Shown here: piece after piece, positions 1 through 38,435 of the stretch | Layout: the number at the start of each line of letters is the position of its first letter | Position numbering within the stretch: the stretch's first letter is position 1 | Made by a program: the position numbers and the translations under genes | Virus record (IMG/VR): IMGVR_UViG_2778261530_000011 | Strand: one strand, 5' to 3' | Source of the DNA: a virus | Taxonomy: Duplodnaviria; Heunggongvirae; Uroviricota; Caudoviricetes | Length of the DNA: 38,435 nucleotides | The notes under the pieces: model-generated | The model's input: the letters and a program-made list of their open reading frames with translations, nothing else | Told to the model about the DNA's origin: nothing | Databases searched by the model: none

Positions 1-90
1 TTGCCTCCCCCCCGTTGATGGGTAAAATAGCCGCAATTTTTCGTTTTCAACAAGCGCGGCGCGATGCCGCTTACTCAAGAAGAAAGAATT

Positions 91-165
91 ATGACGTTGT
101 CTCCTTATTTGCAAGAGGTGGCGAAGCGCCGCACTTTTGCCATTATTTCTCACCCCAATAATTAA
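91..165 (+). pseudogene. prfC: 5' remnant of peptide chain release factor 3 gene truncated at the prophage left junction (attL region)
   Basis: ATG at 91 translates [22 protein letters not shown], recognised as the RF3 N-terminus; the frame then reads N-N-stop at 163-165 instead of continuing into the GTPase P-loop. Confidence 0.6.
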
Positions 166-385
166 GCCCAAATTAAAGCTCTTTTACTCTTTCAAAATCC
201 TTTCAGTTAATTGAGATTGAGCTATATAACTCATTTAAATACATTTAGTTATGCGGATTCTTTAATTGAAAATTCTTTCATGTAACTTTAAATCGATCAG
301 CTTGCTTTCATCAAAAATCTGTACATATGCTTGTACATAATGTACAAAGCAGCAGAGGTGTTTTGCGATTTGTACAAGGTGAGTA

Positions 386-1609
386 ATGGCGCTGTCTGAT
401 GCGTGGTTGCGTTCAGTCGTTGGAAAGGAACGTGATAAGGTTTTGGTTAAATCCGATCGTGATGGTCTGTCTGTCAGAGTATCACCGAAAGGTCGCGTAG
501 TGTTCCAATATCGTTATCAATGGGCAGGGAAAGGTGAGCGTCTTGATATCGGAACTTACCCGGCAACTGGATTAAAAGAGGCCAGAGAAGAAGTTATCCG
601 TCTCCGTGGTGAACTCGAGTCAAACCGTAATCCACGATTGGTCAAGCAGGCTGAAAAACGAAAAGCTACTGAAGCCATGACGGTAGAGTCTGTGATCCGT
701 GCCTGGTATGAAGCATATTGTGTAAAAAATAAAAAAGGCTCTGAACAGATACTCCGCTCGTTTGAGCTGCACCTGTTCTCTAAAATCGGGAATATCCCTC
801 ACGATGCAGCTACATTGCATGATTGGTTAGAAGTCCTGGAGCCTCTTAGCACCAAGACTCCAGCAATAGCAGACCGATTGCTAATTAACGCAAAGCAGGC
901 CCATGTCTGGGCGTATAAGAGAAAGCTCATTGAAACTCGCCCGCTGTCGGATATCACGGGTAAAGATATGGATATCCGTAAAGGTCAGAAGAAACGGTTT
1001 CTGACACATGATGAAATTAAAATCCTTTATGCTGCGATCGATGGTTCTCGAATGGTTCCTAAATACCGGGCCTTCATTAAACTATTGCTGCATTTTGGCT
1101 GCCGTAGTTCAGAGCTAATTACCGCCAGCGTGGACGATTTTGATTTCATTAATAAAGTATGGACTGTACCACCAGAACGACATAAGACTGGGGAGATAAC
1201 GGGCGAACCGCTAAAGCGGCCCATTATTGAACCGGTTGAAGAGCTTATAAAGTACGCTATTTCTATGAACAATGGTTCCGATATGCTTTTTACTAAGGAA
1301 GGAAGCAGGGAACCCGTTGGTCGGACATCATTGCAGTCGCTGCCTTACAATTTAATGCAGTACGCATGGCGGCGTTTGGGGTATCAATTCCCTCATTGGT
1401 CTCTTCATGATTTGAGGCGAACAGCACGAACAAACTTTTCTGATCTTACTGCGCCTCATATTGCAGAAATAATGCTAGGTCATAAACTGCCAGGGGTATG
1501 GCAAGTTTATGACAAGAGCGATTATCTAGAAGAACAGCGTAAAGCCTACCAGGCATGGTGGGAGAGGGTTGAATTGATAGTTGCTTGTATTAGCTCAGAC
1601 CCCAACTGA
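386..1609 (+). CDS. int: Tyrosine-type phage integrase with N-terminal arm-binding domain (P4/CP4-57-like family)
   Basis: 407-aa ORF; N-terminal DGLSVRVSPKGRVVFQYRYQWAGKGERLDIGTYP pattern typical of DUF4102 arm-binding domain; C-terminal HDLRRT and downstream Y consistent with the tyrosine recombinase catalytic core; sits next to the host junction. Confidence 0.9.
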   Translation: MALSDAWLRSVVGKERDKVLVKSDRDGLSVRVSPKGRVVFQYRYQWAGKGERLDIGTYPATGLKEAREEVIRLRGELESNRNPRLVKQAEKRKATEAMTVESVIRAWYEAYCVKNKKGSEQILRSFELHLFSKIGNIPHDAATLHDWLEVLEPLSTKTPAIADRLLINAKQAHVWAYKRKLIETRPLSDITGKDMDIRKGQKKRFLTHDEIKILYAAIDGSRMVPKYRAFIKLLLHFGCRSSELITASVDDFDFINKVWTVPPERHKTGEITGEPLKRPIIEPVEELIKYAISMNNGSDMLFTKEGSREPVGRTSLQSLPYNLMQYAWRRLGYQFPHWSLHDLRRTARTNFSDLTAPHIAEIMLGHKLPGVWQVYDKSDYLEEQRKAYQAWWERVELIVACISSDPN

Positions 1610-1877
1610 CCGTTTGCATAGCTAGAACGAAATAAAATCTGACTGTCCGCTTTGAGCGACAACTAGACCTCAAAATATCTGTTGGATAATGGGGACAAAA
1701 TACAATTAAAAAAACATATGCTTAATAAGCAACTTATTTTGTTTAAATTTATGAAACACTCTCTAAATTATCTCTTATGATTTAACATTCTTTCTCTATC
1801 ACATGTGTAAAAATATGGTTAAAAATGTTAACCAAGATGCATTGTTAATGTGTTGATTTTTAAGGTTGTTTTTGTTT

Positions 1878-1897
1878 GCGCCTTGAATGCAAGGCGC
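1878..1897. other. Stable hairpin (gcgcctt-gaatgc-aaggcgc) just past the 3' end of the minus-strand cassette; possible terminator for int read-through
   Basis: 7-bp perfect stem read directly; flanked by T-rich tracts on the + strand. Confidence 0.3.
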
Positions 1898-1903
1898 TAT
1901 TTA

Positions 1904-2401
1904 TCAAGATAGTCTATTCAGATCAGTATTAGGTGTGTTTCTTTTTGATGCAAAGATGGATTTGAATCTTTTTGAGTAACTATCAAAAAACCATTTTGTA
2001 TAATTACCTTCAATTTCCTCTAATATTGAATACTTCATCTCATGAAGTTCATTTTTATAATCACACTTTTTGCTTAACAAGTCTAAAGGTGTTGATCTGA
2101 TAGATGACAACTGTTCATCACATAATAATTTCTTACCAATCCTTTGTGATAAATGAGACAGCTGCATTTCAATTAATGAGACACTGGAGGCTAAAAAATT
2201 ATCCAACTCTAATTCTTTAGTATCTCTAGAAGAGAGCTTATCTAAAACATTATCAAAAAGAGATTCTATTTGCTGACAGATTTTATCCTTTTGCCTTGAA
2301 ATATCATTTCGCTTGAATGCTCTATTGTTGAAATAAGACGCAACAAGCCAACCAATTATAGCAATTACAATACTTGTATAATTAACCTCTTCCTGCATCA
2401 C
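1904..2401 (-). CDS. Hypothetical membrane-anchored protein (single N-terminal TM helix, charged or coiled C-terminal domain); third gene of cargo cassette
   Basis: 165-aa ORF; hydrophobic stretch IVIAIIGWLVASYF near the N-terminus; start overlaps the stop of the upstream gene; AT-rich codon usage. Confidence 0.5.
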   Translation of the reverse strand: MMQEEVNYTSIVIAIIGWLVASYFNNRAFKRNDISRQKDKICQQIESLFDNVLDKLSSRDTKELELDNFLASSVSLIEMQLSHLSQRIGKKLLCDEQLSSIRSTPLDLLSKKCDYKNELHEMKYSILEEIEGNYTKWFFDSYSKRFKSIFASKRNTPNTDLNRLS

Positions 2402-2714
2402 TCTCTGCCTTATTCAATCGTTCATCAATCAAGGTCTCAATACTCTTAATATCTTTATGAGTATAAGTTAGTTTTTTCTTAAGTTCGCTTAATGTGTAGC
2501 CTTCTACTCGGATCAAGCCACCAAACGCTTCATCAATAAATGAACGCCCATAACGGTTATATCCAGTCAACTCAACATGAACTAAATCATACTCTTTGAG
2601 AAAGCCTGCCAGATATTTGCGAAAGTTTTCCCCACAGCCTGCCCCATCGTCTGGATAGCGCCCGTAAGGCTTACTGTTGAAGTCTTTGATAACATTGATG
2701 TTTTTAGTCTTCAT
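2382..2714 (-). CDS. STAS-like small protein (DUF4325-like, anti-sigma-antagonist-like fold)
   Basis: 110-aa ORF; size and sequence character (SFIDEAFGGLIRVEGY) recalled as DUF4325, which typically accompanies GHKL ATPases; overlaps flanking genes by 11 and 20 nt. Confidence 0.5.
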   Translation of the reverse strand: MKTKNINVIKDFNSKPYGRYPDDGAGCGENFRKYLAGFLKEYDLVHVELTGYNRYGRSFIDEAFGGLIRVEGYTLSELKKKLTYTHKDIKSIETLIDERLNKAESDAGRG

Positions 2715-3813
2715 AGCTGACCTTGATGTTCCACTGAATTAAAGTACCTGGTACTTTATGAGTTAACTCATTAATTTTATCACCTTTCTTATTAGAAAGC
2801 TTGAACATACCTAAATTACTGTAAATCCAAAGATTTCCATGTTCATTATTTAGTACTAGAGCTTTAATACTCTTACTTCCTTGACCATGTTTATCATTGG
2901 CTGTACCGGTTACGTCTCCAATCATAGAAATTGCTATTTTTACTGCATCAGAAACAATACCTACTTTTACTTTAGAGCGCTCTTTATAACCTAAACCTAT
3001 TCTCTCAAGTTCTTCGTTAACCGCAACCTTTAGATCTGGATATTTTGATTTGAGCGTACTCATAAACCATGTCTTTTGCATTACAGTTTCAGGTATACCA
3101 ACACCTTCATCATATATAGCAAGATAAAGCTGGTCATGAATTACGTGACATGCAAGCCACCATCGTTTCTCATCATTATTTTTATGCGGATAGGCGTGTA
3201 AACCAACATTATTTATTGCTTCCTGAACAGCATCTGCATATGTATGTTCTGTTTCAGGTTTCATCTTGTTTTTATAAATTTCTTTCTGGATGAAATCTAT
3301 AATCTCATCTCTATATTCTCCTCCTACCCCGCTAATAATGGGCAAGTTTTCAACGTTTTCGAAGACAGGTTTTAATTTTTCGCCCCGACATAAGGCGACA
3401 AGACCTGAGTCTCTTAAAAGCTGATTAACTTTAAAATCTGTTGAAAATAATAATCTGTACGATAAACCTTTACGAATTGAAGTTTCAACACTGGCATAAA
3501 GTATTACTAATGCTGCCATTTTTATTGTTTTTGTATTTGTAAAATCTAAATATAATCTCTCATCAGGATTATATTTTTTATTCCTGACGTGATTTATCGA
3601 GTGTAGAGAGTGCGCAAAAAAATTAGGCTTATCTGGTGAATATATTGAAAACTCAGATGGAAACCGAATAAAGGTATTATCTTTTTTCTTTTGAGATTTT
3701 TTTTGTTGACGAAACTGCGAATACTCTTTCCCTTGACGGGAAACACTTCGCTGCCATCTTTTAAAAGCCAGCCTAATTCTTACACTTTTTTCCTTATTGG
3801 CCTTGTTTTCCAT
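2704..3813 (-). CDS. GHKL-superfamily (histidine-kinase-like) ATPase with uncharacterised N-terminal half
   Basis: 369-aa ORF; N-box-like EAINNVGLHA, G1 box DEGVGIP (DxGxG), G2 box GQGSKS in the C-terminal half; lysine-rich N-terminus; putative AGGGGA SD upstream of the ATG at 3813. Confidence 0.6.
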   Translation of the reverse strand: MENKANKEKSVRIRLAFKRWQRSVSRQGKEYSQFRQQKKSQKKKDNTFIRFPSEFSIYSPDKPNFFAHSLHSINHVRNKKYNPDERLYLDFTNTKTIKMAALVILYASVETSIRKGLSYRLLFSTDFKVNQLLRDSGLVALCRGEKLKPVFENVENLPIISGVGGEYRDEIIDFIQKEIYKNKMKPETEHTYADAVQEAINNVGLHAYPHKNNDEKRWWLACHVIHDQLYLAIYDEGVGIPETVMQKTWFMSTLKSKYPDLKVAVNEELERIGLGYKERSKVKVGIVSDAVKIAISMIGDVTGTANDKHGQGSKSIKALVLNNEHGNLWIYSNLGMFKLSNKKGDKINELTHKVPGTLIQWNIKVSYED

Positions 3814-4590
3814 GTGTCCCCTATCAATATGCTGTTCTTTTCATACTACGAATGATAGTACAATTAAACCAAGATTGGTATACAGACTACCCGTCGTCCA
3901 GCACAAAAATTTTGTTGGTGGTGAGATTGAAAAACGTAGTTGAATCATATAGATATGCTGCTTGAGTATAAAAATACCGTTCTTAGCCATGCTCAAGAAC
4001 GGCTTGGTTTTGTTGTTGATAAAAATACTAAAGCTTTAACGAGTCTTAAATCAATATTGAAATAACAAAATCAAATTAATTAACAAGAGGTTTATCATTG
4101 AAAAAATATAACCCAAGAAAAATCATTAATTTTGAGTTCCAATTAACACAAAATACAACTTAATAATGCTCATGAATATATTAAATCATTAATGCAGATA
4201 GTATTATTACCGAATAGGAACACAGCAACTTAGCTTATTCTGCCCTATTTATACCACTGCTCCTGACCTTGTGTGGTAGCAGGAGCATCAGACCAGTCAC
4301 GATTCTTGGGTTGCTGACTTGGGGCACGATCATTACTTGATACATTCTACTTTTCTTCCTTGAGAACCTTAATATTTCCATATGTCGCTACTTTACCCTC
4401 CTGCTTTCAGGCCTACATTCATACGGGGTTCAGCGTGCTTTAAACTATACTTCGCTTACCATTAAAATATTGTATTTCTTAGTATCAGCCGATGACTTTA
4501 CCCTTTTGGGGCTCGGGACATTTTTTCTTGTATATTTCAGGAAAATATTAAATAACCATTTATCCATATAGTGATGTCAACTAATAGCTA

Positions 4591-4785
4591 CTACTCAATA
4601 ATTCCAGCAAATCTGTATATCTTGTGTGATGCCCATTTATTTGGGCAGGATTTAATATCCGGATCTGGAAAGTCAGGCCTGTATTTCTGGCCCGTTCTCC
4701 TGTTTACACTGTTCCAGCGAAGAACAGTCGATACTGAAACGCCACAGAATTCGGCAACTTGTTTTGTTGTCATTAAGTTGTTCAT
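4591..4785 (-). CDS. xis: Excisionase / AlpA-family HTH DNA-binding protein
   Basis: 64-aa ORF with TKQVAEFCGVSVSTVLRW helix-turn-helix; strong AGGAGG SD 6-7 nt upstream; position between int-proximal cargo and early-left genes. Confidence 0.75.
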   Translation of the reverse strand: MNNLMTTKQVAEFCGVSVSTVLRWNSVNRRTGQKYRPDFPDPDIKSCPNKWASHKIYRFAGIIE

Positions 4786-5405
4786 TACTTCACCTCCTGC
4801 GGCGGCTCCGGTAGCGGTATCCAGTGGGTTACTTTCGATGCCGGTTCTTCTCCATCGTCAGTAACTGCCCACCATTTGTTTCTCGACCAATCGTAATACC
4901 CTTCGAAGGCATCGCACTTAGTCCAGCCGTAAGACTTACCCCAACACCAAACATACTGTTTATCGTTCGGCATTCGCTCACTACAGCTTATCCAACCATC
5001 CGGAGTTACCGGAGAGTTGCCCGATAGCTTGTTCAACTTGTAAGTCTGGCTTACAGGTTTGGCACCATGAAGCATGGTGGCGCGGCAGGCGTTCCAGCCT
5101 TCATCAAAGCCGACTATGCCATTATTTAAAGACGGACGAGCATCTGGCACCACCGGCACTGGCTTGGCTATATATAGCGGCTGAACATACCAGCCCTTTG
5201 ATAACCAACTGTCAGCAACGTTTTTACTTCTGGTTATTGCTGGAATACCCAAGCCATTGTCTGAATGCAGCCATGCCACCGGTTCTGCTTCCAGCGAGGC
5301 TAATGCTATTTCATAAGCCCGGCGCTCAATATTGTCTCGCACATCCAAGCTGCCTATGCGCTCTTTGATTTCTTTAATCATTTCTTTGTCGGTAAAAGTG
5401 GTCAT
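4785..5405 (-). CDS. DUF551-domain prophage protein
   Basis: 206-aa ORF with Trp-rich C-terminus ending WIPLPEPP, characteristic of DUF551; start and stop overlap neighbouring genes. Confidence 0.75.
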   Translation of the reverse strand: MTTFTDKEMIKEIKERIGSLDVRDNIERRAYEIALASLEAEPVAWLHSDNGLGIPAITRSKNVADSWLSKGWYVQPLYIAKPVPVVPDARPSLNNGIVGFDEGWNACRATMLHGAKPVSQTYKLNKLSGNSPVTPDGWISCSERMPNDKQYVWCWGKSYGWTKCDAFEGYYDWSRNKWWAVTDDGEEPASKVTHWIPLPEPPQEVK

Positions 5406-5917
5406 GCCGCATTTCCTTCTTGCTTATTAACGATTACACCGTCATATATTTCATTAAGGTGCCCTCTCAACTCCATGCGCCTTAATGCAGATAACATGTA
5501 ATCGCATTCAACCTGCTTATTCCCAATAAAAGGTTTATCTTCAGGGTTACCCCAACAGCAATTCCCCTTGGGCCATCCATGTACTTTCCGTACTCTTCCG
5601 TTAACAACGTGAAGTAATCCCCAGCCGGGAGGTAAATCCTCAACTGAAATAACTCCCGGCTCACTAATAAAGAATCGCCAGTCGCCCATGCCAAGTGAGG
5701 GATTTTTACGGAAACGCTTTTTTCTATCTGCCAACAAGTCAGCGCGAGAACACTTCGCCTCTATCAGGCATGATGCTGAATTTCTGAATCCCATAGCATC
5801 TGGCTGTTCTCCGGTACTGGTTACAGCTATAAAGCGGTCATGAAAACAAACCTTGAACCCGTTGCGCTTAAGGAACTTATACGCAATCTGACAGAGTTCG
5901 CGGTGTGTTAACGCCAT
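5402..5917 (-). CDS. Hypothetical protein, possible PD-(D/E)XK-fold (MmcB-like) nuclease
   Basis: ATG at 5917 preceded by AGGAG SD (the track's longer ORF begins upstream); D ... IEAK motif spacing suggests a restriction-endonuclease-like fold; function is inference. Confidence 0.55.
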   Translation of the reverse strand: MALTHRELCQIAYKFLKRNGFKVCFHDRFIAVTSTGEQPDAMGFRNSASCLIEAKCSRADLLADRKKRFRKNPSLGMGDWRFFISEPGVISVEDLPPGWGLLHVVNGRVRKVHGWPKGNCCWGNPEDKPFIGNKQVECDYMLSALRRMELRGHLNEIYDGVIVNKQEGNAA

Positions 5918-6093
5918 ATCACTCTCCTTTAGTGCGCAAGTGGTTTTTCCAGCGGTTTTGCGCCGCACTGGGCTTTTTGCAACAACTGTGCCCCATCACC
6001 CCGCAACACCCCGTCAACCTCACTCGTCTGTTGCTAATCCTCAACCATCGCCAGACCCCAACACCGTTTCTGCGAGCTAACAGAATCTTTGCT

Positions 6094-6852
6094 TTACAGT
6101 TTTTCATCGCTTTGCTCTCCTGCGTCTCCTTTGGTGCCAATATTTACAGCCTGACAAGCCTCTTTAAGCACCCAGTCAACAGCGTCCTTCCATGCTCCGG
6201 TTTCAGCTGGCGGATTCTCACACTTTACCTGTTCATAGAAGCGCACTGCTTTAACCAGTCCTTCCAGTACTACTGGCGATGGCTGTTTAGCTTCTAAATC
6301 AGCAATTCTGTCAACCACGGTATCGACGGCATCTGAAAAGCCGAACCAGTTACTCCACTCCGGCCTATCCCCGGTTGCTGCAAAATACATATCAGCTAAA
6401 GCAGACTCAGCATGGTCACGCTCATTGATGAGTTGCTCTTCGCTTTTCTCCAGTTCAGCAATACGCTTACTTCCATCCGAGATAACACCTTCGTAATATT
6501 CACGCTGCTCGTTGAGTTTTGATTTTGTCTCCTCAAGTTCAGCAACCAGTTTTCGAAGCCCTTCAATCTCACCATTGCGAGCAATGAGGTCGCGGCACAT
6601 GCTTTCGTTCTCATCCAGCAGTGCCAGCACGGTAGCCGGATTGGCTGCGGCTATGAATCGTTTATTGGCGCGATTATCCGGTCCTGAGCATGATGCTATG
6701 TAGTAATTGGCGTTCAGTCCGGCATCGGCAATTACTCCATGGTAGTCATCAGTACACCATTCGCCTGGTGTTGCATTTTCTGCCGCCAGTCGCAGAGCCT
6801 GATAGTTAATCTCGCTCACTGGTTGCCTCCTTTGCGAATCTGTTCCGCCCAT
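6094..6852 (-). CDS. Ea22-like early-left-operon protein
   Basis: 252-aa ORF; acidic coiled-coil middle and overall character recalled from ead/Ea22-like family proteins of lambdoid phages. Confidence 0.6.
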   Translation of the reverse strand: MGGTDSQRRQPVSEINYQALRLAAENATPGEWCTDDYHGVIADAGLNANYYIASCSGPDNRANKRFIAAANPATVLALLDENESMCRDLIARNGEIEGLRKLVAELEETKSKLNEQREYYEGVISDGSKRIAELEKSEEQLINERDHAESALADMYFAATGDRPEWSNWFGFSDAVDTVVDRIADLEAKQPSPVVLEGLVKAVRFYEQVKCENPPAETGAWKDAVDWVLKEACQAVNIGTKGDAGEQSDEKL

Positions 6853-7337
6853 TCTTCTAGGGATTTTTCCGCATATTCACCAGACAGGCCATCAATCGGA
6901 TGCGGTTCATTAGCCAACTCTTCTTTCGCTGACAGAATCATGCGCGTAACGTCGAAAACTTCACGTAAAGACTTATTGATAAATCCGTGGTTGAAAGCAG
7001 CAGCAAGACGACTTGCGGTATAGTTAATCCCCTCGTTGCGAGCCGCCGCACGAATTTCAGCCAGAAAAGCATCGGTGGCTGGAATTTGCGGCATACCTCC
7101 GTCTGTTGCGCAGATATACGCATCAGATATTTCATCCTGCTCGCCATTAAACACATAGCAACTCTGTACGATAAATTTATTCAGCCGCGCATTCTCCGCC
7201 GCCAGCGTCTCGCATTTAGCTTCAAGCGCGTCGAACTTACGTACCAGGTACTCAGCATTTGTTTCGTTCACTTTCAGATCTCGTGGTACACATCTCCCGC
7301 GAAGAAACCCTTCCATTTCGAAAACATTCATGCGCAT
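6816..7337 (-). CDS. Hypothetical early-left-operon protein
   Basis: 173-aa ORF; GGAG SD upstream of the ATG at 7337; overlaps both neighbours as in a coupled operon. Confidence 0.55.
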   Translation of the reverse strand: MRMNVFEMEGFLRGRCVPRDLKVNETNAEYLVRKFDALEAKCETLAAENARLNKFIVQSCYVFNGEQDEISDAYICATDGGMPQIPATDAFLAEIRAAARNEGINYTASRLAAAFNHGFINKSLREVFDVTRMILSAKEELANEPHPIDGLSGEYAEKSLEEWAEQIRKGGNQ

Positions 7338-7864
7338 TTGCGTAACTCCGATAACTCGTTAAAACGTTCCATAAACATCCCGTAGGCATGGCCCGGAGCC
7401 AGTGGAATAACTTTGAACATCTCTGTTGCCGGGATACCTTCCAGTACTGGCCAGAAAGAGCCATCATCAAGCCCGAGATCGCGGCGTTCAGTTGCCAGCA
7501 TGATGAGATCGGCATATTTCACAGGCGTGCTCATAACCGGGGGTAACCCGTATTTCTCACGGATTACGGCGTCTATTTTTTCTTCCATCCGTTTATAGTC
7601 AGGAAGAAGGCGTTTCAGTGGAGCCGGGATGTCCTGGCAATACGCTTCTGTTGCATCATGCATTAACGCTTCAAAAGCAAATTCCTGCGGTACCAGCTGG
7701 CTGCAAAGCACCGCATGTTGGGCGACGCTATAGAAGTGTGAAAGATGGCCGGCAAAGCGACAGATATTTGAAAGGGAAACCGCGATATCGTTAATATCGA
7801 TGTTGTCTTTATTTATCCTGTCATAATAAAAATGCTTCCCGGAAAAAGTTTTAATAAATGACAT
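7328..7864 (-). CDS. HD-domain phosphohydrolase (YfdR-like 5'-deoxynucleotidase family)
   Basis: ATG at 7864 with GGAG SD; H..HD motif (SVAQHA...MHDATE) typical of the HD superfamily. Confidence 0.7.
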   Translation of the reverse strand: MSFIKTFSGKHFYYDRINKDNIDINDIAVSLSNICRFAGHLSHFYSVAQHAVLCSQLVPQEFAFEALMHDATEAYCQDIPAPLKRLLPDYKRMEEKIDAVIREKYGLPPVMSTPVKYADLIMLATERRDLGLDDGSFWPVLEGIPATEMFKVIPLAPGHAYGMFMERFNELSELRKCA

Positions 7865-7992
7865 TTTGTTCTCCACGTTATATGCACTGCACCGTGCTGA
7901 ATTTTGGTTAAAGAAAACCCTCGCCTTCAGGCGATTATTGAGTCAATTACGTTCCCATAAATGCCCCCGCAGGGGCATTTGCAGTAATGAAA

Positions 7993-8817
7993 TCAGGCGG
8001 TGAAAGTACCAATAAAGGTTTCTACTTTGCTGTCTTTGAATTTCTCAACAAGCAGATCACGAAATTCGTTAGCCATTTCTTCCTGCACCGCTTCCAGCTG
8101 AATAATGCGCAGAACCAGTACAGGACGATCGCCAGTGATAATGCTGAGGCGTAATTTAAATGGACGTTCTTTCAGGCCTTCAAACGGAACGCATTTAAAC
8201 TCAAATGCCACTGGCATAATGTCTTTGGTCTTCGCTTCGACAGACTCCATCAGGGAGCGTTTGCCGCTGAAGTCATTATCTTCAAAATCCGCGGTCTGGT
8301 TTGCTTCAATCGTGATTTTACGGACCGCCGCAGCCGCTTTTGTTGCCTGAATGGTGTCACCATTAGCATCAAAGCCCATAAGGTAGTCGGCCCAGTCTTC
8401 AATCCATTCTGCCAGTGATTTCTGGGAGTTACGCTCGCCATTAACAGACAACAGAGCAGAGAACGGTGCTGTCTTTTTCAGTTTGAGAGTGGCGGTGTTA
8501 TCTGCGTGACCTGGTTCATCAATAGTCCCCAGGTTAAGCACGCTGACGGCACGCATATTATCAGCATCGATAAAGCAGCGGGTGCCTTCATCTGCAAGAT
8601 CTTTAGAATAACGGGTAAAGTCATCGATGCTGGCAGTGGAAAGCGCACCACGGAAACGGAAGCGATTTAAATTAAATTTTTCCAGATCATGAATGCGGAA
8701 ATTCTCAGGCAATGCCACAGCATCGGCACCAATCTTACTGATAATTTCATTAACACCCTGAGCAGAAATAAGGGCATGGATTTGATTAATTGCGGTTGCG
8801 TCTAAGTTCTGAGACAT
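7993..8817 (-). CDS. DUF2303-family protein (YfdQ-like)
   Basis: 274-aa ORF with GAGGA SD; recalled similarity to CPS-53-type prophage YfdQ. Confidence 0.65.
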
Positions 8818-8882
8818 AATAAGTCCTCACTATATAAAGATATTCAGTGATGAGATAAATAATCAGTTTATTAAAAACGATA

Positions 8883-9245
8883 TTAACGACCTGCTGCGCG
8901 GAGTTTTCCGTCAGGTTCACCGGCAAGAGTCAGTAATTGTCCCTGGTCTTCCTGCAGAATAGTCAGGCGACCACCGCGATTGACATACATCGGCGTTTCG
9001 GTGGTGTCTTCTTCGGAAATTTTCCCGCGGTTAGTCGGGCGAACATATGAGAGTTTGTGTTTGATTTTCACACGGTTCTCATCAAATGGTTCGATTTCCA
9101 GGTTGAGTGAGACCTTACCTTTGGTTTTCGTGTTCATCACACCGGAAGCGACTTCACTGAGAACTGCGCCGATTTTGGTTTCAAATACGCCGCCGTCCAG
9201 CTCCCCGATAAATGCCTGCACATCAGTACTGCGTTCGCTAGCCAT
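8883..9245 (-). CDS. Hypothetical protein, first gene of the early-left operon
   Basis: Start placed at the internal ATG at 9245 preceded by GAGGAG SD; the longer track ORF (to 9476) has an Arg/Cys/Pro-rich N-terminus with no RBS. Confidence 0.6.
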   Translation of the reverse strand: MASERSTDVQAFIGELDGGVFETKIGAVLSEVASGVMNTKTKGKVSLNLEIEPFDENRVKIKHKLSYVRPTNRGKISEEDTTETPMYVNRGGRLTILQEDQGQLLTLAGEPDGKLRAAGR

Positions 9246-9841
9246 TTTGCTGCTCCTCATCATATCGACCCTGCAAGGTCGGTTGGTTTCTCCACAAAAC
9301 AGAGAAGAACACCTGCGGTGGCAGCCGCCCGGATGGATTGGGTTATGAGCCCGTCGTCCGGTGATGCTCTTCTCTGTTTTGTAAAAAGAGCGGTACCAGC
9401 CGGAAGCAAGTGTACAAACTGGTACCGCCAAAGCAGTGGCTGTTGTGGTGGGGTTGTCACTCAGGCGTATGGTCAACCTGACAATCCGGTGTCCTCAACG
9501 GGGAAAGAGTAACCCAGCCATACTTACCGCCGCGCCATTTCGCGGATGACCACAACGCTGAGAGCACTTAGCCAGTTACGGCACCACACTTTGTCGCGGC
9601 TCCATAAATGCCCTCATCGTTGCACCCTGGTCTCTTCCCAGGCGTCAAACCGGATCGCCACGCTGGTTAGGCGTCTTATCAGCATCATCATTGACTTGCA
9701 CATTCCGGCTACCTGGTTTGTTTGCCCTAGCAAGGAGTGGATTGTCCCCTTTAACGTCCCCAGACCGCTAACGACGCATGTGCCATACGCCGTGTTACAA
9801 CCAAATTTTGTTTGAATCTTGCCTGCCTCATGTTTCTTTTG

Positions 9842-9867
9842 GATACATTATGTATCTCATGGGTACA
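9842..9867. promoter_or_regulatory. Candidate left operator (OL-like): overlapping palindromes GATACAT-TA-ATGTATC and TGTAT-N7-GTACA
   Basis: Dyad symmetry read directly; shares the TGTAY-N7-GTACA motif with the cI-cro intergenic sites. Confidence 0.4.
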
Positions 9868-9876
9868 TTGTCAAGT

Positions 9877-9901
9877 ATAAAAAAACCTGCCGAAGCAGGT
9901 T
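9877..9901 (-). terminator. Rho-independent terminator downstream of cI
   Basis: On the minus strand, GC stem cctgc / gcagg with 4-nt loop followed by a T-run (A-run 9879-9885 on +), 13 nt past the cI stop. Confidence 0.6.
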
Positions 9902-9913
9902 CATAAATATTGA

Positions 9914-10588
9914 TTAGGCCTTTATTGTGTATCTTCTTGGTTTTCCCGAGAAAATCACTGTACCAATTATAGAGCAATTACCGTTAATCTTAATGTAAGG
10001 CTCAGGCCAGTTTGGGTTTAATGCTTTGAGATAACGCTGTGTTCCATCTTCTATCAATCGCTTGAAGGTGGTTTCGCCTGTATCGTGCATCAATGCAATA
10101 ACGTCGTCACCGTGGCAGGCAGGGACTTCGGGATCAACAAAAATCATGTCTCCAGGGCGGTACTCATCAATCATTGAATCACCAATCACCCGCAAGATAT
10201 AAGTCATTTCGCCACAGGGTACAGGGCAGGGATACGTTTCTGCTGTGCTCAAATCAACCTCAGAATAGCCAACTTCTTTCCATGCTCCGGCCTGTACCCA
10301 TGATATGACAGGGACTAACGTTATTTGTTTGTTAGTGATTGAAACATCAGGTTTTTTTGTGATGTTCGTTGTCTGGTGTTCTTGATCAAGCCATCCGACA
10401 GGCAGGTCGAAACATTTTTCGATGTGCCGTGCCATGCTGTCACCGATATTTTTAGTAGCGCCATCCCCCATAAACCTGCTGGTTTGGGTTGGCTCGCGAT
10501 CAATCATGGTGGCAAAGGATGAATTTCCGCCAACACCATCTCTCAGTTTTCTGGCGTTAGACCGCCGGATGTCATGGATTGTTTTCAT
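9914..10588 (-). CDS. cI: CI-type prophage repressor (N-terminal HTH, C-terminal S24 LexA-like autopeptidase)
   Basis: 224-aa ORF; GDSM serine motif and downstream Lys of S24 peptidases; divergent from a Cro-like gene; ATG at 10588 has no SD, consistent with a leaderless PRM-type transcript. Confidence 0.85.
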   Translation of the reverse strand: MKTIHDIRRSNARKLRDGVGGNSSFATMIDREPTQTSRFMGDGATKNIGDSMARHIEKCFDLPVGWLDQEHQTTNITKKPDVSITNKQITLVPVISWVQAGAWKEVGYSEVDLSTAETYPCPVPCGEMTYILRVIGDSMIDEYRPGDMIFVDPEVPACHGDDVIALMHDTGETTFKRLIEDGTQRYLKALNPNWPEPYIKINGNCSIIGTVIFSGKPRRYTIKA

Positions 10589-10604
10589 AACGAAATTAAA
10601 ACCT

Positions 10605-10623
10605 TTGTACCGATAAGGTACAA
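10605..10623. promoter_or_regulatory. Operator palindrome TTGTACC-GATAA-GGTACAA in the cI-cro intergenic region
   Basis: Perfect 7-5-7 inverted repeat 17 nt upstream of the cI start; a second TGTAT-N7-GTACA site lies at 10656-10672. Confidence 0.55.
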
Positions 10624-10678
10624 GTATCTTGAAGGTTCATTTCAATCATGTAATATGTATACTGGAGGTACATATTGT

Positions 10679-10879
10679 ATGAAAGCGTATTGGGACTCTT
10701 TAACCAAAGAACAGCAGGGCGAGTTGGCCGGAAAAGTTGGCTCAACACCTGGCTACTTACGGCTGGTTTTCAATGGTTATAAAAAAGCCAGTTTTGTGCT
10801 GGCGAAAAAACTTGAGCAATGCACGTCAGGTGCAATTACGAAATCTGACTTAAGACCGGATATCTATCCGAAAGATTAA
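10679..10879 (+). CDS. cro: Cro/YdaS-like small HTH regulator
   Basis: ATG at 10679 with GGAGG SD; 66 aa; divergent from cI; the track's longer ORF from 10574 would span the operators. Confidence 0.7.
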   Translation: MKAYWDSLTKEQQGELAGKVGSTPGYLRLVFNGYKKASFVLAKKLEQCTSGAITKSDLRPDIYPKD

Positions 10880-10910
10880 CAGAACACCTTCAATTTTTAA
10901 CCACAGAACG

Positions 10911-11474
10911 ATGAGGCTAACCGTGGGTAAGTATCACTGGAAAGTAGAAAAACAGCCTGAGTGGTACGTGAAAGCTGTCAGAAAAACTATCGCAGCGTTG
11001 CCGGGTGGTTACGCTGAAGCAGCTGACTGGCTGGATGTAACAGAGAACGCATTATTTAACCGCCTTCGTGCCGATGGCGATCAGATTTTCCCGCTGGGAT
11101 GGGCAATGGTTTTACAGCGCGCGGCTGACACTCACTACATTGCGGATGCTGTCGCACAGTCTGCTGGTGGGGTGTTCGTATCGCTTCCTGAAATTGAGGA
11201 AGTAGAGAACGCCGATATAAACCAGCGCCTGCTGGAAGTCATCGAACAGATCGGGAATTACTCAAAGCAGATTCGTTCGGCAATCGAAGATGGGGTCGTG
11301 GAGCCACACGAGCAGACAGCAATTAATGATGAGTTGTATCTGTCAATTTCGAAGCTCCAAGAGCATGCAGCACTGGTCTACAAAATCTTTTGCGCTCCAG
11401 AAAAGAGTGACGCCCGCGAGTGTGCAGCTCCGGGCGTCGTGGCGTTTTGTGTCTGTGGAGAAACTAACGCATGA
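10911..11474 (+). CDS. YdaT-family / CII-like protein
   Basis: 187-aa ORF immediately after cro, as in Rac-type immunity regions; family assignment from recall. Confidence 0.5.
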   Translation: MRLTVGKYHWKVEKQPEWYVKAVRKTIAALPGGYAEAADWLDVTENALFNRLRADGDQIFPLGWAMVLQRAADTHYIADAVAQSAGGVFVSLPEIEEVENADINQRLLEVIEQIGNYSKQIRSAIEDGVVEPHEQTAINDELYLSISKLQEHAALVYKIFCAPEKSDARECAAPGVVAFCVCGETNA

Positions 11475-12307
11475 ACAGTTTAACGGCAAATAACCGTTTG
11501 TCGCAACAGCTGGTGGTCAGTGTCGCTGAACACCTGTTGTTACGGCATGAATGCAGATTACCAAATCACCTGGCTGTAAGTAACCACAGAGAACTTTACC
11601 TGACTGTGGGGGGCGAGTTGTGCGGGAACTTAACCGCTGGTTTCGTGACGGAAGAGGGCTTTATGTCCATGTTATTCGTTGGGAACCAGAAACACAGCGC
11701 GTTATCTATCTTCGCAAAGACTACCCGCATGAGTGCTTTAGTCCTTTGTGGAAATTCAGGCGTGATTTTGTTGAGTGTGAAGGACCACCAGCACATTGAT
11801 TCTGCCATTCCGGGACGTTACACTGTTCAGGCACCTTATAAAGCGGGTGACGGGATTGGCGTCCTGGAAATGTTATCGGCGATATATGACGCGCCAGCGT
11901 CTTTTTTATCGTCTGTGTCTGTGCACACCCAAATTATGGTGGGCTGGACGGGGGCACCGAAAGGTGCGCCGGTTTCCGATAACGCCGGTTACGCCAACCC
12001 CGTTCAGTTCACCACCAGCGAAATTGGCGTTTCCGGTGGTGAAGGTAATTCACTGTTATCGGAGGCTGCCATCATGGCTACTGTCCCAGCCCTCACTCGT
12101 CTGAATGATGAAGACTTACATAAACTCAGTTATGTAACAACTGCACTACGTGCTCTGCGCAAGGTAACTCTTTCGGATCCGCAGGCGCATCAGGTTTTGG
12201 TAGAAACCCTTCTTAACTTGCAGGCTGAACGTATTCGTCTGGCGGATAAGGCTAATTTTCATATTCACCGTCTCCTGAATATCAGCGGAGGGCATCGTCA
12301 TGCTTAA
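11471..12307 (+). CDS. Hypothetical protein
   Basis: 278-aa ORF; ATGA start/stop overlap with the upstream gene; no recognisable Walker motifs. Confidence 0.55.
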   Translation: MNSLTANNRLSQQLVVSVAEHLLLRHECRLPNHLAVSNHRELYLTVGGELCGNLTAGFVTEEGFMSMLFVGNQKHSALSIFAKTTRMSALVLCGNSGVILLSVKDHQHIDSAIPGRYTVQAPYKAGDGIGVLEMLSAIYDAPASFLSSVSVHTQIMVGWTGAPKGAPVSDNAGYANPVQFTTSEIGVSGGEGNSLLSEAAIMATVPALTRLNDEDLHKLSYVTTALRALRKVTLSDPQAHQVLVETLLNLQAERIRLADKANFHIHRLLNISGGHRHA

Positions 12308-12532
12308 TCCGTTGATCCTCAATATTTGCCGTTTGCTTCAGCGTAAAAAAACATCAATTCCTACAGTTGGGCAGTGGTACACCACGCCTGCAGGGCATGT
12401 TCTACGTGTTAGCCTGGTTGACCGTGAATGTCAGAAGGTGATTTGTGAACCGCTGGGCCGTAATTACCGCATCAGTATGCCGCTTATAGCCTTTTGCTCC
12501 GGAAAAAACATGAAGCATCTCGGAGGTGCAGC

Positions 12533-13351
12533 ATGAGTATGGAGCTGATGGTTAAAGCGATGAAAATTCGAGTGGGTAATCCATTGCGAAAACTGGTTCT
12601 GATCAAGCTGGCTGATAATGCCAGCGATCAGGGTGAGTGCTGGCCCAGCTACCAGCATATTGCTGACCAGTGCGAGATTAGCAAACGTTCTGTGATGAAT
12701 CATATTGCGGCCCTTTGTGATTCCGGGCTGGTAAAAAAAGTCACCCGGAAAGGTGAAAAAGGTAACTCAAGTAATATCTATCTCCTTCATCTTGATGGTG
12801 CAGGAGATTCACTAGGGGGTAGTGCAAATAATTCACTATCTGGTGCAGCAAATTCACCAGGTAGTGCAGGAGTTGCACCAGGGGGTGGTGCAGGAGATTC
12901 ACCCAGAACCAGTCACTCTTTTGAACCAGTCAAAGAACCAGTCAATGAACCAATAGCTGTTGGTGCATCTGCTGATGAGTCTGTGCGAGTTCGTTCAAAC
13001 CGACCGGAATACTCTCCGGAGTTTGAGCAGGCATGGCTGGCATACCCCAAACGTGCTGGTGGCAATTCAAAATCTGCAGCCTTCAAAGCCTGGAAAGCCC
13101 GTTTGAATGAGGGGGTAAAACCCGAAACCATGCTGGAAGGTGTGAAACGCTACGCGGGCTGGGTATCTGCGATGGGTAACAGCGGCACACAATTTGTGAA
13201 ACAGGCTGTCACGTTCTTTGGTCCGGATCGTCATTTCGAAGAATCCTGGGAAGTTCCTGCGGTATCTGCAGCCAGACGCGAGGACCCGTACTTCAAAGCC
13301 AGTTACGACAACGTGGACTACAGCCAGATCCCGGCAGGATTCAGGGGGTGA
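12533..13351 (+). CDS. Replication initiator (O-like) with N-terminal HTH and internal origin iterons
   Basis: ATG at 12533 with GGAGG SD; N-terminal HTH (SYQHIADQCEISKRSVMNHIAAL); tandem DNA repeats inside the coding sequence as in lambda O/ori. Confidence 0.65.
   Translation: MSMELMVKAMKIRVGNPLRKLVLIKLADNASDQGECWPSYQHIADQCEISKRSVMNHIAALCDSGLVKKVTRKGEKGNSSNIYLLHLDGAGDSLGGSANNSLSGAANSPGSAGVAPGGGAGDSPRTSHSFEPVKEPVNEPIAVGASADESVRVRSNRPEYSPEFEQAWLAYPKRAGGNSKSAAFKAWKARLNEGVKPETMLEGVKRYAGWVSAMGNSGTQFVKQAVTFFGPDRHFEESWEVPAVSAARREDPYFKASYDNVDYSQIPAGFRG
12797..12945. repeat. Candidate origin iterons: about five GGTGCAG...ATTCAC-type repeats at roughly 20-bp spacing, then three GAACCAGTCA direct repeats
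   Basis: ggtgcaggagattcac occurs at 12797 and 12887 with degenerate copies between; gaaccagtca at about 12906, 12922 and 12935. Confidence 0.55.
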
Positions 13352-13353
13352 TC

Positions 13354-13842
13354 ATGAGTCTTTTGAATGAAGTTCAGAAATTCATTGAAGCCCATCCGGG
13401 CTGTACTTCCGGAGACATTGCGGATGCTTTTGCAGGTTACTCACGGCAGCGCGTTCTGCAGTCAGCAAGCAAGTTACGTCAGAGTGGGCGTGTGGCTCAC
13501 CGTTGTGAAGGAGATACACGCAGACATTTCCCGCGCCTGACTGAGAGAGCGCAGGAGCCGGAACCACAACCAGTTCGTGAAACCAGACCTGTGCGCAATT
13601 TCTATGTCGGCACTAACGATCCTCGGGTGATTTTGTGCCTGACCCGCCAGGCTGAAGAGCTGGAGTCCAGGGGTTTATACCGTCGTGCTGCAACGGTGTG
13701 GATGGCGGCATTCCGAGAAAGCCACTCCCAGCCAGAACGAAACAATTTTCTGGCGCGTCGTGAGCAGTGCTTACGGAAAAGCAGCAAGCGAGCTGTATCG
13801 GGTGATGAGTGGTATCTGTCAGGGAATTACGTGGGGGCTTAA
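13354..13842 (+). CDS. PerC-family transcriptional regulator-like protein
   Basis: RGLYRRAATVWMAA motif resembles the conserved PerC/Pch core; start could instead be the GTG at 13348. Confidence 0.5.
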   Translation: MSLLNEVQKFIEAHPGCTSGDIADAFAGYSRQRVLQSASKLRQSGRVAHRCEGDTRRHFPRLTERAQEPEPQPVRETRPVRNFYVGTNDPRVILCLTRQAEELESRGLYRRAATVWMAAFRESHSQPERNNFLARREQCLRKSSKRAVSGDEWYLSGNYVGA

Positions 13843-14495
13843 TGAGTAATAAATATTGCCAGGCGCTGGTGGAACTGCGGAACAAACCAGCCCATGAACT
13901 GAAAGAAGTGGGCGATCAGTGGCGCACGCCGAACAACATTTTCTGGGGAATTAACACCCTGTTTGGCCCGTTTGTTCTGGATCTGTTCACCGACGGTGAT
14001 AACGCCAAATGTGCCGCGTATTACACGGCGGAAGACAATGCGCTGGCGCATGACTGGTCAGAACGTCTTGCGGAGCTTAAAGGTGCTGCCTTTGGTAATC
14101 CCCCATACAGCCGCGCCAGTCAGCATGAGGGGCAATACATCACTGGCATGCGTTACATCATGAAGCATGCCAGTTCCATGCGTGATAAAGGCGGGCGCTA
14201 TGTTTTCCTGATCAAAGCTGCCACCAGCGAAGTGTGGTGGCCGGAAGACGCAGACCATATTGCTTTTATTCGCGGGCGTATTGGTTTTGAACTGCCTGCC
14301 TGGTTTATCCCGAAGGATGAGAAGCAGGTGCCGACAGGCGCTTTCTTCGCTGGTGCTATTGCTGTTTTCGACAAGACCTGGAAGGGACCGGCAATCAGCT
14401 ACATCGGGCGCGATGAACTTGAGGCATGTGGTGAGGCGTTTCTGGCGCAGGTTCGCCAGCAGGCGGAAAAACTGGTCAGGGAGATGGCGGCATGA
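13842..14495 (+). CDS. Phage N6-adenine DNA methyltransferase (Dam-like)
   Basis: NPPY catalytic motif (FGNPPYS); ATG at 13842 overlaps the upstream stop (TAATG). Confidence 0.8.
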   Translation: MSNKYCQALVELRNKPAHELKEVGDQWRTPNNIFWGINTLFGPFVLDLFTDGDNAKCAAYYTAEDNALAHDWSERLAELKGAAFGNPPYSRASQHEGQYITGMRYIMKHASSMRDKGGRYVFLIKAATSEVWWPEDADHIAFIRGRIGFELPAWFIPKDEKQVPTGAFFAGAIAVFDKTWKGPAISYIGRDELEACGEAFLAQVRQQAEKLVREMAA

Positions 14496-14818
14496 CGACG
14501 TTAACTCAATGCCAGCAGCAGGTGCTGGATATGCTGATTTCTTACCAGCAAGAACGTGGCTTCCCGCCAACCAATCAGGAGGTGGCAACCATGCTGGGAT
14601 ACCGTTCAGTGAATGCAGCGGTGGAGCATCTTCGCGCACTGGAGAAAAAAGGCGTCATCACGATAAAGCGTGGCGTGGCCCGGGGCATCACGCTTCATAC
14701 CGCGGTGAAGGACGACGACAGCGAGGCGGTCGGGATTATCCGCGCACTGCTTGCCGGTGAGGAAAACGCCAGGCTGCGTGCAGCCCACTGGTTACATGAG
14801 AGGGAGCTGAAAGTATGA
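14492..14818 (+). CDS. LexA-N-terminal-domain-like winged-helix DNA-binding protein
   Basis: 108-aa ORF; LexA DNA-binding-domain-like N-terminus; overlaps both neighbours by 4 nt. Confidence 0.55.
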   Translation: MTTLTQCQQQVLDMLISYQQERGFPPTNQEVATMLGYRSVNAAVEHLRALEKKGVITIKRGVARGITLHTAVKDDDSEAVGIIRALLAGEENARLRAAHWLHERELKV

Positions 14819-15204
14819 AGCTGATTCTGCCTTTTCCGCCCAGCGTGAACACGTACTGGCGACACCCCAACAAAGGGGCGTTTGCTGGTAAGAGCCTGAT
14901 AAGCGCGGCGGGGCGAAAATTCCAGAGCGCGGCGTGCGCAGCAATAGTTGAGCAGTTACGTCGTCTGCCGAAACCAACGTCGGCACCTGCTTCAGTGGAG
15001 ATCGTGTTGTTTCCTCCGGATAACAGGAGCCGCGATCTGGACAACTATAACAAGGCGCTGTTTGACGCCCTGACCCACGCGGGGGTGTGGGAAGACGACA
15101 GTCAGGTGAAAAGAATGCTGGTGGAGTGGGGACCGGTTATCCCGGAAGGGAAGGTCGAGATCACTATCAGTAAGTACGAGAAAACGGCGGGTGCAGCTGC
15201 CTGA
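14815..15204 (+). CDS. rusA: RusA Holliday-junction resolvase
   Basis: 129 aa; conserved acidic motif DLDNYNKALFDAL; nin-region position. Confidence 0.85.
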   Translation: MKLILPFPPSVNTYWRHPNKGAFAGKSLISAAGRKFQSAACAAIVEQLRRLPKPTSAPASVEIVLFPPDNRSRDLDNYNKALFDALTHAGVWEDDSQVKRMLVEWGPVIPEGKVEITISKYEKTAGAAA

Positions 15205-15223
15205 TTAAGAGGAGAAACGAAGT

Positions 15224-16033
15224 ATGAATAATCTGATGGTCATTGATGGTATTGAAGTTCGTCGTGATGCTTATGGGCGTTACAGCCTGAACGATCTGCA
15301 TCGCGCAGCAGTAGCATCTGGTGCAAATGCCAGAACCAAGGAGCCAGGAAAGTTTCTTTCCAGCCAACAAACTGTTGAGCTTGTTCATGAATTAACCAAC
15401 ACCCAGAATTTGGGTGTTGACCCGGTGAGTGTGATTCATGGGGGAAATGAACGGGGAACGTATGTCTGTAAGGAACTGGTGTATGCCTATGCAATGTGGA
15501 TCAGCCCGTCATTCCATCTGAAGGTGATCCGTACTTTCGATATGGTAACCAGCGCGCCGGAAAAGTTATCCGGACAGGCTGCTGACAAGATGCAGGCTGG
15601 CGTGATTCTGCTGGACTTTATGCGCCGGGAGTTAAATCTGTCTAACTCATCTGTGCTTGGGGCCTGTCAGAAACTCCAGGAGGCTGTTGGCTTACCGAAT
15701 CTGGCACCGCGCTATGCCATTGATGCACCTGCTGACGCGCCTGATGGCTCAAGCCGCCCGACGCTGTCGCTGAGTGCACTGCTGAAGCAGTATGGTATCC
15801 GCCTGACGGCTAATCAGGCATATCACCAGATGGCGAAGCTGGGGATCGTTGAACAACGCGAACGATACAGCCGTACCGCGATTAACAACATCAAAAAATT
15901 CTGGTCGCTGACAGCGAAAGGTTGCATGTTCGGCAAGAACATCACCAGTCCCGCAAATCCGCGCGAGACGCAGCCGCATTTCTTCGAATCCCGATTCCCT
16001 GAGCTGTTAAAGCTGCTCGATACCGTTCATTGA
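15224..16033 (+). CDS. KilA-N domain protein (possible antirepressor/Bro-like)
   Basis: 269 aa; N-terminal KilA-N-like region (YSLNDLHRAA...TKEP). Confidence 0.65.
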   Translation: MNNLMVIDGIEVRRDAYGRYSLNDLHRAAVASGANARTKEPGKFLSSQQTVELVHELTNTQNLGVDPVSVIHGGNERGTYVCKELVYAYAMWISPSFHLKVIRTFDMVTSAPEKLSGQAADKMQAGVILLDFMRRELNLSNSSVLGACQKLQEAVGLPNLAPRYAIDAPADAPDGSSRPTLSLSALLKQYGIRLTANQAYHQMAKLGIVEQRERYSRTAINNIKKFWSLTAKGCMFGKNITSPANPRETQPHFFESRFPELLKLLDTVH

Positions 16034-16034
16034 G

Positions 16035-17030
16035 GTGACCGTGAGAGCACTACTGACCCCTGAAATTGCCCCGCGTATGGGGATCGTATTGTTCAGGCCA
16101 GGTTCAGAGCTGATGCCCCTGTTTATGCAGGGGCGTGTCCTGCTGGAGCCTGAGCCGGAACGTTATTCATCTTTCGCCAGTGGTGCCGTTCCGGCTGCAT
16201 CACAACCGCTGGCGGATGATCCTGCCGTTCGGGCCGTGTTCCGCAATGAGGCAGTGATCCGTCGTGCTGGTGGCGTGGAATGTCTTGAAAGCTGTTTACT
16301 TCGTGAAAAAGGCTGCCAGTGGCCTCATTCCGACTGGCACAGCGAGAACATGACCACAATGCGACACGCGCCGGGCGCAATCCGTCTGTGCTGGCACTGC
16401 GATAACCAGCTGCGCGATCAGTTCACGGAACGGCTGGAATCAATGGCAACGGATAACTGTGCCCGCTGGGTGTTGTCTGTTGTGCGTCGGGATCTCGGTT
16501 TTGATGACAGTCACGTTGTGACAATGCCGGAACTGTGCTGGTGGCTGATTCGTAATGATCTGGCGGATGCCTTACCGGAAAGTGCAGCCCGTAAGGCACT
16601 GAGATTACCGAAGCCTGTTGTGCCGTCTGTTACCCGGGAAAGTGACCTTGTGCCTTCGGTTCCTGCCACCAGCATCATCCAGGATAAGGCGAAAAAGGTG
16701 CTGGCGCTGAAAGTGGATCCGGAGTCGCCGGAGTCTTTTATGTTACGCCCAAAACGTCGCCGCTGGGTTAATGAAAAGTACACGCGGTGGGTTAAGACAC
16801 AGCCGTGTGCATGTTGTGGAAAGCCCGCTGATGATCCCCACCACCTGATAGGTCACGGTCAGGGTGGAATGGGAACAAAAGCGCATGACCTTTTTGTGTT
16901 GCCTTTGTGCAGAAAGCATCACGACGAGCTGCATGCGGATACCGTGGCATTTGAAGAGAAGTATGGCTCCCAGCTGGAGCTGATATTTCGTTTTATCGAT
17001 CGTGCGCTGGCAATTGGCGTGCTGGCCTGA
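16035..17030 (+). CDS. DUF968-family protein with C-terminal Cys/His-rich HNH-like motif
   Basis: 331 aa; C-terminal CACCGKPADDPHHLIGHGQGG...CRKHHDELH; start codon (GTG 16035 or later) uncertain. Confidence 0.65.
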   Translation: MTVRALLTPEIAPRMGIVLFRPGSELMPLFMQGRVLLEPEPERYSSFASGAVPAASQPLADDPAVRAVFRNEAVIRRAGGVECLESCLLREKGCQWPHSDWHSENMTTMRHAPGAIRLCWHCDNQLRDQFTERLESMATDNCARWVLSVVRRDLGFDDSHVVTMPELCWWLIRNDLADALPESAARKALRLPKPVVPSVTRESDLVPSVPATSIIQDKAKKVLALKVDPESPESFMLRPKRRRWVNEKYTRWVKTQPCACCGKPADDPHHLIGHGQGGMGTKAHDLFVLPLCRKHHDELHADTVAFEEKYGSQLELIFRFIDRALAIGVLA

Positions 17031-17047
17031 TTTTGTGGAGAAAGTTG

Positions 17048-17410
17048 ATGCGTGATATGTATGAAGTATTGGACCGCTGGGGAGCATGGGCTGCAGCAGA
17101 AAATAGTGGTGTGGACTGGCAGCCGATAGCGGCTGGTTTCAAGGGACTTTTACCACACGGTAAAAAGTCACGTCTCCAGTGTGATGATGATGAAGGCATC
17201 ATGATAGACGGTTGTGTGGCTCGGTTGCGAAAGTATAAACCAGAGGAATATGAGCTAATCATAGCTCACTTTGTTATTGGTATCTCATTACGCACTATTG
17301 CCAAGAAGAGAAGATGTTCAGATGGCACAATTAGGAAGGAATTGCAGACTGCCATGGGGTTTATCAGCGGTGTAATAATAACTATAAACCCCATTATGGT
17401 AGTTAATTAA
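17048..17410 (+). CDS. Late-gene antiterminator Q-like protein (small Q family)
   Basis: ATG at 17048 with GGAG SD; 120 aa; last + strand gene before the lysis cassette; family assignment from recall and position. Confidence 0.55.
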   Translation: MRDMYEVLDRWGAWAAAENSGVDWQPIAAGFKGLLPHGKKSRLQCDDDEGIMIDGCVARLRKYKPEEYELIIAHFVIGISLRTIAKKRRCSDGTIRKELQTAMGFISGVIITINPIMVVN

Positions 17411-17978
17411 TGTGAATCCTATCACCAAGATAGTATAGTCCAAAAAATGTTGAAACAAGCATTTGCCATGTAAGGAATAAAAAGATAATGATATAGCACC
17501 AGTTTGCTATATCATTATTCAGTATGTTTATTAGTGGTGTGATAAAAGCGTTGAAAATCACTATGCATATGCTGAGGGCAGTTAAAAATGAAAATAACAT
17601 GCACAGAAATAATCTTCTGGTAAGTTTCTCTTGAGTGTCAACAATTCTACCATTTTCTTTTGTTCGTGTAATTTTAATAAAAGGAGTGCCATTAGTTCCT
17701 ATCAGAGGGTAGTCAATTTGTTCTCTGTTGAAAGTGGCTATTGCTGCAAGAGCTGCTATATAAAAACCTGGCAGATTTGATACAAATCCAGATATAGACT
17801 TAATAAAGCCGCCATCTTTTAGTAGGTCTGATGTAGGTATTTTAAATAAATAAAAGTAAAAAAAAGAAATCACAGCAAGCCCGGCAGGTGCATAAAAATC
17901 GTATGCGCACTTACCACTAATTCCCTTAATGAAAAGGTAACCAAACGGTCTAAATAAATGTGAAAATATACTAATCAT
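17403..17978 (-). CDS. Multi-pass (about 4 TM) inner-membrane protein; second gene of AT-rich moron
   Basis: 191 aa with four hydrophobic helices; GAGG SD 7 nt upstream; 3' end overlaps the Q 3' end by 8 nt. Confidence 0.6.
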   Translation of the reverse strand: MISIFSHLFRPFGYLFIKGISGKCAYDFYAPAGLAVISFFYFYLFKIPTSDLLKDGGFIKSISGFVSNLPGFYIAALAAIATFNREQIDYPLIGTNGTPFIKITRTKENGRIVDTQEKLTRRLFLCMLFSFLTALSICIVIFNAFITPLINILNNDIANWCYIIIFLFLTWQMLVSTFFGLYYLGDRIHIN

Positions 17979-17985
17979 ATTAGCC

Positions 17986-19014
17986 TCACATGACCTCGAT
18001 AATCTTATTCACAAACTCCATGTTAATACTATCATAAGAATCCTTTAAGCGCGAAGAAAAACCATTTATTACACTCTTTTTGATAAATGTTTTTTCCAGC
18101 CCATCCAGCCTTACATTTGAAGTTTGAAGGTCAACTTGTCTTGTGAATCCTGTCTCTGGCTCTTTGAATTTTATTTTTATTAAGTCATAACCTCCATTTT
18201 TATCTTCTTTAAAGAAGTTTGAGACAGATTTTATCCATCCAAGGACATTGTTGGGGCCATGGTTTGGTACTAAGCGTAAAGTACTTTCTTTAGGAATAAT
18301 AGCCGCGTTAACATCTGGCGCATTAATAGTTCTGTATTCATTCTTTACCAAAACGACATCAGAAAGTCCTTCTTTATTTATTTTATTGAACAAATCTTCA
18401 TCTAACTTTCCAGATATATCAAAGACTGGCTTGTATAATACTTTTATTTTTTTCTTTGTTAAACTTGACACTTCATTTGTTAAAGTGTTACATGAAAAGA
18501 TATCTTCATTATCTTTGGCTACGTTAAAGAGAACTTTATTCAGGAAACCATTTATTTTTGCTGTGGAAACTCCTGGTATTGGCATAAAACTCATGTCATA
18601 CGTTCGCATATTTCCGTCTAGAGAAATAATCATATGAGAAGAAACTTCGTAACCTTCACCTTCCTCATGTTTTGGTGATATTTCGGTGCGAACATCTGTA
18701 TTAATGTTTTTTAATACAGTAGTGCTTCCATTTTTATCTACAGCATTAATTAAAAGACCAAGATGGCTGGGTTTTTTATCGGCTCTGTTTGATAAGAATA
18801 TTACATCTTGTAAAGTTAAAACTAAGTCTCCTTTTTCATAACTGTGCATCATTGCTTTACAACGTACTATTTTAGAAGCAAGTTCACGCATTGTTGGTAC
18901 CGGGCAAACACAGTTCGATCTGATGCTATCATCAATTTTCTGTGTACGGTATTGTGTATCGATCGTAATAGTATGATGAGTTATTACTCTACTGAATGCG
19001 TCCAGTGTAGCCAT
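17986..19014 (-). CDS. Hypothetical soluble protein; first gene of AT-rich moron
   Basis: 342-aa ORF, AT-rich, no recognisable catalytic motif; no obvious SD at 19014, so the start could be at an internal Met. Confidence 0.55.
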   Translation of the reverse strand: MATLDAFSRVITHHTITIDTQYRTQKIDDSIRSNCVCPVPTMRELASKIVRCKAMMHSYEKGDLVLTLQDVIFLSNRADKKPSHLGLLINAVDKNGSTTVLKNINTDVRTEISPKHEEGEGYEVSSHMIISLDGNMRTYDMSFMPIPGVSTAKINGFLNKVLFNVAKDNEDIFSCNTLTNEVSSLTKKKIKVLYKPVFDISGKLDEDLFNKINKEGLSDVVLVKNEYRTINAPDVNAAIIPKESTLRLVPNHGPNNVLGWIKSVSNFFKEDKNGGYDLIKIKFKEPETGFTRQVDLQTSNVRLDGLEKTFIKKSVINGFSSRLKDSYDSINMEFVNKIIEVM

Positions 19015-19128
19015 TTCAAAATATCCGCTTCTTTGCTGTTTTTATATGGAGAAAGTTTACATAACCACTAACGCGTACGCAAAAACTATTGTATCGTGTT
19101 AAGAGTGGTTACTTCGCCACACAGCTTA

Positions 19129-19157
19129 AACCCGCCGTCGAGCGGGTTTTGTCGTTT
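19129..19157 (+). terminator. Rho-independent terminator upstream of the lysis genes (tR'-like)
   Basis: Stem aacccgc/gcgggtt with 6-nt loop followed by TTTTGTCGTTT. Confidence 0.55.
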
Positions 19158-19301
19158 CTGGGGCTGGGGATTCGTTGGTCCTGGCCTATTCCGCAGTTAT
19201 CCATTGGCTCGGCTTCTTTGACGTTTCCGCTTCTGATTTGCGGTACATGATGTTCCCTCAATTTGCACTTGCTGTATCAGCGAGGTGAGAGATAACTACA
19301 A

Positions 19302-19628
19302 ATGCCTCATAACCCAAATACCTGGCTGGAGTTGGTCCAGAGCTGGTGGCGTGGAGACACACCACTGGGCGCAGTGATTATGTCGATTGTTATGGCTGGA
19401 TTGCGCATTGCCTATTTTGGCGGTGGTGGTGGGTGGAAGCGAAAAACGCTCGAGATTTTGCTCTGTGGTGCTCTGACGCTGACTTTTGCATCCGCTCTTG
19501 AGTATGTCGGATGGCCTAAATCTCTTTCTGTTGCCATTGGTGGCGGTGTTGGGCTGATTGGTGTCGATGCAATTCGTGGGGCTGCAATGCGAGTAATCGG
19601 TAACAAATTTGGTAGCTCGAAGGAGTAA
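19302..19628 (+). CDS. S: Class I holin (lambda S-like)
   Basis: 108 aa; hydrophobic helices and charged C-terminus resembling lambda S; immediately upstream of R. Confidence 0.8.
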   Translation: MPHNPNTWLELVQSWWRGDTPLGAVIMSIVMAGLRIAYFGGGGGWKRKTLEILLCGALTLTFASALEYVGWPKSLSVAIGGGVGLIGVDAIRGAAMRVIGNKFGSSKE

Positions 19629-19631
19629 TTT

Positions 19632-20108
19632 ATGCAGGCACTAAATTCCCAGCGTAAAGCTTTCCTCGATATGGTGGCATGGTCAGAAGGAACGGATAAC
19701 GGACGGCAGAAAACCAGAAATCATGGTTATGACGTCATTGTAGGCGGAGAGCTATTTACTGATTACTCCGATCATCCTCGCAAACTTGTCACACTAAACC
19801 CAAAACTAAAATCAACAGCCGCCGGACGTTATCAGCTTCTTTCACGCTGGTGGGATGCTTATCGTAAGCAGCTTGCTCTGAAAGACTTCTCTCCGAAAAG
19901 CCAGGACGCTGTGGCATTGCAGCAGATTAAGGAGCGTGGCGCTTTACCGATGATTGATCGCGGTGATATTCGTCAGGCAATTGACCGTTGCAGCAATATC
20001 TGGGCTTCACTGCCGGGCGCTGGTTATGGTCAGTTCGAGCATAAGGCTGACAGCCTGATTGCAAAATTCAAAGAAGCAGGCGGAACGGTCAGAGAGATTG
20101 AGGTATGA
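19632..20108 (+). CDS. R: Endolysin (lytic transglycosylase, lambda R)
   Basis: 158 aa, near-identical to lambda R as recalled ([35 protein letters not shown]). Confidence 0.95.
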
Positions 20109-20566
20109 GCAGAGTAACCGCGATTATCTCCGCTCTGGTTATCTGCATCATCGTCTGCTTGTCATGGGCTGTTAATCATTACCGCGATAACGCCATTACC
20201 TACAAAGCCCAGCGCGACAAAAATGCCAGAGAACTGAAGCTGGCGAACTCGACAATTACTGACATGCAGGTGCGCCAGCGTGATGTTGCTGCGCTCGATG
20301 CAAAATACACGAAGGAGTTAGCTGATGCGAAAGCTGAAAATGATGCTCTGCGTGATGATGTTGCCGCTGGTCGTCGTCGGTTGCACATCAAAGCAGTCTG
20401 TCAGTCAGTGCGTGAAGCCACCACCGCCTCCGGCATGGATAATGCAGCCTCCCCCCGACTGGCAGACACCACTGAACGGGATTATTTCACCCTCAGAGAG
20501 AGGCTGATCACTATGCAAAAACAACTGGAAGGAACCCAGAAGTATATTAATGAGCAGTGCAGATAG
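20105..20566 (+). CDS. Rz: i-spanin Rz
   Basis: 153 aa, near-identical to lambda Rz; N-terminal TM anchor. Confidence 0.95.
20325..20507 (+). CDS. Rz1: o-spanin Rz1 (lipoprotein embedded in +1 frame of Rz)
   Basis: 60 aa; lipobox LVVVGC and proline-rich core; entirely within Rz. Confidence 0.9.
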
Positions 20567-20597
20567 AGCTGCCCATATCGATGGGCAACTCATGCAA

Positions 20598-20891
20598 TTA
20601 TTGTGAGCAATACACACGCGCTTCCAGTGGAGTATAAATGCCTAAAGTAATAAAACCGAGAAATCCATTTACGAATGTTTGCTGGGTTTCTGTTTTAACA
20701 ACATTTTCTGCGCCGCCACAAATTTTGGCTGCATCGACAGTTTTCTTCTGCCCAATTCCAGAGACGAAGAAATGGTGGGTGATGGTTTCCTTTGGTGTTA
20801 CTGCTGCCGGTTTGTTTTGAACAGTAAACGTCTGTTGGGCACATCCTGTAATAAGCAGGGCCAGCGCAGTAGCGAGTAGCATTTTTTTCAT
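20598..20891 (-). CDS. bor: Bor outer-membrane lipoprotein (serum-resistance-associated)
   Basis: 97 aa, near-identical to lambda Bor; lipobox LITGC. Confidence 0.95.
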   Translation of the reverse strand: MKKMLLATALALLITGCAQQTFTVQNKPAAVTPKETITHHFFVSGIGQKKTVDAAKICGGAENVVKTETQQTFVNGFLGFITLGIYTPLEARVYCSQ

Positions 20892-21181
20892 GGTGTTATT
20901 CCCGATGCTTTTTAAAGTTCGCAGAATCGTATGTGTAGAAAATTAAACAAACCCTAAACAATGAGTTGAAATTTCATATTGTTAATATTTATTAATGTAT
21001 GCTAGGTGCGATGAATCGTCATTGTATTCCCGGATTAACTATGTCCACAGCCCTGACGGGGAACTTCTCTGCGGGAGTGTCCGGGAATAATTAAAAACGA
21101 TGCACACAGGGTTTAGCGCGTACATGTATTGTATTATGCCAACACCCCGGTGCTGACACGGAAGAAACCGGACGTTATGAT

Positions 21182-21715
21182 TTAGCGTGGAAAGATTTGT
21201 GTAGTGTTCTGAATGCTCTCAGTAAATAGTAATGAATTATCAAAGGCATAGTAATATCTTTTATGTTCGTGGATATTTGTAACCCATCGGAAAACTCCTG
21301 CTTTAGCAAGATTTTCCCTGTATTGCTGAAATGTGATTTCTCTTGATTTCAACCTATCATAGGACGTTTCTATAAGATGCGTATTTCTTGAGAATTTAAC
21401 ATTTACAACCTTTTTAAGTCCTTTTATTAACACAGTGTTATCGTTTTCTAACACAATGTGAATATTATCTGTGGCTAGATAGTAAATATAATGTGAGACA
21501 TTGTGACGTTTTAGTTCAGAATAAAACAATTCACAGTTTAAATCTTTTCGCACTTGATCGAATATTTCTTTAAAAATGGCAACCTGAGCCATTGGTAAAA
21601 CCTTCCATGTGATACGAGGGCGCGTAGTTTGCATTATCGTTTTTATCGTTTCAATCTGGTCTGACCTCTTTGTGTTTTGTTGATGATTTATGTCAAATAT
21701 TAGGAATGTTTTCAA
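21182..21715 (-). CDS. DUF1398-like protein (lambda p78 / YbcV-like putative envelope protein)
   Basis: 177-aa AT-rich ORF at the lambda p78 position; true start may be internal. Confidence 0.5.
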
Positions 21716-21877
21716 TTAATAGTATTGGTTGCGTAACAAAGTGCGGTCCTGCTGGCATTCTGGAGGGAAATACAACCGACAGATGTATGTAAGGCCAACG
21801 TGCTCAAATCTTCATACAGAAAGATTTGAAGTAATATTTTAACCGCTAGATGAAGAGCAAGCGCATGGAGCGACAAA

Positions 21878-22084
21878 ATGAATAAAGAACAATCTGCTGA
21901 TGATCCCTCCGTGGATCTGATTCGTGTAAAAAATATGCTTAATAGCACCATTTCTATGAGTTACCCTGATGTTGTAATTGCATGTATAGAACATAAGGTG
22001 TCTCTGGAAGCATTCAGGGCAATTGAGGCAGCGTTGGTGAAGCACGATAATAATATGAAGGATTATTCCCTGGTGGTTGACTGA
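21878..22084 (+). CDS. Small hypothetical protein (lambda p79-like)
   Basis: 68 aa; position and sequence as recalled for the lambda right-end ORF. Confidence 0.55.
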
Positions 22085-22248
22085 TCACCATAACTGCTAA
22101 TCATTCAAACTACTTAACCTGTGACAGAGCCAACACGCAGTCTGTCACTGTCAGGAAAGTGGTAAAACTGCAACTCAATTACTGCAATGCCCTCGTAATT
22201 AAGTGAATTTACAATATCGTCCTGTTCGGAGGGAAGAACGCGGGATGT

Positions 22249-22443
22249 TCATTCTTCATCACTTTTAATTGATGTATATGCTCTCTTTTCTGACGTTAGC
22301 CTCCGACGGCAGGCTTCAATGACCCAGGCTGAGAAATTCCCGGACCCTTTTTGATCAAGAGCGATGTTAATTTGTTCAATCATTTGGTTAGGAAAGCGGA
22401 TGTTGCGGGTTGTTGTTCTGCGGGTTCTGTTCTTCGTTGACAT
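22249..22443 (-). CDS. Small ribbon-helix-helix-type DNA-binding protein (YlcI/DUF3950-like)
   Basis: 64 aa; basic N-terminus followed by an RHH-like segment. Confidence 0.5.
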   Translation of the reverse strand: MSTKNRTRRTTTRNIRFPNQMIEQINIALDQKGSGNFSAWVIEACRRRLTSEKRAYTSIKSDEE

Positions 22444-22642
22444 GAGGTTGCCCCCTATTCAGTGTCGCTGATTTGTATTGTCTGAAGTTGTTTTTACGTT
22501 AAGTTGATGCAGATCAATTAATACGATACCTGCGTCATAATTGATTATTTGACGTGGTTTGATGGCGTAGATGCACGTTGTGACATGTAGATGATAATTA
22601 TTATCATTTTGTGGGTCCTTTCCGGCGATCCGACAGGTTACG

Positions 22643-22654
22643 GGGCGGCGACCT
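22643..22654 (+). other. cosN cohesive-end site (12-nt GGGCGGCGACCT) with flanking cosQ and cosB
   Basis: Exact lambda cohesive-end 12-mer preceded by CCGACAGGTTACG (lambda right-end sequence) and followed by a cosB-like region up to Nu1. Confidence 0.85.
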
Positions 22655-22830
22655 CGCGGTTTTTCACTATTTATGAAAATTTTTCAGGGAAAATCGTGTC
22701 GGTACTTCTCGAATATAACTTTTTGTTTTTTTTAATATTTCATCCGTAAAGGTCCGACATGAAAGTGTCCGAAAATGCCTTTTTCTGGCGTTTTCATGTC
22801 GGGCCTTGTATTTGATAATGGGGTGTTTTC

Positions 22831-23379
22831 ATGAAGGTTAATAAAAAGAGGCTTGCCGAAATTTTCAACGTGGACCCGCGGACGATTGAACGCTGGCAGT
22901 CTCAGGGACTCCCTTGCGCCTCCAAAGGTAGTAAGGGCATTGAATCTGTATTTGATACTGCCATGGCAATTCAGTGGTATGCGCAGAGGGAAACTGATAT
23001 CGAAAACGAAAAGCTCCGCAAAGAACTGGACGATTTGCGTGCGGCAGCGGAGTCAGATTTACAACCCGGCACCATTGACTATGAACGCTACAGGCTCACA
23101 AAAGCGCAGGCAGATGCGCAGGAACTGAAAAATGCCCGTGAAGACGGAGTAGTGCTGGAAACTGAACTGTTTACCTTCATTCTGCAACGTGTGGCACAGG
23201 AGATTTCGGGGATACTTGTGCGTGTGCCGTTGACATTACAGCGTAAATATCCGGACATTTCACCATCACACCTTGATGTGGTGAAAACTGAAATCGCGAA
23301 AGCCTCCAATGTTGCAGCTAAGGCCGGTGAAAACGTGGGCGGGTGGATCGATGATTTCAGACGCGCAGAAGGCAGCTAA
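22831..23379 (+). CDS. nu1: Terminase small subunit
   Basis: 182 aa, clear lambda Nu1 homologue (N-terminal winged HTH, IENEKLR motif). Confidence 0.9.
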
Positions 23380-25279
23380 TGCAGCCGGTGCGATAGCTAC
23401 AGGGCTTTTATCTCTCATTATTCCTGTTCCACTGACGACAGTTCAGTGGGCCAATAAACATTATTACCTTCCTAAAGAGTCGTCTTATACCCCGGGGCGG
23501 TGGGAAACACTGCCGTTTCAGGTTGGCATCATGAACTGTATGGGCAACGATCTGATTCGCACGGTTAACCTGATTAAATCTGCCCGTGTTGGTTATACAA
23601 AGATGTTGCTGGGAGTGGAGGCTTATTTTATTGAGCATAAATCACGCAACAGCCTTCTTTTTCAGCCCACGGACTCAGCTGCTGAAGATTTTATGAAATC
23701 TCATGTTGAGCCAACGATAAGGGATGTTCCTGCATTGCTGGAGCTGGCTCCATGGTTCGGAAGAAAACACCGCGATAATACGCTCACCCTGAAGCGTTTT
23801 TCCTCCGGTGTGGGGTTCTGGTGTCTGGGTGGTGCGGCAGCAAAAAACTACCGTGAAAAATCCGTGGATGTGGTCTGTTATGACGAGCTTTCCTCGTTCG
23901 AACCGGATGTTGAAAAAGAGGGTTCGCCAACCCTGCTGGGGGATAAACGTATTGAGGGCTCTGTATGGCCAAAATCCATTCGCGGCTCGACGCCTAAAAT
24001 CAAAGGCTCCTGCCAGATCGAAAAAGCCGCTAACGAGTCGGCACACTTCATGCGTTTTTATGTGCCCTGTCCGCACTGTGGGGAGGAGCAGTATCTGAAA
24101 TTTGGCGATGATGCCTCGCCTTTCGGTCTTAAGTGGGAGAAGAATAAGCCAGAAAGTGTTTTCTACCTTTGTGAGCATCATGGCTGTGTGATCCATCAGT
24201 CTGAGCTTGACCAGAGTAACGGGCGGTGGATCTGTGAAAACACGGGCATGTGGACCCGTGACGGCCTGATGTTTTTCAGCGCCCGGGGTGATGAAATTCC
24301 GCCGCCGCGCTCCATCACTTTCCATATCTGGACGGCGTACAGTCCGTTCACCACCTGGGTACAGATTGTCTATGACTGGCTGGATGCACTGAAAGATCCC
24401 AACGGCCTGAAAACCTTTGTGAACACCACGCTGGGCGAGACCTGGGAAGAGGCTGTGGGCGAAAAACTCGATCACCAGGTGCTGATGGATAAGGTTGTGC
24501 GTTACACGGCGGCGGTGCCTGCCCGGGTGGTTTATCTGACGGCGGGCATTGACTCGCAGCGAAACCGTTTTGAGATGTATGTCTGGGGATGGGCTCAGGG
24601 AGAGGAAGCCTTTCTGGTGGATAAAATCATCATTATGGGGCGTCCCGATGAGGAAGAGACGCTGTTACGTGTGGATGCGGCGATCAACAAAAAATACCGC
24701 CATGCAGACGGAACCGAAATGACTATTTCCCGTGTCTGCTGGGACATCGGGGGGATCGATGGCGAAATCGTTTATCAGAGGTCAAAAAAACACGGTGTTT
24801 TCCGGGTGCTGCCGGTAAAAGGCGCATCTGTCTATGGCAAGCCGGTGATCACCATGCCAAAAACCCGCAATCAGCGGGGCGTGTATCTGTGTGAAGTGGG
24901 GACGGACACCGCAAAAGAAATTCTCTATGCCCGTATGAAAGCCGATCCCACGCCTGTGGATGAAGCCACGTCGTATGCCATCCGTTTTCCTGATGATCCG
25001 GAGATTTTTTCGCAGACAGAGGCGCAGCAACTGGTCGCGGAAGAGCTTGTGGAGAAGTGGGAAAAAGGAAAGATGCGTCTGCTGTGGGATAACAAAAAGC
25101 GGCGTAACGAAGCGCTGGACTGCCTGGTGTATGCCTACGCGGCATTACGTGTGTCCGTGCAACGCTGGCAGCTTGATCTGGCTGTACTGGCAAAATCCCG
25201 GGAAGAAGAGACGACCCGGCCAACCCTTAAAGAACTGGCAGCGAAGCTGTCCGGAGGAGTGAATGGTTACAGTCGCTGA
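23351..25279 (+). CDS. A: Terminase large subunit
   Basis: Lambda gpA homologue; start placed at ATG 23351 overlapping the Nu1 3' end so that length matches lambda A; the track's longer ORF begins at 23309. Confidence 0.9.
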
Positions 25280-25469
25280 ACTGCAGGCGCTGCGTCAGGC
25301 GCGCCTTGATTTATTAACCGGTAAACGGGTGGTGTCTGTCCAGAAAGATGGTCGCAGAATTGAATATACGGCGGCTTCTCTGGATGAGCTTAACCGGGCG
25401 ATCAATGATGCGGAGTCGGTACTGGGGACAACCCGGCGTCGCCGTCGTCCGCTGGGAGTGAGGTTATGA
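25263..25469 (+). CDS. W: Head-tail joining protein
   Basis: 68 aa, lambda gpW homologue (LLTGKRVVSVQKDGRR). Confidence 0.9.
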   Translation: MVTVAELQALRQARLDLLTGKRVVSVQKDGRRIEYTAASLDELNRAINDAESVLGTTRRRRRPLGVRL

Positions 25470-27058
25470 AACGAACGCCTGTCCTGATTGATGTGAACGG
25501 CGTTCCGCTTCGTGAGAGTCTCAGCTACAACGGGGGCGGTGCAGGATTTGGCGGGCAAATGGCTGAGTGGTTGCCACCGGCGCAGAGTGCCGATGCGGCC
25601 CTGCTGCCCGCGTTGCGTCTGGGGAATGCCCGGGCAGATGATCTGGTGCGCAATAACGGAATAGCGGCTAATGCGGTGGCTCTGCATAAGGATCACATTG
25701 TCGGGCATATGTTTCTGATCAGCTACCGTCCGAACTGGCGCTGGCTGGGGATGCGGGAGACCGCAGCAAAAAGCTTTGTCGATGAGGTGGAGGCGGCCTG
25801 GTCGGAATACGCCGAAGGGATGTTTGGCGAGATCGACGTGGAAGGAAAACGCACGTTCACGGAATTTATCCGTGAAGGTGTGGGCGTTCATGCGTTTAAC
25901 GGCGAAATCTTTGTGCAGCCGGTCTGGGATACGGAAACCACGCAGTTATTCCGTACGCGTTTTAAAGCCGTGAGTCCGAAACGGGTGGACACGCCTGGAC
26001 ACGGTATGGGGAACCGTTTTCTGCGGGCCGGTGTGGAGGTCGATCGATATGGCCGTGCCGTCGCGTACCATATCTGTGAGGATGATTTTCCGTTCTCTGG
26101 TAGTGGACGATGGGAACGGATCCCGCGTGAACTTCCCACCGGGCGTCCGGCCATGCTGCATATTTTCGAGCCGGTGGAGGACGGGCAGACCCGTGGGGCT
26201 AATCAGTTTTACAGCGTCATGGAACGGCTGAAGATGCTCGATTCCCTGCAGGCAACACAGCTTCAGTCGGCCATAGTGAAGGCGATGTATGCAGCGACGA
26301 TTGAAAGTGAACTTGATACCGAAAAGGCCTTTGAATATATCGCCGGCGCGCCACAGGAGCAGAAGGATAATCCGCTTATTAATATTCTGGAGAAGTTCTC
26401 CAGCTGGTATGACACGAATAACGTGACACTGGGCGGTGTCAAAATTCCGCACCTTTTCCCTGGTGATGATCTGAAACTACAGACTGCGCAGGATTCAGAC
26501 AATGGATTTTCTGCGCTTGAACAGGCGCTGCTGCGGTATATCGCCGCCGGTCTTGGCGTTTCCTACGAACAGTTGTCCCGTGATTACTCGAAGGTCAGTT
26601 ACTCAAGTGCCCGCGCCTCCGCCAATGAGTCGTGGCGCTATTTTATGGGGCGGCGAAAATTTATTGCGGCCCGGCTGGCCACGCAGATGTTTTCCTGCTG
26701 GCTGGAAGAGGCACTTCTTCGGGGGATTATTCGTCCGCCACGGGCACGTTTTGATTTTTATCAGGCGCGATCAGCCTGGTCACGGGCAGAGTGGATTGGT
26801 GCCGGAAGAATGGCCATTGACGGGCTCAAGGAAGTCCAGGAATCAGTGATGCGCATTGAGGCCGGACTGAGCACGTATGAGAAAGAGCTGGCGCTGATGG
26901 GCGAGGATTATCAGGACATTTTCCGCCAGCAGGTCAGGGAATCTGCTGAGCGGCAAAAAGCCGGACTCTCACGTCCGGTGTGGATAGCGCAGGCGTATCA
27001 GCAGCAGATAGCGGAGAGTCGCAGGCCGGAAGAGGAGACAACACCACGTGAGACGTAA
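25466..27058 (+). CDS. B: Portal protein
   Basis: 530 aa lambda gpB homologue. Confidence 0.95.
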   Translation: MKRTPVLIDVNGVPLRESLSYNGGGAGFGGQMAEWLPPAQSADAALLPALRLGNARADDLVRNNGIAANAVALHKDHIVGHMFLISYRPNWRWLGMRETAAKSFVDEVEAAWSEYAEGMFGEIDVEGKRTFTEFIREGVGVHAFNGEIFVQPVWDTETTQLFRTRFKAVSPKRVDTPGHGMGNRFLRAGVEVDRYGRAVAYHICEDDFPFSGSGRWERIPRELPTGRPAMLHIFEPVEDGQTRGANQFYSVMERLKMLDSLQATQLQSAIVKAMYAATIESELDTEKAFEYIAGAPQEQKDNPLINILEKFSSWYDTNNVTLGGVKIPHLFPGDDLKLQTAQDSDNGFSALEQALLRYIAAGLGVSYEQLSRDYSKVSYSSARASANESWRYFMGRRKFIAARLATQMFSCWLEEALLRGIIRPPRARFDFYQARSAWSRAEWIGAGRMAIDGLKEVQESVMRIEAGLSTYEKELALMGEDYQDIFRQQVRESAERQKAGLSRPVWIAQAYQQQIAESRRPEEETTPRET

Positions 27059-28553
27059 TCTTTCACACATTATTGCCGCAGCATTCAATGAACCGCTGCT
27101 TCTGGAGCCCGCCTATGCGCGGGTTTTCTTTTGCGCGCTCGGGCGCGAGATGGGGGCAGCAAGTCTTTCGGTACCACAACAGCAGGTACAGTTTGATGCT
27201 CCCGGAATGCTGGCTGAAACGGACGAGTACATGGCCGGAGGTAAACGACCTGCCCGTGTTTACAGGGTGGTGAACGGTATTGCTGTACTGCCGGTGACCG
27301 GCACGCTGGTGCACCGGCTGGGTGGTATGCGGCCATTTTCCGGAATGACAGGCTATGACGGTATTGTCGCCTGTCTTCAGCAGGCAATGGCGGATAGCCA
27401 GGTGCGGGGCGTACTGCTGGACATTGACAGTCCGGGCGGGCAGGCCGCCGGCGCGTTTGACTGCGCTGACATGATTTACCGCCTCCGTCAGCAGAAGCCG
27501 GTCTGGGCACTGTGCAATGACACGGCCTGTTCTGCAGCCATGCTGCTGGCGTCGGCCTGCTCCCGACGGCTGGTTACCCAGACATCCCGTATCGGTTCCA
27601 TTGGCGTGATGATGAGCCATGTCAGCTATGCCGGTCATCTGGCGCAGGCCGGTGTGGATATCACGCTGATTTACTCAGGGGCGCACAAGGTGGATGGCAA
27701 TCAGTTTGAAGCGTTGCCGGCAGAGGTTCGCCAGGACATGCAGCAGCGGATTGATGCGGCGCGCCGGATGTTTGCCGAAAAAGTGGCGATGTTTACCGGT
27801 CTGTCTGTTGATGCAGTCACGGGAACAGAGGCCGCCGTTTTTGAAGGTCAGTCCGGCATTGAGGCCGGGCTGGCGGATGAATTAATCAATGCGTCGGATG
27901 CCATCAGTGTGATGGCCACGGCGCTGAACAGTAATGTCAGAGGAGGCACTATGCCGCAATTAACTGCAACGGAAGCCGCCGCGCAGGAGAACCAGCGAGT
28001 GATGGGGATCCTGACATGCCAGGAAGCGAAAGGACGTGAACAGCTTGCCACGATGCTGGCAGGACAACAGGGCATGAGCGTTGAACAGGCCCGGGCGATT
28101 CTGGCCGCGGCGGCACCGCAGCAGCCGGTGGCATCCACGCAGAGTGAAGCCGATCGCATTATGGCGTGTGAAGAAGCGAACGGTCGTGAACAACTGGCGG
28201 CAACACTGGCGGCGATGCCGGAGATGACGGTGGAAAAAGCCCGCCCGATCCTGGCTGCTTCACCGCAGGCGGATGCCGGACCATCACTCCGTGATCAGAT
28301 CATGGCACTGGATGAGGCAAAAGGGGCTGAGGTGCAGGCTGAACAGCTGGCTGCCTGCCCGGGAATGACTGTGGAGAGCGCCCGGGCTGTGCTGGCTGCG
28401 GGATCAGGTAAGGCAGAACCGGTCTCTGCATCCACAACCGCCATGTTTGAACATTTCATGGCGAACCATTCACCGGCAGCGGTACAGGGTGGCGTGCCAC
28501 AGACGTCAGCAGATGGTGATGCGGACGTGAAAATGCTCATGGCCATGCCATGA
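27048..28553 (+). CDS. C: Head maturation protease / scaffold (S49 peptidase domain; Nu3-like scaffold region in the C-terminal part)
   Basis: 501 aa lambda gpC homologue with GTG start overlapping B; C-terminal third contains three tandem ~47-aa repeats. Confidence 0.9.
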   Translation: MRRNLSHIIAAAFNEPLLLEPAYARVFFCALGREMGAASLSVPQQQVQFDAPGMLAETDEYMAGGKRPARVYRVVNGIAVLPVTGTLVHRLGGMRPFSGMTGYDGIVACLQQAMADSQVRGVLLDIDSPGGQAAGAFDCADMIYRLRQQKPVWALCNDTACSAAMLLASACSRRLVTQTSRIGSIGVMMSHVSYAGHLAQAGVDITLIYSGAHKVDGNQFEALPAEVRQDMQQRIDAARRMFAEKVAMFTGLSVDAVTGTEAAVFEGQSGIEAGLADELINASDAISVMATALNSNVRGGTMPQLTATEAAAQENQRVMGILTCQEAKGREQLATMLAGQQGMSVEQARAILAAAAPQQPVASTQSEADRIMACEEANGREQLAATLAAMPEMTVEKARPILAASPQADAGPSLRDQIMALDEAKGAEVQAEQLAACPGMTVESARAVLAAGSGKAEPVSASTTAMFEHFMANHSPAAVQGGVPQTSADGDADVKMLMAMP

Positions 28554-28589
28554 AGCCAGTGCTGACCATCAATAGGAGGTTTTTACAAT

Positions 28590-28937
28590 ATGGTGACGAA
28601 AACCATCACTGAACAGCGTGCGGAAGTACGTATTTTTGCCGGTAATGATCCGGCTCATACCGCCACAGGCAGCAGCGGGATTTCCTCGCCAACACCGGCA
28701 CTGACGCCCCTGATGCTGGATGAAGCCACCGGGAAACTGGTGGTCTGGGACGGACAGAAAGCCGGTAGTGCGGTTGGCATACTGGTACTGCCGCTTGACG
28801 GCACAGAGACGGCGCTGACGTATTACAAGTCGGGAACCTTTGCGACGGAGGCAATCCACTGGCCTGAAAGTGTGGATGAACACAAAAAGGCCAACGCCTT
28901 TGCTGGCAGTGCCCTGAGTCACGCGGCGCTGCCGTAA
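28590..28937 (+). CDS. D: Head decoration protein
   Basis: 115 aa lambda gpD homologue; AGGAGG SD. Confidence 0.9.
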   Translation: MVTKTITEQRAEVRIFAGNDPAHTATGSSGISSPTPALTPLMLDEATGKLVVWDGQKAGSAVGILVLPLDGTETALTYYKSGTFATEAIHWPESVDEHKKANAFAGSALSHAALP

Positions 28938-28994
28938 CACGTTATCAGGCCACCGCGGTGGCCTGACTGATTTCTGAATGAAAGGAACTGATTT

Positions 28995-30023
28995 ATGGGA
29001 TTGTTTACGACCCGCCAGTTACTCGGTTATACCGAACAAAAAGTTAAATTTCGTGCGCTGTTTCTGGAGCTGTTTTTCCGCCGTACGGTGAATTTCCATA
29101 CCGAAGAGGTGATGCTGGACAAAATTACCGGAAAAACGCCGGTGGCGGCCTATGTCTCCCCGGTTGTTGAAGGAAAAGTGCTGCGTCATCGTGGTGGTGA
29201 AACCCGCGTGTTGCGTCCGGGCTACGTCAAGCCGAAACATGAATTTAATTACCAGCAGGCGGTTGAGCGCCTTCCTGGTGAAGATCCATCTCAACTGAAT
29301 GATCCGGCTTACCGCCGTCTGCGTATCATTACCGATAACCTCAAACAGGAAGAGCACGCGATTGTCCAGGTGGAAGAAATGCAGGCGGTAAATGCTGTGT
29401 TGTATGGCAAATACACCATGGAAGGAGACCAGTTCGAGAAAATTGAGGTCGATTTTGGCAGGTCGACGAAGAATAACATCACTCAGGGTAGTGGTAAGGA
29501 GTGGTCAAAACAGGATCGTGACACGTTCGATCCTACACATGATATTGACCTCTACTGCGACCAGGCCAGCGGTCTTGTGAATATTGCCATTATGGACGGT
29601 ACCGTCTGGCGTCTTCTGAATGGTTTTAAGCTGTTCCGCGAAAAACTGGATACCCGTCGCGGTTCAAATTCTCAACTCGAAACGGCAGTGAAAGATCTGG
29701 GCGCAGTGGTGTCCTTCAAGGGGTATTACGGCGATCTGGCCATTGTGGTGGCGAAAACGTCTTATATAGCAGAAGACGGTATCGAAAAACGTTATCTTCC
29801 AGATGGCATGCTGGTTCTGGGGAATACTGCTGCAGATGGGATCCGTTGTTACGGTGCCATTCAGGATGCTCAGGCGTTGTCCGAAGGTGTGGTGGCCTCT
29901 TCCCGTTATCCGAAACACTGGCTGACGGTAGGGGATCCCGCCCGTGAATTTACCATGACGCAGTCCGCGCCGCTGATGGTGTTGCCGGACCCGGATGAGT
30001 TTGTGGTGGTACAGGTGAAATAA
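28995..30023 (+). CDS. E: Major capsid protein
   Basis: 342 aa lambda gpE homologue. Confidence 0.95.
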   Translation: MGLFTTRQLLGYTEQKVKFRALFLELFFRRTVNFHTEEVMLDKITGKTPVAAYVSPVVEGKVLRHRGGETRVLRPGYVKPKHEFNYQQAVERLPGEDPSQLNDPAYRRLRIITDNLKQEEHAIVQVEEMQAVNAVLYGKYTMEGDQFEKIEVDFGRSTKNNITQGSGKEWSKQDRDTFDPTHDIDLYCDQASGLVNIAIMDGTVWRLLNGFKLFREKLDTRRGSNSQLETAVKDLGAVVSFKGYYGDLAIVVAKTSYIAEDGIEKRYLPDGMLVLGNTAADGIRCYGAIQDAQALSEGVVASSRYPKHWLTVGDPAREFTMTQSAPLMVLPDPDEFVVVQVK

Positions 30024-30030
30024 TCCGTGA

Positions 30031-30060
30031 GCGGGGGCGAAATGCCCCCGTGTCTTTTTT
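30031..30060 (+). terminator. Rho-independent terminator-like hairpin after the major capsid gene
   Basis: Stem gcgggggc/gcccccg with 5-nt loop followed by TGTCTTTTTT. Confidence 0.55.
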
Positions 30061-30074
30061 CACAGGGGGCTGAT

Positions 30075-30449
30075 ATGGCAACGAAAGAGCAAAATCTGAA
30101 ACGGCTTGATGAACTGGCCCTGATTCTGGGGCGTGAGCCGGATATATCCGGGAGTGCCGCAGAGATAGCGCAGCGGGTGGCAGAATGGGAAGAGGAAATG
30201 CAGTCATCCGGCGATGATGTACAGGTTATGAATATGGATATCCGGGAGCGGGAAACCGCGGCTCATGATGTTCGTGAGGAAACATCCGGCGCGTTAACGC
30301 GCATCAGAGTTCTGACCTGCCTCCATCTCTGTGGCGTTGATGGTGAAACGGGGGAATCCGTTGAGCTTGCGGATGTTGGTCGGGTGATTCTGATTATGTC
30401 CTCAGATGCAAAAACACACGTTGATGGTGGAATGGCTGTTTATGCGTGA
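30075..30449 (+). CDS. FI-position DNA-packaging/head-completion protein (sequence-divergent from lambda FI)
   Basis: ATG at 30075 with GGGGG SD; 124 aa; acidic; occupies the FI slot between E and FII. Confidence 0.55.
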   Translation: MATKEQNLKRLDELALILGREPDISGSAAEIAQRVAEWEEEMQSSGDDVQVMNMDIRERETAAHDVREETSGALTRIRVLTCLHLCGVDGETGESVELADVGRVILIMSSDAKTHVDGGMAVYA

Positions 30450-30795
30450 TTTTCAGAATGCCTTTGATGCCGCCCTTGCCGGGGTGGACAGTACGATTGT
30501 TGAAGTGATGGGCATCAGTGCGCAGTTCACCTCCGGTGCACAGCGTGGCGGCGAGGTTCATGGCGTTTTTGACGATCCGGAGTCGCTGGGTTTTGCCAGT
30601 AGTGGGATCCGTATTGAAGGAAGTAACCCGTCATTATTTGTGCTTACGGATACGGTTTGTGCTGTACGGCGTGGTGACACGCTGACCATTAACGGCGAGA
30701 TGTTCTGGGTGGACCGTGTTTCTCCGGATGACGGAGGGAGTTGTTATCTCTGGCTCAACCGGGGGCAACCACCTGCCGCCAGCCGTCGTCGCTGA
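30442..30795 (+). CDS. FII: Head-tail connector protein
   Basis: 117 aa lambda gpFII homologue (WVDRVSPDDGGSC.LWL). Confidence 0.85.
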   Translation: MRDFQNAFDAALAGVDSTIVEVMGISAQFTSGAQRGGEVHGVFDDPESLGFASSGIRIEGSNPSLFVLTDTVCAVRRGDTLTINGEMFWVDRVSPDDGGSCYLWLNRGQPPAASRRR

Positions 30796-30806
30796 AAGGG
30801 GGATGT

Positions 30807-31385
30807 ATGGCCATACAGGGTCTTGAGCAGGCCGTTGAAAACCTCAGCCGTATCAGCAAAACGGCGGTGCCCGGTGCCGCCGCAATGGCCATTAACCGCG
30901 TTGCTTCATCCGCGATATCGCAGTCGGCGTCACAGGTTGCCCGTGAGACAAAGGTACGCCGGAAACTGGTAAAGGAAAGGGCCAGGCTGAAAAGGGCCAC
31001 GGTCAAAAATCCGCAGGCCAGAATCAAGGTTAACCGGGGGGATTTGCCCGTAATAAAGCTGGGTAACGTGCGGATTGTCCTGTCCCGACGCAGGCGTCGT
31101 AAAAAGGGGCAGCGTTCAGCCCTGAAAGGTGGCGGCAGCGTGCTTGTGGTGGGAAACCGTCGTATTCCCGGCGCGTTTATTCAGCAACTGAAAAATGGCC
31201 GCTGGCATGTCATGCAGCGTGTGGCCGGGAAAAACCGTTACCCCATTGATGTGGTGAAAATCCCGATGGCGGTGCCGCTGACCACGGCGTTTAAACAGAA
31301 TATTGAGCGGATACGGCGTGAGCGTCTTCCGAAAGAGCTGGGCTATGCGCTGCAGCATCAACTGAGGATGGTAATAAAGCGATGA
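30807..31385 (+). CDS. Z: Tail completion protein
   Basis: 192 aa, near-identical to lambda gpZ; the track ORF starts earlier in frame. Confidence 0.9.
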   Translation: MAIQGLEQAVENLSRISKTAVPGAAAMAINRVASSAISQSASQVARETKVRRKLVKERARLKRATVKNPQARIKVNRGDLPVIKLGNVRIVLSRRRRRKKGQRSALKGGGSVLVVGNRRIPGAFIQQLKNGRWHVMQRVAGKNRYPIDVVKIPMAVPLTTAFKQNIERIRRERLPKELGYALQHQLRMVIKR

Positions 31386-31777
31386 AACATACTGAACTCC
31401 GTGCAGCCGTACTGGATGCACTGGAGAAGCATGACACCGGGGCGACGTTTTTTGATGGTCGCCCCGCTGTTTTTGATGAGGCGGATTTTCCGGCAGTTGC
31501 CGTTTATCTCACCGGCGCTGAATACACGGGCGAAGAGCTGGACAGCGATACCTGGCAGGCGGAGCTGCATATCGAAGTTTTCCTGCCTGCTCAGGTGCCG
31601 GATTCAGAGCTGGATTCGTGGATGGAGTCCCGGATTTATCCGGTGATGAGCGATATCCCGGCACTGTCAGATTTGATCACCAGTATGGTGGCCAGTGGCT
31701 ATGACTATCGGCGCGACGATGATGCGGGCCTGTGGAGTTCAGCCGATCTGACTTATGTCATTACCTATGAAATGTGA
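31382..31777 (+). CDS. U: Tail terminator protein
   Basis: 131 aa, near-identical to lambda gpU. Confidence 0.95.
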
Positions 31778-31784
31778 GGACGCT

Positions 31785-32525
31785 ATGCCTGTACCAAATC
31801 CAGTAATGCCGGTGAAAGGTGCCGGGACCACACTGTGGGTTTATAAGGGGAACGGTGACCCTTATGCGAACCCGCTTTCAGACGTTGACTGGTCACGTCT
31901 GGCAAAAGTTAAAGACCTGACGCCCGGCGAACTGACCGCTGAGTCCTATGACGACAGCTATCTCGATGATGAAGATGCGGACTGGACTGCGACCGGACAG
32001 GGGCAAAAATCAGCCGGAGATACCAGCTTCACGCTGGCGTGGATGCCCGGAGAGCAGGGGCAGCAGGCGCTGCTGGCGTGGTTTAATGAAGGCGATACCC
32101 GTGCCTATAAAATCCGCTTCCCGAACGGCACGGTCGATGTGTTCCGTGGCTGGGTCAGCAGTATCGGTAAGGCGGTGACGGCGAAGGAAGTGATCACCCG
32201 CACGGTGAAAGTCACCAATGTGGGACGTCCGTCGATGGCAGAAGATCGCAGCACGGTAACAGCGGCAACCGGCATGACCGTGACGCCTGCCAGCACCTCG
32301 GTGGTGAAAGGGCAGAGCACCACGCTGACCGTGGCCTTCCAGCCGGAGGGCGTAACCGACAAGAGCTTTCGTGCGGTGTCTGCGGATAAAACAAAAGCCA
32401 CCGTGTCGGTCAGTGGTATGACCATCACCGTGAACGGCGTTGCTGCAGGCAAGGTCAACATTCCGGTTGTATCCGGTAATGGTGAGTTTGCTGCGGTTGC
32501 AGAAATTACCGTCACCGCCAGTTAA
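31785..32525 (+). CDS. V: Major tail tube protein
   Basis: 246 aa from ATG 31785 (GAGGA SD), near-identical to lambda gpV including the C-terminal Ig-like domain. Confidence 0.95.
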
Positions 32526-32540
32526 TCCGGAGAGTCAGCG

Positions 32541-32963
32541 ATGTTCCTGAAAACCGAATCATTTGAACATAACGGTGTGACCGTCACGCTTTCTGAACTG
32601 TCAGCCCTGCAGCGCATTGAGCATCTCGCCCTGATGAAACGGCAGGCAGAACAGGCGGAGTCAGACAGCAACCGGAAGTTTACTGTGGAAGACGCCATCA
32701 GAACCGGCGCGTTTCTGGTGGCGATGTCCCTGTGGCATAACCATCCGCAGAAGACGCAGATGCCGTCCATGAATGAAGCCGTTAAACAGATTGAGCAGGA
32801 AGTGCTTACCACCTGGCCCACGGAGGCAATTTCTCATGCTGAAAACGTGGTGTACCGGCTGTCTGGTATGTATGAGTTTGTGGTGAATAATGCCCCTGAA
32901 CAGACAGAGGACGCCGGGCCCGCAGAGCCTGTTTCTGCGGGAAAGTGTTCGACGGTGAGCTGA
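32541..32963 (+). CDS. G: Tail assembly chaperone G
   Basis: 140 aa lambda gpG homologue. Confidence 0.9.
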   Translation: MFLKTESFEHNGVTVTLSELSALQRIEHLALMKRQAEQAESDSNRKFTVEDAIRTGAFLVAMSLWHNHPQKTQMPSMNEAVKQIEQEVLTTWPTEAISHAENVVYRLSGMYEFVVNNAPEQTEDAGPAEPVSAGKCSTVS

Positions 32964-33379
32964 GTTTTGCCCTGAAACTGGCGCGTGAGATGGGGCGACC
33001 CGACTGGCGTGCCATGCTTGCCGGGATGTCATCCACGGAGTATGCCGACTGGCACCGCTTTTACAGTACCCATTATTTTCATGATGTTCTGCTGGATATG
33101 CACTTTTCCGGGCTGACGTACACCGTGCTCAGCCTGTTTTTCAGCGATCCGGATATGCATCCGCTGGATTTCAGTCTGCTGAACCGGCGCGAGGCTGACG
33201 AAGAGCCTGAAGATGATGTGCTGATGCAGAAAGCGGCAGGGCTTGCCGGAGGCGTCCGCTTTGGCCCGGACGGGAATGAAGTTATCCCCGCTTCCCCGGA
33301 TGTGGCGGACATGACGGAGGATGACGTAATGCTGATGACAGTATCAGAAGGGATCGCAGGAGGAGTCCGGTATGGCTGA
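32541..33379 (+). CDS. T: Tail assembly chaperone G-T fusion produced by programmed -1 ribosomal frameshift
   Basis: Slippery heptamer G-GGA-AAG at 32939-32945 near the end of G; the -1 frame continues as the lambda gpT-like ORF to 33379. Confidence 0.8.
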
Positions 33380-35933
33380 ACCGGTAGGCGATCTGGTCGT
33401 TGATTTGAGTCTGGATGCGGCCAGATTTGACGAGCAGATGGCCAGAGTCAGGCGTCATTTTTCCGGTACGGAAAGTGATGCGAAAAAAACAGCGGCAGTC
33501 GTTGAACAGTCGCTGAGCCGACAGGCGCTGGCTGCACAGAAAGCGGGGATTTCCGTCGGGCAGTATAAAGCCGCCATGCGTATGCTGCCTGCACAGTTCA
33601 CCGACGTGGCCACGCAGCTTGCAGGCGGGCAAAGTCCGTGGCTGATCCTGCTGCAACAGGGGGGGCAGGTGAAGGACTCCTTCGGCGGGATGATCCCCAT
33701 GTTCAGGGGGCTTGCCGGTGCGATCACCCTGCCGATGGTGGGGGCCACCTCGCTGGCGGTGGCGACCGGTGCGCTGGCGTATGCCTGGTATCAGGGCAAC
33801 TCAACCCTGTCCGATTTCAACAAAACGCTGGTCCTTTCCGGCAATCAGGCGGGACTGACGGCAGATCGTATGCTGGTCCTGTCCAGAGCCGGGCAGGCGG
33901 CAGGGCTGACGTTTAACCAGACCAGCGAGTCACTCAGCGCACTGGTTAAGGCGGGGGTAAGCAGTGAGGCTCAGATTGCGTCCATCAGCCAGAGTGTGGC
34001 GCGTTTCTCCTCTGCATCCGGCGTGGAGGTGGACAAGGTCGCTGAAGCCTTCGGGAAGCTGACCACAGACCCGACGTCAGGGCTGACAGCGATGGCACGC
34101 CAGTTCCATAACGTGACGGCGGAGCAGATTGCGTATGTTGCTCAGTTGCAGCGTTCCGGCGATGAAGCCGGGGCATTGCAGGCGGCGAACGAGGCCGCAA
34201 CGAAAGGGTTTGATGACCAGACCCGCCGCCTGAAAGAGAACATGGGCACGCTGGAGACCTGGGCAGACAGGACAGCACGGGCATTCAAATCCATGTGGGA
34301 TGCGGTGCTGGATATTGGTCGTCCTGATACCGCGCAGGAGATGCTGATTAAGGCAGAGGCTGCGTTTAAGAAAGCAGACGACATCTGGAATCTGCGCAAG
34401 GATGATTATTTTGTTAACGATGAAGCGCGGGCGCGTTACTGGGATGATCGTGAAAAGGCCCGTCTTGCGCTTGAAGCCGCCCGAAAGAAGGCTGAGCAGC
34501 AGACTCAACAGGACAAAAATGCGCAGCAGCAGAGCGATACCGAAGCGTCACGGCTGAAATATACCGAAGAGGCGCAGAAGGCTTACGAACGGCTGCAGAC
34601 GCCGCTGGAGAAATATACCGCCCGTCAGGAAGAACTGAACAAGGCACTGAAAGACGGGAAAATCCTGCAGGCGGATTACAACACGCTGATGGCGGCGGCG
34701 AAAAAGGATTATGAAGCGACGCTGAAAAAGCCGAAACAGTCCGGCGTGAAGGTGTCTGCGGGCGATCGTCAGGAAGACAGTGCTCATGCTGCCCTGCTGA
34801 CGCTTCAGGCAGAACTCCGGACGCTGGAGAAGCATGCCGGAGCAAATGAGAAAATCAGCCAGCAGCGCCGGGATTTGTGGAAGGCGGAGAGTCAGTTCGC
34901 GGTACTGGAGGAGGCGGCGCAACGTCGCCAGCTGTCTGCACAGGAGAAATCCCTGCTGGCGCATAAAGATGAGACGCTGGAGTACAAACGCCAGCTGGCT
35001 GCACTTGGCGACAAGGTTACGTATCAGGAGCGCCTGAACGCGCTGGCGCAGCAGGCGGATAAATTCGCACAGCAGCAACGGGCAAAACGGGCCGCCATTG
35101 ATGCGAAAAGCCGGGGGCTGACTGACCGGCAGGCAGAACGGGAAGCCACGGAACAGCGCCTGAAGGAACAGTATGGCGATAATCCGCTGGCGCTGAATAA
35201 CGTCATGTCAGAGCAGAAAAAGACCTGGGCGGCTGAAGACCAGCTTCGCGGGAGCTGGATGGCAGGCCTGAAGTCCGGCTGGAGTGAGTGGGAAGAGAGC
35301 GCCACGGACAGTATGTCGCAGGTTAAAAGTGCAGCCACGCAGACCTTTGATGGTATTGCACAGAATATGGCGGCGATGCTGACCGGCAGTGAGCAGAACT
35401 GGCGCAGCTTTACCCGTTCCGTGCTGTCCATGATGACAGAAATTCTGCTTAAGCAGGCAATGGTGGGGATTGTCGGGAGTATCGGCAGCGCCATTGGCGG
35501 GGCTGTTGGTGGCGGCGCATCAGCGTCAGGCGGTACAGCCATTCAGGCCGCTGCGGCGAAATTCCATTTTGCGACCGGGGGATTTACGGGAACCGGCGGC
35601 AAATATGAGCCAGCGGGGATTGTTCACCGTGGTGAATTTGTCTTCACGAAGGAGGCAACCAGCCGGATTGGCGTGGGGAATCTCTACCGGCTGATGCGCG
35701 GCTATGCCACCGGTGGTTATGTCGGTGGCACCGGAAGTCCGGCGCAAATGCGGCGTTCAGAGGGTATCAGGTTTGAGCAGAACAACAACGTGGTGATTCA
35801 GAACGACGGTACGAATGGTCTGCCAGGTCCACAGATGATGAAAGCAGTGTATGACATGGCCCGCAAGGGTGCCCGTGATGAAATTCAGACACAGATGCGT
35901 GATGGTGGCCTGTTCTCCGGAGGTGGACGATGA
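33372..35933 (+). CDS. H: Tail tape-measure protein
   Basis: 853 aa lambda gpH homologue. Confidence 0.95.
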   Translation: MAEPVGDLVVDLSLDAARFDEQMARVRRHFSGTESDAKKTAAVVEQSLSRQALAAQKAGISVGQYKAAMRMLPAQFTDVATQLAGGQSPWLILLQQGGQVKDSFGGMIPMFRGLAGAITLPMVGATSLAVATGALAYAWYQGNSTLSDFNKTLVLSGNQAGLTADRMLVLSRAGQAAGLTFNQTSESLSALVKAGVSSEAQIASISQSVARFSSASGVEVDKVAEAFGKLTTDPTSGLTAMARQFHNVTAEQIAYVAQLQRSGDEAGALQAANEAATKGFDDQTRRLKENMGTLETWADRTARAFKSMWDAVLDIGRPDTAQEMLIKAEAAFKKADDIWNLRKDDYFVNDEARARYWDDREKARLALEAARKKAEQQTQQDKNAQQQSDTEASRLKYTEEAQKAYERLQTPLEKYTARQEELNKALKDGKILQADYNTLMAAAKKDYEATLKKPKQSGVKVSAGDRQEDSAHAALLTLQAELRTLEKHAGANEKISQQRRDLWKAESQFAVLEEAAQRRQLSAQEKSLLAHKDETLEYKRQLAALGDKVTYQERLNALAQQADKFAQQQRAKRAAIDAKSRGLTDRQAEREATEQRLKEQYGDNPLALNNVMSEQKKTWAAEDQLRGSWMAGLKSGWSEWEESATDSMSQVKSAATQTFDGIAQNMAAMLTGSEQNWRSFTRSVLSMMTEILLKQAMVGIVGSIGSAIGGAVGGGASASGGTAIQAAAAKFHFATGGFTGTGGKYEPAGIVHRGEFVFTKEATSRIGVGNLYRLMRGYATGGYVGGTGSPAQMRRSEGIRFEQNNNVVIQNDGTNGLPGPQMMKAVYDMARKGARDEIQTQMRDGGLFSGGGR

Positions 35934-36259
35934 AAACCTTCCGCTGGAAAGTGAAACCCGGTATGGATGTGGCTTCGGCCCCTTCTGTAAGAAAGGTGCG
36001 CTTTGGTGATGGCTATTCCCAGCGAGCGCCTGCCGGGCTGAATGCCAACCTGAAAACGTACAGCGTGACGCTTTCTGTCCCCCGTGAGGAGGCCACGGTA
36101 CTGGAGTCGTTTCTGGAAGAGCACGGGGGCTGGAAATCCTTTCTGTGGACGCCGCCTTATGAGTGGCGGCAGATAAAGGTGACCTGCGCAAAATGGTCGT
36201 CGCGGGTCAGTATGCTGCGTGTTGAGTTCAGCGCAGAGTTTGAACAGGTGGTGAACTGA
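35930..36259 (+). CDS. M: Minor tail protein M
   Basis: 109 aa lambda gpM homologue. Confidence 0.9.
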   Translation: MKTFRWKVKPGMDVASAPSVRKVRFGDGYSQRAPAGLNANLKTYSVTLSVPREEATVLESFLEEHGGWKSFLWTPPYEWRQIKVTCAKWSSRVSMLRVEFSAEFEQVVN

Positions 36260-36957
36260 TGCAGGATATCCGGCAGGAAACACTGAATGAATGCACCCGT
36301 GCGGAGCAGTCGGCCAGCGTGGTGCTCTGGGAAATCGACCTGACAGAGGTCGGTGGAGAACGTTATTTTTTCTGTAATGAGCAGAACGAAAAAGGTGAGC
36401 CGGTCACCTGGCAGGGGCGACAGTATCAGCCGTATCCCATTCAGGGGAGCGGTTTTGAACTGAACGGCAAGGGCAGTGCTGCCCGTCCGACACTGACGGT
36501 CTCTAACCTGTACGGCATGGTCACCGGGATGGCGGAAGATCTGCAGAGTCTGGTCGGCGGAACGGTGGTCCGGCGTAAGGTTTACGCCCGTTTTCTGGAT
36601 GCGGTGAACTTCGTCAACGGAAACAGTGACGCCGATCCGGAGCAGGAGGTGATCAGCCGCTGGTGCATTGAGCAGTGCAGCGAACTGAGCGCGGTGAGTG
36701 CCTCTTTTGTACTGTCCACGCCGACGGAAACGGACGGCGCTGTTTTTCCGGGACGTATCATGCTGGCCAACACCTGCACCTGGACCTATCGCGGTGATGA
36801 GTGCGGTTATCACGGTCCGGCTGTCGCGGATGAATATGACCAGCCAACATCCGATATCACGAAAGATAAATGCAGCAAATGCCTGAGTGGCTGTAAGTTT
36901 CGCAATAACGTCGGCAACTTTGGCGGCTTCCTTTCCATTAACAAACTTTCGCAGTAA
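36259..36957 (+). CDS. L: Minor tail protein L
   Basis: 232 aa lambda gpL homologue with conserved Cys cluster. Confidence 0.9.
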   Translation: MQDIRQETLNECTRAEQSASVVLWEIDLTEVGGERYFFCNEQNEKGEPVTWQGRQYQPYPIQGSGFELNGKGSAARPTLTVSNLYGMVTGMAEDLQSLVGGTVVRRKVYARFLDAVNFVNGNSDADPEQEVISRWCIEQCSELSAVSASFVLSTPTETDGAVFPGRIMLANTCTWTYRGDECGYHGPAVADEYDQPTSDITKDKCSKCLSGCKFRNNVGNFGGFLSINKLSQ

Positions 36958-36961
36958 ACCC

Positions 36962-37705
36962 ATGACAGAAACAGAATCAGCGATTCTGGCGCACGCCCGG
37001 CGATGTGCGCCAGCGGAGTCGTGCGGCTTCGTGGTAAGCACGCCGGAGGGGGAAAGATATTTTCCCTGCATGAATATTTCCGGTGAGCCGGAGGGTTATT
37101 TCCGGATGGCTCCGGAGGACTGGCTGCAGGCAGAGATGCAGGGTGAGATTGTGGCACTGGTCCACAGTCATCCCGGTGGTCTGCCCTGGCTGAGTGAGGC
37201 TGACCGGCGGCTGCAGGTGCAGAGTGATTTGCCGTGGTGGCTGGTCTGCCGGGGGGCGATTCACAAGTTCCGCTGTGTGCCGCATCTCACCGGGCGTCGC
37301 TTTGAGCACGGGGTGACGGACTGTTACACGCTGTTCCGGGATGCTTATCATCTGGCGGGGATTGAGATGCCGGATTTTCATCGCGAGGATGACTGGTGGC
37401 GTCACGGTCAGAATCTCTATCTTGACAATATGGAGGCAACGGGTTTTTACCGTGTCGCACTGACAGAGGCGCAGCCTGGCGACGTGCTGCTGTGCAGCTT
37501 TGGTTCATCGGTGCCGAATCATGCTGCCATTTACTGTGGTGACGGCGGGCTGCTGCACCATATTCCTGAACAACTGAGTAAACGAGAGAGGTACACCGAC
37601 AAATGGCAGCGACGCACACACTCCCTCTGGCGTCACCGGGCATGGCACGCATCTGCCTTTACGGGGATTTGCAACGATTTGGCCGCCGCATCGACCTTCG
37701 TGTGA
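36962..37705 (+). CDS. K: Tail assembly protein K (NlpC/P60 / JAB-like)
   Basis: Lambda gpK homologue from ATG 36962 (MTETESAILAHARRCAPAESCGFV). Confidence 0.9.
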   Translation: MTETESAILAHARRCAPAESCGFVVSTPEGERYFPCMNISGEPEGYFRMAPEDWLQAEMQGEIVALVHSHPGGLPWLSEADRRLQVQSDLPWWLVCRGAIHKFRCVPHLTGRRFEHGVTDCYTLFRDAYHLAGIEMPDFHREDDWWRHGQNLYLDNMEATGFYRVALTEAQPGDVLLCSFGSSVPNHAAIYCGDGGLLHHIPEQLSKRERYTDKWQRRTHSLWRHRAWHASAFTGICNDLAAASTFV

Positions 37706-38244
37706 AAACGGGGGCTGAAGCCATCCGGGCGCTGGCCACACAGCTCCCGGCGTTTCGTCAGAAACTGAGCGATGGCTGGTATCAGATACGGATTGCCGGG
37801 CGTGATACAGGTGAAAACGAATTATCAGCCCGTCTTAATGAACCGCTGGCAAATGGTGCTGTGATCCACATCGTGCCGCGTCTGGCAGGAGCCAAAAGTG
37901 GCGGTGTGTTTCAGGCTGTGCTGGGGGCGGCTGTTATGGCGGTTGCTATATGGATGCCGGGGGTAGGAATTATGGCGAGTAATCTGCTGTTTTCTCTCGG
38001 TGCCAGTATGACGCTTGGCGGTGTTGCACAGATGCTGGCCCCTAAACCCAAAACCCCCCGCACACAGACAACGGATAACGGCAAACAGAACACCTATTTT
38101 TCTTCACTGGATAATATGGTTGCCCAGGGCAATGTTCTGCCCGTTCTGTACGGTGAAATGCGCGTGGGGTCGCGGGTGGTCTCTCAGGAGATCAGCACGG
38201 CAGACGAAGGGGATGGTGGTCAGGTTGTGGTGATTGGTCGCTGA
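37603..38244 (+). CDS. I: Tail assembly protein I
   Basis: 213 aa lambda gpI homologue; overlaps the K 3' end. Confidence 0.9.
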   Translation: MAATHTLPLASPGMARICLYGDLQRFGRRIDLRVKTGAEAIRALATQLPAFRQKLSDGWYQIRIAGRDTGENELSARLNEPLANGAVIHIVPRLAGAKSGGVFQAVLGAAVMAVAIWMPGVGIMASNLLFSLGASMTLGGVAQMLAPKPKTPRTQTTDNGKQNTYFSSLDNMVAQGNVLPVLYGEMRVGSRVVSQEISTADEGDGGQVVVIGR

Positions 38245-38262
38245 TGAAAAACGTTTATGTGA

Positions 38263-38290
38263 AACCGCCTCCGGGCGGTTTTGTCGTTTA
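38263..38290 (+). terminator. Hairpin plus T-tract between I and J
   Basis: Stem aaccgcc/ggcggtt followed by TTTTGTCGTTT, the same tract as the terminator at 19129-19157. Confidence 0.45.
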
Positions 38291-38303
38291 TGGAGCGTGA
38301 GGA

Positions 38304-38435
38304 ATGGGTAAAGGCAGCAGTAAGGGGCATACTCCGCGCGAAGCGAAGGACAACCTGAAGTCCACGCAGTTGCTGAGTGTGATTGATGCCATCAGTGAAG
38401 GGCCGATTGAAGGTCCGGTGGATGGATTAAAAAGC
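38304..38435 (+). CDS. J: Tip attachment / central tail fibre protein J, 5' partial (runs off the window)
   Basis: First 44 codons MGKGSSKGHTPREAKDNLKSTQLLSVIDAISEGPIEGPVDGLKS match the lambda gpJ N-terminus. Confidence 0.9.
   Translation, partial: MGKGSSKGHTPREAKDNLKSTQLLSVIDAISEGPIEGPVDGLKS

Follow-up and report, generated by a model that had tools for sequence, protein, structure and literature searches.

The stretch of DNA analysed here (38,435 nucleotides, hereafter the window) opens with the beginning of a host gene. In our alignment, positions 1-155 match the yjjG-prfC spacer and the 5′ end of prfC in Escherichia coli K-12 MG1655 at 100%, an identity that is far beyond chance, and the likeness stops sharply at 156. 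The reading frame that crosses this boundary consists of 22 native RF3 codons (91-156) followed by the phage-derived AAT AAT TAA (Asn-Asn-stop). The first-pass annotation had read this frame as an RF3 N-terminal remnant of 24 codons left at attL, and the alignment to the uninterrupted K-12 gene bears it out: 22 codons are native and two foreign, and the match ends at 155 instead of running through 165. A chance ORF is ruled out by the 155 nt of K-12 identity. The integrase gene that had been placed 220 bp past the remnant's stop codon is also there, as a 407-aa ORF with integrase domains. The remnant had further been said to diverge before the P-loop; divergence it does show, but the break falls within the first codons of the G1/P-loop motif (S-H-P-D-A-G-K-T) and not ahead of it. 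The candidate native prfC promoter is stranded at attL, where it now points to the remnant and to int (Table 1), and no terminator-like site was found in the P′ arm. Over 1-1700 the nearest relative is 99.7% identical to the window, which is the value for EC416, where the NCBI pipeline labels the counterpart of the remnant an incomplete CDS; elsewhere (13500-38435), the complete E. coli genomes in the collection reach at most 98.3%.

Table 1. Features of the attL region and main prophage genes in the window
Feature	Position	Strand	Basis and remarks
Candidate native prfC promoter, TTGCCT-16-TAAAAT	1-28	+	Consensus scan, 9/12 matches; K-12-identical sequence
Truncated prfC remnant	91-165	+	ATG at 91, TAA at 163-165; reading and K-12 alignment
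attL core, ATTATTTCTCACCC	142-155	+	Three-way attB/attL/attR alignment; 14 bp
Phage P′ arm, core-to-int segment	156-385	+	96-98% identical to the Ayreon and cdtI equivalents
Four TGTACA motifs, candidate arm-type integrase sites	320-376	+	Starts at 320, 332, 341 and 371; first two 12 bp apart
Tyrosine integrase, 407 aa	386-1609	+	Pfam Arm-DNA-bind_3, Phage_int_M, Phage_integrase; transcription away from attL
Excisionase (recombination directionality factor), part of the integration module	4591-4785	-	PHROG 1553 'excisionase', E = 2e-34, full length
CI-type repressor	9914-10588	-	
Antiterminator Q	17033-17410		
Large terminase	23309-25279		

The sequence to the right of the junction had been taken for a prophage, and the gene content of the window confirms this. 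Besides integrase, excisionase, CI, Q and the large terminase, it encodes a CII-like activator, an O-like replication protein, lysis genes and tail genes, and the matching parts of other genomes carry annotations of portal, capsid, tape-measure and tail genes. The genome as a whole is mosaic. Its integrase shares 97% identity with a cluster of 2,139 E. coli integrases, the int/att module shares 95.8% DNA identity with the int region of phage cdtI, and 33 phage records, among them cdtI, Ayreon and Stx1a/Stx2c phages, match the segment 156-1609 at 95-98% DNA identity; Ayreon, cdtI and 2H10 are complete phage genome records with the same int/att module. Int/att kinship, the 14-bp prfC duplication (its second copy seen in relatives only) and lambdoid gene content and order all place the element among the lambdoid phages of prfC. 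These comprise cdtI (AB285204), the CC119 Stx1a/Stx2c-converting phages (LC727876-902), the O103 Stx1 phage of Ogura 2007, Ayreon, 2H10 and PhiR63_1, with 95-98% DNA identity to the window in int/att, and they share with it the 14-bp core, the attP mini-ORF and the arm repeats. The effect of a window-type phage on the RF3 N-terminus fits the description given for the O103 phage (PMC2323221). Unlike these relatives, the window has neither stx nor cdt, and carries a DUF4325 cassette near int and a PDC-M53 pair past Q.

The attachment core can be delimited precisely. The 14 bp ATTATTTCTCACCC are common to attB, attL, attR and attP, and strand exchange must be confined to them. The core had first been put at around 140-165; its location inside that range is right, and the three-way alignment together with the duplication annotated in GenBank narrows it to the span given in Table 1. 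The equivalent 14 bp carry the tag 'duplication due to insertion' in the Stx1a/Stx2c phage records of the CC119 study (LC7278xx, e.g. LC727891). The window holds a single copy of the core, against 0.02 expected by chance, and attR must therefore lie outside it. The repeat looked for at the far prophage end is present as a second copy in relatives such as EC416. Just past the core, stop codons stand in two of the three frames of the window phage (CAATAATTAA, 156-165).

In EC416, 47,766 bp separate the two cores, and the one at attR follows phage DNA with an in-frame ATG. The junction reads ...ttgtacatatgattgtacataatcaaagagacaacaatt ATG ACA AGC CTT TTG GCC GCA GAG GTA GCG AAA AGA AGA ACC TTT GCA ATT ATT TCT CAC CC/G GAC GCC GGT AAG... 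(the slash marks the break), with the ATG and 20 codons supplied by the phage and fused in frame to the body of prfC. The NCBI pipeline calls the hybrid a 528-aa release factor 3, compared with 529 aa for the native protein. Hybrid and native RF3 differ within the first 8-9 residues only, a stretch that varies among species, and the changed residues 2-8 belong to a region variable in both length and sequence across hosts. The attR junction is found in 700 of 5,426 complete E. coli genomes (about 13%), and attL with int in 699; prfC is annotated intact in every sampled lysogen. In Ayreon and cdtI, which are complete phage genomes, attP is contiguous with both arms, a 23-codon mini-ORF holds the core and int starts 220 nt downstream of this mini-ORF. 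Since the free phages carry the mini-ORF in attP, the RF3-like 5′ end and the Asn-Asn-stop tail are both phage sequence. The P arm and the coding segment are nearly invariant in the phage lineage, and in E. coli FY10 (NZ_CP095816.1; locus L135, 330-577) they have outlived the prophage, which has given way to IS26; the insertion sequence borders directly on some 135 bp of the P arm, with the phage-type 5′ end of prfC next to it. As the window's own attR lies outside it, the restoration of prfC in the source strain is inferred from these relatives; a phage-type attR there would show ...ATGACAAGCCTTTTGGCCGCAGAGGTAGCGAAAAGAAGAACCTTTGC before ATTATTTCTCACCC joined to the body of prfC.

Based on these results, we consider window 1-385 to be the attL of a cdtI/Stx1a-type lambdoid prophage, integrated site-specifically at prfC codons 18-22 (probability about 0.9). 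The 23-codon mini-ORF of the phage attP mimics the RF3 N-terminus and encloses ATTATTTCTCACCC. The integrase presumably engages the TGTACA repeats of the two arms and swaps strands within the core, whereby the host and phage reading frames trade their tails. In this exchange the native 22 codons, with the host promoter, gain the phage Asn-Asn-stop and become the remnant at attL, and the phage ATG and 20 codons gain the prfC body at attR, giving the intact 528-aa hybrid RF3. TGTACA occurs at six sites in the 38.4-kb window, four of them within 57 bp at 320-376, and four more times in the 236-bp P arm at attR. From this sequence evidence, we infer that the TGTACA/GTACA repeats are probably the arm-type binding sites of the integrase.

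A scan of IMG/VR for attP diversity returned E. coli prophages only, all close relatives 96-100% identical to the window prophage, and element-borne prfC 5′ ends were therefore compared for two lineages, the phage and SXT. The EVAKRRTFA codons, left of the core, show differences at 8 nt in 6 codons between phage and host, at 8 nt in 7 codons between SXT and host, and at 7 nt in 7 codons between phage and SXT, all of them synonymous. When 8 changes were placed at random, a fully synonymous outcome came up in 0 of 200,000 trials. Selection acting before capture, in the prfC of an earlier host, could explain the synonymous-only pattern in place of selection on the element. The codons for the conserved Arg-Arg of RF3 in this stretch are AGA AGA in the phage (EC416 attR, locus L002, ~5895-5905), CGA AGG in SXT (XH1815, locus L130, ~1480-1486) and CGC CGC in the host. 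AGA AGA and CGA AGG are rare codons in E. coli.

Is the rebuilt gene used? Phage 21 and e14 in icd resemble the window phage in that the replacement gene end keeps the ORF intact (PMC3603311), but they replace the 3′ end of icd and keep the host promoter and start, whereas the window phage replaces the 5′ end of prfC and consequently has to bring the promoter, the RBS and the start codon itself. The first-pass annotation had expected the far end of the prophage to supply a replacement promoter as well as a 5′ coding end. The coding end is there, in EC416, in the 700 genomes and in the attP of Ayreon and cdtI. The promoter half of the claim found no such support, as a consensus scan of the roughly 170-bp conserved P arm gave no convincing sigma-70 promoter facing prfC. 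The sole consensus match on the prfC-facing strand overlaps the LexA box of a dinI-like gene and is missing in Ayreon, and by eye the P arm offers no more than -10-like hexamers within its arm repeats (CATAAT, TACAAT), whose -35 partners are poor. Upstream of the dinI-like gene, which is divergent from the hybrid prfC and which Ayreon lacks, stand two LexA-box-like palindromes (CTGT-N8-ACAG; EC416, L002 ~6100-6150; cdtI, L216 476-520), about 150-200 bp from the start codon of the hybrid.

The lack of a convincing consensus promoter in so conserved a P arm is what one would expect if integration inactivated prfC, the hybrid ORF being intact but promoterless and lysogens being RF3 knock-downs or knock-outs. 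Ogura 2007 noted the loss of the authentic RBS and promoter and left open whether the hybrid is expressed (PMC2323221), and Bobay 2013 lists prfC among the genes disrupted by prophages (PMC3603311). In addition, prfC is not essential in E. coli (PMC2323221), and the viability of lysogens is thus no proof of expression. Against inactivation, the phage and SXT, whose integrases are only 39% identical, have both kept an ATG and an in-frame N-terminus with synonymous-only differences, and the intact annotation of prfC in every sampled lysogen points the same way. Analogous elements that target dusA (Durand et al., 2021, PMC8409611) have been shown by experiment to supply a promoter; like the window phage, they insert in the 5′ end of a housekeeping gene, but the target gene and the integrase family are different, and they are mobilizable islands, not phages. 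SXT/R391 elements, too, reportedly bring a promoter to prfC (Hochhut and Waldor, 1999, as cited in PMC8409611). We therefore regard loss of prfC function as unlikely, and think that the hybrid prfC is probably expressed, from phage DNA, and functional, the alternative being an intact but silent gene.

Integration might swap promoters as well as coding ends, the host prfC promoter passing to int and a phage P-arm promoter to the hybrid prfC, though we hold this to be improbable. An outward P-arm promoter amid the integrase arm sites would, in the circular phage, transcribe the mini-ORF and then int, and in the lysogen the same promoter would serve the hybrid prfC. Transcription from the host promoter (1-28) would then cross the remnant and reach int, no terminator standing between them, and a housekeeping promoter of the host would make Int production constitutive. 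The RF3 supply of the lysogen would in turn be set by Int-occupied arm sites, by the LexA-controlled dinI region and by the tandem rare codons AGA-AGA.

The same target raises the question of whether the element might itself be an SXT/R391-type conjugative element, or a phage satellite. SXT/R391 elements also target the 5′ end of prfC, break E. coli prfC at the same CACCC (window 151-155) and, like the phage, supply their own RF3 N-terminus. In XH1815, a laboratory E. coli transconjugant with SXT/R391, attL reads ...GCC ATT ATT TCT CAC CC/T GAT GCC... and attR reads ATG GCA AAC CAA GAT TTT CTT AAT GAA ATC AAT AAG CGA AGG ACC TTT GCT ATC ATC TCC CAC CC/G GAC..., with traG, eexS, setCD and setR near attR. 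Comparison with the phage junctions shows that ICE and phage break at the same CACCC, each with its own RF3 start. The integrases are homologous, the SXT-type Int being a full-length homolog of the window integrase, and GTACA-type repeats are common to both; in SXT, TGTACAAA pairs stand 12 bp apart on both arms. The identity between the two integrases, however, is only about 39% over residues 1-399, when near-identity of IntSXT (~99%) defines the SXT/R391 family (PMC2791158), and of the conjugative backbone (tra, setCD, setR) nothing is present in the window. The layouts also differ. SXT/R391 is conjugative, its int points toward attL from about 0.8 kb away from the core, opposite to the orientation in the window, and its attL remnant ends in DAAQPFNA-stop where that of the window ends in NN-stop; at the other end, setR lies upstream of the hybrid prfC and is co-directional with it, whereas the phage has the divergent dinI-like gene there. 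With CI, CII, O, Q, lysis, terminase, portal, capsid and tail genes in the window, and the same int/att module in the free phages Ayreon, cdtI and 2H10, a conjugative element or satellite is very improbable, and membership of SXT/R391 itself is ruled out by the integrase identity and the lack of tra genes.

The integrases nevertheless belong together. Cdt1-phage and SXT integrases have been grouped as a prfC-targeting cluster (Smyshlyaev 2021, PMC8138268), and the window integrase falls in this 'SXT cluster' (IntSXT subgroup) by its domains, its near-identity to the cdtI integrase, its homology to SXT Int and its prfC target, an assignment made on these features. A published primer for the SXT int region (PMC8386438) retrieved 42 metagenomic attL loci with remnants from many hosts, and had no match in viral contigs. 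SXT-type attL is found beside at least 20 different RF3 N-termini (L086-L127), including one from E. coli (L127), with DAAQPFNA-stop identical in all but two; so many N-termini imply many host species.

The scan of one genome per species extended the family further. It yielded at least 19 additional loci, in hosts that include Pantoea, Serratia, Pseudomonas, Halomonas, Microbulbifer, methanotrophs, Variovorax and Methylibium, with integrases 45-83% identical and the break after ...FAIISHP 220-255 nt upstream of int. In each, two GTACA motifs at a spacing of exactly 12 bp stand 134-166 bp from the core, and a third often follows about 38 bp further out. In 18 of 19 family members, the remnant frame closes within 12 codons past the core. 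Integrases of Morganella, Xenorhabdus and Photorhabdus (L017, L020-L032 and others), 46-49% identical, have no RF3 remnant upstream, and target specificity thus apparently switches within this range of identity. These recurrent, precise junctions, namely the break after ...ISHP 220-255 nt upstream of related int genes in at least 19 other genomes of many genera and the identical junction in about 700 genomes with matching attR, together with the duplicated core, effectively refute an origin of the remnant by deletion or rearrangement with the integrase adjacent by coincidence.

The arrangement is ordinary, and has already been published in every main element. The site prfC is known as a Stx-phage site with an altered RF3 N-terminus (Ogura 2007, PMC2323221), Stx1a and Stx2c phages have been described there (PMC10132054), and SXT/R391 is known at the 5′ end of prfC (PMC2791158, PMC4885824; for SXT, Hochhut and Waldor, 1999, as cited in PMC8409611). 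Integration in prfC having been documented since 1999-2007 for Stx, Cdt and other lambdoid phages and for SXT/R391, the present case carries little weight as a discovery. What our analysis adds is the arm-repeat layout conserved across the family, the scar in FY10 and a rebuilt frame that lists of 'disrupted' genes (PMC3603311) miss. About one in eight complete E. coli genomes has a phage-derived RF3 start, and FY10 keeps one after the loss of its prophage. The common GTACA arm-repeat layout joins phage, ICE and island integrases of Gamma- and Betaproteobacteria into one prfC-targeting system.

The window also carries several accessory features. A tRNA scan found none. Directly past int lies a three-gene cassette (1904-3813, minus strand) coding for a hypothetical protein of 165 aa, a STAS-like DUF4325 protein of 110 aa and a protein of 369 aa whose matches to histidine-kinase-like ATPases all stay below threshold (E ~0.01-0.05). 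PADLOC gave no match on this cassette; its position beside int suggests accessory or defence cargo. A candidate defence pair, PDC-M53, was detected by PADLOC at 17403-19014 (minus strand; B, E = 2e-54; A, E = 1e-31), directly downstream of Q on the opposite strand. This is presumably the position at which related prfC phages carry stx. Finally, two Rfam families score above the gathering threshold on the plus strand, isrK (11831-11907) and C4 antisense RNA (11932-12019), within a 278-aa ORF (11471-12307), a pair that we take to resemble the antirepressor control module of the P1/P7 type, here in a lambdoid early region.

What the first reader, a model, noticed from the sequence alone, without database searches (positions are those of the whole stretch)
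1904..3813. AT-rich three-gene cassette between int and xis: GHKL ATPase, STAS-like protein and membrane-anchored protein
Three translationally coupled minus-strand genes (overlaps of 11 and 20 nt) lie in the integrase-proximal cargo hotspot and are visibly more AT-rich than the surrounding phage genes, suggesting separate horizontal acquisition. The first protein carries GHKL ATPase N, G1 and G2 boxes in its C-terminal half after an uncharacterised ~180-residue N-terminal region. The second resembles a STAS/anti-sigma-antagonist-like DUF4325 domain; the third has one N-terminal TM helix. The architecture recalls RsbW/RsbV-type partner-switching modules wired to a membrane component, and I do not recognise it as a named defence or regulatory system. 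Candidate roles: lysogen-expressed anti-phage or abortive-infection module, or a prophage-encoded signalling switch.
Basis: partly seen in the sequence, partly recalled or inferred. Interest (0 to 1): 0.85.

Follow-up and report, generated by a model that had tools for sequence, protein, structure and literature searches.

The report
Kinase–STAS–membrane protein prophage cargo cassette
Three tightly linked genes next to a prophage integrase encode a serine-kinase-like sensor, a small STAS switch protein and a membrane-anchored protein; this is an untested, membrane-effector relative of the recently described VapKSC anti-phage toxin–antitoxin system and travels as a unit on many mobile elements.

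Summary
Three overlapping minus-strand genes, A (369 aa), B (110 aa) and C (165 aa), lie in a 2.9-kb AT-rich slot (34% GC against 51% elsewhere) between the integrase and an xis-like gene.

- **A** is not merely a GHKL ATPase. It has a basic N-terminal helix, a STAS domain and a SpoIIAB/RsbW-type serine-kinase domain. This is the STAS-then-GHKL order of CapK/VapK (Chambers et al. 2026).
- **B** is a DUF4325 STAS protein, the same Pfam family as VapS. It has an invariant Ser58 on the first turn of helix α2.
- **C** is an N-out single-pass membrane protein with no known domain. It occupies the place of the VapC PIN toxin.

The A-B-C order is kept in all 24 gammaproteobacterial species loci found, and distant variants have a remotely homologous third protein. 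The unit sits in P4 and P2 hotspots, other prophage cargo sites, an integrative conjugative element, a conjugative plasmid and bare chromosomal islets. It is always lower in GC than its flanks.

It matches no PADLOC model. Rousset et al. 2022 listed it only as untested hotspot candidates.

Best reading: a phospho-switch abortive-infection or toxin–antitoxin module in which A phosphorylates B and releases the membrane effector C. This is inferred, not shown. I rate it a new variant of a known kind.

The parts
2704..3813 (-). Gene A (369 aa): basic N-terminal helix + STAS domain + SpoIIAB/RsbW-type GHKL serine-kinase domain (CapK/VapK-like kinase)
3679..3813 (-). A residues 1-45: lysine/arginine-rich N-terminal segment (pI 11.1) containing a long helix (2-26); R26 invariant, Y31 nearly invariant
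3319..3681 (-). A residues ~45-165: STAS-fold domain
2719..3261 (-). A residues ~185-365: GHKL kinase domain. N box EAINNVGLH = 3196-3222, G1 DEGVG = 3097-3111, G2 HGQGSKS = 2869-2889
2382..2714 (-). Gene B (110 aa): DUF4325 STAS-like protein, VapS-like. The invariant motif GYNRYGRSFxDEAFGGLxR is at 2508-2564 and the Ser58 codon at 2541-2543
1904..2401 (-). Gene C (165 aa; 164 aa if it starts at ATG 2398): N-out single-pass membrane protein with a ~140-residue cytoplasmic part; putative effector. The hydrophobic/TM segment (residues 6-26) is at 2324-2386
   Evidence: No Pfam, PADLOC or NCBIfam family. Family conserved downstream of B in 24/24 gammaproteobacterial loci. Remote homology to the third gene of distant variants, hhalign prob 92%.
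3944..3972 (-). σ70 promoter-like site (TTTATA-17-TATGAT) ~130 nt upstream of A; candidate cassette promoter
   Evidence: This is a consensus match only; the number of such sites in the region equals the shuffle expectation.
3976..4003 (-). Terminator-like hairpin (10-bp stem + ATTTTTAT) just upstream of the promoter-like site; would insulate the cassette from upstream phage transcription
1660..4591 (.). Cargo slot: the AT-rich DNA (33.6% GC over 1610-4590) that replaces other cargo in sister prophages carrying the same integrase
   Evidence: Homology to sister prophages ends at ~1622-1659 and resumes at 4581-4592. GC values. Alternative cargo in sister prophages.
386..1609 (+). Context: tyrosine integrase (Arm-DNA-bind_3 + Phage_int_M + Phage_integrase)
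   Evidence: present in 700/5426 E. coli genomes
4591..4785 (-). Context: 64-aa HTH_17/AlpA-like ORF (probable excisionase)
   Evidence: E 6e-5, below Pfam cut-off

Best explanation
**What it is.** The cassette is a self-contained, horizontally mobile three-gene module.
- A is a cytoplasmic sensor kinase with a basic helix, a STAS domain and a SpoIIAB-type GHKL serine-kinase domain. It is a remote homologue of VapK/CapK.
- B is a single-domain DUF4325 STAS protein in the same Pfam family as VapS.
- C is a small inner-membrane protein whose bulk faces the cytoplasm.

**How it most likely works (inferred by homology to VapKSC).**
- In the resting lysogen, B binds the cytoplasmic part of C and keeps it inert.
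- An infection cue activates A. The cue is possibly a nucleic acid, given A's basic N-terminus and the ssDNA activation of CapK.
- A phosphorylates B on Ser58 at the N-terminus of helix α2, and B~P lets go of C.
- Free C then damages or depolarises the inner membrane. This stops growth of the infected cell, as abortive infection or superinfection exclusion that benefits the prophage.
- No phosphatase is encoded, so the switch would be one-way.

**Shown and inferred.** The folds, motifs, gene order, unit conservation and mobile-element hotspot locations are shown here. Kinase activity, the B-C interaction, toxicity of C, the trigger and phage protection are all inferred.
For: **Architecture.**
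- A aligns colinearly with VapK, hhalign E 1e-5.
- The E-x3-N-x3-H, DxGxG and GxG boxes are invariant.

**B and VapS.**
- B and VapS both pass Pfam DUF4325.
- S58 is invariant and lies on the first turn of α2.
- Like VapS, B ends in a conserved C-terminal helix (residues 91-106; R99 and A103 invariant).

**Published model.** VapS is the antitoxin of VapC. Phospho-mimic S48E releases the toxin, VapK mutants lose protection, and the operon protects against phage Bas42 (PMC13373217).

**Unit conservation.**
- A-B-C are colinear and overlapping in 24/24 gammaproteobacterial species loci.
- 10 of 14 distant loci, phage AS1 and the P2-hotspot variant carry an A-B-TM protein triad.
- The two types of third protein are related, hhalign prob 92%.

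**Topology of C.** Positive-inside rule.

**Defence-like ecology.**
- P4 psu-int hotspot and P2 hotspot, 68 occurrences.
- This int-proximal slot, which holds an AIPR abortive-infection protein in a sister prophage.
- Next to cI in Marinobacter phage AS1 and Francisella phage KIRK.
- Between the lysis and terminase genes in Providencia prophages.
- Among the tra genes of a Dickeya integrative conjugative element (ICE) and on a Vibrio conjugative plasmid.
- As bare islets in Aeromonas and Stutzerimonas.
- GC is below the flanks in 62/62 loci.
- The cassette is rare and patchy: 6 and 4 of 5426 E. coli genomes for the two variants.

**No phosphatase.** There is no PP2C or other phosphatase in the cassette.
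Against: - No experiment exists for this triad. Rousset et al. listed it but did not test it.
- C has no recognisable toxin domain, and no structure could be predicted for it.
- Direct B-versus-VapS profile similarity is not significant (hhalign E 0.034, prob 1.5%). In the ungapped alignment B Ser58 sits one residue after VapS Ser48.
- The aromatic residue that stacks on ssDNA in VapK (F54) and CapK (W68) aligns to a non-conserved position in A (T96). The trigger may therefore differ.
- B is far more conserved than C (62% against 23% mean column identity). That is unusual for an antitoxin that must track its toxin.
- The promoter and terminator calls are consensus matches no more frequent than in shuffles.
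Confidence: 0.5

Rival explanations
1. Classical RsbW/SpoIIAB-style partner switching that reads the cell's energy state. Kinase A itself holds C (or another target) inactive. In ATP-replete cells A keeps B phosphorylated and unable to bind. When infection lowers ATP, or floods the cell with new unphosphorylated B, B binds A and displaces C, which then acts at the membrane.
Against: No sigma factor and no PP2C phosphatase are encoded, so B~P could not be recycled. A carries an extra STAS domain and a basic helix that SpoIIAB and RsbW lack but VapK and CapK have. In the nearest validated relative, the STAS protein binds the toxin, not the kinase.
Confidence: 0.15
2. A tripartite toxin–antitoxin (addiction) module whose main role is to stabilise the mobile element that carries it. 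Any phage protection is incidental or absent.
For: It is found on a conjugative plasmid, an ICE, satellites and prophages. VapKSC is itself described as toxin–antitoxin-like. The genes are tightly translationally coupled.
Against: It also occurs as a bare three-gene islet between core genes with no mobile element left to stabilise. It occupies slots experimentally shown to be reservoirs of anti-phage systems (P4 and P2 hotspots, PMC9122126). The two roles are not mutually exclusive.
Confidence: 0.15
3. C is not an effector but a membrane anchor or sensor, for example of phage DNA entry or envelope stress. It signals through B to kinase A, and A's real output is phosphorylation of other host or phage proteins. 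Alternatively, the module regulates a host or phage process unrelated to defence, such as lysis timing or lysogenic conversion.
For: C has no toxin-like domain. Most C homologues have TM helices at both ends, a topology suited to a membrane-tethered scaffold. There is a weak holin-PHROG hit to the TM region (E 7e-4), and the cassette lies right after the lysis genes in Providencia prophages.
Against: The holin hit covers only the hydrophobic helix. The triad is also found in elements with no lysis genes: plasmid, ICE, P4 and chromosomal islets. The gene order and the K-S homology point to position three being the output.
Confidence: 0.12

Closest known systems
VapKSC (Chambers, Rani, Min, Villa, Corbett, EMBO J 2026; PMC13373217)
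   Same: It is a three-gene operon in the order kinase, STAS protein, effector. The kinase has a STAS domain followed by a GHKL domain, and A aligns colinearly with VapK (hhalign E 1e-5). The STAS partner is a ~110-116-aa DUF4325 protein with a conserved Ser at the start of α2 and a C-terminal helix. No phosphatase is encoded. It is found near defence genes and on mobile DNA.
   Different: The third gene here is a membrane-anchored protein with no PIN/VapC domain. A has an extra ~45-residue basic N-terminal segment and is ~65 residues longer than VapK. The ssDNA-stacking aromatic (VapK F54) is not conserved. The B-VapS similarity is only at Pfam-family level. No experimental data exist for this triad.
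CapK + CapS regulators of immune operons (same paper)
   Same: A GHKL kinase with an internal STAS domain phosphorylates a STAS-domain partner on a conserved Ser.
   Different: CapK has an N-terminal HTH, and CapS carries a wHTH and is a transcriptional repressor placed upstream of CBASS, Bub or Thoeris operons. A has no HTH hit and B is a bare STAS domain. Only gene C lies downstream here.
SpoIIAB-SpoIIAA and RsbW-RsbV partner-switching pairs
   Different: There is no sigma factor target and no PP2C phosphatase. A is about 2.5 times larger, with its own STAS domain. The module is mobile-element cargo rather than a core regulatory operon.
Rousset et al. 2022 hotspot candidates: P4 system 69 'HATPase_c | DUF4325' and P2 system 61 'DUF4325' (PMC9122126, Tables S1B and S5B)
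   Same: It is the same protein families in the same order, with '1 TM in protein 3'. My HMMs hit the P4 variant (L012) at A 4e-141, B 1e-56 and C 6e-56, and the P2 variant at A 1e-56 and B 1e-30.
   Different: Those are listed but untested entries on P4 satellites and P2 phages. The window copy is a distinct variant (B 60% and C 42% identical to the P4 copy) in a lambdoid prophage int-proximal slot.
Prophage-encoded sensor plus membrane-effector exclusion systems such as lambda RexAB (analogy only, from my own knowledge)
   Same: It is lysogen-carried cargo, co-located with cI in two phages. It pairs a cytoplasmic sensor with a small membrane protein.
   Different: There is no sequence or fold relationship. 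RexAB has no kinase or STAS component.

Membership tests
VapKSC | Three-gene operon in the order kinase - STAS protein - effector, tightly linked | tested here: met
   Overlaps of 11 and 20 nt. The same order occurs in 24/24 gammaproteobacterial loci.
VapKSC | Kinase with a STAS domain followed by a GHKL kinase domain, homologous to VapK | tested here: met
VapKSC | [quoted passage not shown] | tested here: met
   Both B and VapS are Pfam DUF4325. S58 is invariant and sits on the first turn of α2, and a C-terminal helix spans 91-106. Caveats: the Ser is offset by one residue from VapS S48 in the ungapped alignment, and the direct profile match is not significant. Phosphorylation itself was not tested.
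VapKSC | Effector is a VapC-like PIN nuclease | tested here: not met
   C has no PIN hit in Pfam, NCBIfam or PADLOC. It is a TM-anchored protein.
VapKSC | Conserved aromatic residue in the kinase STAS domain needed for ssDNA activation (VapK F54, CapK W68) | tested here: inconclusive
   F54 aligns to T96, a variable column in the A family. The alignment is of low confidence in this region.
VapKSC | Protects against phage; the toxin is neutralised by the STAS protein | not testable with these tools
   This needs cloning, toxicity assays and plaque assays.
CapK-CapS regulators | The kinase has an N-terminal HTH; the STAS partner carries a wHTH and represses a downstream immune operon | tested here: not met
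   A has no HTH hit; its N-terminus is a single basic helix. B is 110 aa of STAS fold only. Only gene C lies downstream.
RsbW-RsbV / SpoIIAB-SpoIIAA partner switching | GHKL serine-kinase anti-sigma factor fold | tested here: met
RsbW-RsbV / SpoIIAB-SpoIIAA partner switching | A sigma factor target and a PP2C phosphatase in the module | tested here: not met
   Neither is among the three genes or in the 2.9-kb slot.
Named or candidate defence systems in PADLOC-DB v2.0.0 | Any protein matches a PADLOC model | tested here: not met
   A and B have zero hits at E<=1. C has only a weak LeoBC C-terminal match (E 0.014; 6/29 family members, best 0.0028).
Rousset 2022 P4 hotspot system 69 / P2 hotspot system 61 (untested candidates) | HATPase-like protein + DUF4325 protein + protein with 1 TM, in a phage or satellite hotspot | tested here: met
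   Sequences taken from Tables S1B and S5B. HMM matches. P4 int-psu context.

The most novel reading that the evidence does not exclude
The triad is a new, widespread family of phage-defence or abortive-infection systems. A CapK/VapK-type kinase would use phosphorylation of a STAS protein to unleash a small membrane-disrupting protein. This would be the first partner-switching (GHKL/STAS) module wired to a membrane effector. It is carried as swappable cargo by P2 phages, P4 satellites, lambdoid prophages, integrative conjugative elements and plasmids. Its trigger may also differ from the ssDNA signal of CapK/VapK, because the ssDNA-stacking residue is not conserved and a family-specific basic N-terminal helix is present.
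Probability: 0.4. Interest if true: 0.7.

Novelty: new variant of a known kind. Interest (0 to 1): 0.6.

Why it matters
**Modularity of the kinase-STAS pair.** The GHKL-kinase/STAS pair was shown only in 2026 to control immune operons (CapKS) and a PIN toxin (VapKSC). This cassette suggests a third output, a membrane protein. It would show that the K-S pair is a general, modular trigger that bacteria and their mobile elements plug onto different effectors.

**Size and testability.** The kinase family is large: about 1,550 clusters at 50% identity with E<=1e-10 among 1.84 billion representatives. It sits in the best-validated defence hotspots of E. coli, and no PADLOC model matches any of its three proteins. 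A positive phage-challenge result would therefore add a detectable system to annotation tools. It would also give a compact model (about 1.9 kb, three proteins) for studying how phosphorylation gates a membrane effector.

**If it is negative.** It would still be a conserved mobile three-gene module that needs another explanation.

Tried and rejected
**Database searches that found nothing.**
- PADLOC, NCBIfam and Pfam gave no family for C and no defence model for A or B.
- The LeoBC, holin-PHROG and DUF7249 hits of C are weak and confined to the TM or coiled region. I rejected them as homology.
- PDB sequence searches with the A profile and with B found nothing meaningful.
- hhalign of the B family against VapS was not significant, so membership rests on the shared Pfam family.
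- Megablast and tblastn against phage records found no close copy, only Marinobacter phage AS1 at 23.5% identity.
- Rfam found nothing in 1600-4650.

**Literature.**
- Searches for a named system (STAS, HATPase, anti-phage, DUF4325, VapKSC) found only Chambers 2026, the Rousset tables, the PIN.4-DUF4325 note and the KIRK phage table.
- From memory I suspected the DefenseFinder system 'Rst_3HP'. No '3HP' label, DUF4325 label or B-like peptide appears in Rousset's table of tested systems, so I dropped it.

**Jobs that could not be run.**
- The look-up of Dickeya protein P0002 was not on record. P0126 was used instead.

**Ideas considered and rejected.**
- A two-component histidine kinase. A has no HisKA/DHp domain, and the best fold matches are anti-sigma Ser kinases.
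- A phage lysis regulator. The triad also occurs on plasmids, an integrative conjugative element, P4 and bare chromosomal islets.
Full report
**1.

The window has three minus-strand ORFs: A at 2704..3813 (369 aa), B at 2382..2714 (110 aa) and C at 1904..2401 (165 aa). They overlap by 11 and 20 nt. PGAP in a 99.5%-identical E. coli genome starts C one codon later, at the ATG at 2398.

The cassette is 33.8% GC, against 51.1% for window 4591-end and 45.6% for the integrase gene. Each start codon is preceded by a purine-rich stretch that could serve as a ribosome-binding site.

- a tyrosine integrase at 386..1609;
- a 64-aa HTH_17-like ORF at 4591..4785, a probable excisionase although below Pfam's cut-off;
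- further on, DUF551 and Ead/Ea22 proteins, a LexA-like repressor and a CII-like protein, which together mark a lambdoid prophage.

**2. What the three proteins are**

*Protein A.* Sequence models give only weak GHKL hits: Pfam HATPase_c_2 at E 0.011, and NCBIfam RsbW and SpoIIAB at E 2e-6 and 5e-5, all far below the family cut-offs.

An AlphaFold2 model built on 40 homologues (pLDDT 84.3, pTM 0.79) resolves three parts:
- a long N-terminal helix (residues 2-26) inside a very basic first 45 residues (pI 11.1);
- an α/β domain at about residues 45-165;
- a C-terminal α/β sandwich.

The ATP-binding boxes are invariant in the family: E198-x3-N202-x3-H206, D235-x-G-x-G239 and G310-Q-G312. The 'uncharacterised ~180 residues' are therefore a basic helix plus a STAS domain.

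Across 31 homologues the motif G-Y-N-R-Y-G-R-S58-F-x-D-E-A-F-G-G-L-x-R is invariant. In the model, helix α2 runs from residue 57 to 69. Ser58 therefore sits on the first turn of α2, where anti-sigma antagonists are phosphorylated.

*Protein C.* It has no family in Pfam, NCBIfam or PADLOC, whether searched alone or as a 29-member alignment. It has one N-terminal hydrophobic helix. An acidic N-terminus and a K/R-rich stretch after the helix predict that the remaining ~140 residues are cytoplasmic.

**3. A named relative exists**

A literature search led to Chambers et al., EMBO J 2026 (PMC13373217). That paper describes two systems.
- CapK (HTH-STAS-GHKL) is activated by ssDNA. It phosphorylates CapS (STAS-wHTH) on a conserved Ser and so de-represses immune operons.
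- VapKSC is a three-gene operon. VapK (STAS-GHKL) is proposed to phosphorylate VapS, a 116-aa STAS protein with a C-terminal helix and Ser48, releasing it from the PIN toxin VapC. The operon gives about 2 logs of protection against phage Bas42.

I recovered the VapS and VapK sequences from the paper's deposited AlphaFold model file and compared them with the window proteins.
- VapS is a clear DUF4325 protein (E 2.7e-17), so B and VapS belong to one Pfam family. [quoted passage not shown]
- The A-family profile aligns with VapK at hhalign probability 82-84% and E about 1e-5. With relaxed settings the alignment is colinear over 280 columns covering both the STAS and GHKL domains.
- Direct B-versus-VapS profile comparison is not significant. 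In the ungapped alignment B Ser58 falls one residue after VapS Ser48.
- The ssDNA-stacking residue VapK F54 aligns to a variable position in A (T96).

Gene order (kinase, STAS protein, third gene) and the absence of a phosphatase are the same in both systems. The third gene differs completely: a membrane protein here, a PIN nuclease there. The paper reports only the VapC effector for VapK/VapS-like pairs.

**4. The triad is conserved as a unit**

Homologues of A are full-length proteins of about 365 aa in Enterobacterales, Vibrio, Pseudomonas, Aeromonas, Shewanella and others. An exhaustive profile search found 2494 cluster representatives at E<=1e-3 and 1552 at E<=1e-10 among 1.84 billion. 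Nearly all of the best 150 are 300-395 aa.

A scan of one genome per species with B-derived peptide patterns returned 38 loci. HMMs for A, B and C found all three genes, colinear and mostly overlapping, in all 24 gammaproteobacterial loci. In Avibacterium, C is split into two ORFs.

Of the 14 more distant loci (Alphaproteobacteria, Brachyspira, Nitrospinaceae, Entotheonella), 10 have A, B and then a 147-204-aa protein with an N-terminal hydrophobic helix. The rest are truncated contigs, IS-disrupted copies or lack A.

These distant third proteins share E..A..YW and T-G-G-x-F-E motifs. So do the third proteins of Marinobacter phage AS1 and of the P2-hotspot variant. As a profile they match the gamma-type C family at hhalign probability 91.8% and E 7e-7 over 127 columns. 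The third component therefore looks like one old family.

Conservation differs sharply between the three: B has 62% mean column identity, A 42% and C 23%. Most C homologues also have a C-terminal TM helix. The enterobacterial clade, including the window copy, has lost it.

**5. Where it lives**

*In this prophage family.* The same integrase sits at the same yjjG-proximal site in 700 of 5426 complete E. coli genomes, but the cassette is in only 6. Homology between the window and sister prophages stops at about 1622-1659 and resumes at 4581-4592. The AT-rich 2.9 kb is thus a swappable slot.

Sister prophages carry other cargo there: an AIPR (abortive-infection) family protein, or unrelated hypothetical proteins of 413, 331 or 239 aa.

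*Elsewhere.*
- A 60%/42%-identical variant (B/C) lies between int and psu of P4-like satellites. This is Rousset et al.'s P4 system 69, 'HATPase_c | DUF4325 ... 1 TM in protein 3', with 9 occurrences. It is in 4 of 5426 complete genomes.
- A more distant variant is their P2-hotspot system 61, with 68 occurrences.
- Neither appears in their table of tested systems. The table has no DUF4325 label and no B-like peptide.
- Immediately downstream of the cI-like repressor in Marinobacter phage AS1, and a similar HP-DUF4325-TM trio in Francisella phage KIRK (PMC7924643).
- Between the lysis genes and terminase in Providencia prophages.
- At a prophage end next to mutS in P. aeruginosa.
- Among the tra genes of a Dickeya integrative conjugative element (ICE).
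- On a conjugative Vibrio plasmid.
- As bare three-gene islets between core genes in Aeromonas, Aliivibrio and Stutzerimonas.

In all 62 loci examined the cassette has lower GC than its flanks, by 12.5 points on average.

**6. Local signals**

On the minus strand, a terminator-like hairpin (4003-3976) is followed directly by a σ70-like promoter match (3972-3944), about 130 nt upstream of A. This would suit independent expression in the lysogen. However, such consensus matches are no more frequent here than in shuffled sequence.

The 780 bp between A and the xis-like gene has no ORF above 51 aa, no annotated gene and no Rfam match. It occurs only in the same six genomes as the cassette.

**7. 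Mechanism**

*Most likely (confidence about 0.5).* A VapKSC-like phospho-switch. B holds the cytoplasmic part of C inactive. An infection cue activates A, which phosphorylates B on Ser58. C is released and compromises the membrane, giving abortive infection or exclusion.

*What is shown.* The folds, the catalytic and acceptor motifs, the gene order, the conservation of the unit, the hotspot ecology and the absence of a phosphatase.

*What is inferred.* Every biochemical step and the phenotype.

*Points that weaken the model.*
- C has no toxin signature and no structural model.
- B is much better conserved than C.
- The ssDNA-binding residue is not conserved.

*Rivals.*
- An RsbW-like energy-sensing partner switch in which A, not B, holds C.
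- A pure addiction module.
- C as anchor or sensor rather than effector.

**8. Verdict**

The cassette is not a member of VapKSC in the strict sense, because the PIN effector is absent. It is not a CapKS regulator either, because it has no HTH domains.

It is best described as a new, untested effector variant of the kinase-STAS module. It has been catalogued before only as an unnamed hotspot candidate. Interest is moderate to high, because the cassette is compact, widespread, absent from the PADLOC models and directly testable.

Noticed in passing
window 11831-12019 (+): Rfam gathering-level hits to isrK (11831-11907, 55.4 bits) and C4 antisense RNA (11932-12019, 82.8 bits). This is a P1/P7-type c4 antisense immunity element inside this lambdoid prophage.
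   Followed up: no
window 3814-4590: About 780 bp of AT-rich DNA between gene A and the xis-like gene belongs to the cargo slot. It has no ORF above 51 aa, no annotated gene and no Rfam hit. It occurs only in the same six E. coli genomes as the cassette, at lower identity (about 95%) than the genes (about 98%). It is not present upstream of the Dickeya copy. Its function is unknown.
   Followed up: partly
window 1878-1897: A perfect 8-bp-stem GC-rich hairpin (GCGCCTTG-AATG-CAAGGCGC) lies 7 nt beyond the stop of gene C. The T-run is on the plus strand only, so it scores as a plus-strand terminator although the nearest plus-strand gene (int) ends 270 nt earlier.
   Followed up: no
L065-L068 (E. 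coli prophages at the yjjG site), slot equivalent to window 1660-4591: The int-proximal slot of this prophage family is a diversity hotspot. It holds an AIPR family protein in strain 26561 and unrelated hypothetical proteins of 413, 331 and 239 aa in other strains. These are further candidate defence genes.
   Followed up: partly
Alignment A3 (C family); e.g. L003:7443-7982, L009:7462-7986: Most C homologues (Pseudomonas, Vibrio, Shewanella and others) carry a second TM helix at the C-terminus. The enterobacterial, Aeromonas and Aggregatibacter clade, including the window copy, lacks it.
   Followed up: partly
window 2619-2669 (B residues 16-32): B has a second invariant element, the glycine-rich loop P16-Y-G-R-Y20...G24...G28...R32 between β1 and α1. 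It is conserved even in the distant variants (P.GR[YF]..DG..GE.FR). This suggests a ligand- or partner-binding surface distinct from the Ser58 site.
   Followed up: no
L039 (Avibacterium), L054 (Rhodobacteraceae MAG), L046 (Entotheonella): Some copies look decayed: C is split into two ORFs in L039, A is split into two ORFs in L054, and B is truncated and followed by transposase-like ORFs in L046.
   Followed up: no
PHROG library, phrog_5816 versus B: B matches the C-terminal 100 positions of a 441-position PHROG profile (E 5e-13). This implies phage proteins in which a DUF4325 domain is fused to a ~340-residue N-terminal part that is not the A family.
   Followed up: no

What the first reader, a model, noticed from the sequence alone, without database searches (positions are those of the whole stretch)
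9246..9913. About 670 bp without a credible ORF between cI and the early-left operon, with long inverted repeats and no N-like gene
Where lambda carries N, nutL and rexAB, this phage has a long ORF-free segment. It contains a 15-bp perfect inverted repeat (9294-9308 with 9368-9382) separated by about 60 nt of GC-rich sequence, and a second dyad GGTACCAG...TGTACAA...CTGGTACC (9392-9426) that embeds the operator half-site motif. No Arg-rich N-like ORF is present on the minus strand. This could be a structured leader RNA acting in cis on antitermination (as HK022 put sites do) or an sRNA gene.
Basis: partly seen in the sequence, partly recalled or inferred. Interest (0 to 1): 0.55.

Follow-up and report, generated by a model that had tools for sequence, protein, structure and literature searches.

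The report
Structured non-coding RNA array after cI
The 670-bp "empty" stretch after the phage repressor gene is a string of conserved, folded non-coding RNA modules, among them a pseudoknotted ~170-nt RNA that a third of E. coli genomes carry unannotated and a relative of the cell-division regulator DicF.

Summary
Window 9246-9913 has no conserved ORF and no N-like gene, and both dyads exist.

On the minus strand it is the leader of the early-left (pL) operon. The order is: cI terminator, pL promoter with operator, then five RNA modules.

1. "X" (9794-9623) has five covariation-supported helices including a pseudoknot, and a 19-nt invariant junction. It has no Rfam match. It occurs in 1833 of 5426 complete E. 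coli genomes, in P1-like phage-plasmids next to tRNA-Ile, and in Uetakeviruses directly upstream of tRNA-Arg.
2. A long hairpin (9622-9553).
3. A cloverleaf-like module (9556-9442) sits where the Uetakeviruses carry tRNA-Arg, and also lies upstream of DicF in Qin.

My best reading is an early-expressed ncRNA precursor. It would end at the DicF-like terminator and be processed into separate RNAs, with read-through feeding yfdP.

A put-like antiterminator role for X is not excluded but is weakened. X has one copy per phage, sits in short accessory (moron) cassettes, and is absent from the viable phage SfV, which keeps the same terminators. The function of X is unknown.

The parts
9883..9902 (-). 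Intrinsic terminator of the cI transcript (GAACCTGC-TTCG-GCAGGTTT followed by TTTTAT)
   Evidence: Terminator scan. A terminator is annotated at the equivalent place in phages Ayreon and SfV.
9842..9874 (-). pL-type early-left promoter: TTGACA at 9874-9869, a 16-nt spacer, CATAAT at 9852-9847. It overlaps the perfect operator palindrome GATACATTATGTATC (9842-9856). The start site, near 9840, is inferred.
   Evidence: 11 of 12 consensus match. Palindrome search. A promoter is annotated at the same place in Ayreon.
9623..9794 (-). Element X, a conserved pseudoknotted RNA core. Helices: P1 9792-9785/9779-9772; P2 9765-9761/9715-9711, enclosing a variable insert; invariant junction GGUAGCCGGAAUGUGCAAG 9713-9695; variable hairpin P3; P4 9674-9671/9663-9660; pseudoknot 9668-9665/9651-9648; P5 9642-9638/9630-9626 with loop GAAGAGA.
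   Evidence: Alignments A2 and A4. Pair counts: 98.6% paired, 10 pairs changed on both sides, 0 of 500 shuffles reach the observed value, slid controls 28-50%. Model R1 scores 137.9 bits and finds a single copy in the window. No Rfam match.
9553..9622 (-). Long hairpin hp3 (CAACG-AU-GAGGGCAUU ... AGUGCUCUC-A-GCGUUG). It is an optional 3' extension of X, and in Uetakeviruses its 3' strand abuts the tRNA-Arg 5' end.
   Evidence: Alignment A1. The 3' anchor is found in 81 of the 131 places where the 19-nt core of X occurs. 57 loci match at 90% identity or more. Predicted in the single-sequence fold. Covariation was not tested.
9442..9556 (-). Cloverleaf-like module b: closing stem GUUGUGGU/ACCACAAC plus three arms, one of them T-arm-like (CAGG-UUGACCAUACG-CCUG). 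It occupies the position that tRNA-Arg holds in Uetakevirus cassettes. It is homologous to the ydfC-dicF spacer of Qin and to a P1 segment.
   Evidence: Pair counts: 96.6% paired, 5 pairs changed on both sides, covariation score 0 of 500 (only 9 sequences). ARAGORN and Rfam do not call it a tRNA.
9383..9441 (-). Stem 9429-9419/9399-9390; U-tract 9387-9383.
   Evidence: Aligns with DicF of Qin at the DicF position but lacks the first ~20 nt of DicF. Hairpins of the same family (UUGGCGGU...ACCGCCCUUUUUACA) end the cassette in most related loci. The Rfam DicF model does not hit it.
9294..9382 (-). It ends in UUUUGU and may act as a second terminator or an RNase III site.
   Evidence: Pair counts: 95.3% paired, 7 pairs changed on both sides, 0 of 500 shuffles, slid controls 36-48%.
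9252..9281 (-). Small covarying hairpin (CGACCUUGCAGGGUCG, 9281-9266) followed by the yfdP ribosome-binding site GAGGAG (9257-9252). The yfdP ATG is at 9245.
   Evidence: Sequence. The alignment shows variants that keep the hairpin.

Best explanation
The segment is the untranslated 5' leader of the early-left (pL) operon of an N-less lambdoid prophage of the 2H10/cdtI/Ayreon type. It is a modular array of non-coding RNA elements, not spacer DNA.

**Proposed mechanism (inferred).**
1. When the cI repressor is lost, pL fires.
2. The first about 460 nt of transcript fold co-transcriptionally into X, hairpin hp3, a tRNA-like cloverleaf and a DicF-family hairpin whose U-tract terminates part of the transcripts.
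3. The terminated precursor is cut at the tRNA-like module, by RNase P or RNase E as at real tRNAs. This releases a DicF-type base-pairing sRNA with a C/U-rich loop, and a separate stable structured RNA, X.
4. Polymerases that read through the DicF-like terminator and the I1 stem go on to express yfdP, yfdQ and the rest of the early-left genes.

In other phages the same cassette carries a real tRNA: tRNA-Arg(UCU) after X-hp3, or tRNA-Ile(CAU) before X. The array therefore behaves as a portable accessory "ncRNA island".

X has a pseudoknot and about 45 invariant unpaired or junction nucleotides. It most likely binds a specific partner, a host or phage protein, RNA polymerase or a ligand. Which partner is unknown.

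**Shown:** the anatomy, conservation, covariation, contexts and homology to the DicF locus.
**Inferred:** transcription from pL, termination at I3, processing, and any trans-acting role of X.
For: **Promoter, terminator and orientation.**

**Non-coding.**

**X.**
- 82 distinct sequences, of which 34 are below 95% identity to one another.
- 26 pairs are 98.6% paired, 10 of them with compensatory changes; 0 of 500 shuffles reach this.
- X is always co-oriented with local transcription.
- Of 122 upstream contexts, 62 are a co-oriented cI-like repressor about 150 nt away. In 29 loci X lies directly upstream of tRNA-Arg(UCU). In 18 it lies directly downstream of tRNA-Ile(CAU).

**Cassette end.** 116 of 125 unique loci have a strong intrinsic terminator at a median of 221 nt after X. 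These terminators are DicF-family hairpins.

**DicF locus homology.** Window 9560-9385 aligns with the Qin ydfC-dicF spacer plus DicF.

**Other modules.** Module b and I1 both covary.

**Related known sRNA.** The sister locus in SfV hits the Rfam sRNA family STnc100, which has a multi-hairpin domain plus terminator, at 39.5 bits.

**Prevalence.** 1833 of 5426 E. coli genomes carry X, and no listed hit has an annotated feature under it.
Against: - No expression, end-mapping or processing data were available. Every step after "the DNA encodes these folds" is inference.
- The DicF-like hairpin lacks the 5' ~20 nt of DicF and is not recognised by the Rfam DicF or STnc100 models. It may be only a terminator.
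- Module b is not called a tRNA by ARAGORN or Rfam, so RNase P recognition is a guess. Its covariation rests on only 9 sequences.
- Many of the loci share recent ancestry, so context counts are not independent events.
- In P1, X is followed directly by ban with no DicF-like terminator. The cassette model does not cover every context.
- Single-module folding energies are not better than those of shuffled sequences.
Confidence: 0.55

Rival explanations
1. X, or the whole leader, is a cis-acting processive antiterminator RNA. It would work like HK022 put: nascent X binds the transcribing RNA polymerase and lets it read through the DicF-like terminator, I1 and later terminators, replacing N/nut in these N-less lambdoid phages.
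For: - X is the first structured element after pL in at least 62 loci with diverse repressors.
- Strong terminators follow it in 116 of 125 loci.
- No N-like ORF lies in the leader or within about 2 kb downstream.
- Invariant junction nucleotides and a pseudoknot fit recognition of a fixed partner such as RNA polymerase.
- Others have speculated that N-less relatives of 2H10 use a put-like mechanism (PMC12315714).
Against: - There is only one copy per phage and none in the pR operon.
- The model built from X finds nothing in the HK022 immunity region, and the architecture differs from the two-hairpin put.
- SfV, a viable phage, has the same pL, the same DicF-like terminator, I1 and yfdP, but carries orf33 instead of X.
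- X also heads a short accessory (moron) cassette of about 1 kb in Uetakeviruses. In P1 it sits between a tRNA and ban with no terminator to overcome.
Confidence: 0.2
2. X is a ligand-sensing (riboswitch-like) or catalytic (self-cleaving or processing) RNA. It would control or generate the ends of the neighbouring tRNA and sRNA.
For: - It has a compact multi-helix fold with a pseudoknot, and long invariant single-stranded stretches of 19 nt, 7 nt and 11 nt. This is the signature of aptamers and ribozymes.
- Its spacing to tRNA ends is fixed: the tRNA-Arg starts right after hp3, and the tRNA-Ile ends about 14 nt before P1.
Against: - No match to any Rfam riboswitch or ribozyme, even at E up to 10.
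- No obvious expression platform, since hp3 is not a terminator.
- The downstream genes are unrelated across contexts.
Confidence: 0.12
3. The segment is functionless mosaic debris: decayed tRNA-island and DicF-operon fragments left by recombination between phages, kept only by hitch-hiking.
For: - The region is visibly mosaic, and different sub-segments match different phage groups.
- The DicF-like part has lost the DicF 5' end.
- SfV does without X.
Against: - Compensatory changes keep 26 + 33 + 29 base pairs in three modules.
- Invariant junctions persist across lambdoid, P1-like and Uetakevirus backgrounds and several enterobacterial genera.
- Orientation is always the same relative to transcription.
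- 34% of E. coli genomes carry X.
Confidence: 0.06
4. A small protein or N-like antiterminator is encoded here, for example the 89-aa plus-strand ORF 9546-9815 annotated as "phage protein" in 2H10 and cdtI, or the 66-aa minus-strand ORF 9260-9460.
For: Open frames exist. Depositors annotated hypothetical proteins over them.
Against: - No Pfam hit.
- Frames are broken by stops in P1-like and other homologues.
- Conserved blocks are separated by indels that are not multiples of three.
- The variation follows base-pairing, not codon positions.
- No Arg-rich motif is present.
Confidence: 0.03

Closest known systems
DicF sRNA locus of the Qin prophage (Rfam RF00039), in the dicB early-left operon
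   Same: - It sits in the same place in a lambdoid early-left transcript.
- The roughly 115 nt upstream (module b) are about 90% identical to the Qin ydfC-dicF spacer.
- The hairpin shares UUUGGCGGUAnCAGUUU and CCGCyCUUUUU with DicF and ends in a U-tract.
   Different: - The first ~20 nt of DicF (UUUCUGGUGACG...) are missing.
- The loop differs.
- The Rfam DicF model gives no hit even at E up to 10.
- Here it lies in the leader, before any ORF. In Qin it lies after ydfABC.
STnc100 / PasD prophage sRNAs (Rfam RF02076; Zhu, Shabalina & Storz 2026, bioRxiv 10.64898/2026.05.13.724894)
   Same: - The architecture is a multi-hairpin domain closed by a UGGUG/CACCA-type stem and followed by a terminator hairpin.
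- The equivalent locus of SfV scores 39.5 bits against STnc100, and a P1 segment scores 33.4 bits.
   Different: - The window's own module b plus terminator is not detected by the STnc100 model.
- The SfV score is below the gathering score of 47.
- The preprint places PasD within 10 kb of the Q antiterminator gene in over 98% of hits, and STnc100 among the most frequent Rfam hits flanking PasA, PasC and PasD. It does not describe a position downstream of cI.
HK022 put antiterminator RNAs
   Same: - A promoter-proximal structured RNA in the early operon of a lambdoid phage that lacks N.
- It lies upstream of intrinsic terminators.
   Different: - From my own knowledge, put is about 70 nt with two hairpins and is present in both the pL and pR operons.
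- X is about 170 nt with five helices and a pseudoknot. It is single-copy, is not found in HK022, and also occurs outside early operons.
Large structured phage RNAs that sit next to tRNA genes (ROOL, GOLLD), and the stable "species 1/2" RNAs co-transcribed with the T4 tRNA cluster. These are recalled from my own knowledge and were not tested beyond Rfam.
   Same: Phage-borne, conserved, structured, of unknown function, and physically linked to tRNA genes.
   Different: - No Rfam match to ROOL or GOLLD.
- X is much smaller.
- In the samples examined here it is restricted to Enterobacteriaceae phages.

Membership tests
HK022 put RNA | Sequence or structure homology to putL/putR | tested here: not met
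   Covariance model R1, built from X, finds nothing in the HK022 immunity region 22000-32600. A model of put itself was not available.
HK022 put RNA | Paired copies, one in the pL operon and one in the pR operon | tested here: not met
   One R1 hit in the 38-kb window. The next best scores 8.5 bits.
HK022 put RNA | Acts in cis on RNA polymerase to suppress downstream terminators without protein factors | not testable with these tools
   The position upstream of terminators is compatible. SfV lacks X while keeping the same terminators.
Lambda N / nut antitermination | Small Arg-rich N protein encoded just downstream of pL | tested here: not met
   No such ORF in the leader or within about 2 kb downstream in any X locus. 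No Pfam hits.
Lambda N / nut antitermination | boxA plus a boxB hairpin (nutL) | not tested
   Checked only by eye. CGCUCUUUUUACAA after the DicF-like stem resembles boxA but coincides with the terminator U-tract. No boxB-like 5-bp hairpin was searched for systematically.
DicF (RF00039) | Match to the Rfam covariance model at the gathering score | tested here: not met
   No hit in the window even at E up to 10. The same model finds Qin DicF at 76.7 bits and the SfV counterpart at only 15.7 bits.
DicF (RF00039) | Positional and flank homology: a terminator hairpin GGCGG...CCGCC-U5 downstream of the conserved spacer in a lambdoid early-left transcript | tested here: met
   Alignment A3 with Qin and an O157 prophage.
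DicF (RF00039) | 5' segment UUUCUGGUGACG... | tested here: not met
   It is deleted in the window relative to Qin.
STnc100 (RF02076) | Match to the Rfam covariance model at the gathering score (47 bits) | tested here: not met
   No hit in window 9280-9640. The SfV sister locus scores 39.5 bits and P1 scores 33.4 bits.
tRNA | Canonical cloverleaf recognised by ARAGORN or Rfam RF00005 | tested here: not met
   ARAGORN finds no tRNA in the window, and the gathering-score Rfam scan of the window lists no tRNA. Module b occupies the tRNA-Arg position and has a closing stem plus three arms.
Any Rfam 15 family (for element X) | A covariance-model match overlapping 9623-9794 | tested here: not met
   Nothing at gathering scores. 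At E up to 10 the only overlap is a 14.6-bit chance hit on the opposite strand.

The most novel reading that the evidence does not exclude
Element X is a previously undescribed class of pseudoknotted RNA. It is carried by lambdoid, P1-like and epsilon15-like phages and so by about a third of E. coli genomes, and it has a specific biochemical activity. That activity could be a factor-independent RNA polymerase-modifying antiterminator unrelated to put, a ribozyme or riboswitch tied to tRNA and sRNA maturation, or a decoy for a host defence or RNA-binding factor. On this reading the leader as a whole is a tRNA-punctuated phage "ncRNA operon".
Probability: 0.3. Interest if true: 0.85.

Novelty: new variant of a known kind. 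Interest (0 to 1): 0.62.

Why it matters
E. coli prophages and phage P1 are among the best-studied genetic systems. This scan nevertheless finds a roughly 170-nt RNA fold with a pseudoknot and a 19-nt invariant junction that sits unannotated in a third of complete E. coli genomes and in P1 itself, between trnI and ban.

It gives N-less lambdoid phages a concrete candidate element for early-operon control.

It shows that the DicF locus is one instance of a wider, modular cassette: X, then a tRNA or tRNA-like module, then a DicF-type hairpin. That cassette moves between unrelated phage types.

It also supplies alignments and a covariance model that make the questions directly testable. Is X an antiterminator, a processed stable RNA, a sensor or a decoy?

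Tried and rejected
- **Rfam.** Gathering and permissive scans found nothing in the region. Weak STnc370, STnc50 and rsmX hits at the cI terminator, and miRNA or hairpin-ribozyme hits on I1, are chance.
- **Literature search for sequence strings.** Full-text search for the invariant strings of X gave no relevant paper. The phage structured-RNA catalogue PMC10690425 holds no searchable supplement.
- **Genome-contig scan.** The degenerate pattern TGGCACATG-N6-8-AGCGGTC had too few specified bases. 111 of the 120 returned loci were chance matches and only 9 were real. Taxonomic breadth is therefore under-sampled.
- **Second pseudoknot in X.** I considered pairing the P1 loop GCACAU with AUGUGC in the invariant junction, which RNAalifold prefers. 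Both sides are nearly invariant, and the few variants (L152, L155, L097) break the pairing rather than compensate. I do not claim it.
- **Alternative closing stem for module b.** GUGGUCA/UGACCAU is the MFE choice. I rejected it because Qin and other homologues mismatch there, whereas GUUGUGG/CCACAAC is kept.
- **Operator half-site in I3.** Rejected.
- **Coding ORFs.** Rejected.
- **SfV orf33 as an N substitute.** It is not Arg-rich and has no Pfam hit.
- **P1 transcript data.** A literature search found nothing usable.

Full report
**Setting.** The window is a lambdoid prophage nearly identical to Escherichia phages 2H10, cdtI, Ayreon and a set of Stx2c phages (98-99.6% identity over the region).
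- cI is a 224-aa Peptidase_S24/LexA-type repressor on the minus strand, 9914-10588.
- Its transcript ends at an intrinsic terminator, 9902-9883.
- An 11-of-12 sigma-70 promoter follows: TTGACA at 9874-9869, a 16-nt spacer, CATAAT at 9852-9847.
- A perfect operator palindrome, 9842-9856, overlaps the promoter.
- Ayreon's depositors annotated a terminator and a promoter at the same places.
- The next gene on that strand is yfdP (ATG at 9245), followed by yfdQ and yfdR.

The finding's interval is therefore the roughly 600-nt untranslated leader of the early-left operon. Everything below is read on the minus strand.

**Observation check.** Both dyads are present as described. The first extends to 25-nt arms and the second has 10-nt perfect arms.
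- The interval holds only mechanical ORFs of 32-89 aa, and none hits Pfam.
- Among homologues, the conserved blocks flanking the variable stretches differ in length by non-multiples of three, and several homologues carry stop codons.
- No Arg-rich N-like ORF lies here, or within about 2 kb downstream in any related locus.
- GC is raised: 0.53-0.57 against 0.35-0.47 in the flanks.
- The whole leader folds well below shuffled controls (z = -5.8, only 20 shuffles). Sub-segments alone do not, so thermodynamics is weak evidence.

**The region is a mosaic of conserved non-coding modules.** BLAST showed that different sub-segments recur in different phage groups.
- 9806-9550 recurs in P1, P7, D6 and SJ46 phage-plasmids between trnI and ban. 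It also recurs in epsilon15-like Uetakeviruses and a Klebsiella phage directly upstream of tRNA-Arg, and in the pL leader of mEp390.
- 9556-9442 recurs in the Qin prophage of K-12 between ydfC and dicB, and in O157 prophages.
- In every case the match has the orientation of local transcription.

**Element X (9794-9623).** A seven-sequence alignment already showed compensatory changes, for example CCUGG-GAAGAGA-CCAGG against CCUCG...CGAGG against GCCGG...CCGGC.
This gave 82 distinct sequences, of which 34 are below 95% identical to one another.
- On these 34 I tested a structure of five helices: P1, the long-range P2 enclosing a variable insert, P4, a pseudoknot between the P4 loop and a downstream GGUG, and P5.
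- It is 98.6% paired. Ten of 26 pairs changed on both sides. No shuffle of 500 reaches the observed covariation, and slid controls pair at only 28-50%.
- About 45 unpaired or junction nucleotides are invariant.
- The covariance model R1 scores the window copy at 137.9 bits and finds no second copy in the 38-kb window.
- R1 also finds X in Kosakonia, Phytobacter, Enterobacter, Escherichia whittamii and Superficieibacter. It finds nothing in HK022, SfV or Qin.
- X has no Rfam match, even at E up to 10.
- It is present in 1833 of 5426 complete E. coli genomes, with 554 places on plasmids. None of the 25 hits sampled across the whole ranking has an annotated feature under it.
- Full-text search for its invariant strings finds nothing.

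**Contexts of X.** I examined the 131 places in the fetched loci where the 19-nt core of X occurs.
- In 29, tRNA-Arg(UCU) starts exactly after the hp3 hairpin that follows X.
- In 18, tRNA-Ile(CAU) ends about 14 nt before P1.
- Of 122 upstream neighbours, 62 are a co-oriented cI-like repressor at a median of 153 nt. This is the same pL-leader position as in the window, although the repressors differ.

**The rest of the leader.**
- **hp3 (9622-9553)** is a long hairpin. Its 3' anchor was found in 81 of the 131 places.
- **Module b (9556-9442)** has a closing stem GUUGUGGU/ACCACAAC and three arms, one of them T-arm-like. It sits exactly where the Uetakevirus cassettes have tRNA-Arg. Its pairs are 96.6% kept, with five compensatory pairs, but only nine sequences were available. 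It is about 90% identical to the spacer immediately upstream of DicF in Qin.
It shares UUUGGCGGUAnCAGUUU and CCGCyCUUUUU but lacks DicF's first ~20 nt, and the Rfam DicF model does not recognise it.
It is 95.3% paired, with seven compensatory pairs; 0 of 500 shuffles reach this.
- A small covarying hairpin then precedes the yfdP ribosome-binding site.

**Cassette architecture.** With a simple terminator finder of my own, 116 of 125 unique X loci have a strong hairpin plus U-tract at a median of 221 nt after X.
- Inspection shows these are one family, UUGGCGGU...ACCGCCCUUUUUACA. This holds both after tRNA-Arg in Uetakeviruses and after cloverleaf modules in lambdoid leaders.
- The recurring unit is therefore: promoter, X, hp3, a tRNA or tRNA-like module, then a DicF-type hairpin/terminator.
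- SfV's version of the cloverleaf plus terminator scores 39.5 bits against the Rfam sRNA family STnc100 (gathering score 47), and a P1 leader segment scores 33.4 bits.
- A 2026 preprint relates STnc100 to the prophage sRNA PasD.

**How it most likely works.** The shown facts are the folds, their conservation, their order, and the promoter and terminator signals. From these I infer an early-expressed ncRNA precursor.
- Part of the transcription ends at the DicF-like terminator.
- The tRNA-like module serves as a processing point, as real tRNAs do. This would release a DicF-type base-pairing RNA and a separate structured RNA, X.
- Read-through transcripts express the early-left genes.

I rate the put-like antiterminator idea at about 0.2.
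- For it: X's position, the downstream terminators and the lack of N.
- Against it: X is single-copy. SfV has the same pL, terminators and yfdP but carries orf33 instead of X and is a viable phage. In Uetakeviruses X heads a roughly 1-kb accessory (moron) cassette. In P1 it lies between a tRNA and ban with no terminator.

These facts fit an accessory, portable RNA gene better than an essential operon controller. The invariant junctions and the pseudoknot point to a specific binding partner or activity, which cannot be identified here.

**Comparison with known systems.**
- The DicF-like and cloverleaf parts are relatives of the DicF and STnc100 loci but fail both Rfam models. They are variants, not members.
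- X belongs to no described family that I could find.
- It resembles ROOL and GOLLD, and the T4 tRNA-cluster stable RNAs, only in being a phage-borne structured RNA linked to tRNA genes. That comparison rests on my own knowledge.

**Limits.**
- There are no expression data.
- Many loci are closely related, so context counts overstate independence.
- The shuffle control ignores phylogeny.
- The taxonomic survey was crippled by a poorly chosen pattern.
- hp3 covariation, sRNA targets and boxA/boxB were not tested.

Noticed in passing
window 11831-11907 (+) and 11932-12019 (+): Rfam isrK (55.4 bits) and C4 antisense RNA (82.8 bits) lie in tandem in the pR operon, inside a 278-aa ORF (11471-12307) that depositors call "immunity region". 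This points to a P1/P7 immI-type RNA-controlled antirepressor module in this lambdoid phage. SfV has the same pair.
   Followed up: partly
L009 (phage P1 AF234173) 1513-1691 and 571-690: Phage P1 carries element X, unannotated, between trnI (tRNA-Ile) and ban. A STnc100-like multi-hairpin segment (33.4 bits) lies upstream of tciA. Right after X, P1 has AUUUUCUGGUGA, which matches the 5' end of DicF.
   Followed up: partly
L002 (SfV U82619) 3147-3443 (-): In SfV, X and hp3 are replaced by orf33 (98 aa, no Pfam hit, not Arg-rich). pL, a cloverleaf variant, the DicF-like terminator, I1 and yfdP are all retained. This is a natural "X deletion" in a viable phage.
   Followed up: partly
L008 1742-1997; L010, L011 (Uetakevirus / Klebsiella phage moron between the terminase and portal genes): A self-contained accessory (moron) cassette between the terminase and portal genes: X, hp3, tRNA-Arg(UCU), DicF-like terminator, second terminator, then a small ORF. 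No sigma-70 consensus promoter was found upstream of X there.
   Followed up: partly
window 9568-9551; L004, L006, L010, L013, L017 equivalents: A recurring motif of about 20 nt, (G)GAGUGCGCUUCCAGUUGUG / AGUGCUCUCAGCGUUGUG, immediately precedes the 5' end of several different modules (tRNA-Arg, module b, its variant b', and X in Klebsiella and Enterobacter phages). It may be a shared processing signal or a recombination junction between modules.
   Followed up: no
window 10911-11474 (+): The 187-aa ORF after cro is a CII-type regulator of the CP76 family (Pfam PF06892, E = 4e-14), not a lambda-type CII.
   Followed up: no
L007 (E. coli O104:H4 2011C-3493 prophage) 2501-3107: The outbreak strain's prophage has a 98%-identical leader (X through I1) behind an unrelated XRE-family repressor and different operators. 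The leader is therefore exchanged as a module independent of immunity type.
   Followed up: partly

What the first reader, a model, noticed from the sequence alone, without database searches (positions are those of the whole stretch)
10589..10678. Immunity-region operators share a TGTAY-N7-GTACA dyad; cI appears leaderless
A perfect palindrome TTGTACC-GATAA-GGTACAA (10605-10623) sits 17 nt upstream of the cI ATG, which lacks an SD, as with lambda PRM transcripts. A related site TGTATACTGGAGGTACA (10656-10672) overlaps the cro RBS, and a third (9851-9867) lies just beyond the cI terminator where PL/OL would be expected. Together these define a candidate repressor specificity for this phage.
Basis: seen in the sequence. 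Interest (0 to 1): 0.4.

Follow-up and report, generated by a model that had tools for sequence, protein, structure and literature searches.

The report
Operators of e14/SfV-type phage switch
The three 17-bp dyads are real and are almost certainly the repressor-binding operators of an ordinary lambda-like genetic switch, the e14/SfV immunity type found in about a quarter of complete E. coli genomes; its repressor mRNA has already been shown to be leaderless in E. coli K-12.

Summary
Observation confirmed. TGTAY-N7-GTACA occurs exactly three times in 38 kb (0.13 expected by chance), at 9851-9867, 10606-10622 and 10656-10672, all around the cI gene.

Interpretation supported. The window matches phage 2H10. 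Its cI is 223/224 aa identical to YmfK (CohE) of the E. coli K-12 e14 prophage, and the region is about 96% identical to phage SfV. The SfV GenBank record already marks a 'putative operator region' spanning exactly sites A to C.

In 35 related immunity regions from more than 20 genera (cI DNA-binding domain 49-100% identical) the half-sites TGTACC/GGTACA stay fixed while the flanks diverge. Two heteroimmune relatives have no such site.

I add two degenerate sites: B (10623-10639, over the PR -35) and OL2 (9831-9847). The third dyad fills the spacer of a near-consensus PL (TTGACA-N16-CATAAT).

A TnTAAT hexamer sits at -12..-7 of the cI ATG, and almost no family member has a Shine-Dalgarno sequence there. 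Published differential RNA-seq places the e14 ymfK start site on the A of the ATG (leader 0).

Binding of cI or Cro to these sites has not been shown biochemically in anything I could read. Ordinary and already described; low interest.

The parts
9914..10588 (-). cI repressor gene (224 aa; orthologue of e14 ymfK/cohE and of SfV cI). It has an N-terminal DNA-binding domain and a C-terminal S24 self-cleaving domain.
   Evidence: ORF listed. Pfam Peptidase_S24, E 1.5e-26, over aa 93-212. 223/224 aa identical to K-12 YmfK. A profile of the N-terminal domain hits PDB 5d50, the SPC32H Rep N-terminal domain, at E 3e-8.
10679..10879 (+). cro gene (66 aa; orthologue of e14 ymfT/croE; YdaS-like HTH).
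   Evidence: Pfam YdaS_toxin at 25.1 bits, below the cut-off of 30. RefSeq names it ymfT, a YdaS-family HTH protein. It is co-inherited with the cI N-terminal domain in the related loci.
10606..10622 (.). Operator A (OR3-like): TGTACC-GATAA-GGTACA, the core of the 19-bp perfect palindrome 10605-10623. It is centred at -26 from the cI start site and covers the PRM -35 and spacer.
   Evidence: Present at 17-21 nt from the cI ATG in 34 of 35 related regions; the spacing is 40 nt in Amphritea.
10623..10639 (.). Operator B (OR2-like, degenerate): AGTATC-TTGAA-GGTTCA. It abuts A, contains the PR -35, and is centred at about -43 from the cI start site.
   Evidence: My reading. The same degenerate dyad is conserved in the relatives: AGTACCTTGnnGGTTCA in most enterics, and AGAACCTTGACGGTACA in Pseudomonas and Salinicola.
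10656..10672 (.). Operator C (OR1-like): TGTAT-ACTGGAG-GTACA. It runs from the last base of the PR -10 across the predicted PR +1 and contains the cro Shine-Dalgarno sequence.
   Evidence: It lies exactly 50 bp (51 in the Pseudomonas-type loci) centre to centre from A in all related loci, always with GGAG-GTACA.
10595..10600 (-). PRM -10 hexamer TTTAAT, at -12..-7 relative to the A of the cI ATG.
   Evidence: Read. A TnTAAT hexamer is conserved at this position while the next 6 nt are not.
10618..10623 (-). PRM -35 candidate TTGTAC (17-bp spacer), lying inside the distal arm of operator A.
   Evidence: Read. (T/C)TGTAC is found at the same place in the relatives. This is an inference; the consensus scan did not score it.
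10588..10588 (-). Predicted cI (PRM) transcription start: the A of the ATG, giving a leaderless mRNA.
   Evidence: The e14 ymfK start site RVS_(I)-1202156 has leader 0 nt (PMC4681348 Table S3; text). The e14 and window sequences are identical from the ATG through the -35.
10629..10656 (+). PR promoter candidate: TTGAAG (10629-10634), 16-nt spacer, TAATAT (10651-10656). The predicted start is about 10663, giving a leader of roughly 16 nt with the Shine-Dalgarno GGAGG at 10665-10669.
   Evidence: Read. The aligned hexamers in relatives are TTGnnG with TAATAT, CATAAT or TATAAT. It matches 8 of 12 consensus positions, below the threshold of the scan. No start-site data exist.
9883..9902 (-). cI intrinsic terminator hairpin followed by a T-run.
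   Evidence: Conserved just upstream of PL in the relatives. Annotated as a terminator in the SfV and Ayreon records.
9847..9874 (-). PL promoter: TTGACA (9874-9869), 16-nt spacer, CATAAT (9852-9847).
   Evidence: Matches 11 of 12 consensus positions. cTTGACAa-OL1-TAA-T is nearly invariant in the 29 of 35 regions that have an OL1 site within 400 nt of the cI stop. A promoter is annotated here in the Ayreon record.
9851..9867 (.). Operator OL1: TGTATCTCATGGGTACA. It fills the PL spacer and the first 2 nt of the -10.
   Evidence: A perfect-core site lies 45-76 nt after the cI stop in 29 of 35 related regions.
9831..9847 (.). Operator OL2 (degenerate): TGTTTCTTTTGGATACA. It lies 20 bp centre to centre from OL1 and covers the end of the PL -10 to about +10.
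   Evidence: One mismatch to TGTAY-N7-RTACA. The same position holds TGTACC...AGAAACA, GATACA or GTTACA in many relatives but is lost in others.

Best explanation
This is the OR/OL operator set of a lambda-like immunity region of the e14/SfV type.

How it most likely works:
- The cI repressor has an HTH-type N-terminal domain and a LexA-like self-cleaving C-terminal domain. As a dimer it recognises TGTACC-N5-GGTACA: two GTAC cores 11 bp apart, on one face of the helix.
- Between cI and cro there are three sites.
  - C runs from the end of the PR -10 across the PR +1 and the cro ribosome-binding site. Occupancy of C shuts off PR.
  - B is intrinsically weak and overlaps the PR -35. Occupancy of B also shuts off PR.
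  - A is a perfect dyad over the -35 and spacer of the cI promoter. Occupancy of A, by cI at high concentration and/or by Cro, throttles cI transcription.
- Just past the cI terminator, OL1 fills the spacer of a near-consensus PL. The weaker OL2 covers the PL start. Together they shut off leftward early transcription.
- cI is transcribed from a TTGTAC-N17-TTTAAT promoter whose start site is the A of the ATG. The mRNA therefore has no leader and no Shine-Dalgarno sequence, as with lambda PRM.
- RecA-stimulated self-cleavage of cI would derepress PR and PL.

Status of each step:
- Shown: the sites, their placement on the promoters, their conservation, and their absence from heteroimmune relatives.
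- Shown in the e14 orthologue: the leaderless start site.
- Inferred: which protein binds, the order of site affinities, the role of each site, and the PR and PL start sites.
For: - Exactly three perfect matches in 38 kb, all in the immunity region, against 0.13 expected.
- PL scores 11 of 12 against consensus, with the dyad in its spacer.
- The architecture is conserved in 35 regions from Escherichia, Shigella phages, Atlantibacter, Leclercia, Pantoea, Klebsiella, Kluyvera, Rahnella, Serratia, Proteus, Morganella, Edwardsiella, Symbiopectobacterium, Salinicola, Pseudomonas and Amphritea. Information content is near maximal at the half-sites and near zero in the N5 centre and flanks. The A-to-C distance is fixed at 50-51 bp.
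- Among near-identical phages, all substitutions within the dyads fall in the central N7. The K-12 e14 copy adds one half-site change, but only at the degenerate Y position, TGTAT to TGTAC.
- The invariant REPTQ-SR segment in the cI N-terminal domain parallels the invariant half-site.
- The heteroimmune relatives H-19B and PhiR63_1 have zero sites and carry different repeats.
- The SfV GenBank record annotates a 'putative operator region' at 26377-26445, which corresponds to sites A through C.
- Leaderless cI: a TnTAAT hexamer at -12..-7, and no Shine-Dalgarno 4-mer at -15..-5 in 29 of 31 unique sequences. The e14 ymfK start site has leader 0, and the window and e14 promoters are identical.
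- In uninduced K-12 the supplementary TSS table as held (the stored file may be cut) lists no start site in the 10-nt ranges around the predicted PR and PL starts. That fits repression.
Against: - I could find no footprint, EMSA or ChIP data for YmfK/cI or YmfT/Cro.
- Cro is co-inherited with the cI N-terminal domain in every locus. Comparative data therefore cannot say which protein, or whether both, reads the dyad.
- The best consensus site (A) lies on the cI promoter itself. This is not the lambda affinity order for cI, so the roles assigned to A, B and C are conjecture.
- B and OL2 are degenerate. OL2 is lost in several relatives.
- The PR hexamers match only 8 of 12 consensus positions, and no PR start site has been mapped.
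- Many of the related loci share ancestry, so some of the conservation is not independent.
Confidence: 0.85

Rival explanations
1. The dyads are read mainly or only by Cro (YmfT), the lytic repressor, while cI recognises some other sequence.
For: Cro family membership tracks the dyads as faithfully as the cI N-terminal domain does. The best dyad (A) lies on the cI promoter, which is where a Cro-type protein would be expected to act first.
Against: A prophage repressor must silence both PR and PL. The only repeated element common to both promoters is this dyad. No alternative repeated motif is visible in the 90-bp intergenic region. In characterised lambdoid switches cI and Cro share operators (established knowledge of lambda, 434 and P22).
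Confidence: 0.07
2. The 19-bp palindrome at 10605-10623 works as an RNA hairpin, either a terminator or a translational element in a leadered cI transcript, rather than as a protein-binding site.
For: The consensus scan flags it as terminator-like on the minus strand: a 7-bp stem followed by AGGTTTTAAT. The RNA fold is -11.7 kcal/mol, z -2.35.
Against: It lies upstream of the mapped cI start site (leader 0). It also lies upstream of the predicted PR start, so it would not be in either main transcript. Across 33 unique sequences the arms are invariant in sequence, with no compensatory changes, and the loop is free to vary. The same sequence recurs at PR and PL, where no hairpin role fits.
Confidence: 0.03
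3. cI is translated chiefly from a longer, leadered mRNA, for example from a CII-dependent establishment promoter to the right. Initiation would be Shine-Dalgarno-independent on an A/U-rich leader, and the leaderless transcript would be minor.
For: A CII/CP76-family gene lies just right of cro. The 16 nt before the ATG are A/U-rich. Lambda itself uses both PRE (leadered) and PRM (leaderless).
Against: In K-12 e14 the only start site reported in this region is at the ATG, and it is class I, the highest confidence. A conserved -10-like hexamer sits exactly at -12..-7. This rival can coexist with the main model during establishment of lysogeny.
Confidence: 0.1
4. The dyads are sites for a host factor such as LexA.
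For: TGTAT/ATACA resembles half of the LexA box, and e14 genes are SOS-inducible.
Against: There is no CTGT-N8-ACAG in the immunity region. The half-site spacing is 3 bp longer than in a LexA box. The motif tracks the phage repressor type and is absent from heteroimmune phages of the same host. cI carries its own S24 self-cleavage domain.
Confidence: 0.02

Closest known systems
E. coli K-12 e14 prophage immunity region (ymfK/cohE repressor, ymfT/croE)
   Same: cI is 223/224 aa identical. The cI-cro region is 127/131 nt identical, with identical PRM elements. OL is conserved. The ymfK mRNA was experimentally shown to be leaderless, with leader 0 (PMC4681348). From memory, unverified here: Mehta, Casjens and Krishnaswamy (BMC Microbiol 2004) reported repressor and Cro binding sites by comparison with SfV.
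   Different: e14 is a defective prophage, whereas the window belongs to an intact phage (2H10). There are four point differences in OR, including TGTAT to TGTAC in site C and one base in the N5 of site A. The sequence left of OL2 is unrelated.
Shigella phage SfV cI/cro with annotated 'putative operator region' (GenBank U82619.2)
   Same: About 96% DNA identity over 9831-11000. The annotated 69-bp operator region runs from the first base of the site A palindrome to one base past site C. The terminator after cI is also annotated.
   Different: The SfV record does not annotate OL or PL. SfV has G for A in the N5 of site A and AT-CG for AC-TG in the N7 of site C. The operators are putative there too.
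Bacteriophage lambda OR/OL with PRM, PR and PL
   Same: Shared features:
- Divergent cI and cro genes, and 17-bp dyad operators.
- A tripartite OR that overlaps two back-to-back promoters.
- A middle site near -42/-43 of the cI promoter.
- OL on PL just beyond cI.
- cI with a LexA-like self-cleaving C-terminal domain (PDB hits 1f39, 3bdn).
- A leaderless cI mRNA starting at the A of the AUG.
   Different: - The N-terminal DNA-binding domain has no sequence similarity to lambda's: it gets no Pfam HTH hit, and its closest solved relative is SPC32H Rep.
- The consensus is different (TGTACC-N5-GGTACA).
- Site spacings are 17 and 33 bp, against 23 and 24 in lambda.
- The promoter-proximal site is centred at -26, on the -35 of PRM, rather than about -19.
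- The site nearest cro sits on the PR +1 and the cro Shine-Dalgarno sequence rather than on the -10.
- Only two OL sites are visible, and OL lies about 0.75 kb from OR.
- No N gene is recognised in the SfV-like phages (PMC3851460).
The lambda coordinates are quoted from memory.
Gifsy/SPC32H Rep, DicA and RacR family of prophage repressors
   Same: A profile of the N-terminal domain matches residues 2-73 of SPC32H Rep (PDB 5d50) at E 3e-8. Lemire et al. group the Gifsy repressors with DicA and RacR (PMC3121763). dicA, racR and ymfK are the three prophage repressor genes among the five leaderless mRNAs in K-12.
   Different: Those repressors lack the S24 domain and are inactivated by antirepressors. 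This cI carries an S24 self-cleavage domain. I did not compare their operator sequences.
Stx1 phage H-19B cI and its operators (Shi and Friedman 2001)
   Same: It is the nearest experimentally studied lambdoid cI by N-terminal-domain sequence, at 41% identity over aa 6-81, with the same gene order.
   Different: Its intergenic region has no TGTAY-N7-RTACA site and carries GATAAAT-type repeats instead. It is heteroimmune.

Membership tests
Lambdoid cI/Cro immunity region (genetic switch) | Divergently transcribed repressor and cro genes separated by a short regulatory region. | tested here: met
   cI is 9914-10588 (-) and cro is 10679-10879 (+), with a 90-bp gap. The same layout is seen in SfV, Ayreon, e14 and the related loci.
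Lambdoid cI/Cro immunity region (genetic switch) | The repressor has a LexA/UmuD-type (S24) self-cleaving C-terminal domain. | tested here: met
   Pfam Peptidase_S24, E 1.5e-26, aa 93-212. PDB hits to the lambda cI C-terminal domain, UmuD' and LexA. QAG|A, GDSM and FKR motifs are visible in the sequence. Cleavage itself was not tested.
Lambdoid cI/Cro immunity region (genetic switch) | Multiple copies of one dyad-symmetric operator overlap both early promoters (PR and PL) and the repressor's own promoter. | tested here: met
   Three perfect and two degenerate copies, placed on PR, PRM and PL.
Lambdoid cI/Cro immunity region (genetic switch) | Repressor and Cro proteins physically bind the operators. 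| not testable with these tools
   No binding data were found in the searchable literature. The SfV and e14 analysis papers are not held in the library.
Lambdoid cI/Cro immunity region (genetic switch) | Operator sequence co-varies with repressor type (immunity specificity). | tested here: met
   35 of 35 regions with this N-terminal domain type carry the dyad. The two heteroimmune relatives (H-19B, PhiR63_1) carry none.
Leaderless (lambda PRM-type) repressor mRNA | The transcription start coincides with the A of the start codon. | tested here: inconclusive
   Not measurable on this phage. It was measured for e14 ymfK (leader 0, class I start site; PMC4681348), whose sequence is identical from the ATG through the -35.
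Leaderless (lambda PRM-type) repressor mRNA | A -10 element about 7 nt upstream of the ATG, and no Shine-Dalgarno sequence. | tested here: met
   TTTAAT lies at -12..-7. A TnTAAT hexamer is conserved across the family. No Shine-Dalgarno 4-mer is found at -15..-5 in 29 of 31 unique sequences.
e14/SfV homoimmune group | A near-identical repressor and identical operator half-sites. | tested here: met
   cI is 99.6% identical to YmfK, and the N-terminal domain is 98.8-100% identical to SfV, SfIV, cdtI, Ayreon and Stx2c phages. The half-sites are identical apart from Y and R wobble. Cross-immunity itself was not tested.

The most novel reading that the evidence does not exclude
The e14/SfV switch may use a control logic that differs from lambda's.

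- The strongest (perfect) operator lies on the -35 of the repressor's own promoter, so maintenance expression could be governed mainly by tight negative autoregulation.
- The weak site B at -43 would supply, at most, conditional activation.
- The PR-proximal operator is fused to the cro Shine-Dalgarno sequence.
- This fixed 50-bp A-to-C geometry is kept from Enterobacterales to Pseudomonas and Oceanospirillales.

If so, it would be a distinct and very widespread 'e14-type' switch design. It is directly testable in E. coli K-12, and it is relevant to the induction of Stx2c and Cdt phages.
Probability: 0.3. Interest if true: 0.35.

Novelty: already known. Interest (0 to 1): 0.15.

Why it matters
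This immunity type is very common. It is found in 1324 of 5426 complete E. coli genomes, including K-12's e14, and in SfV/SfIV serotype-converting phages, the Cdt-I phage and Stx2c phages.

A clean operator consensus (TGTACC-N5-GGTACA) with a five-site map has three uses:
- It helps annotate these prophages.
- It predicts which phages are homoimmune.
- It gives concrete targets for studying the SOS induction of toxin phages and of e14 genes.

It does not change our understanding of phage switches.

Tried and rejected
- **Primary papers.** I tried to read the SfV genome paper (J Bacteriol 2002) and the e14 analysis (BMC Microbiol 2004). Neither is held, so what they say about the operators rests on the GenBank annotation and on my memory.
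- **Literature searches.** Full-text searches for the motif strings, for Stx2c/SfV operator work and for YmfK binding data gave nothing relevant.
- **LexA box.** Rejected: there is no CTGT-N8-ACAG in the region.
- **RNA hairpin or terminator role for the palindrome.** Rejected: it lies upstream of both start sites, and its arms are invariant rather than covarying.
- **The overlapping TACA-N3-TGTA arrangements** (9844-9854 and 10669-10679). I treat these as a by-product of adjacent sites. At OL they are the OL2-TAA-OL1 junction that forms the PL -10. At OR the match is to the cro start region and is not conserved.
- **Looser motif searches.** Searches with 2 mismatches, or with the GTAY-N7-RTAC core alone, are not distinguishable from chance outside the immunity region.
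- **Pseudomonas, Salinicola and Amphritea relatives.** They show no OL site within 400 nt of the cI stop. I did not pursue where their OL lies.
- **Structure prediction of the N-terminal domain.** Not run.

Full report
**What is in the sequence**

The cI ORF runs 9914-10588 on the minus strand (224 aa). cro runs 10679-10879 on the plus strand (66 aa). A CII/CP76-family ORF follows at 10911-11474, and an Ash-family ORF at 11471-12307.

- TTGTACC-GATAA-GGTACAA at 10605-10623. Its nearest base is 17 nt from the A of the cI ATG.
- TGTATACTGGAGGTACA at 10656-10672. It contains the cro Shine-Dalgarno GGAGG at 10665-10669.
- TGTATCTCATGGGTACA at 9851-9867. It lies just beyond the cI terminator hairpin at 9883-9902.

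TGTAYN7GTACA occurs nowhere else in the 38,435-bp window. The expectation from shuffles is 0.13, and no shuffle reached the observed count. Looser versions of the motif are not enriched outside the immunity region.

**Where the sequence comes from**

The region 9700-11000 is 100% identical to Escherichia phage 2H10. It is 96-98% identical to phages Ayreon, cdtI, SfV, SfIV and a series of Stx2c-converting phages.

In complete E. coli genomes the segment 9825-10700 is present in 1324 of 5426 genomes. There it is annotated ymfK (LexA-family protein) and ymfT (YdaS-family HTH), which are the immunity genes of the e14 prophage. The K-12 copy is 95% identical. The window's cI is 223/224 aa identical to K-12 YmfK. 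The cI-cro intergenic region differs from e14 at 4 of 131 positions.

The SfV GenBank record (U82619.2) carries a feature 'putative operator region' at 26377-26445. Mapped onto the window, it runs from the first base of the 19-bp palindrome to one base past site C. The OR dyads were therefore noticed and deposited in 2002. I could not read the SfV or e14 analysis papers.

**Promoters**

On the minus strand the consensus scan finds TTGACA (9874-9869), a 16-nt spacer and CATAAT (9852-9847). This matches 11 of 12 consensus positions. The third dyad occupies that spacer and the first two bases of the -10, so it is OL1 on PL. The Ayreon record annotates a promoter at the same place.

For PR I read TTGAAG (10629-10634), a 16-nt spacer and TAATAT (10651-10656). 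This matches 8 of 12 positions, below the scan's threshold. Site C starts on the last base of this -10 and runs across the predicted +1 (about 10663) and the cro Shine-Dalgarno sequence.

For cI, TTTAAT lies at -12..-7 relative to the A of the ATG (plus-strand 10595-10600). TTGTAC lies 17 bp upstream of it, inside the distal arm of the palindrome (10618-10623).

**Comparative test**

A tblastn search with the cI N-terminal domain found phages with 33-63% identical domains, in Edwardsiella, Pseudomonas, Ralstonia and others. It also found H-19B at 41%.

A scan of one genome per species with an alignment of the N-terminal domain returned 29 loci from more than 20 genera, at 49-100% identity.

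I compared 35 regions in all: the window, SfV, Ayreon, EPP-1, two Pseudomonas phages and the 29 loci. They give 33 unique OR sequences. The layout recurs throughout:
- The cI ATG is followed by 17 nt (17-21; 40 in Amphritea) and then site A.
- Site A is TGTACC-N5-GGTACA.
- A degenerate site B abuts A and contains the PR -35. It reads AGTAYCTTGnnGGTTCA in most enterics and AGAACCTTGACGGTACA in Pseudomonas and Salinicola.
- The PR -10 follows, reading TAATAT, CATAAT or TATAAT.
- Site C is TGTAY-nnn-GGAG-GTACA, followed by 2-6 nt and the cro ATG.
- The A-to-C centre distance is 50 bp in all loci, or 51 in the Pseudomonas-type ones.

Column information is near maximal at the half-sites and near zero in the N5 centre and in most flanking positions.

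Downstream of cI, 29 of the 35 regions have the following layout:
- a terminator;
- cTTGACAa;
- OL1 (TGTACC-N5-GRTACA);
- TAA;
- a second site beginning TGTACC, whose right half is degenerate or lost.

The window's OL2 is 9831-9847, with one mismatch.

Among the near-identical phages, all substitutions within the dyads fall in the central N7. The K-12 e14 copy adds one half-site change, at the degenerate Y position only (TGTAT to TGTAC).

Two heteroimmune relatives have no site at all and carry different repeats. These are H-19B and PhiR63_1, which shares the flanking genes but has a different cI and cro.

The segment REPTQ-SR, in the presumed recognition region of the cI N-terminal domain, is nearly invariant across the family.

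**Leaderless cI**

I anchored the 31 unique upstream sequences on the cI ATG. This gave three results:
- A TnTAAT hexamer, often preceded by TG, sits at -12..-7.
- The six bases between the hexamer and the ATG carry no information.
- A Shine-Dalgarno 4-mer within -15..-5 occurs only in the two Edwardsiella sequences.

The ATG is the first possible start codon of the ORF.

Romero et al. 2014 mapped start sites in E. coli K-12 by differential RNA-seq and found only five leaderless mRNAs. One of them was ymfK. Their Table S3 gives the start site RVS_(I)-1202156 for a gene starting at 1202156, leader 0 (PMC4681348). The start-site table as held lists nothing in the 10-nt ranges around the positions predicted for PR and PL in uninduced cells.

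The window and e14 are identical from the ATG through the -35. The leaderless reading is therefore as well supported as it can be without an experiment on this phage.

**The proteins**

- The cI C-terminal half is a Peptidase_S24 domain (E 1.5e-26). It resembles the lambda cI C-terminal domain, UmuD' and LexA.
- The cI N-terminal domain has no Pfam hit. A 20-sequence profile of it matches residues 2-73 of the Salmonella phage SPC32H repressor (PDB 5d50) at E 3e-8. It matches a phage 'CI repressor' N-terminal-domain structure (PDB 7nkv) more weakly.
- Cro is a YdaS-like HTH protein. It is co-inherited with the cI N-terminal domain in every locus, at 31-100% identity. Comparison alone therefore cannot tell which protein reads the dyad. 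By analogy with characterised lambdoid switches, both do.

**Mechanism proposed, and its limits**

- cI dimers bind two GTAC cores 11 bp apart.
- C and B silence PR, and OL1 and OL2 silence PL.
- A is centred at -26 of the cI promoter. It limits cI synthesis, either by cI at high concentration or by Cro early in lytic growth.
- B is centred near -43 of the cI promoter, about where lambda's OR2 sits.
- SOS-triggered self-cleavage relieves repression. This fits the SOS and oxidative-stress induction of e14 genes.

The geometry differs from lambda in three ways:
- The site spacings are 17 and 33 bp.
- The best dyad lies on the cI promoter.
- The PR-proximal operator is fused to the cro ribosome-binding site.

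None of the binding steps has been shown.

**Rivals considered**

- Cro-only sites.
- An RNA hairpin (fold -11.7 kcal/mol, z -2.35). It lies upstream of both start sites, and its arms are invariant rather than covarying.
- A leadered cI mRNA from an establishment promoter. This may coexist with the main model.
- LexA sites. There is no LexA box in the region.

**Verdict**

The feature is an ordinary lambdoid operator set that is already annotated as putative in SfV. Its leaderless repressor mRNA is already published for the 99.6%-identical e14 gene.

This analysis adds the following:
- the refined consensus;
- sites B and OL2;
- the placement of the third dyad on PL;
- the breadth of conservation.

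Interest is low.

Noticed in passing
window 11831-12019 (+): Rfam finds an isrK Hfq-binding RNA (11831-11907; 55.4 bits against a gathering score of 50) and a C4 antisense RNA (11932-12019; 82.8 bits against 45). Both lie inside the long ORF 11471-12307, which is Ash-family and whose SfV homologue orf37 is annotated 'immunity region'. This suggests a second, RNA-based control layer, like P1 immI or Gifsy IsrK, about 1.2 kb right of the switch.
   Followed up: no
window about 9831 (left edge of OL2): Homology to SfV, SfIV and e14 stops immediately left of OL2. Megablast coverage starts at query position 132, which is window 9831, and the alignments diverge there. The immunity module therefore appears to have a mosaic boundary at the operator edge. 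There also seems to be a leader of more than 350 nt between PL and the next sizeable leftward ORF.
   Followed up: partly
L004 and L005 (Pseudomonas phages CF3a, LESphi3); L030, L031, L034, L035: The Pseudomonas, Salinicola and Amphritea relatives keep OR sites A, B and C. They have no OL-type site within 400 nt of the cI stop. In LESphi3, a BrnT-toxin gene and a transcriptional-repressor gene follow cI on the same strand.
   Followed up: no
window 9914-10588 (cI) and the literature: Three of the five leaderless mRNAs in E. coli K-12 are the prophage repressor genes dicA, racR and ymfK (PMC4681348). The YmfK N-terminal domain is homologous to the SPC32H/Gifsy-type Rep, a family that Lemire et al. 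group with DicA and RacR. Leaderless expression may be a family trait of this DNA-binding domain.
   Followed up: partly
L002 (phage Ayreon, MF807953.1): Ayreon's host is recorded as E. coli K12, yet its repressor N-terminal domain is 100% identical to that of K-12's own e14 repressor. Plating should then require an e14-free K-12 derivative, or some way of escaping immunity.
   Followed up: no
L007 (E. coli SCPM-O-B-8794) and L018: In these loci the cro reading frame is altered: a 200-aa fusion in L007 and a 24-aa truncation in L018. The operators are intact. These are probably decayed prophages that keep the repressor side of the switch.
   Followed up: no
window 10787-10803 (-) and 10749-10766 (+): Two terminator-like hairpins with T-runs lie inside the cro coding region, one on each strand. 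They may be chance matches. The minus-strand one could matter for any antisense, establishment-type transcript heading toward cI.
   Followed up: no

What the first reader, a model, noticed from the sequence alone, without database searches (positions are those of the whole stretch)
12790..12950. Iteron-like direct repeats inside the O-like replication initiator gene (candidate ori)
Within the coding sequence of the HTH replication protein are about five spaced copies of a GGTGCAG...ATTCAC-type motif (two exact 16-mers at 12797 and 12887), followed by three GAACCAGTCA repeats. This mirrors lambda, where the ori iterons lie inside gene O. The repeats encode a Gly/Ser/Ala-rich linker, consistent with DNA-level constraint.
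Basis: partly seen in the sequence, partly recalled or inferred. Interest (0 to 1): 0.45.

Follow-up and report, generated by a model that had tools for sequence, protein, structure and literature searches.

The report
Phage replication origin inside initiator gene
The repeats are real and are very probably the replication origin of an SfV-like prophage, built like the phage lambda origin but around an unrelated initiator protein, and followed by a 37-base element that is almost invariant across hundreds of related phages.

Summary
Five 15-bp dyads, GTGCA-N5-T(T/G)CAC, lie at 12798-12902 with spacing 24/21/21/24. Three exact GAACCAGTCA copies follow. Both sit in the disordered-linker coding part of a 272-aa HTH_36 replication initiator (12533-13351) of an SfV-like ("Eru6") prophage.

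The copies are more alike at the DNA level than the peptide requires (0 of 20,000 synonymous recodings reach the observed similarity). About 70 of 78 diverse homologous loci carry their strongest repeat cluster at the same place in the gene. The repeat consensus changes with the recognition helix. In some homologues the copies fall in different reading frames. Two natural hybrids swap N-domain plus repeats as one unit, with the joint at 12902/12903.

In relatives, the gene just downstream is usually a DnaC-like, lambda-P-like or DnaB-like protein. This phage has none.

New here: the GAACCAGTCA repeats belong to a 37-bp block (12903-12939) that is 90-100% conserved across gammaproteobacterial phages, with no synonymous variation. 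It is the least stable DNA near the array, but it is not a lambda-grade AT-rich tract.

The initiator is not detectably homologous to lambda O. The origin reading is supported comparatively (about 0.8) but has not been tested experimentally. The function of the 37-bp element is unknown; unwinding or helicase entry is my best guess.

The parts
12533..13351 (+). Replication initiator gene (272 aa; equivalent to SfV orf39). Its ATG overlaps the stop of the upstream 78-aa gene.
   Evidence: The ORF is. Pfam HTH_36 covers aa 17-67 (43.5 bits), and PHROG 270 matches at 1.5e-88. The DNA is 97.8% identical to SfV orf38-40 and 99.8% to phage 2H10.
12533..12790 (+). Coding region of the N-terminal winged-helix DNA-binding domain (aa 1-85). 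The recognition helix is around aa 49-62 (SKRSVMNHIAAL).
   Evidence: AlphaFold model: pLDDT 73-87, four helices plus a beta-hairpin wing. Foldseek gives only winged-helix matches. The recognition-helix sequence covaries with the iteron consensus.
12748..12797 (.). Least stable duplex segment in the gene, just left of the array. It is a possible alternative or additional unwinding region.
   Evidence: Nearest-neighbour dG of 30-mers is -33.3 to -33.9 kcal/mol here, against about -41 on average. A matching soft spot at -170 to -120 nt from the element is seen on average in 65 loci.
12797..12812 (+). Iteron 1, GGTGCAGGAGATTCAC.
12821..12836 (+). Iteron 2, AGTGCAAATAATTCAC.
12842..12857 (+). Iteron 3, GGTGCAGCAAATTCAC.
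12863..12878 (+). Iteron 4, AGTGCAGGAGTTGCAC (perfect dyad GTGCA/TGCAC).
   Evidence: It matches on both strands.
12887..12902 (+). Iteron 5, GGTGCAGGAGATTCAC, identical to iteron 1. It abuts the conserved element.
   Evidence: The last interval is 24 bp, as in 62 of 68 arrays of the family.
12903..12939 (+). Family-wide conserved 37-bp element, CCAGAACCAGTCACTCTTTTGAACCAGTCAAAGAACC. It is also the recombination joint between the N-domain/iteron module and the C-terminal module.
   Evidence: Each position is 90-100% conserved over 63 non-redundant loci. There are no synonymous variants, while conserved N-domain residues show a modal codon fraction of 0.52. It is present in at least 120 viral contigs and, in the 80 examined, always inside this gene family. 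It is 53/53 identical in the hybrids L002 and L003, whose iterons are only 30-32% identical. It is the least stable 30-mer within +/-400 nt on average. An E. coli hit covers exactly query positions 371-407.
12906..12954 (+). GAACCAGTCA direct repeats at 12906, 12923 and 12935, plus a partial GAACCAAT at 12947. They encode (R)TS-H..EPV-KEPV-NEP. The first two belong to the conserved element. The 12-bp unit varies in copy number between phages.
   Evidence: Unit-number variants are P0017, P0018, P0021, P0056 and P0061.
13010..13348 (+). Coding region of the C-terminal helical domain (aa ~160-272). It is the presumed host-replisome recruitment domain.
   Evidence: The model shows helices 162-228 at pLDDT 57-76. 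PHROG matches to the C-terminal parts of 'DnaD-like helicase loader' and primosomal families. There is no Pfam match. The C-domain type varies among relatives while the N-domain, iterons and element are kept.

Best explanation
Window 12797-12939 is the core of the vegetative replication origin of an SfV-like temperate phage, embedded in the linker-coding part of the phage's own initiator gene.

Proposed mechanism:
1. After induction, rightward early transcription from the cI/cro region expresses the 272-aa initiator.
2. Its N-terminal winged-helix domain binds, probably as dimers, to the five dyad-symmetric iterons (GTGCA-N5-TKCAC). These are spaced two helical turns apart, so the bound proteins lie on one face of the DNA and form an O-some-like nucleoprotein complex.
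3. Strain from this complex opens the adjacent, less stable DNA. The most likely site is the invariant 37-bp element that directly abuts the last iteron. The AT-richer segment left of the array is the alternative.
4. The C-terminal domain recruits the host DnaB-DnaC complex directly, because this phage encodes no loader of its own.

Shown by computation: the repeats, their DNA-level constraint, their position, their covariation with the DNA-binding domain, and the replication-gene context.
Inferred: binding, unwinding, helicase recruitment and origin firing.
For: 1. Five exact core matches are clustered in 105 bp, against 0.27 expected in 38 kb.
2. DNA similarity between copies exceeds what the peptide requires: 0 of 20,000 synonymous recodings reach it. 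Rare CTA Leu codons are used, and Ser is AGT at one repeat position and TCA at another.
3. The host gene is a replication initiator. In 77 diverse relatives the next gene is DnaC/IstB-like (46), lambda-P-like (11), DnaB-like (3) or a Toprim fusion (3).
4. In about 70 of 78 species-representative loci, the strongest repeat cluster of the whole ~5.5 kb lies +250 to +430 nt into the gene. These clusters have 3-7 dyad-symmetric copies. Intervals are mostly 21 bp, and the last is 24 bp in 62 of 68 arrays.
5. At least 8 iteron consensus types each pair with a distinct recognition helix. Examples: SKRSVMNHI with GTGCA..TTCAC; SKRSVMRHI with GTGAC..GTCAC; DRSTVRKHI with TGTAGGCCCAGAAAGCAC.
6. In L002, L003 and others, spacings of 22, 23 or 25 bp put the copies in different reading frames, so they are DNA repeats and not peptide repeats.
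7. The natural hybrids L002 and L003 exchange the N-domain plus iterons as one block: 60-64% and 30-32% identity, then 100% from 12903 onward.
8. The encoded peptide is predicted disordered (pLDDT below 50 for aa 91-156), so protein constraint there is expected to be weak.
9. The same script recovers lambda's four annotated iterons at +347 to +414 in gene O. The lambda origin is iterons plus an AT-rich tract in the middle of O (PMC7466680).
10. Iteron number varies from 1 to 9 among near-identical prophages, in steps that fit unequal crossing-over between repeats. Lambda (4) and Stx phages (6) differ in the same way (PMC7466680).
Against: - There is no experimental evidence for binding, unwinding or autonomous replication, for this phage or, as far as I could find, for any member of the family.
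- There is no lambda-grade AT-rich tract. The 37-bp element is about -37.5 kcal/mol per 30-mer, against -30.7 in lambda. There is no DnaA box within 5 kb.
- There is no phage helicase loader, so the recruitment step is pure inference.
- Covariation of iterons with the nearby helix-coding DNA is partly expected from linkage alone.
- All five window copies are in frame, so a contribution from selection on the peptide cannot be excluded for this particular phage.
- The structure model is of low overall confidence (mean pLDDT 57), and the alignment behind it had only 13 sequences.
Confidence: 0.8

Rival explanations
1. The repeats are binding sites for the initiator, but they serve control and not initiation. 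Possible roles are autoregulation or roadblock of the early operon, titration or handcuffing that limits replication, or exclusion of superinfecting phages with the same specificity. The true origin would lie elsewhere.
For: All the evidence for specific binding fits this reading equally well. Iterons in plasmids are known to have control roles (general knowledge). Cloned lambda ori/iteron DNA inhibits rep-lambda phages (abstract of PMC3349717, seen). There is no strong AT-rich tract next to the array.
Against: No other repeat cluster of comparable strength exists in the ~5.5 kb loci or in the window. The fixed geometry next to an invariant, locally least stable element and the adjacent helicase or loader genes in relatives fit an origin. 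In lambda the same arrangement is the origin (PMC7466680). Control and initiation roles are not mutually exclusive.
Confidence: 0.1
2. The repeats have no DNA-level function. They are slippage-prone low-complexity sequence encoding a flexible Gly/Ser/Ala/Pro linker, and the copies are similar because they duplicated recently.
For: The copy number is polymorphic. The encoded segment is predicted disordered. All five window copies are in frame.
Against: Variable positions cluster in the 5-nt spacer, while the half-sites GTGCA and TKCAC are invariant, including synonymous positions. Homologues with about 60-70% N-domain identity and saturated synonymous sites keep the same core when the recognition helix is kept. 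In other homologues the copies lie in different frames and encode unrelated peptides. Array geometry is conserved across at least 8 sequence types.
Confidence: 0.03
3. This rival concerns the 37-bp element only. It is conserved not as an unwinding or helicase-entry site but for another reason. It could be a docking site for a conserved host protein, a generic half-iteron bound by all family members, or a conserved 'linker' that promotes homologous exchange of origin-specificity modules between phages.
For: The hybrid joint lies exactly at its left edge. The element contains ..GTCAC and ..GTCAA, which resemble iteron right half-sites such as TTCAC and GTCAC. It is conserved regardless of iteron type or C-domain type, and across Enterobacterales, Pseudomonas, Vibrio, Pasteurellales and Xanthomonadales.
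Against: Recombination benefit alone is not expected to hold every base invariant across orders. I recognised no known host-factor consensus: no DnaA box, and IHF and Fis were only compared by eye. It is the least stable DNA near the array, which fits unwinding.
Confidence: 0.4

Closest known systems
Phage lambda origin (ori-lambda) within gene O, and the six-iteron origins of Stx phages 933W and P27
   Same: Several dyad-symmetric initiator-binding repeats sit about two helical turns apart in the middle of the initiator gene. They lie in the part that encodes the linker between an N-terminal DNA-binding domain and a C-terminal recruitment domain. Iteron number differs between related phages, which lengthens or shortens the protein. 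The gene sits in the rightward early operon after cI, cro and cII (PMC7466680; lambda annotation and control).
   Different: The initiator is not detectably homologous to lambda O (hhalign probability 1.8%; no PF04492). Iteron sequence and length differ (15-16 bp against 18-19 bp). The AT-rich tract is replaced by a moderately unstable but almost invariant 37-bp element. There is no P gene. No biochemical or genetic data exist.
Initiator-plus-loader modules of relatives in the same HTH_36 family (for example Phi24B 'O' with a primase-helicase 'P', Aggregatibacter S1249, Stenotrophomonas BUCT708, Vibrio V039C)
   Same: They share the N-domain family, an iteron array at the same gene position, and the same 37-bp element with 0-2 mismatches.
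   Different: Those phages carry their own helicase or loader directly downstream. The window has a PerC-like regulator there. Iteron specificity also differs: Phi24B uses TGGGGCAGGAGCTGCCC.
Iteron-type plasmid origins (RK2/TrfA, pPS10/RepA, F/RepE, P1/RepA)
   Same: Winged-helix initiators bind arrays of directly repeated sites of about 17-22 bp next to a region that melts. Repeats and initiator specificity evolve together (general knowledge; reviews PMC4980987 and PMC5043065 were listed but not read in detail).
   Different: Plasmid iterons are usually intergenic and are accompanied by DnaA boxes and AT-rich 13-mers. Here the array is intragenic, no DnaA box is nearby, and the Rep_3 family is not matched.
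DnaD / phage 'replisome organizer' primosomal proteins of Firmicutes and their phages
   Same: There is a weak similarity of the winged-helix N-domain (Pfam DnaD_N at E = 8e-5; Foldseek hit to 2v79). PHROG families annotated 'DnaD-like helicase loader' match the C-terminal part.
   Different: DnaD_N scores below its Pfam cut-off (23.2 against 27 bits). No DnaB_2/DnaD C-terminal Pfam domain was found. DnaD is not itself an origin-specific iteron binder.

Membership tests
Lambda-type origin (ori-lambda with O protein, Pfam Phage_rep_O PF04492) | Four or more dyad-symmetric initiator-binding repeats inside the initiator gene, in the interdomain region | tested here: met
   Five GTGCA-N5-TKCAC dyads lie at +264 to +370 nt of the gene. 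The linker is predicted disordered. In the lambda control the iterons lie at +347 to +432.
Lambda-type origin (ori-lambda with O protein, Pfam Phage_rep_O PF04492) | Initiator homologous to lambda O | tested here: not met
   No PF04492 match at E <= 0.01. hhalign of the 13-sequence profile against lambda O gives probability 1.8%.
Lambda-type origin (ori-lambda with O protein, Pfam Phage_rep_O PF04492) | AT-rich unwinding tract directly flanking the proximal iterons | tested here: inconclusive
   The adjacent 37-bp element is the least stable 30-mer within +/-400 nt on average over 65 loci (+5.5 kcal/mol). In the window it is only -37.5 kcal/mol, against -30.7 for lambda's tract. The left flank, 12748-12777, is -33.3.
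Lambda-type origin (ori-lambda with O protein, Pfam Phage_rep_O PF04492) | Partner helicase-loader gene (P) immediately downstream | tested here: not met
   The downstream gene is PerC-like. No helicase, loader or primase family was found among the window's early genes. The feature is met in most relatives.
Lambda-type origin (ori-lambda with O protein, Pfam Phage_rep_O PF04492) | Initiator binding, O-some formation, unwinding and initiator-dependent replication demonstrated | not testable with these tools
   This needs EMSA or footprinting and plasmid replication assays.
HTH_36-type phage replication initiators (Pfam PF13730; PHROG 270/8540/391) | HTH_36 domain above the Pfam gathering score, and a full-length PHROG match | tested here: met
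   HTH_36 scores 43.5 bits against a cut-off of 25. phrog_270 matches at E = 1.5e-88 over aa 3-271.
HTH_36-type phage replication initiators (Pfam PF13730; PHROG 270/8540/391) | Located in the early rightward operon, downstream of the cI/cro/cII-like genes | tested here: met
   cI-like 9914-10588 (-), CII-like 10911-11474, Ash-like 11471-12307, orf38-like 12300-12536, then the initiator.
HTH_36-type phage replication initiators (Pfam PF13730; PHROG 270/8540/391) | As defined by this analysis: an iteron array followed by the conserved CCAGAACCAGTCAC..GAACC element in the linker-coding region | tested here: met
   The window has both. 73 of 79 genome loci, and all 80 viral-contig loci examined, show the element after 3-6 iterons.
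Iteron-type (plasmid-like) origin | Three or more direct repeats at spacings that are multiples of the helical repeat, whose sequence co-varies with the initiator's DNA-binding domain | tested here: met
   Spacing is 21/24 bp. At least 8 consensus types each pair with a distinct recognition helix. N-domain plus iterons are exchanged as a module in the hybrids.
Iteron-type (plasmid-like) origin | DnaA boxes in or next to the origin | tested here: not met
   There are four TTWTNCACA matches in the window, none within 5 kb of the array, and the count is at chance level.
DnaD-like primosomal proteins | DnaD_N and DnaD/DnaB_2 C-terminal domains above Pfam thresholds | tested here: not met
   DnaD_N scores 23.2 bits, below the 27-bit cut-off. 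No C-terminal Pfam domain was found. No PDB relative was found by sequence.

The most novel reading that the evidence does not exclude
The 37-bp block CCAGAACCAGTCACTCT(T/C)TTGAACCAGTCAAnGAACC is a universal origin element that does not depend on initiator specificity. It would be shared by a very large group of temperate phages of Gammaproteobacteria. In this reading it is the defined site where the duplex opens and the helicase enters, or where a conserved host factor docks, and so replaces the generic AT-rich tract of lambda. Because it is identical between phages with different iterons, it would also act as the crossover point that lets phages swap origin-recognition modules (N-domain plus iterons) against recruitment modules (C-domain, with or without a loader).
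Probability: 0.35. Interest if true: 0.7.

Novelty: new variant of a known kind. Interest (0 to 1): 0.5.

Why it matters
This replication module ("Eru6"/SfV type) is common. The gene is present in 897 of 5,426 complete E. coli genomes, and it occurs in Stx2-converting, cdt-converting and serotype-converting phages. Published work classifies the module but names no origin for it.

A defined origin gives three practical things: a handle for building phage-derived replicons, a way to test how a loader-less initiator recruits host DnaB, and a way to ask whether replication type affects toxin-phage induction.

The table pairing recognition helices with iteron types is a ready-made natural data set on winged-helix DNA recognition.

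The invariant 37-bp element, if functional, would be a sequence-specific origin component shared across phage and host orders. That is unusual, because the unwinding regions of origins are generally defined by composition and not by sequence.

Tried and rejected
- DnaA boxes: none near the array, and the window count is at chance level.
- Sigma-70 promoters and intrinsic terminators in 12200-13900: no promoter, and one chance-level terminator-like site on the minus strand.
- RNA-level explanations for the conserved element: no Rfam family, and no stable structure on either strand (z = +1.1 and +0.2).
- A -1 frameshift on U-UUU-G leading into a UGA stop: considered and rejected, because TTT is TCT in 20 of 59 non-redundant loci.
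- Rare-codon pausing: considered and judged unlikely, because most codons in the block are not rare in E. coli, and amino-acid-changing substitutions are tolerated while synonymous ones never occur (inference).
- Homology to lambda O: rejected.
- Relatives with solved structures: none by sequence. Foldseek gives only generic winged-helix matches, and nothing useful for the C-domain.
- Plasmid collection: only a few hits, mostly phage-sized 'plasmids' or mislabelled chromosomes. This is no clear evidence of plasmid use.
- Literature: the Eru papers (PMC8044961, PMC8951638), the Phi24B genome paper (PMC3430580) and the SfIV paper (PMC3851460) mention no origin or iterons for this module. The SfV genome paper (Allison 2002) and Weigel & Seitz 2006 are not held, so an earlier mention there cannot be excluded.
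- My first pattern search used the wrong spacer (N6) and found nothing. It was corrected to N5.
- Iteron-like sites with one mismatch at 12039 and 13505 are within chance expectation.
- IHF and Fis consensus comparisons were done by eye only and gave nothing convincing.
Full report

Yes. The stretch 12790-12950 contains five copies of a 16-mer starting at 12797, 12821, 12842, 12863 and 12887, with spacing 24, 21, 21 and 24. The first and last are identical (GGTGCAGGAGATTCAC). The invariant part is GTGCA-N5-T(T/G)CAC, and copy 4 is a perfect palindrome.

All five exact matches to this core in the 38,435-bp window lie in 12798-12902. Dinucleotide shuffles give 0.27 matches on average, and none of 100 reaches the observed number. 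GAACCAGTCA occurs exactly three times in the window, at 12906, 12923 and 12935 (expected 0.05), with a partial copy at 12947. Tandem Repeats Finder reports both arrays independently.

**2. What gene are the repeats in?**

They lie in the ORF 12533-13351. This encodes a 272-aa protein with an HTH_36 domain (43.5 bits; cut-off 25) and a full-length match to PHROG 270, 'replication initiation protein' (E = 1.5e-88).

The window is a prophage or phage of the SfV type. The 1.2 kb around the gene is 99.8% identical to phage 2H10 and 97.8% to SfV orf38-orf40. It also matches Stx2a_WGPS2, which is the reference for replication type 'Eru6' in PMC8951638.

The gene order is cI-like, (cro), CII-like, Ash-like, a 78-aa ORF, the initiator, PerC-like, Dam, a LexA-DNA-binding-like protein, RusA.

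An AlphaFold model built on 13 sequences has a mean pLDDT of 57. It gives a confident winged-helix domain (aa 1-85, pLDDT 73-87), a disordered segment (aa 91-156, pLDDT below 50) and a small helical C-domain. The iterons encode aa 89-124 and the GAACCAGTCA region encodes aa 124-141, so both lie in the disordered linker.

**3. Are these DNA repeats or peptide repeats?**

In the window all five copies are in frame. I therefore recoded the 36-codon peptide 20,000 times using the codon usage of neighbouring genes.
- The mean pairwise identity of the five 16-mers fell to 7.92 +/- 0.55 (maximum 10.4), against 12.5 observed.
- Invariant columns never exceeded 6, against 9 observed.
- Ser is AGT at repeat position 1 but TCA at position 5, Ala is always GCA, and Leu is the rare CTA.
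- Variation is confined to the 5-nt spacer.

This is the pattern expected of a dyad-symmetric protein-binding site. It is not the pattern of a recently duplicated neutral repeat.

**4. Comparative evidence**

*Copy-number variation.* A protein search found 5,587 homologues. Among the closest 120, lengths run from 242 to 302 aa because the number of repeat units varies from 1 to 9. The 12-bp EPV unit also varies. The 242-aa and 302-aa forms differ from the window's by exactly 30 aa. That is the 90 bp between the two identical 16-mers, so unequal crossing-over is the likely cause.

*Natural hybrids.* Two hybrids, P0072 (locus L002) and P0065 (locus L003), have a different N-domain and a different repeat: TGCCA-N5-TGGCA-type dyads, 4-6 copies, spaced 22-25 bp. 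That spacing puts the copies in different reading frames. Their nucleotide identity to the window is as follows.

| Segment | Identity to window |
|---|---|
| N-domain | 60-64% |
| Iteron segment | 30-32% |
| 12903-12955 | 53/53 (100%) |
| Remainder of gene | 97-100% |

The N-domain and its repeats are therefore exchanged as one module, and the joint lies at 12902/12903.

*Species-representative genomes.* A scan returned 80 loci with N-domains 36-76% identical, from Enterobacterales, Pseudomonas, Shewanella, Marinomonas, Marinobacter and others.
- In about 70 of 78 loci, the strongest repeat cluster of the whole ~5.5-kb locus lies +250 to +430 nt into the initiator gene, with 3-7 dyad-symmetric copies.
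- Geometry is conserved. The last interval is 24 bp in 62 of 68 arrays, and the others are mostly 21 bp.
- At least eight consensus types exist, and each goes with its own recognition-helix sequence.
- Part of that correlation is expected from linkage. However, homologues whose synonymous sites are saturated keep the same half-sites whenever the helix is kept.

*Positive control.* The same script recovers lambda's four annotated iterons, at +347 to +414 nt of gene O with spacing 20, 24 and 23.

**5. Replication context**

In 77 of these relatives I scanned the gene directly downstream against Pfam. The results were DnaC/IstB-like AAA+ in 46, lambda P in 11, DnaB-like helicase in 3 and Toprim fusions in 3. 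The family is therefore the 'O' partner of classical initiator-plus-loader modules.

Phi24B's annotated 'O' belongs to this family. It carries at least 3 TGGGGCAGGAGCTGCCC iterons and is followed by a primase-helicase annotated 'P'.

The window is the exception. Its downstream gene is PerC-like, and no helicase, loader or primase family is found among its early genes. Host DnaB-DnaC would have to be recruited directly, presumably by the C-terminal domain. That domain varies in type among relatives.

**6. The second element**

- The anchor ACCAGTCACTCT (up to 2 mismatches) is present in 73 of 79 loci, directly after the last iteron. It is in frame 0 in 71 of them.
- Over 63 rows dereplicated at 90%, every position from -5 to +31 (window 12903-12939, CCAGAACCAGTCACTCTTTTGAACCAGTCAAAGAACC) is 90-100% conserved, apart from three that vary. 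The flanks are 30-50%.
- At 36 N-domain columns with a conserved amino acid, the most common codon accounts for 52% on average. In the block, the codons CCC, AGA, ACC, AGT, CAC, TCT, TTT and GAA show no synonymous variant at all. The changes that do occur alter the amino acid: ACC>ATC, TTT>TCT, CCA>TCA, AGA>GGA/ATA. The constraint therefore acts on the nucleotides.
- An exact-pattern scan found the block in at least 120 viral contigs. In the 80 fetched, it lay inside a gene with the family's HTH motif (74), or inside a copy that was truncated or frameshifted (6). It always followed 3-6 iterons.
- It is intact in phages of Stenotrophomonas, Vibrio and Aggregatibacter. It is reduced to CCAGAACC..GAACC..GAACC in more distant Psychrobacter and Pseudomonas phages. 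It is absent in an alphaproteobacterial phage that still has iterons.
- On average over 65 loci it is the least stable 30-mer within +/-400 nt: +5.5 kcal/mol relative to the local mean, and +6.9 in GC-rich hosts. A second soft spot lies left of the array.
- In the window itself the left flank is softer (12748-12777, -33.3 kcal/mol) than the element (-37.5). Neither approaches lambda's AT tract (-30.7).
- There is no RNA structure or Rfam family, no promoter and no DnaA box.

**7. Most likely mechanism**

- *Shown by computation:* a conserved array of initiator-specific dyads with fixed geometry, embedded in the initiator's linker-coding DNA, next to an invariant and locally unstable element, in a replication-gene context.
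- *Inferred:* initiator dimers bind the iterons on one DNA face and form an O-some-like complex. The flanking DNA opens, most likely in the 37-bp element that always abuts the last iteron. The C-domain brings in host DnaB-DnaC.
- *Confidence:* I put the origin reading at about 0.8, and the unwinding or helicase-entry role of the 37-bp element at about 0.4.
- *Rivals:* a control-only role for the binding sites (0.1); a functionless linker repeat (0.03); and, for the element alone, a host-factor site, a generic half-iteron or a recombination linker.

**8. Comparison with what is known**

The system works like ori-lambda, which is iterons plus an unwinding region in the middle of gene O (PMC7466680). 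It is not a member of that family. Homology to O was tested and not found. There is no P gene, and the AT-rich tract is replaced by a sequence-specific element.

It also resembles plasmid iteron origins, but it is intragenic and has no DnaA boxes. Similarity to DnaD is weak and below threshold.

In the searchable literature I found no description of an origin for this module. The SfV genome paper and the Weigel & Seitz review are not held, so prior mention cannot be excluded.

**9. Verdict**

In kind it is ordinary: a phage origin inside its initiator gene. It is a distinct variant for three reasons: the initiator family is unrelated to lambda O, the phage has no loader, and the array is followed by an invariant 37-bp element that I have not seen described. 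Interest is 0.5.

Noticed in passing
window 12039-12053 and 13505-13519: Two iteron-like dyads with one mismatch flank the origin at about -750 and +610 bp. They are GTGAAGGTAATTCAC in the Ash-like gene, and GTGTATCTCCTTCAC on the minus strand in the PerC-like gene. The total number of one-mismatch sites in the window is within chance expectation (14 against 6.5 +/- 3.0), so they may mean nothing. They could also be auxiliary initiator sites.
   Followed up: partly
window 12822-12956 (+1 frame) and 12741-12902 (minus strand): The repeat array creates spurious ORFs in other frames (44 aa and 53 aa). In some homologues (L094, L095, L097, L115) the real protein reads the iterons in that other frame (peptide VVQEIHQG). 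This shows again that the DNA is conserved and the peptide is not.
   Followed up: yes
L102 (Erwinia rhapontici) and L107 (Pseudomonas bharatica), initiator genes: These two genome loci have initiator ORFs that shift into the +1 frame within the iteron/element region and stop early (218 and 133 aa). They are probably decayed prophages or sequencing frameshifts in the repeats.
   Followed up: no
window 12533-13351 compared with E. coli genomes: The gene is present at >=80% coverage in 897 of 5,426 complete E. coli genomes. K-12-type genomes keep only its last 76 nt next to yfdN, a remnant in the CPS-53 region. One hit covers only query 371-407, which is exactly the 37-bp conserved element inside a different initiator gene.
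   Followed up: partly
window 12300-12536: A 78-aa ORF (PHROG 1153, unknown function, no Pfam) overlaps the stop of the Ash-like gene and the start of the initiator (ATGA overlap at 12533-12536). This suggests translational coupling with the initiator. Its role in replication, if any, is unknown.
   Followed up: no
window 13842-14492: The phage encodes a Dam-type N6-adenine methyltransferase two genes downstream of the origin (Pfam Dam, E = 1e-45). By eye, GATC sites are not clustered in the origin, so there is no obvious SeqA/Dam control of this origin.
   Followed up: partly
window 4048-4086: An 18-nt tandem repeat of 2 copies (AAATCAATATTGAAATAACA) lies in the ORF-poor gap between 3813 and 4785 in the early-left region. 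It was not examined.
   Followed up: no
Photorhabdus loci L114, L116, L118, L120, L148: These initiators (recognition helix SERSVQNHIKQL) gave no clear iteron cluster with my parameters, although they keep a diverged junction (RTSHPFEPV). In L114, L116 and L148 the best cluster in the locus lay about 1 kb upstream of the gene (AGTATTYAYTAAA-type repeats, probably operators). Their arrays may be too degenerate for the script, or organised differently.
   Followed up: no
plasmid collection hits, e.g. NZ_CP148393.1 (44.6 kb) and Arsenophonus nasoniae 28-48 kb records: Several phage-sized 'plasmids' carry this initiator family. They may be excised or extrachromosomal prophages. If they are maintained as plasmids, that would be circumstantial evidence that this origin type can drive autonomous replication.
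   Followed up: no

Follow-up and report, generated by a model that had tools for sequence, protein, structure and literature searches.

What is a pair of AT-rich genes doing between the antiterminator gene and the lysis genes of a lambdoid phage, on the strand opposite to late transcription? The question arises from the 38,435-nucleotide stretch of tailed-phage DNA analysed here (hereafter the window), in which two minus-strand genes encode a soluble protein (A) and a smaller membrane protein (B), an organization reminiscent of the lambda exclusion proteins RexA and RexB. We characterize the borders, transcription signals, family membership and predicted structures of this cassette, compare it with Rex and other two-component systems, and weigh a Rex-like exclusion mechanism against rival explanations.

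The open reading frame (ORF) list contains both genes with exactly the coordinates and lengths that a preliminary description of this DNA had assigned to them between Q and the lysis genes (Table 1). GC content drops to 0.30–0.36 over about 17300–19100 compared with 0.46–0.59 in the flanks, and this composition profile and the gene orientation bear out the view, also taken there, of an AT-rich, moron-like insert antisense to late transcription. The stop codon region of B overlaps the final 8 nucleotides of Q, and the two genes are thus convergent; in nine related clusters the gene adjoining B matched Pfam Phage_antitermQ. On the right, RefSeq annotation of the ORFs gives the order holin, lysozyme, Rz. 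Between A and the holin lies a late-region block common to SfII, 569R4, PhiR49_2 and Stx phages, in which a terminator scan located a plus-strand terminator-like hairpin with a T-run (19128–19149), and megablast matches to this flank begin at window position about 19057–19063. No Rfam RNA family was found in 16900–19700.

Table 1. Features of the cargo region and its borders, in window coordinates.
Feature	Position	Strand	Basis and comment
Antiterminator Q gene	17033..17410	+	ORF; RefSeq equivalent 'antiterminator Q family protein'; left slot border
AT-rich cargo island	17400..19056	.	GC about 0.33; spans Q stop to late-promoter block
Gene B	17403..17978	-	PDC-M53B / phrog_8257; 191-aa inner-membrane protein, four transmembrane helices (TM); proposed membrane effector
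GAGG Shine-Dalgarno for B	17984..17987	-	Overlaps the TGA stop of A; 5 nt before the ATG of B
Gene A	17986..19014	-	PDC-M53A / phrog_9879; 342 aa; predicted two-domain alpha/beta RdgC/RexA-type fold; proposed cytoplasmic sensor
Candidate sigma-70 promoter for the pair	19054..19082	-	Weak; read from sequence
Conserved late-region block	19057..19160	+	Four-phage alignment; right slot border; ends in tR'-like intrinsic terminator
Lambda-family holin S, first lysis-cassette gene	19302..19628	+	ORF; RefSeq 'phage holin, lambda family'

Related phages treat this Q-proximal slot in different ways. It is empty in PhiR49_2, where the late block directly follows the Q stop, and in 569R4 and Stx2a_1447 it is filled by other cargo, namely two further soluble-plus-membrane pairs unrelated to A and B. 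These two pairs were tested as distant kin of A/B or of RexA/RexB, and no relation was found. The slot had been equated with the site of the Shiga toxin genes, which proved wrong: the pair occupies the interval from Q to the late block, whereas stx2AB in Stx2a_1447 lies downstream of the late promoter/terminator block, on the late strand.

The A–B junction (ATCGAGGTCATGTGAGGCTAATATG) carries the GAGG Shine-Dalgarno previously noted for B, with a gap of 7 nt between the genes rather than the 8 nt first reported. A gap of 7 nt is also the commonest among 79 related loci, and the overlap of the Shine-Dalgarno with the stop codon of A, together with this spacing, suggests that A and B are translationally coupled within one operon. 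An own promoter for the pair had been proposed within 19015–19100, but a consensus scan of that interval gave nothing at 9 of 12 positions or better, leaving only a weak candidate with a −35 element TTGCGT (19082..19077), a 17-nt spacer and a −10 element TAAACT (19059..19054) that would leave a leader of about 33 nt. The motif TTGCGT-N17-TAATAT/TAAACT recurs upstream of A in eight of nine diverged enterobacterial cassettes, a conservation that is ambiguous because the motif overlaps the conserved late-promoter block. At the other end, the terminator scan predicted no minus-strand terminator between B and Q, and since the stop of B overlaps the 3’ end of Q, transcription of the pair would run antisense into Q.

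Both proteins belong to families that already exist in databases, contrary to the suggestion that this might be an uncharacterised one. A matches phrog_9879 over its full length (E 3e-203) and B likewise matches phrog_8257 (E 1e-99), two PHROGs that have no assigned function. Against PADLOC, A matches the PDC-M53A model PDLC04696 (E 1.3e-31; residues 8–340 on profile positions 5–316 of 320) as well as three further PDC-M53A sub-models, and B matches the PDC-M53B model PDLC04699 (E 1.7e-54; residues 4–190 on positions 2–186 of 188). With adjacent genes on the same strand and A before B, the locus has every element of PDC-M53, and the window pair is a full member. PDC-M53 is cassette CAS_00171, a PADLOC phage defence candidate (PDC); such candidates were chosen because at least one instance sits inside a BREX, DISARM or type I restriction-modification (RM) locus (Payne et al. 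2024, bioRxiv 10.1101/2024.01.29.577857). The catalogue entry gives no mechanism, name or link to Rex, and neither PDC-M53, nor the RefSeq accessions of its proteins, nor the SfII orf49/50 proteins turned up in a literature search.

These full-length matches, and the many clusters of homologues behind them (34 for A and 609 for B; at 50% identity the A family comprises at least 308), establish that A and B are real genes and not chance ORFs. Their pairing is strict. An A-family gene lies directly upstream of B on the same strand in 79 of 81 viral-contig loci (79 of the 80 evaluable), mostly with a gap of 1–15 nt, and a single locus (L088) carries an orphan B without A. The family spans Gammaproteobacteria, the A-then-B arrangement occurring also in Vibrio and Halomonas genomes, and its carriers are tailed and corticovirus-like phages. 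The pair is AT-rich cargo of unrelated phage types, among them lambdoid phages, a Vibrio prophage of corticovirus-like type and a prophage of Halomonas in which it adjoins an Eco29kI RM system. In nine of 40 non-redundant clusters a CI/LexA-type repressor with HTH and Peptidase_S24 domains is encoded at most 1 kb upstream of the pair and in the same orientation, at a distance of 21–141 nt in six of the nine; no cluster of the 40 has a repressor close downstream. Genes beside prophage repressors constitute a general accessory hotspot, and repressor-side synteny is therefore not specific to Rex. The two partners evolve differently: B is conserved enough to be captured by one PADLOC model, while A is divergent, requiring five sub-models and falling to 17% identity.

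Protein A lacks hydrophobic segments (its highest 19-residue Kyte-Doolittle window scores 0.70), consistent with its earlier description as soluble. That description had also found no recognisable motif in it; Pfam and NCBIfam scans of A and B gave only noise. The PDB folds closest to the predicted structure of A are RdgC and lambda RexA. Searching PDB sequences with A profiles, whether narrow or broad, gave no match, and in a Foldseek search against viral models the only significant matches of A were four uncharacterised metagenomic phage proteins, with lambda RexA and Sbash gp30 not among the best 50. Within the A family, His127 is invariant and an E-G-x3-S-x-H motif is conserved, although the protein studied here has Met at the position of E144, a motif residue in the wider family.

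Protein B was expected to have about four transmembrane helices, and both its hydrophobic segments and its AlphaFold2 model (pLDDT 86, pTM 0.82) number exactly four. The modelled helices are long (residues 23–44, 58–82, 121–153 and 156–187), and the protein is predicted to be N-in/C-in and to have a basic central loop of 43 aa that bears a beta-hairpin (residues 100–118). RexB and the RexB-like effector Sbash gp31 share its K/R positive-inside distribution, and residues invariant in the B family include K23, R121, R122, Q172 and a GLYYLG motif. Foldseek of B against viral models found nothing significant; the best match by TM-score and probability was a Sbash protein of 165 aa (TM 0.46/0.52, probability 0.77, E 0.75), probably gp31, judging by its equal length. 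A four-helix membrane bundle is a generic fold, which weakens this likeness.

We compared the pair at sequence level with the lambda Rex reference (RexA, PF15969, structure PDB 8TWQ; RexB, PF15968). Pfam RexA and RdgC are absent from A and 122 A homologues, weak hits with E up to 1 included, and Pfam RexB is absent from B and 81 B homologues, again with weak hits included; as a control, lambda RexA itself matches PF15969 at 1e-97. Profile–profile alignment by hhalign of the A family with the RexA family gave a probability of 0.8% and a score of 19.4, inside the shuffled range of 12.3–26.3, and the B family aligned with a 17-sequence RexB alignment assembled from rexA loci scored 12.2 (E 0.43), inside a shuffled range of 9.3–21.5. 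Alignments of A profiles with the single lambda RexA and of the B profile with lambda RexB stayed at the level of shuffled controls, and those of A with Sbash gp30 and of B with Sbash gp31 (sequences from record KP027201) found nothing. The initial remark that the pair has no sequence resemblance to RexAB thus extends to profile comparison, and this places the pair outside the RexA and RexB sequence families.

Our preferred reading, to which we assign a probability of about one half, is that this one-operon prophage cargo is a PDC-M53 phage-exclusion or abortive-infection module that probably works like lambda RexA/RexB. In the course of events that we infer, the pair would be switched on in the lysogen, here from a weak promoter of its own directed against late transcription and in many other phages by co-transcription with a CI-type repressor. 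A would be a fast-evolving sensor, a cytoplasmic RdgC/RexA-like two-domain protein, probably dimeric, that binds DNA or a phage protein–DNA complex, and B a conserved four-TM inner-membrane protein whose termini and large basic loop face the cytoplasm. Upon infection by another phage A would engage B, probably through the central loop of B, and B would then depolarise or permeabilise the membrane, halting both growth and phage development.

The same two proteins could have their roles reversed, as in Kiwa or the Butters pair: B would be a membrane sensor or anchor, either detecting changes that a phage induces in the membrane or sequestering A, and a DNA-binding, RdgC-like A would be the effector that, once freed or activated, arrests replication, recombination or late transcription of the phage. 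We regard this as unlikely. It draws on the nature of RdgC, the closest match to the predicted fold of A, as a DNA-binding inhibitor of RecA function, on the non-specific DNA binding of RexA homologues, and on two precedents, Butters gp30/gp31, whose cytosolic component acts as effector under restraint by its membrane partner, and Kiwa, in which a four-TM protein has a cytosolic DNA-acting partner and for which sensing at the membrane is described. The invariant His127 and the E-G-x3-S-x-H motif of A could also form an active or binding site. However, the Met in place of E144 speaks against a catalytic centre common to the family, Kiwa and DUF4868 matches are absent from both the PADLOC and the Pfam results, no Kiwa signal recurs in Pfam scans of the 122 A and 81 B homologues, and the soluble gene comes first, the opposite of kwaA–kwaB. 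Moreover, with B conserved and A diverging fast, a variable sensor and a conserved effector fit better than the reverse.

Two other explanations were weighed. The pair might serve the prophage itself by tuning the lysis–lysogeny switch or the timing of lysis, with the antisense transcript damping Q in the lysogen; this would fit the position of the pair beside a repressor or Q and lysis genes, the B–Q overlap with no predicted minus-strand terminator to prevent antisense reading into Q, and the reported behaviour of the lambda proteins, of which RexA stabilises the lytic state without needing RexB and RexB modulates the proteolysis of phage and host proteins. We nevertheless think such a role improbable. 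PDC-M53 was catalogued for its instances inside BREX, DISARM or RM loci, the pair is carried by very different phage types, some with Q and some without, and the slot either holds one of several unrelated, interchangeable cassettes or is empty, a behaviour that accessory cargo typically shows and core regulation does not. More improbable still is an addiction module of the toxin–antitoxin kind or a superinfection-exclusion device that works on DNA entry, with B as a toxin in the membrane or as the bar to entry, and A as the regulator or antitoxin of B. The tight coupling of the two genes in one operon, the small size and several membrane passes of B, and the location on a mobile element would suit such a function, as would the existence of the orphan B. 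Against it, A is large (about 330 aa), has a conserved predicted two-domain fold and occurs at 79 of the 80 loci that could be evaluated; a device that bars entry would have no need of a conserved partner in the cytoplasm with a DNA-binding fold, and neither protein has a toxin–antitoxin or Sie match in Pfam, NCBIfam, PADLOC or PHROGs.

A broader reading, which we put forward tentatively and hold to be somewhat doubtful, is that PDC-M53 is a large branch of a superfamily combining a Rex/RdgC fold with a four-TM protein, a branch that sequence methods fail to connect with Rex, and that the Q-proximal slot of lambdoid phages is a site at which at least three unrelated cassettes, each with a soluble sensor and a multi-pass membrane effector, are exchanged for one another. 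If the superfamily exists, Rex-type exclusion would be widespread rather than an oddity of lambda known from five cases, the count of described Rex-like systems in a 2026 paper; if the slot is a swap site, a single abortive-infection design would have arisen by convergence or diversified very long ago. About 70 years after Benzer’s observation, it is still an open problem by what means RexAB detects infection and closes down the cell. Should PDC-M53 prove Rex-like, it would offer hundreds of natural variants, pairing a conserved B (R121/R122, K23, Q172) with a diversifying A (H127 invariant), with which to map the sensor–effector interface and the specificity of the trigger, and one of PADLOC’s 145 candidates would gain a testable function. 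The slot would also be a defence-cargo site of lambdoid prophages, Stx and Shigella serotype-converting phages included, whose cargo may influence which phages infect pathogenic E. coli and Shigella.

Among known systems, E. coli RdgC (PDB 2OWL; PF04381) resembles A at the level of predicted fold only and, unlike A, is a stand-alone chromosomal modulator of recombination that has no membrane partner. Kiwa comes close in the sizes of its components, a four-TM protein of about 190–200 aa and a cytosolic protein of about 310–340 aa, and was ruled out as an identity for the pair by the missing family matches and opposite gene order given above.

The organization of the pair is that of lambda RexA/RexB, as first proposed: in both, a soluble protein is followed in one operon by a four-TM inner-membrane protein of the same topology, and both are prophage cargo. 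The lambda cI-rexA-rexB layout is also the repressor-then-pair layout of nine of the 40 related clusters. In the window, by contrast, the pair is Q-proximal and antisense to the late genes rather than beside the repressor, whereas lambda rexAB belongs to the immunity operon. Its proteins are longer (A, 342 aa, and RexA, 279 aa; B, 191 aa, and RexB, 144 aa), and the central loop of B has 43 aa and a beta-hairpin compared with 17 aa in RexB.

The same two-gene architecture is shared by further Rex-like systems, Sbash gp30/gp31, CarolAnn gp44/gp43 and P. putida RexABpp (PP_5643/5644), all three of which, in contrast to the candidate PDC-M53 pair, have undergone experimental testing. RexApp reaches an HHpred probability of 98% to RexA, a kind of match that A does not have. 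Sbash gp30 (372 aa) and gp31 (165 aa), however, are nearer in size to A and B than the lambda proteins are, and they too have no Pfam RexA or RexB match, indicating that the Rex-like class is not defined by sequence. What A and B have in common with this class is the downstream four-TM partner with predicted cytoplasmic termini and central loop, and by predicted fold, topology and gene neighbourhood rather than by sequence, the pair looks like a distant cousin of RexA/RexB.

Judged by their PHROG matches (9879 for A, E 3e-203; 8257 for B, E 1e-99) and many homologues, A, which encodes a soluble protein, and B, which encodes a membrane protein, are real genes. ORF calling confirms the preliminary description of two minus-strand genes at 17403-19014, and the composition profile bears out their AT-richness, with a GC of 0.30–0.36 over about 17300-19100 versus 0.46–0.59 in both flanks. 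Hydrophobic segments, absent from A and four in B, agree with the proposed soluble protein and partner of about four TM helices, as does an AlphaFold2 model of B with four long helices (pLDDT 86, pTM 0.82). The GAGG motif described for B is present, lying over the TGA stop of A and 5 nt ahead of the B ATG, but the genes are 7 nt rather than 8 nt apart. An inverted repeat inside B, in the part encoding the TM3-TM4 loop, was flagged on both strands despite being AT-rich and intragenic.

Coordinates of the gene pair and neighboring features in the window
Feature	Position	Strand	Basis or remark
Q-family antiterminator (Q), left neighbor	17033..17410	+	last 8 nt overlap B stop
Gene B ORF, 191 aa	17403..17978	-	ORF calling
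Inverted repeat, stem ~15 bp	17484-17519		terminator scan
Gene A ORF, 342 aa	17986..19014	-	ORF calling
Candidate promoter, TAAACT	19059..19054	-	17 nt from TTGCGT
Candidate promoter, TTGCGT	19082..19077	-
Late block	~19057-19160	+	ends in tR'-like terminator
tR'-like hairpin, then T-run	19128-19149		terminator scan
Lambda-family holin, then lysozyme, Rz			right neighbors
Bor-like lipoprotein	20598-20891	-	downstream of lysis cassette
Low-GC ORF, 177 aa	21182-21715	-	downstream of lysis cassette

The overlap with the B stop means that Q and B converge, and Q, the hairpin and the holin were all found where a pair opposing late transcription between a Q-like gene and the terminator and holin had been proposed. 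The late block, a promoter and terminator region, is conserved across SfII, vB_EcoS-569R4, PhiR49_2 and Stx phages. In PhiR49_2 it comes immediately after the Q stop codon, leaving an empty slot, while in the window the A-B pair is inserted between the two. The site had been equated with that of stx, but in Stx2a_1447 the stx2AB genes sit farther downstream on the late strand, past the late block, a methylase and tRNAs. The Q-to-S interval thus holds two cargo sub-slots, and the A-B pair lies antisense in the one next to Q.

The same slot hosts two more cassettes of identical design that are unrelated to A-B in sequence, an observation apparently new within the literature searched. In vB_EcoS-569R4 (L007 2903-4298) an antisense pair of GC 0.31 encodes a soluble protein of 286 aa and then a multi-pass membrane protein of 182 aa; it has no Pfam or PADLOC match, and its profiles resemble neither A/B nor RexA/B. 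Its antisense counterpart in Stx2a_1447 (L118 4912-6475; 343-aa soluble, then 179-aa multi-pass membrane protein, GC 0.38) has no PADLOC match.

The window prophage is lambdoid, of the kind integrated at tRNA-Arg beside intD in E. coli 04-00955. Positions 1-13275 diverge from that prophage, retaining just patches of 87–97% identity (98.5% elsewhere), which indicates that the left 13 kb is a mosaic early or immunity region. Further minus-strand cargo comprises the Bor-like lipoprotein gene and the 177-aa ORF, the latter at the position of DUF1398 ybcV in the RefSeq annotation of the matching E. coli prophage.

Pfam and NCBIfam searches of A and B returned nothing, in line with the earlier report of no recognizable motif in A; the family is nevertheless listed, in PHROGs and, over full length, in PADLOC-DB as PDC-M53A (A, E 1.3e-31) and PDC-M53B (B, E 1.7e-54). 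PDC systems are 145 PADLOC 'phage defence candidates', each retained for at least one instance embedded in a BREX, DISARM or type I RM locus, and PDC-M53 appears in the table of that study solely as an assigned two-family cassette (Payne et al. 2024, bioRxiv 10.1101/2024.01.29.577857). No mention of PDC-M53 or of the RefSeq/SfII protein accessions was found in the literature searched. The existence of the gene pair is therefore not new, while the breadth and size of the family appear to be, within that literature.

Among 5,426 complete E. coli genomes, 15 carry the exact pair, each time beside Q. In Shigella phage SfII the corresponding slot holds a pair with 58% identity to it (orf50/orf49), between flanks about 96% identical to the window. 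Homologues of B form 609 clusters reaching Vibrio, Shewanella, Aeromonas, Halomonas, Endozoicomonas and methanotrophs, versus only 34 clusters for A by direct search, indicating that B is conserved and A fast-diverging; a profile search with A recovered 308 clusters at 50% identity, nearly all of 310–345 aa. Of the 81 B genes in 80 viral-contig loci, 79 are immediately preceded by a same-strand A gene (commonest gap 7 nt), and upstream of distant B homologues lies an A-family protein of other PADLOC sub-models, so the two form an obligate pair. Of the two exceptions, one runs into a contig end and the other is a true orphan (L088 4931-5503), whose upstream ORFs of 129 and 149 aa have no match to the A profile.

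Three viral contigs encode, upstream of B, no more than a 135-aa C-terminal fragment of A; a distinct PHROG of the same length (phrog_30139) matches it, so truncated A alleles recur. A 5,191-aa library protein, P0297, has 24 separate stretches matching A profile positions 12–97 (E 1.4e-8). These matches may mean that an A-like N-terminal module is repeated along this giant protein, or may be a compositional artefact. On a Vibrio cyclitrophicus chromosome (L003 1-6558), a distant A-B pair ends a prophage whose capsid gene is of the PM2 double-jelly-roll type (Pfam P2_N/P2_C), from which it follows that non-tailed, corticovirus-like phages also carry the module.

Among 143 genes that neighbor the pair across 40 non-redundant clusters, Pfam annotation yielded Phage_antitermQ (9, all the enterobacterial Q-proximal slot), Peptidase_S24 (8) and DUF968 (6), as well as methylase, HTH, integrase, holin and Phage_CI_repr. 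Of ten same-strand neighbors tested on the upstream side, seven carry HTH plus Peptidase_S24, the CI/LexA repressor type. A local HMM places such a repressor on the same strand within 1 kb upstream in 9 of the 40 clusters, in six of them no more than 150 nt away, and in none close downstream. This repressor-A-B order matches the lambda cI-rexA-rexB layout and implies lysogen expression for those relatives; because the region behind a prophage repressor is a general accessory hotspot, the synteny is not Rex-specific.

The pair had been assigned its own promoter at 19015-19100, but a consensus scan upstream of A found none at 9/12 or better, leaving one weaker candidate there. TTGCGT-N17-TAATAT or a close variant recurs at this place in 8 of 9 diverged enterobacterial cassettes; the candidate overlaps the late block, whose function its conservation may reflect. 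Since the motif is weak and so placed, we infer rather than observe expression of the pair in the lysogen. No minus-strand terminator was predicted between B and Q (17000-17403), so a pair transcript would run antisense into Q, reminiscent of lambda paQ antisense control.

Sequence comparisons place the pair outside the RexA and RexB families, consistent with the earlier failure to see resemblance to RexAB. Scores of the A profiles against RexA and its family (family score 19.4; shuffled range 12–26) and of the B profile against RexB and its 17-member family (12.2; shuffled range 9–21) stayed at shuffled level, Pfam scans of individual A and B family members gave no Rex match, and PDB profile searches with A returned nothing. 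To calibrate these tests, Sbash gp30 and gp31, both validated as Rex-like, were scanned too and likewise lack a Pfam RexA or RexB match, hence the literature's 'Rex-like' class is not sequence-defined.

The predicted fold of A scored 8.0 against E. coli RdgC (2OWL), 7.7 against lambda RexA (8TWQ), 6.9 against CENP-N/CHL4 and 5.9 against IML3, and so points, within limits, toward the Rex guess; Foldseek against viral models listed four uncharacterized phage proteins only (E about 4e-9), RexA not among them. For B the same search gave nothing significant, its best match by probability and TM-score (0.77; 0.46/0.52) being a 165-aa Sbash protein, the length of the gene 31 product. Another B match came from Siphoviridae sp. 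ctylc9, which also gave a significant A-like match (BFVD A0A8S5S8L2, 314 aa, A-like; A0A8S5S8H0, 172 aa, B-like), and these models suggest a further diverged A-B pair beyond the reach of sequence searches.

We put at about 0.5 the probability that the prophage-borne pair serves exclusion or abortive infection, working like RexA/RexB. In this reading the variable, cytoplasmic A would have an RdgC/RexA-type fold and act as the sensor, while the conserved B, with its four TM helices, would be the effector and compromise the membrane. The same parts with roles reversed, as in Kiwa or Butters, are an unlikely arrangement; the conservation asymmetry favors A as the sensor without separating the two. 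A part in the prophage switch or lysis physiology is less probable again, and a toxin-antitoxin or entry-exclusion device least of all.

Gene order, predicted topology and, within limits, the predicted fold of A support the proposed RexA/RexB organization; this link by fold and synteny appears to be new within the literature searched. Four TM segments are common to B, lambda RexB and Sbash gp31, and all three have Lys/Arg concentrated at the N-terminus, central loop and C-terminus and absent from other loops, a pattern that predicts an N-in/C-in topology with a cytoplasmic central loop. That loop is longest in B (43 aa, 8 K/R, modeled with a beta-hairpin), and substitutions in the equivalent loop of gp31 abolish defence.

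Follow-up and report, generated by a model that had tools for sequence, protein, structure and literature searches.

Nested or fused protease-scaffold systems are known from several viruses besides phage lambda with its C/Nu3 pair, including gpO of phage P2 and UL26/UL26.5 of herpesviruses, while the scaffold of phage P22 carries a C-terminal helix-turn-helix domain that binds the coat protein. In phage 21, the products of genes 5 and 6 are referred to as the head-tail preconnector gp5 and the scaffold gp6, respectively, and both phage 21 and lambda-21 hybrids form heads of lambda size. In the case of lambda gpC, the catalytic residue is reported to be Ser166 (Medina et al. 2010). Interactions of Nu3 with E, with itself and with C are reported in a yeast two-hybrid map of lambda proteins, and according to earlier studies Nu3 is required for portal incorporation (PMC3224144).

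GenBank record M81255 ('Bacteriophage 21 head gene operon') annotates gene 5 and the nested gene 6, the latter with its own ribosome-binding site (RBS). Within gene 6, it marks three repeat_region features named 'Tri1 box', 'Tri box' and 'Tri3 box', which bear the note 'function unknown; putative'. We take the phage 21 head gene paper that belongs to this record to be Smith & Feiss 1993, Gene 126:1-7. In the open-access literature, no discussion of the Tri boxes or of the function of the Nu3 module was found, and a search under the name 'head-tail preconnector' returned nothing relevant. Here, we describe the corresponding locus in a stretch of 38,435 nucleotides of Caudoviricetes DNA (IMG/VR record IMGVR_UViG_2778261530_000011), referred to as the window, in which the three units of the scaffold part can be followed through their relatives, their natural variants and their predicted structure. 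The coordinates of the features and the variant alleles are summarized in Table 1.

Table 1. Features of the gene 5/6 locus and natural variants of the gene 5 product; positions are those of the window unless stated otherwise.
Feature	Position (nt)	Strand	Residues of gene 5 product, or length	Remarks
Portal gene	25466-27058			PF05136
Gene 5, phage-21 type (lambda C homologue)	27048..28553	+	501 aa	GTG start; ORF list
Peptidase S49 domain	27483..27926	+	aa 146-293	Pfam PF01343, E 1.5e-34, above gathering score
Shine-Dalgarno GAGGAGG for gene 6	27940..27946	+		4 nt before ATG 27951; sequence
Gene 6, nested in-frame scaffold gene (Nu3 homologue)	27951..28553	+	200 aa	CDS in phage 21 records
Unit 1, envelope	27996..28127	+	aa 317-360	profile
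Unit 1, core	28008-28121	+	aa 321-358	
Tri1 box	28018-28121			2471-2574 in M81255
Unit 2, envelope	28146..28277	+	aa 367-410	profile
Unit 2, core	28158-28268	+	aa 371-407	
Tri box	28158-28268			2611-2721 in M81255
Unit 3, envelope	28290..28421	+	aa 415-458	profile
Unit 3, core	28299-28409	+	aa 418-454	
Tri3 box	28299-28412			2752-2865 in M81255
Longest inter-unit DNA similarity	28023..28042 and 28173..28192	+		20 nt, 90% identical; self-BLAST
C-terminal tail	28422..28550	+	aa 459-501	beyond unit 3; model pLDDT 45-64
HDPD gene (D homologue)	28590-28937			PF02924
Phage_cap_E gene (E homologue)	28995-30023			PF03864
FI homologue				PF14000
Variant, 2 units			451 aa	unit 1/unit 2 hybrid
Variant, 2 units			452 aa	deletion of unit 2; found in an O157:H7 genome among others
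Variant, partial unit 2			472 aa	part of unit 2 lost
Variant, about 2.5 units			482 aa	19-aa deletion inside unit 2
Window allele, 3 units			501 aa	
Variant, 4 units			551 aa	extra unit 3/unit 2 hybrid

Gene 5 and the nested scaffold gene 6

Gene 5 lies between the lambda-family portal gene, whose end its start overlaps by 11 nt, and the decoration and major capsid genes. Its product, an S49 prohead protease fused to a scaffold part, matches PHROG 53 'head maturation protease' over its full length (E 1.6e-228). An SppA-like region (aa 77-291) forms part of the N-terminal two thirds of the protein, and the PDB SppA chains 3rst and 4kwb match it at aa 77-290 with E values of about 4e-16. The window protein is 53% identical to lambda gpC (BLASTP, E 1e-141) in an alignment that covers the protease domain and the first of the units described below and then stops, with Ser162 of the window protein aligned to Ser166 of gpC.

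At the sequence level, an internal in-frame start would give a separate scaffold protein. The start codon, ATG 27951, corresponds to Met302 of the gene 5 frame, and the Shine-Dalgarno sequence in front of it, read in the same frame, encodes the Gly-Gly of 'RGGTM'; the gene 6 RBS is annotated at this position both in M81255 and in the later phage 21 record OL657228. Salmonella phage Gifsy-1 (caggaggcactATG), phi80 (ttggaggaactATG) and lambda (caggagggcgaATG; Met309, genome position 5342) share, at the corresponding site, the arrangement of GGAGG followed after 4/5 nt by ATG, which reads in frame as Gly-Gly-x-Met. In lambda, RefSeq puts the nu3 start elsewhere, at 5132. Gene 6 matches PHROG 8940 'capsid assembly protein' and PHROG 8399 'head scaffolding protein', in three stretches each. 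A single frame is predicted to yield two products with a common C-terminal region, the full-length protease gp5 of 501 aa and the scaffold gp6 of 200 aa. Open reading frames on the minus strand at 27848-28159, 27960-28193 and 28295-28546, along with others, were rejected as antisense shadows of the G+C-rich and strongly conserved coding frame; those over genes 5 and 6 have an annotated homologue in no phage record.

Gene 5 matches its phage 21 counterpart with 99.1% identity across all 1,506 nt, and the range is 99.1-99.5% nucleotide identity when 4A7, ev017, 1W, 3W, PhiR57_1 and others are considered together with phage 21. Phage 21 matches the window in the positions of the internal RBS, the internal start and the three boxes, while its gp5 differs from the window protein at four residues (Y249F, V373A, A429V and A484P, phage 21 residue first). 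The two also differ outside the head genes: in the window, a mosaic prophage, the early region resembles that of Stx2c-converting phages and is unlike that of phage 21.

Three related units in the scaffold part

The scaffold part contains three related units of about 40 aa, which follow each other with start-to-start periods of 50 and 47 aa. In pairwise local alignments, the units score 84 to 101 (BLOSUM62), as opposed to 26 +/- 5 in shuffled sequences (Z 11.5-15.2), and the observed inter-unit score was attained by 0 of 2,000 composition-preserving shuffles. A profile HMM built for the unit finds three full-length matches in the window protein (87.8, 86.0 and 87.1 bits) and one match in lambda gpC (aa 360-401, 55 bits). 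When the three units are aligned, 16 out of about 45 positions are invariant, giving the consensus ..D.IMAC.EAKGREQLA..LAA.PGMTVE.ARAILAA, and the module can be described as I-M-x-x-x-E-A-K-G-R-E-x-L-A-x-x-L-A-x-x-P-G-M-T-V-E-x-A-R-x-I-L-A-A.

At the DNA level, the unit cores are 58-64% identical. Tandem Repeats Finder (TRF) returned 0 rows for positions 27000-28700, and a seed-based search of the unit region for DNA repeats found nothing beyond fragments of 12-25 nt; the repeat is therefore visible at the protein level alone. Since the three units lie within the nested gene 6, the protease and the scaffold protein both carry them. The three profile matches coincide with the Tri boxes of M81255: the units are the Tri1/Tri/Tri3 triplication of phage 21, which was previously annotated and is not new.

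The locus had been described beforehand, in an initial annotation made from the sequence alone, as a gene C homologue with three related C-terminal units, and the peptides quoted there are found in the translation of ORF 27048-28553. Self-alignment bears out their significant similarity for the protein, whereas a tandem repeat in the DNA is undetectable. Their placement in the Nu3-like part agrees with their position downstream of the internal start, which was located at ATG 27951 together with its RBS (GAGGAGG, 27940-27946). The interval given for them, 28008-28440, is right except for its end, which runs about 20-30 nt beyond unit 3. The same annotation gave lambda gpC as a protein of 439 aa with a single unit and estimated an excess of about 60 residues; the single profile match in gpC confirms the former, and the lengths of 501 and 439 aa give a difference of 62.

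Comparison with lambda, phi80 and Gifsy-1

Lambda resembles the window in its S49 domain, in the aligned serine, in the gene order B-C/Nu3-D-E, in the nested in-frame start at the homologous place (Met309) and in the presence of the conserved unit. It differs in that gpC has one unit in 439 aa and the window protein three units in 501 aa, in that the linker between the scaffold start Met and unit 1 is 55 aa long as compared to 19 aa in the window (36 aa shorter), and in that the scaffold measures 131 aa from Met309 as compared to 200 aa. The 62 additional residues of the window protein are accordingly a net value, composed of about +97 aa for two extra units with their linkers (aa 362-458) and -36 aa for the linker preceding the units. 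The phi80 homologue (447 aa) has one unit and a long low-complexity linker. In Gifsy-1, the gpC homologue (STM2605.Gifsy1, 498 aa) has three units in matching order, an internal Shine-Dalgarno sequence and ATG, and a short linker; it is 54% identical to the window protein across the scaffold part and has a longer tail ('LLMSIPGTSAT').

Distribution and conservation of the unit

When 1.84 billion cluster representatives were searched exhaustively with the unit profile, 471 proteins matched at E <= 1e-3. The best 150 of these 471 include 143 new sequences, of which 136 carry one unit, 4 carry two and 3 carry three. A single unit is thus the norm: lambda and phi80 have one, and so do about 95% of the family clusters with the best scores. 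These unit counts come from the search with the full-length protein and from the exhaustive one with the profile, the protein search with the 200-aa scaffold as query having returned mostly fragments.

Because 136 of 143 relatives carry one unit while phage 21 and Gifsy-1 carry three, the triplication is specific to the phage 21/Gifsy-1 branch, yet its absolute frequency is very high. Of 5,426 complete E. coli genomes, 1,870 contain the 603-nt scaffold region, for which 2,922 places were found in these genomes, and the 600-nt, three-unit form is present in every full-length record (19/19) that the phage collection has of the E. coli (phage-21) type.

In family proteins of at least 380 aa (S49 proteins of 380-850 aa), the unit ends at a median distance of 51 aa from the C-terminus. 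The unit also occurs in ORFs of about 134 aa that resemble separately called Nu3 genes. In an alignment of 51 single-unit members, strong conservation past the protease domain is confined to the unit, which is followed by a weakly conserved 'Ld.aM....nP' and then by a variable tail.

Age of the triplication and selection on the units

Comparisons between the units of the window give pS values of 0.64-0.76, which are saturated, and pN values of 0.21-0.33. Between units, 19-21 positions hold identical residues, and the codons differ at 11-13 of them. Three units are kept in Gifsy-1 despite the limited identity of its scaffold part (54%). Saturated synonymous sites, low pN and this retention show that the triplication is ancient and has been kept by purifying selection on the protein, and they argue against a 'box' acting at the DNA level. 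The repeat expansion proposed in the initial annotation is real in this sense, but it is not recent, since the triplication is ancient and common to Gifsy-1.

Natural copy-number variants

Close relatives in E. coli assemblies, 82-96% identical, include alleles with other unit numbers (Table 1). One of them, the 482-aa allele with about 2.5 units, is very widespread, with 3,592 collection blocks in the index. The 2-unit allele shows an exact 150-nt deletion, with the crossover in the 20-nt, 90%-identical stretch that has one copy in unit 1 and its partner in unit 2; the remaining gene is 99.5-99.9% identical to the window. In the 4-unit allele, a 150-bp tandem duplication is present whose copies are 98.7% identical. 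The variant alleles lie in intact head-tail operons in which the neighbours Nu1, A, W, B, D, E, FI, FII, Z, U and V are unchanged.

The junctions of these alleles fit unequal recombination between units, suggesting that the array is still changing. A link to recombination had been suggested beforehand, and the natural variants with 2, about 2.5 and 4 units, with junctions in inter-unit homology, agree with it. Judging from these genomes, a change in copy number seems to be tolerated in nature, at least in the form of intact operons. As far as could be found, this copy-number polymorphism has no earlier description.

Unit number is apparently not critical, because lambda works with one unit and alleles with 2, about 2.5 and 4 units exist; the claim that a three-fold valency matters is therefore weakened. 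A tentative idea, which we hold to be more doubtful than convincing, is that the Nu3 module is a copy-number-variable valency element, present in 1-4 copies in E. coli prophages, that would tune how fast or how faithfully the procapsid assembles, or would match the scaffold to a particular coat or portal variant.

Predicted structure of the scaffold

The AlphaFold2 model of the 200-aa scaffold, computed from an alignment of 29 sequences, has a mean pLDDT of 72 and a pTM of 0.30. In it, scaffold residues 6-53, 66-103 and 113-151 each form a small helical module; pLDDT values are 84-87 for unit 1, 80-83 for unit 2 and 78-81 for unit 3, and the linkers between the modules are of low confidence. 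The predicted architecture is one of three helical modules joined by flexible linkers. The topology within a unit is uncertain: a model of a single unit (alignment of 3 sequences) forms a helix-loop-helix, while the 200-aa model has three or four short helices per unit, so that the two models, both of moderate confidence, disagree on the helix breaks.

Searches of Pfam, NCBIfam and PDB sequences gave no match for the scaffold part or the unit, and Foldseek found no match in the PDB at E <= 0.001 for either the 200-aa or the single-unit model. Foldseek matches to HU, ClpP and designed helices had E > 1 and were discarded as noise.

Proposed role of the units and alternative explanations

Taken together, the locus is very likely a phage-21-type version of the lambda C/Nu3 nested pair in which an ancient, selected and triplicate module represents the conserved core of a multivalent scaffold. 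As the sole conserved block of the scaffold part, the module may be the functional core of Nu3-type scaffolds and may make their key contact. Candidate partners would be the major capsid protein, contacted on its inner face, the portal and other scaffold chains; coat binding, self-association and portal binding are all candidates because of the Nu3-E and Nu3-Nu3 interactions and the Nu3-dependent portal incorporation reported for lambda (PMC3224144). With the module shared between the two products, the protease could be co-assembled into the procapsid through the contacts of the scaffold, by analogy with lambda C/Nu3, P2 gpO and UL26/UL26.5. Three modules on flexible linkers would, in addition, make the 21-type scaffold multivalent for the partner of the module.

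The likeness to P2 gpO, UL26/UL26.5 and the P22 scaffold is one of logic only, in that a shared C-terminal part would bring the protease into the procapsid and a small helical C-terminal element would serve as the coat contact. No sequence or fold similarity between these systems and the window scaffold was detected, and we know of none among them in which the contact module occurs in tandem copies.

The triplication probably makes up for the N-terminal linker, which is 36 aa shorter than in lambda, and would leave the capsid size as it is; no effect on capsid size is expected because, as stated above, phage 21 and the lambda-21 hybrids have heads of lambda size. Carried further, the same observation leads to the alternative that survives best, according to which the extra units are redundant length: one unit would make the essential contact, and the other two would be a structured spacer in place of the Thr/Ser/Ala/Gln-rich linker of single-unit proteins. 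The short pre-unit linker of the window (19 aa, 55 aa in lambda) and the long one of phi80 speak for such a spacer, as do the variation from 2 to 4 copies across intact operons and the wide spread of an allele that lacks half of unit 2. A mere spacer would hardly account for purifying selection on all units, with 16 invariant positions in common, nor for the retention of all three units in Gifsy-1 at 54% identity, and the compensation in length is incomplete, the scaffold measuring 200 aa as compared to 131 aa. On balance, redundant length is possible but unlikely, and we favour the multivalent conserved core.

Far less probable is a role of the 'boxes' as DNA-level elements, such as protein-binding or recombination sites, that happen to fall in coding sequence. 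This would suit their GenBank name and the 'function unknown' attached to it, and OL657228 marks two matches to the CII consensus pattern on the minus strand inside gene 6. Between units, however, synonymous sites are saturated and amino acids conserved, and TRF sees no DNA repeat; moreover, the window contains 6 occurrences of the CII pattern TTGYN6TTGY when 9.6 are expected by chance, and the region shows no promoter-like excess. The least credible explanation, namely that the units resemble each other by chance because the region is Ala-rich and of low complexity, or that they arose in the assembly, could appeal to the Ala-, Gln- and Glu-rich composition and to DNA repeat finders seeing almost nothing, but it is refuted by the shuffling result, by the three profile matches and by the presence of the same three units in phages sequenced independently since 1992 and in 1,870 complete genomes.

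Little is at stake in the triplication itself, which was documented for phage 21 as early as the first years of the 1990s and is present in about one third of complete E. coli genomes. The locus has a modest value as a natural experiment, since it offers a head operon with 1, 2, about 2.5, 3 and 4 copies of a conserved block, and this copy-number series would be a cheap probe of the binding of the block and of scaffold valency in T=7 procapsid assembly. The present analysis adds a catalogue of the 2-, about 2.5- and 4-unit alleles with their recombination junctions, and it shows the unit as the conserved core of a family without a Pfam model or a solved structure.

The C-terminal tails of the lambda and window scaffolds cannot be aligned by BLASTP. 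In the scaffold model, the low-confidence tail of the window protein contains two further helices, predicted at aa 461-473 (the TAMFEHFMANH region) and aa 492-497 (DVKMLM), and the TAMFEHFMANH helix resembles the first helix of a unit.

Variation in unit number among E. coli alleles

The ~40-aa helical unit, of which the window gene (the lambda C homologue) carries three tandem copies and lambda one, varies in number among E. coli loci, and the head-tail operon is intact around the 551-, 451- and 482-aa alleles. The four-unit allele of 551 aa originated through tandem duplication of 150 bp, and the copies share 98.7% identity; the 451-aa allele reflects an exact 150-nt deletion in which units 1 and 2 were fused at a 20-nt microhomology. 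In the 482-aa allele, unit 2 carries a 57-nt deletion; this form is extremely common, with 3,592 collection blocks listed for it in the index. Additionally, a 657-aa match from the full-length protein search (P0093) contains a 156-aa internal duplication that begins where the protease domain ends and takes in everything up to and including unit 3, giving about 5.5 units. As this protein is a singleton from one E. coli genome, the duplication could be either real or an assembly artefact.

Coordinates of the alleles, start codons and sequence features discussed in the text
Feature	Location	Strand	Details
Four-unit allele, 551 aa	L006 4001-5656		E. coli GCA_900537015.1, contig LS992828.1
Two-unit allele, 451 aa	L007 4001-5356		150-nt deletion
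~2.5-unit allele, 482 aa	L009 4001-5449		57-nt deletion
Start of the window tail	28422-28470		aa 459-475; opens with helix 'TAMFEHFMA'
Lambda tail helix	gpC aa 408-416		'ALDRLMQGA'
Annotated lambda nu3 start	lambda 5132 (L003 2333)		RefSeq NC_001416; product 201 aa
Downstream lambda ATG	lambda 5342 (L003 2543)		gpC Met309
Terminator-like hairpin	28945-28966	+	9-bp stem, 6 G-C pairs; consensus match only

Both in the window, directly past the last unit, and in lambda, after its unit, the tail begins with a helix. The tail-start helix is similar to the first helix of the unit ('EADRIMACE', 'LRDQIMALD'), as if every family member carried a truncated extra unit after the array. BLASTP paired the lambda 'DRLM' with the start of unit 2. 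A profile search of cluster representatives with the unit also retrieved P0265, a distant, stand-alone scaffold-like protein of 198 aa with unrelated flanks and two unit copies; thus, the module may have been duplicated independently in another lineage.

Mosaicism and chimeric proteins

The left half of the window (positions 1-22443) has 96.4% identity to Stx2c-converting phages, but the alignment falls into five pieces and covers only 49% of the query; the head genes are of the phage 21 type. Based on this sequence comparison, the window is therefore assigned as a mosaic lambdoid prophage. Its scaffold region is 100% identical to that of E. coli strain GB089.

The full-length search also retrieved two distinct chimeras, P0172 (721 aa) and P0178 (577 aa), which match gp5 exactly as far as '...ARAVLAAGSG', where unit 3 ends, before running into unrelated sequence. 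One of these continuations is Gly/His-rich ('GSAGDHTHGNGIRW...') and resembles a tail fibre. The breakpoints fall at the identical residue, each chimera is found on several contigs, and both proteins appear to be fusions created by deletions in rearranged prophages.

Start codon of the nested scaffold gene

The annotated lambda nu3 start lies in a poor Shine-Dalgarno context, with GGGAGA ~13 nt upstream, and its homologous codon in the window encodes Ile. In contrast, the downstream ATG is preceded 5 nt upstream by AGGAGG and is homologous to the annotated start of phage 21 gene 6, as well as to the Shine-Dalgarno-ATG pairs of phi80 and Gifsy-1. Taken together, these features make the RefSeq nu3 coordinates look too long. 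Further downstream in the window, a putative terminator hairpin is located between the D-homologue and E-homologue genes.
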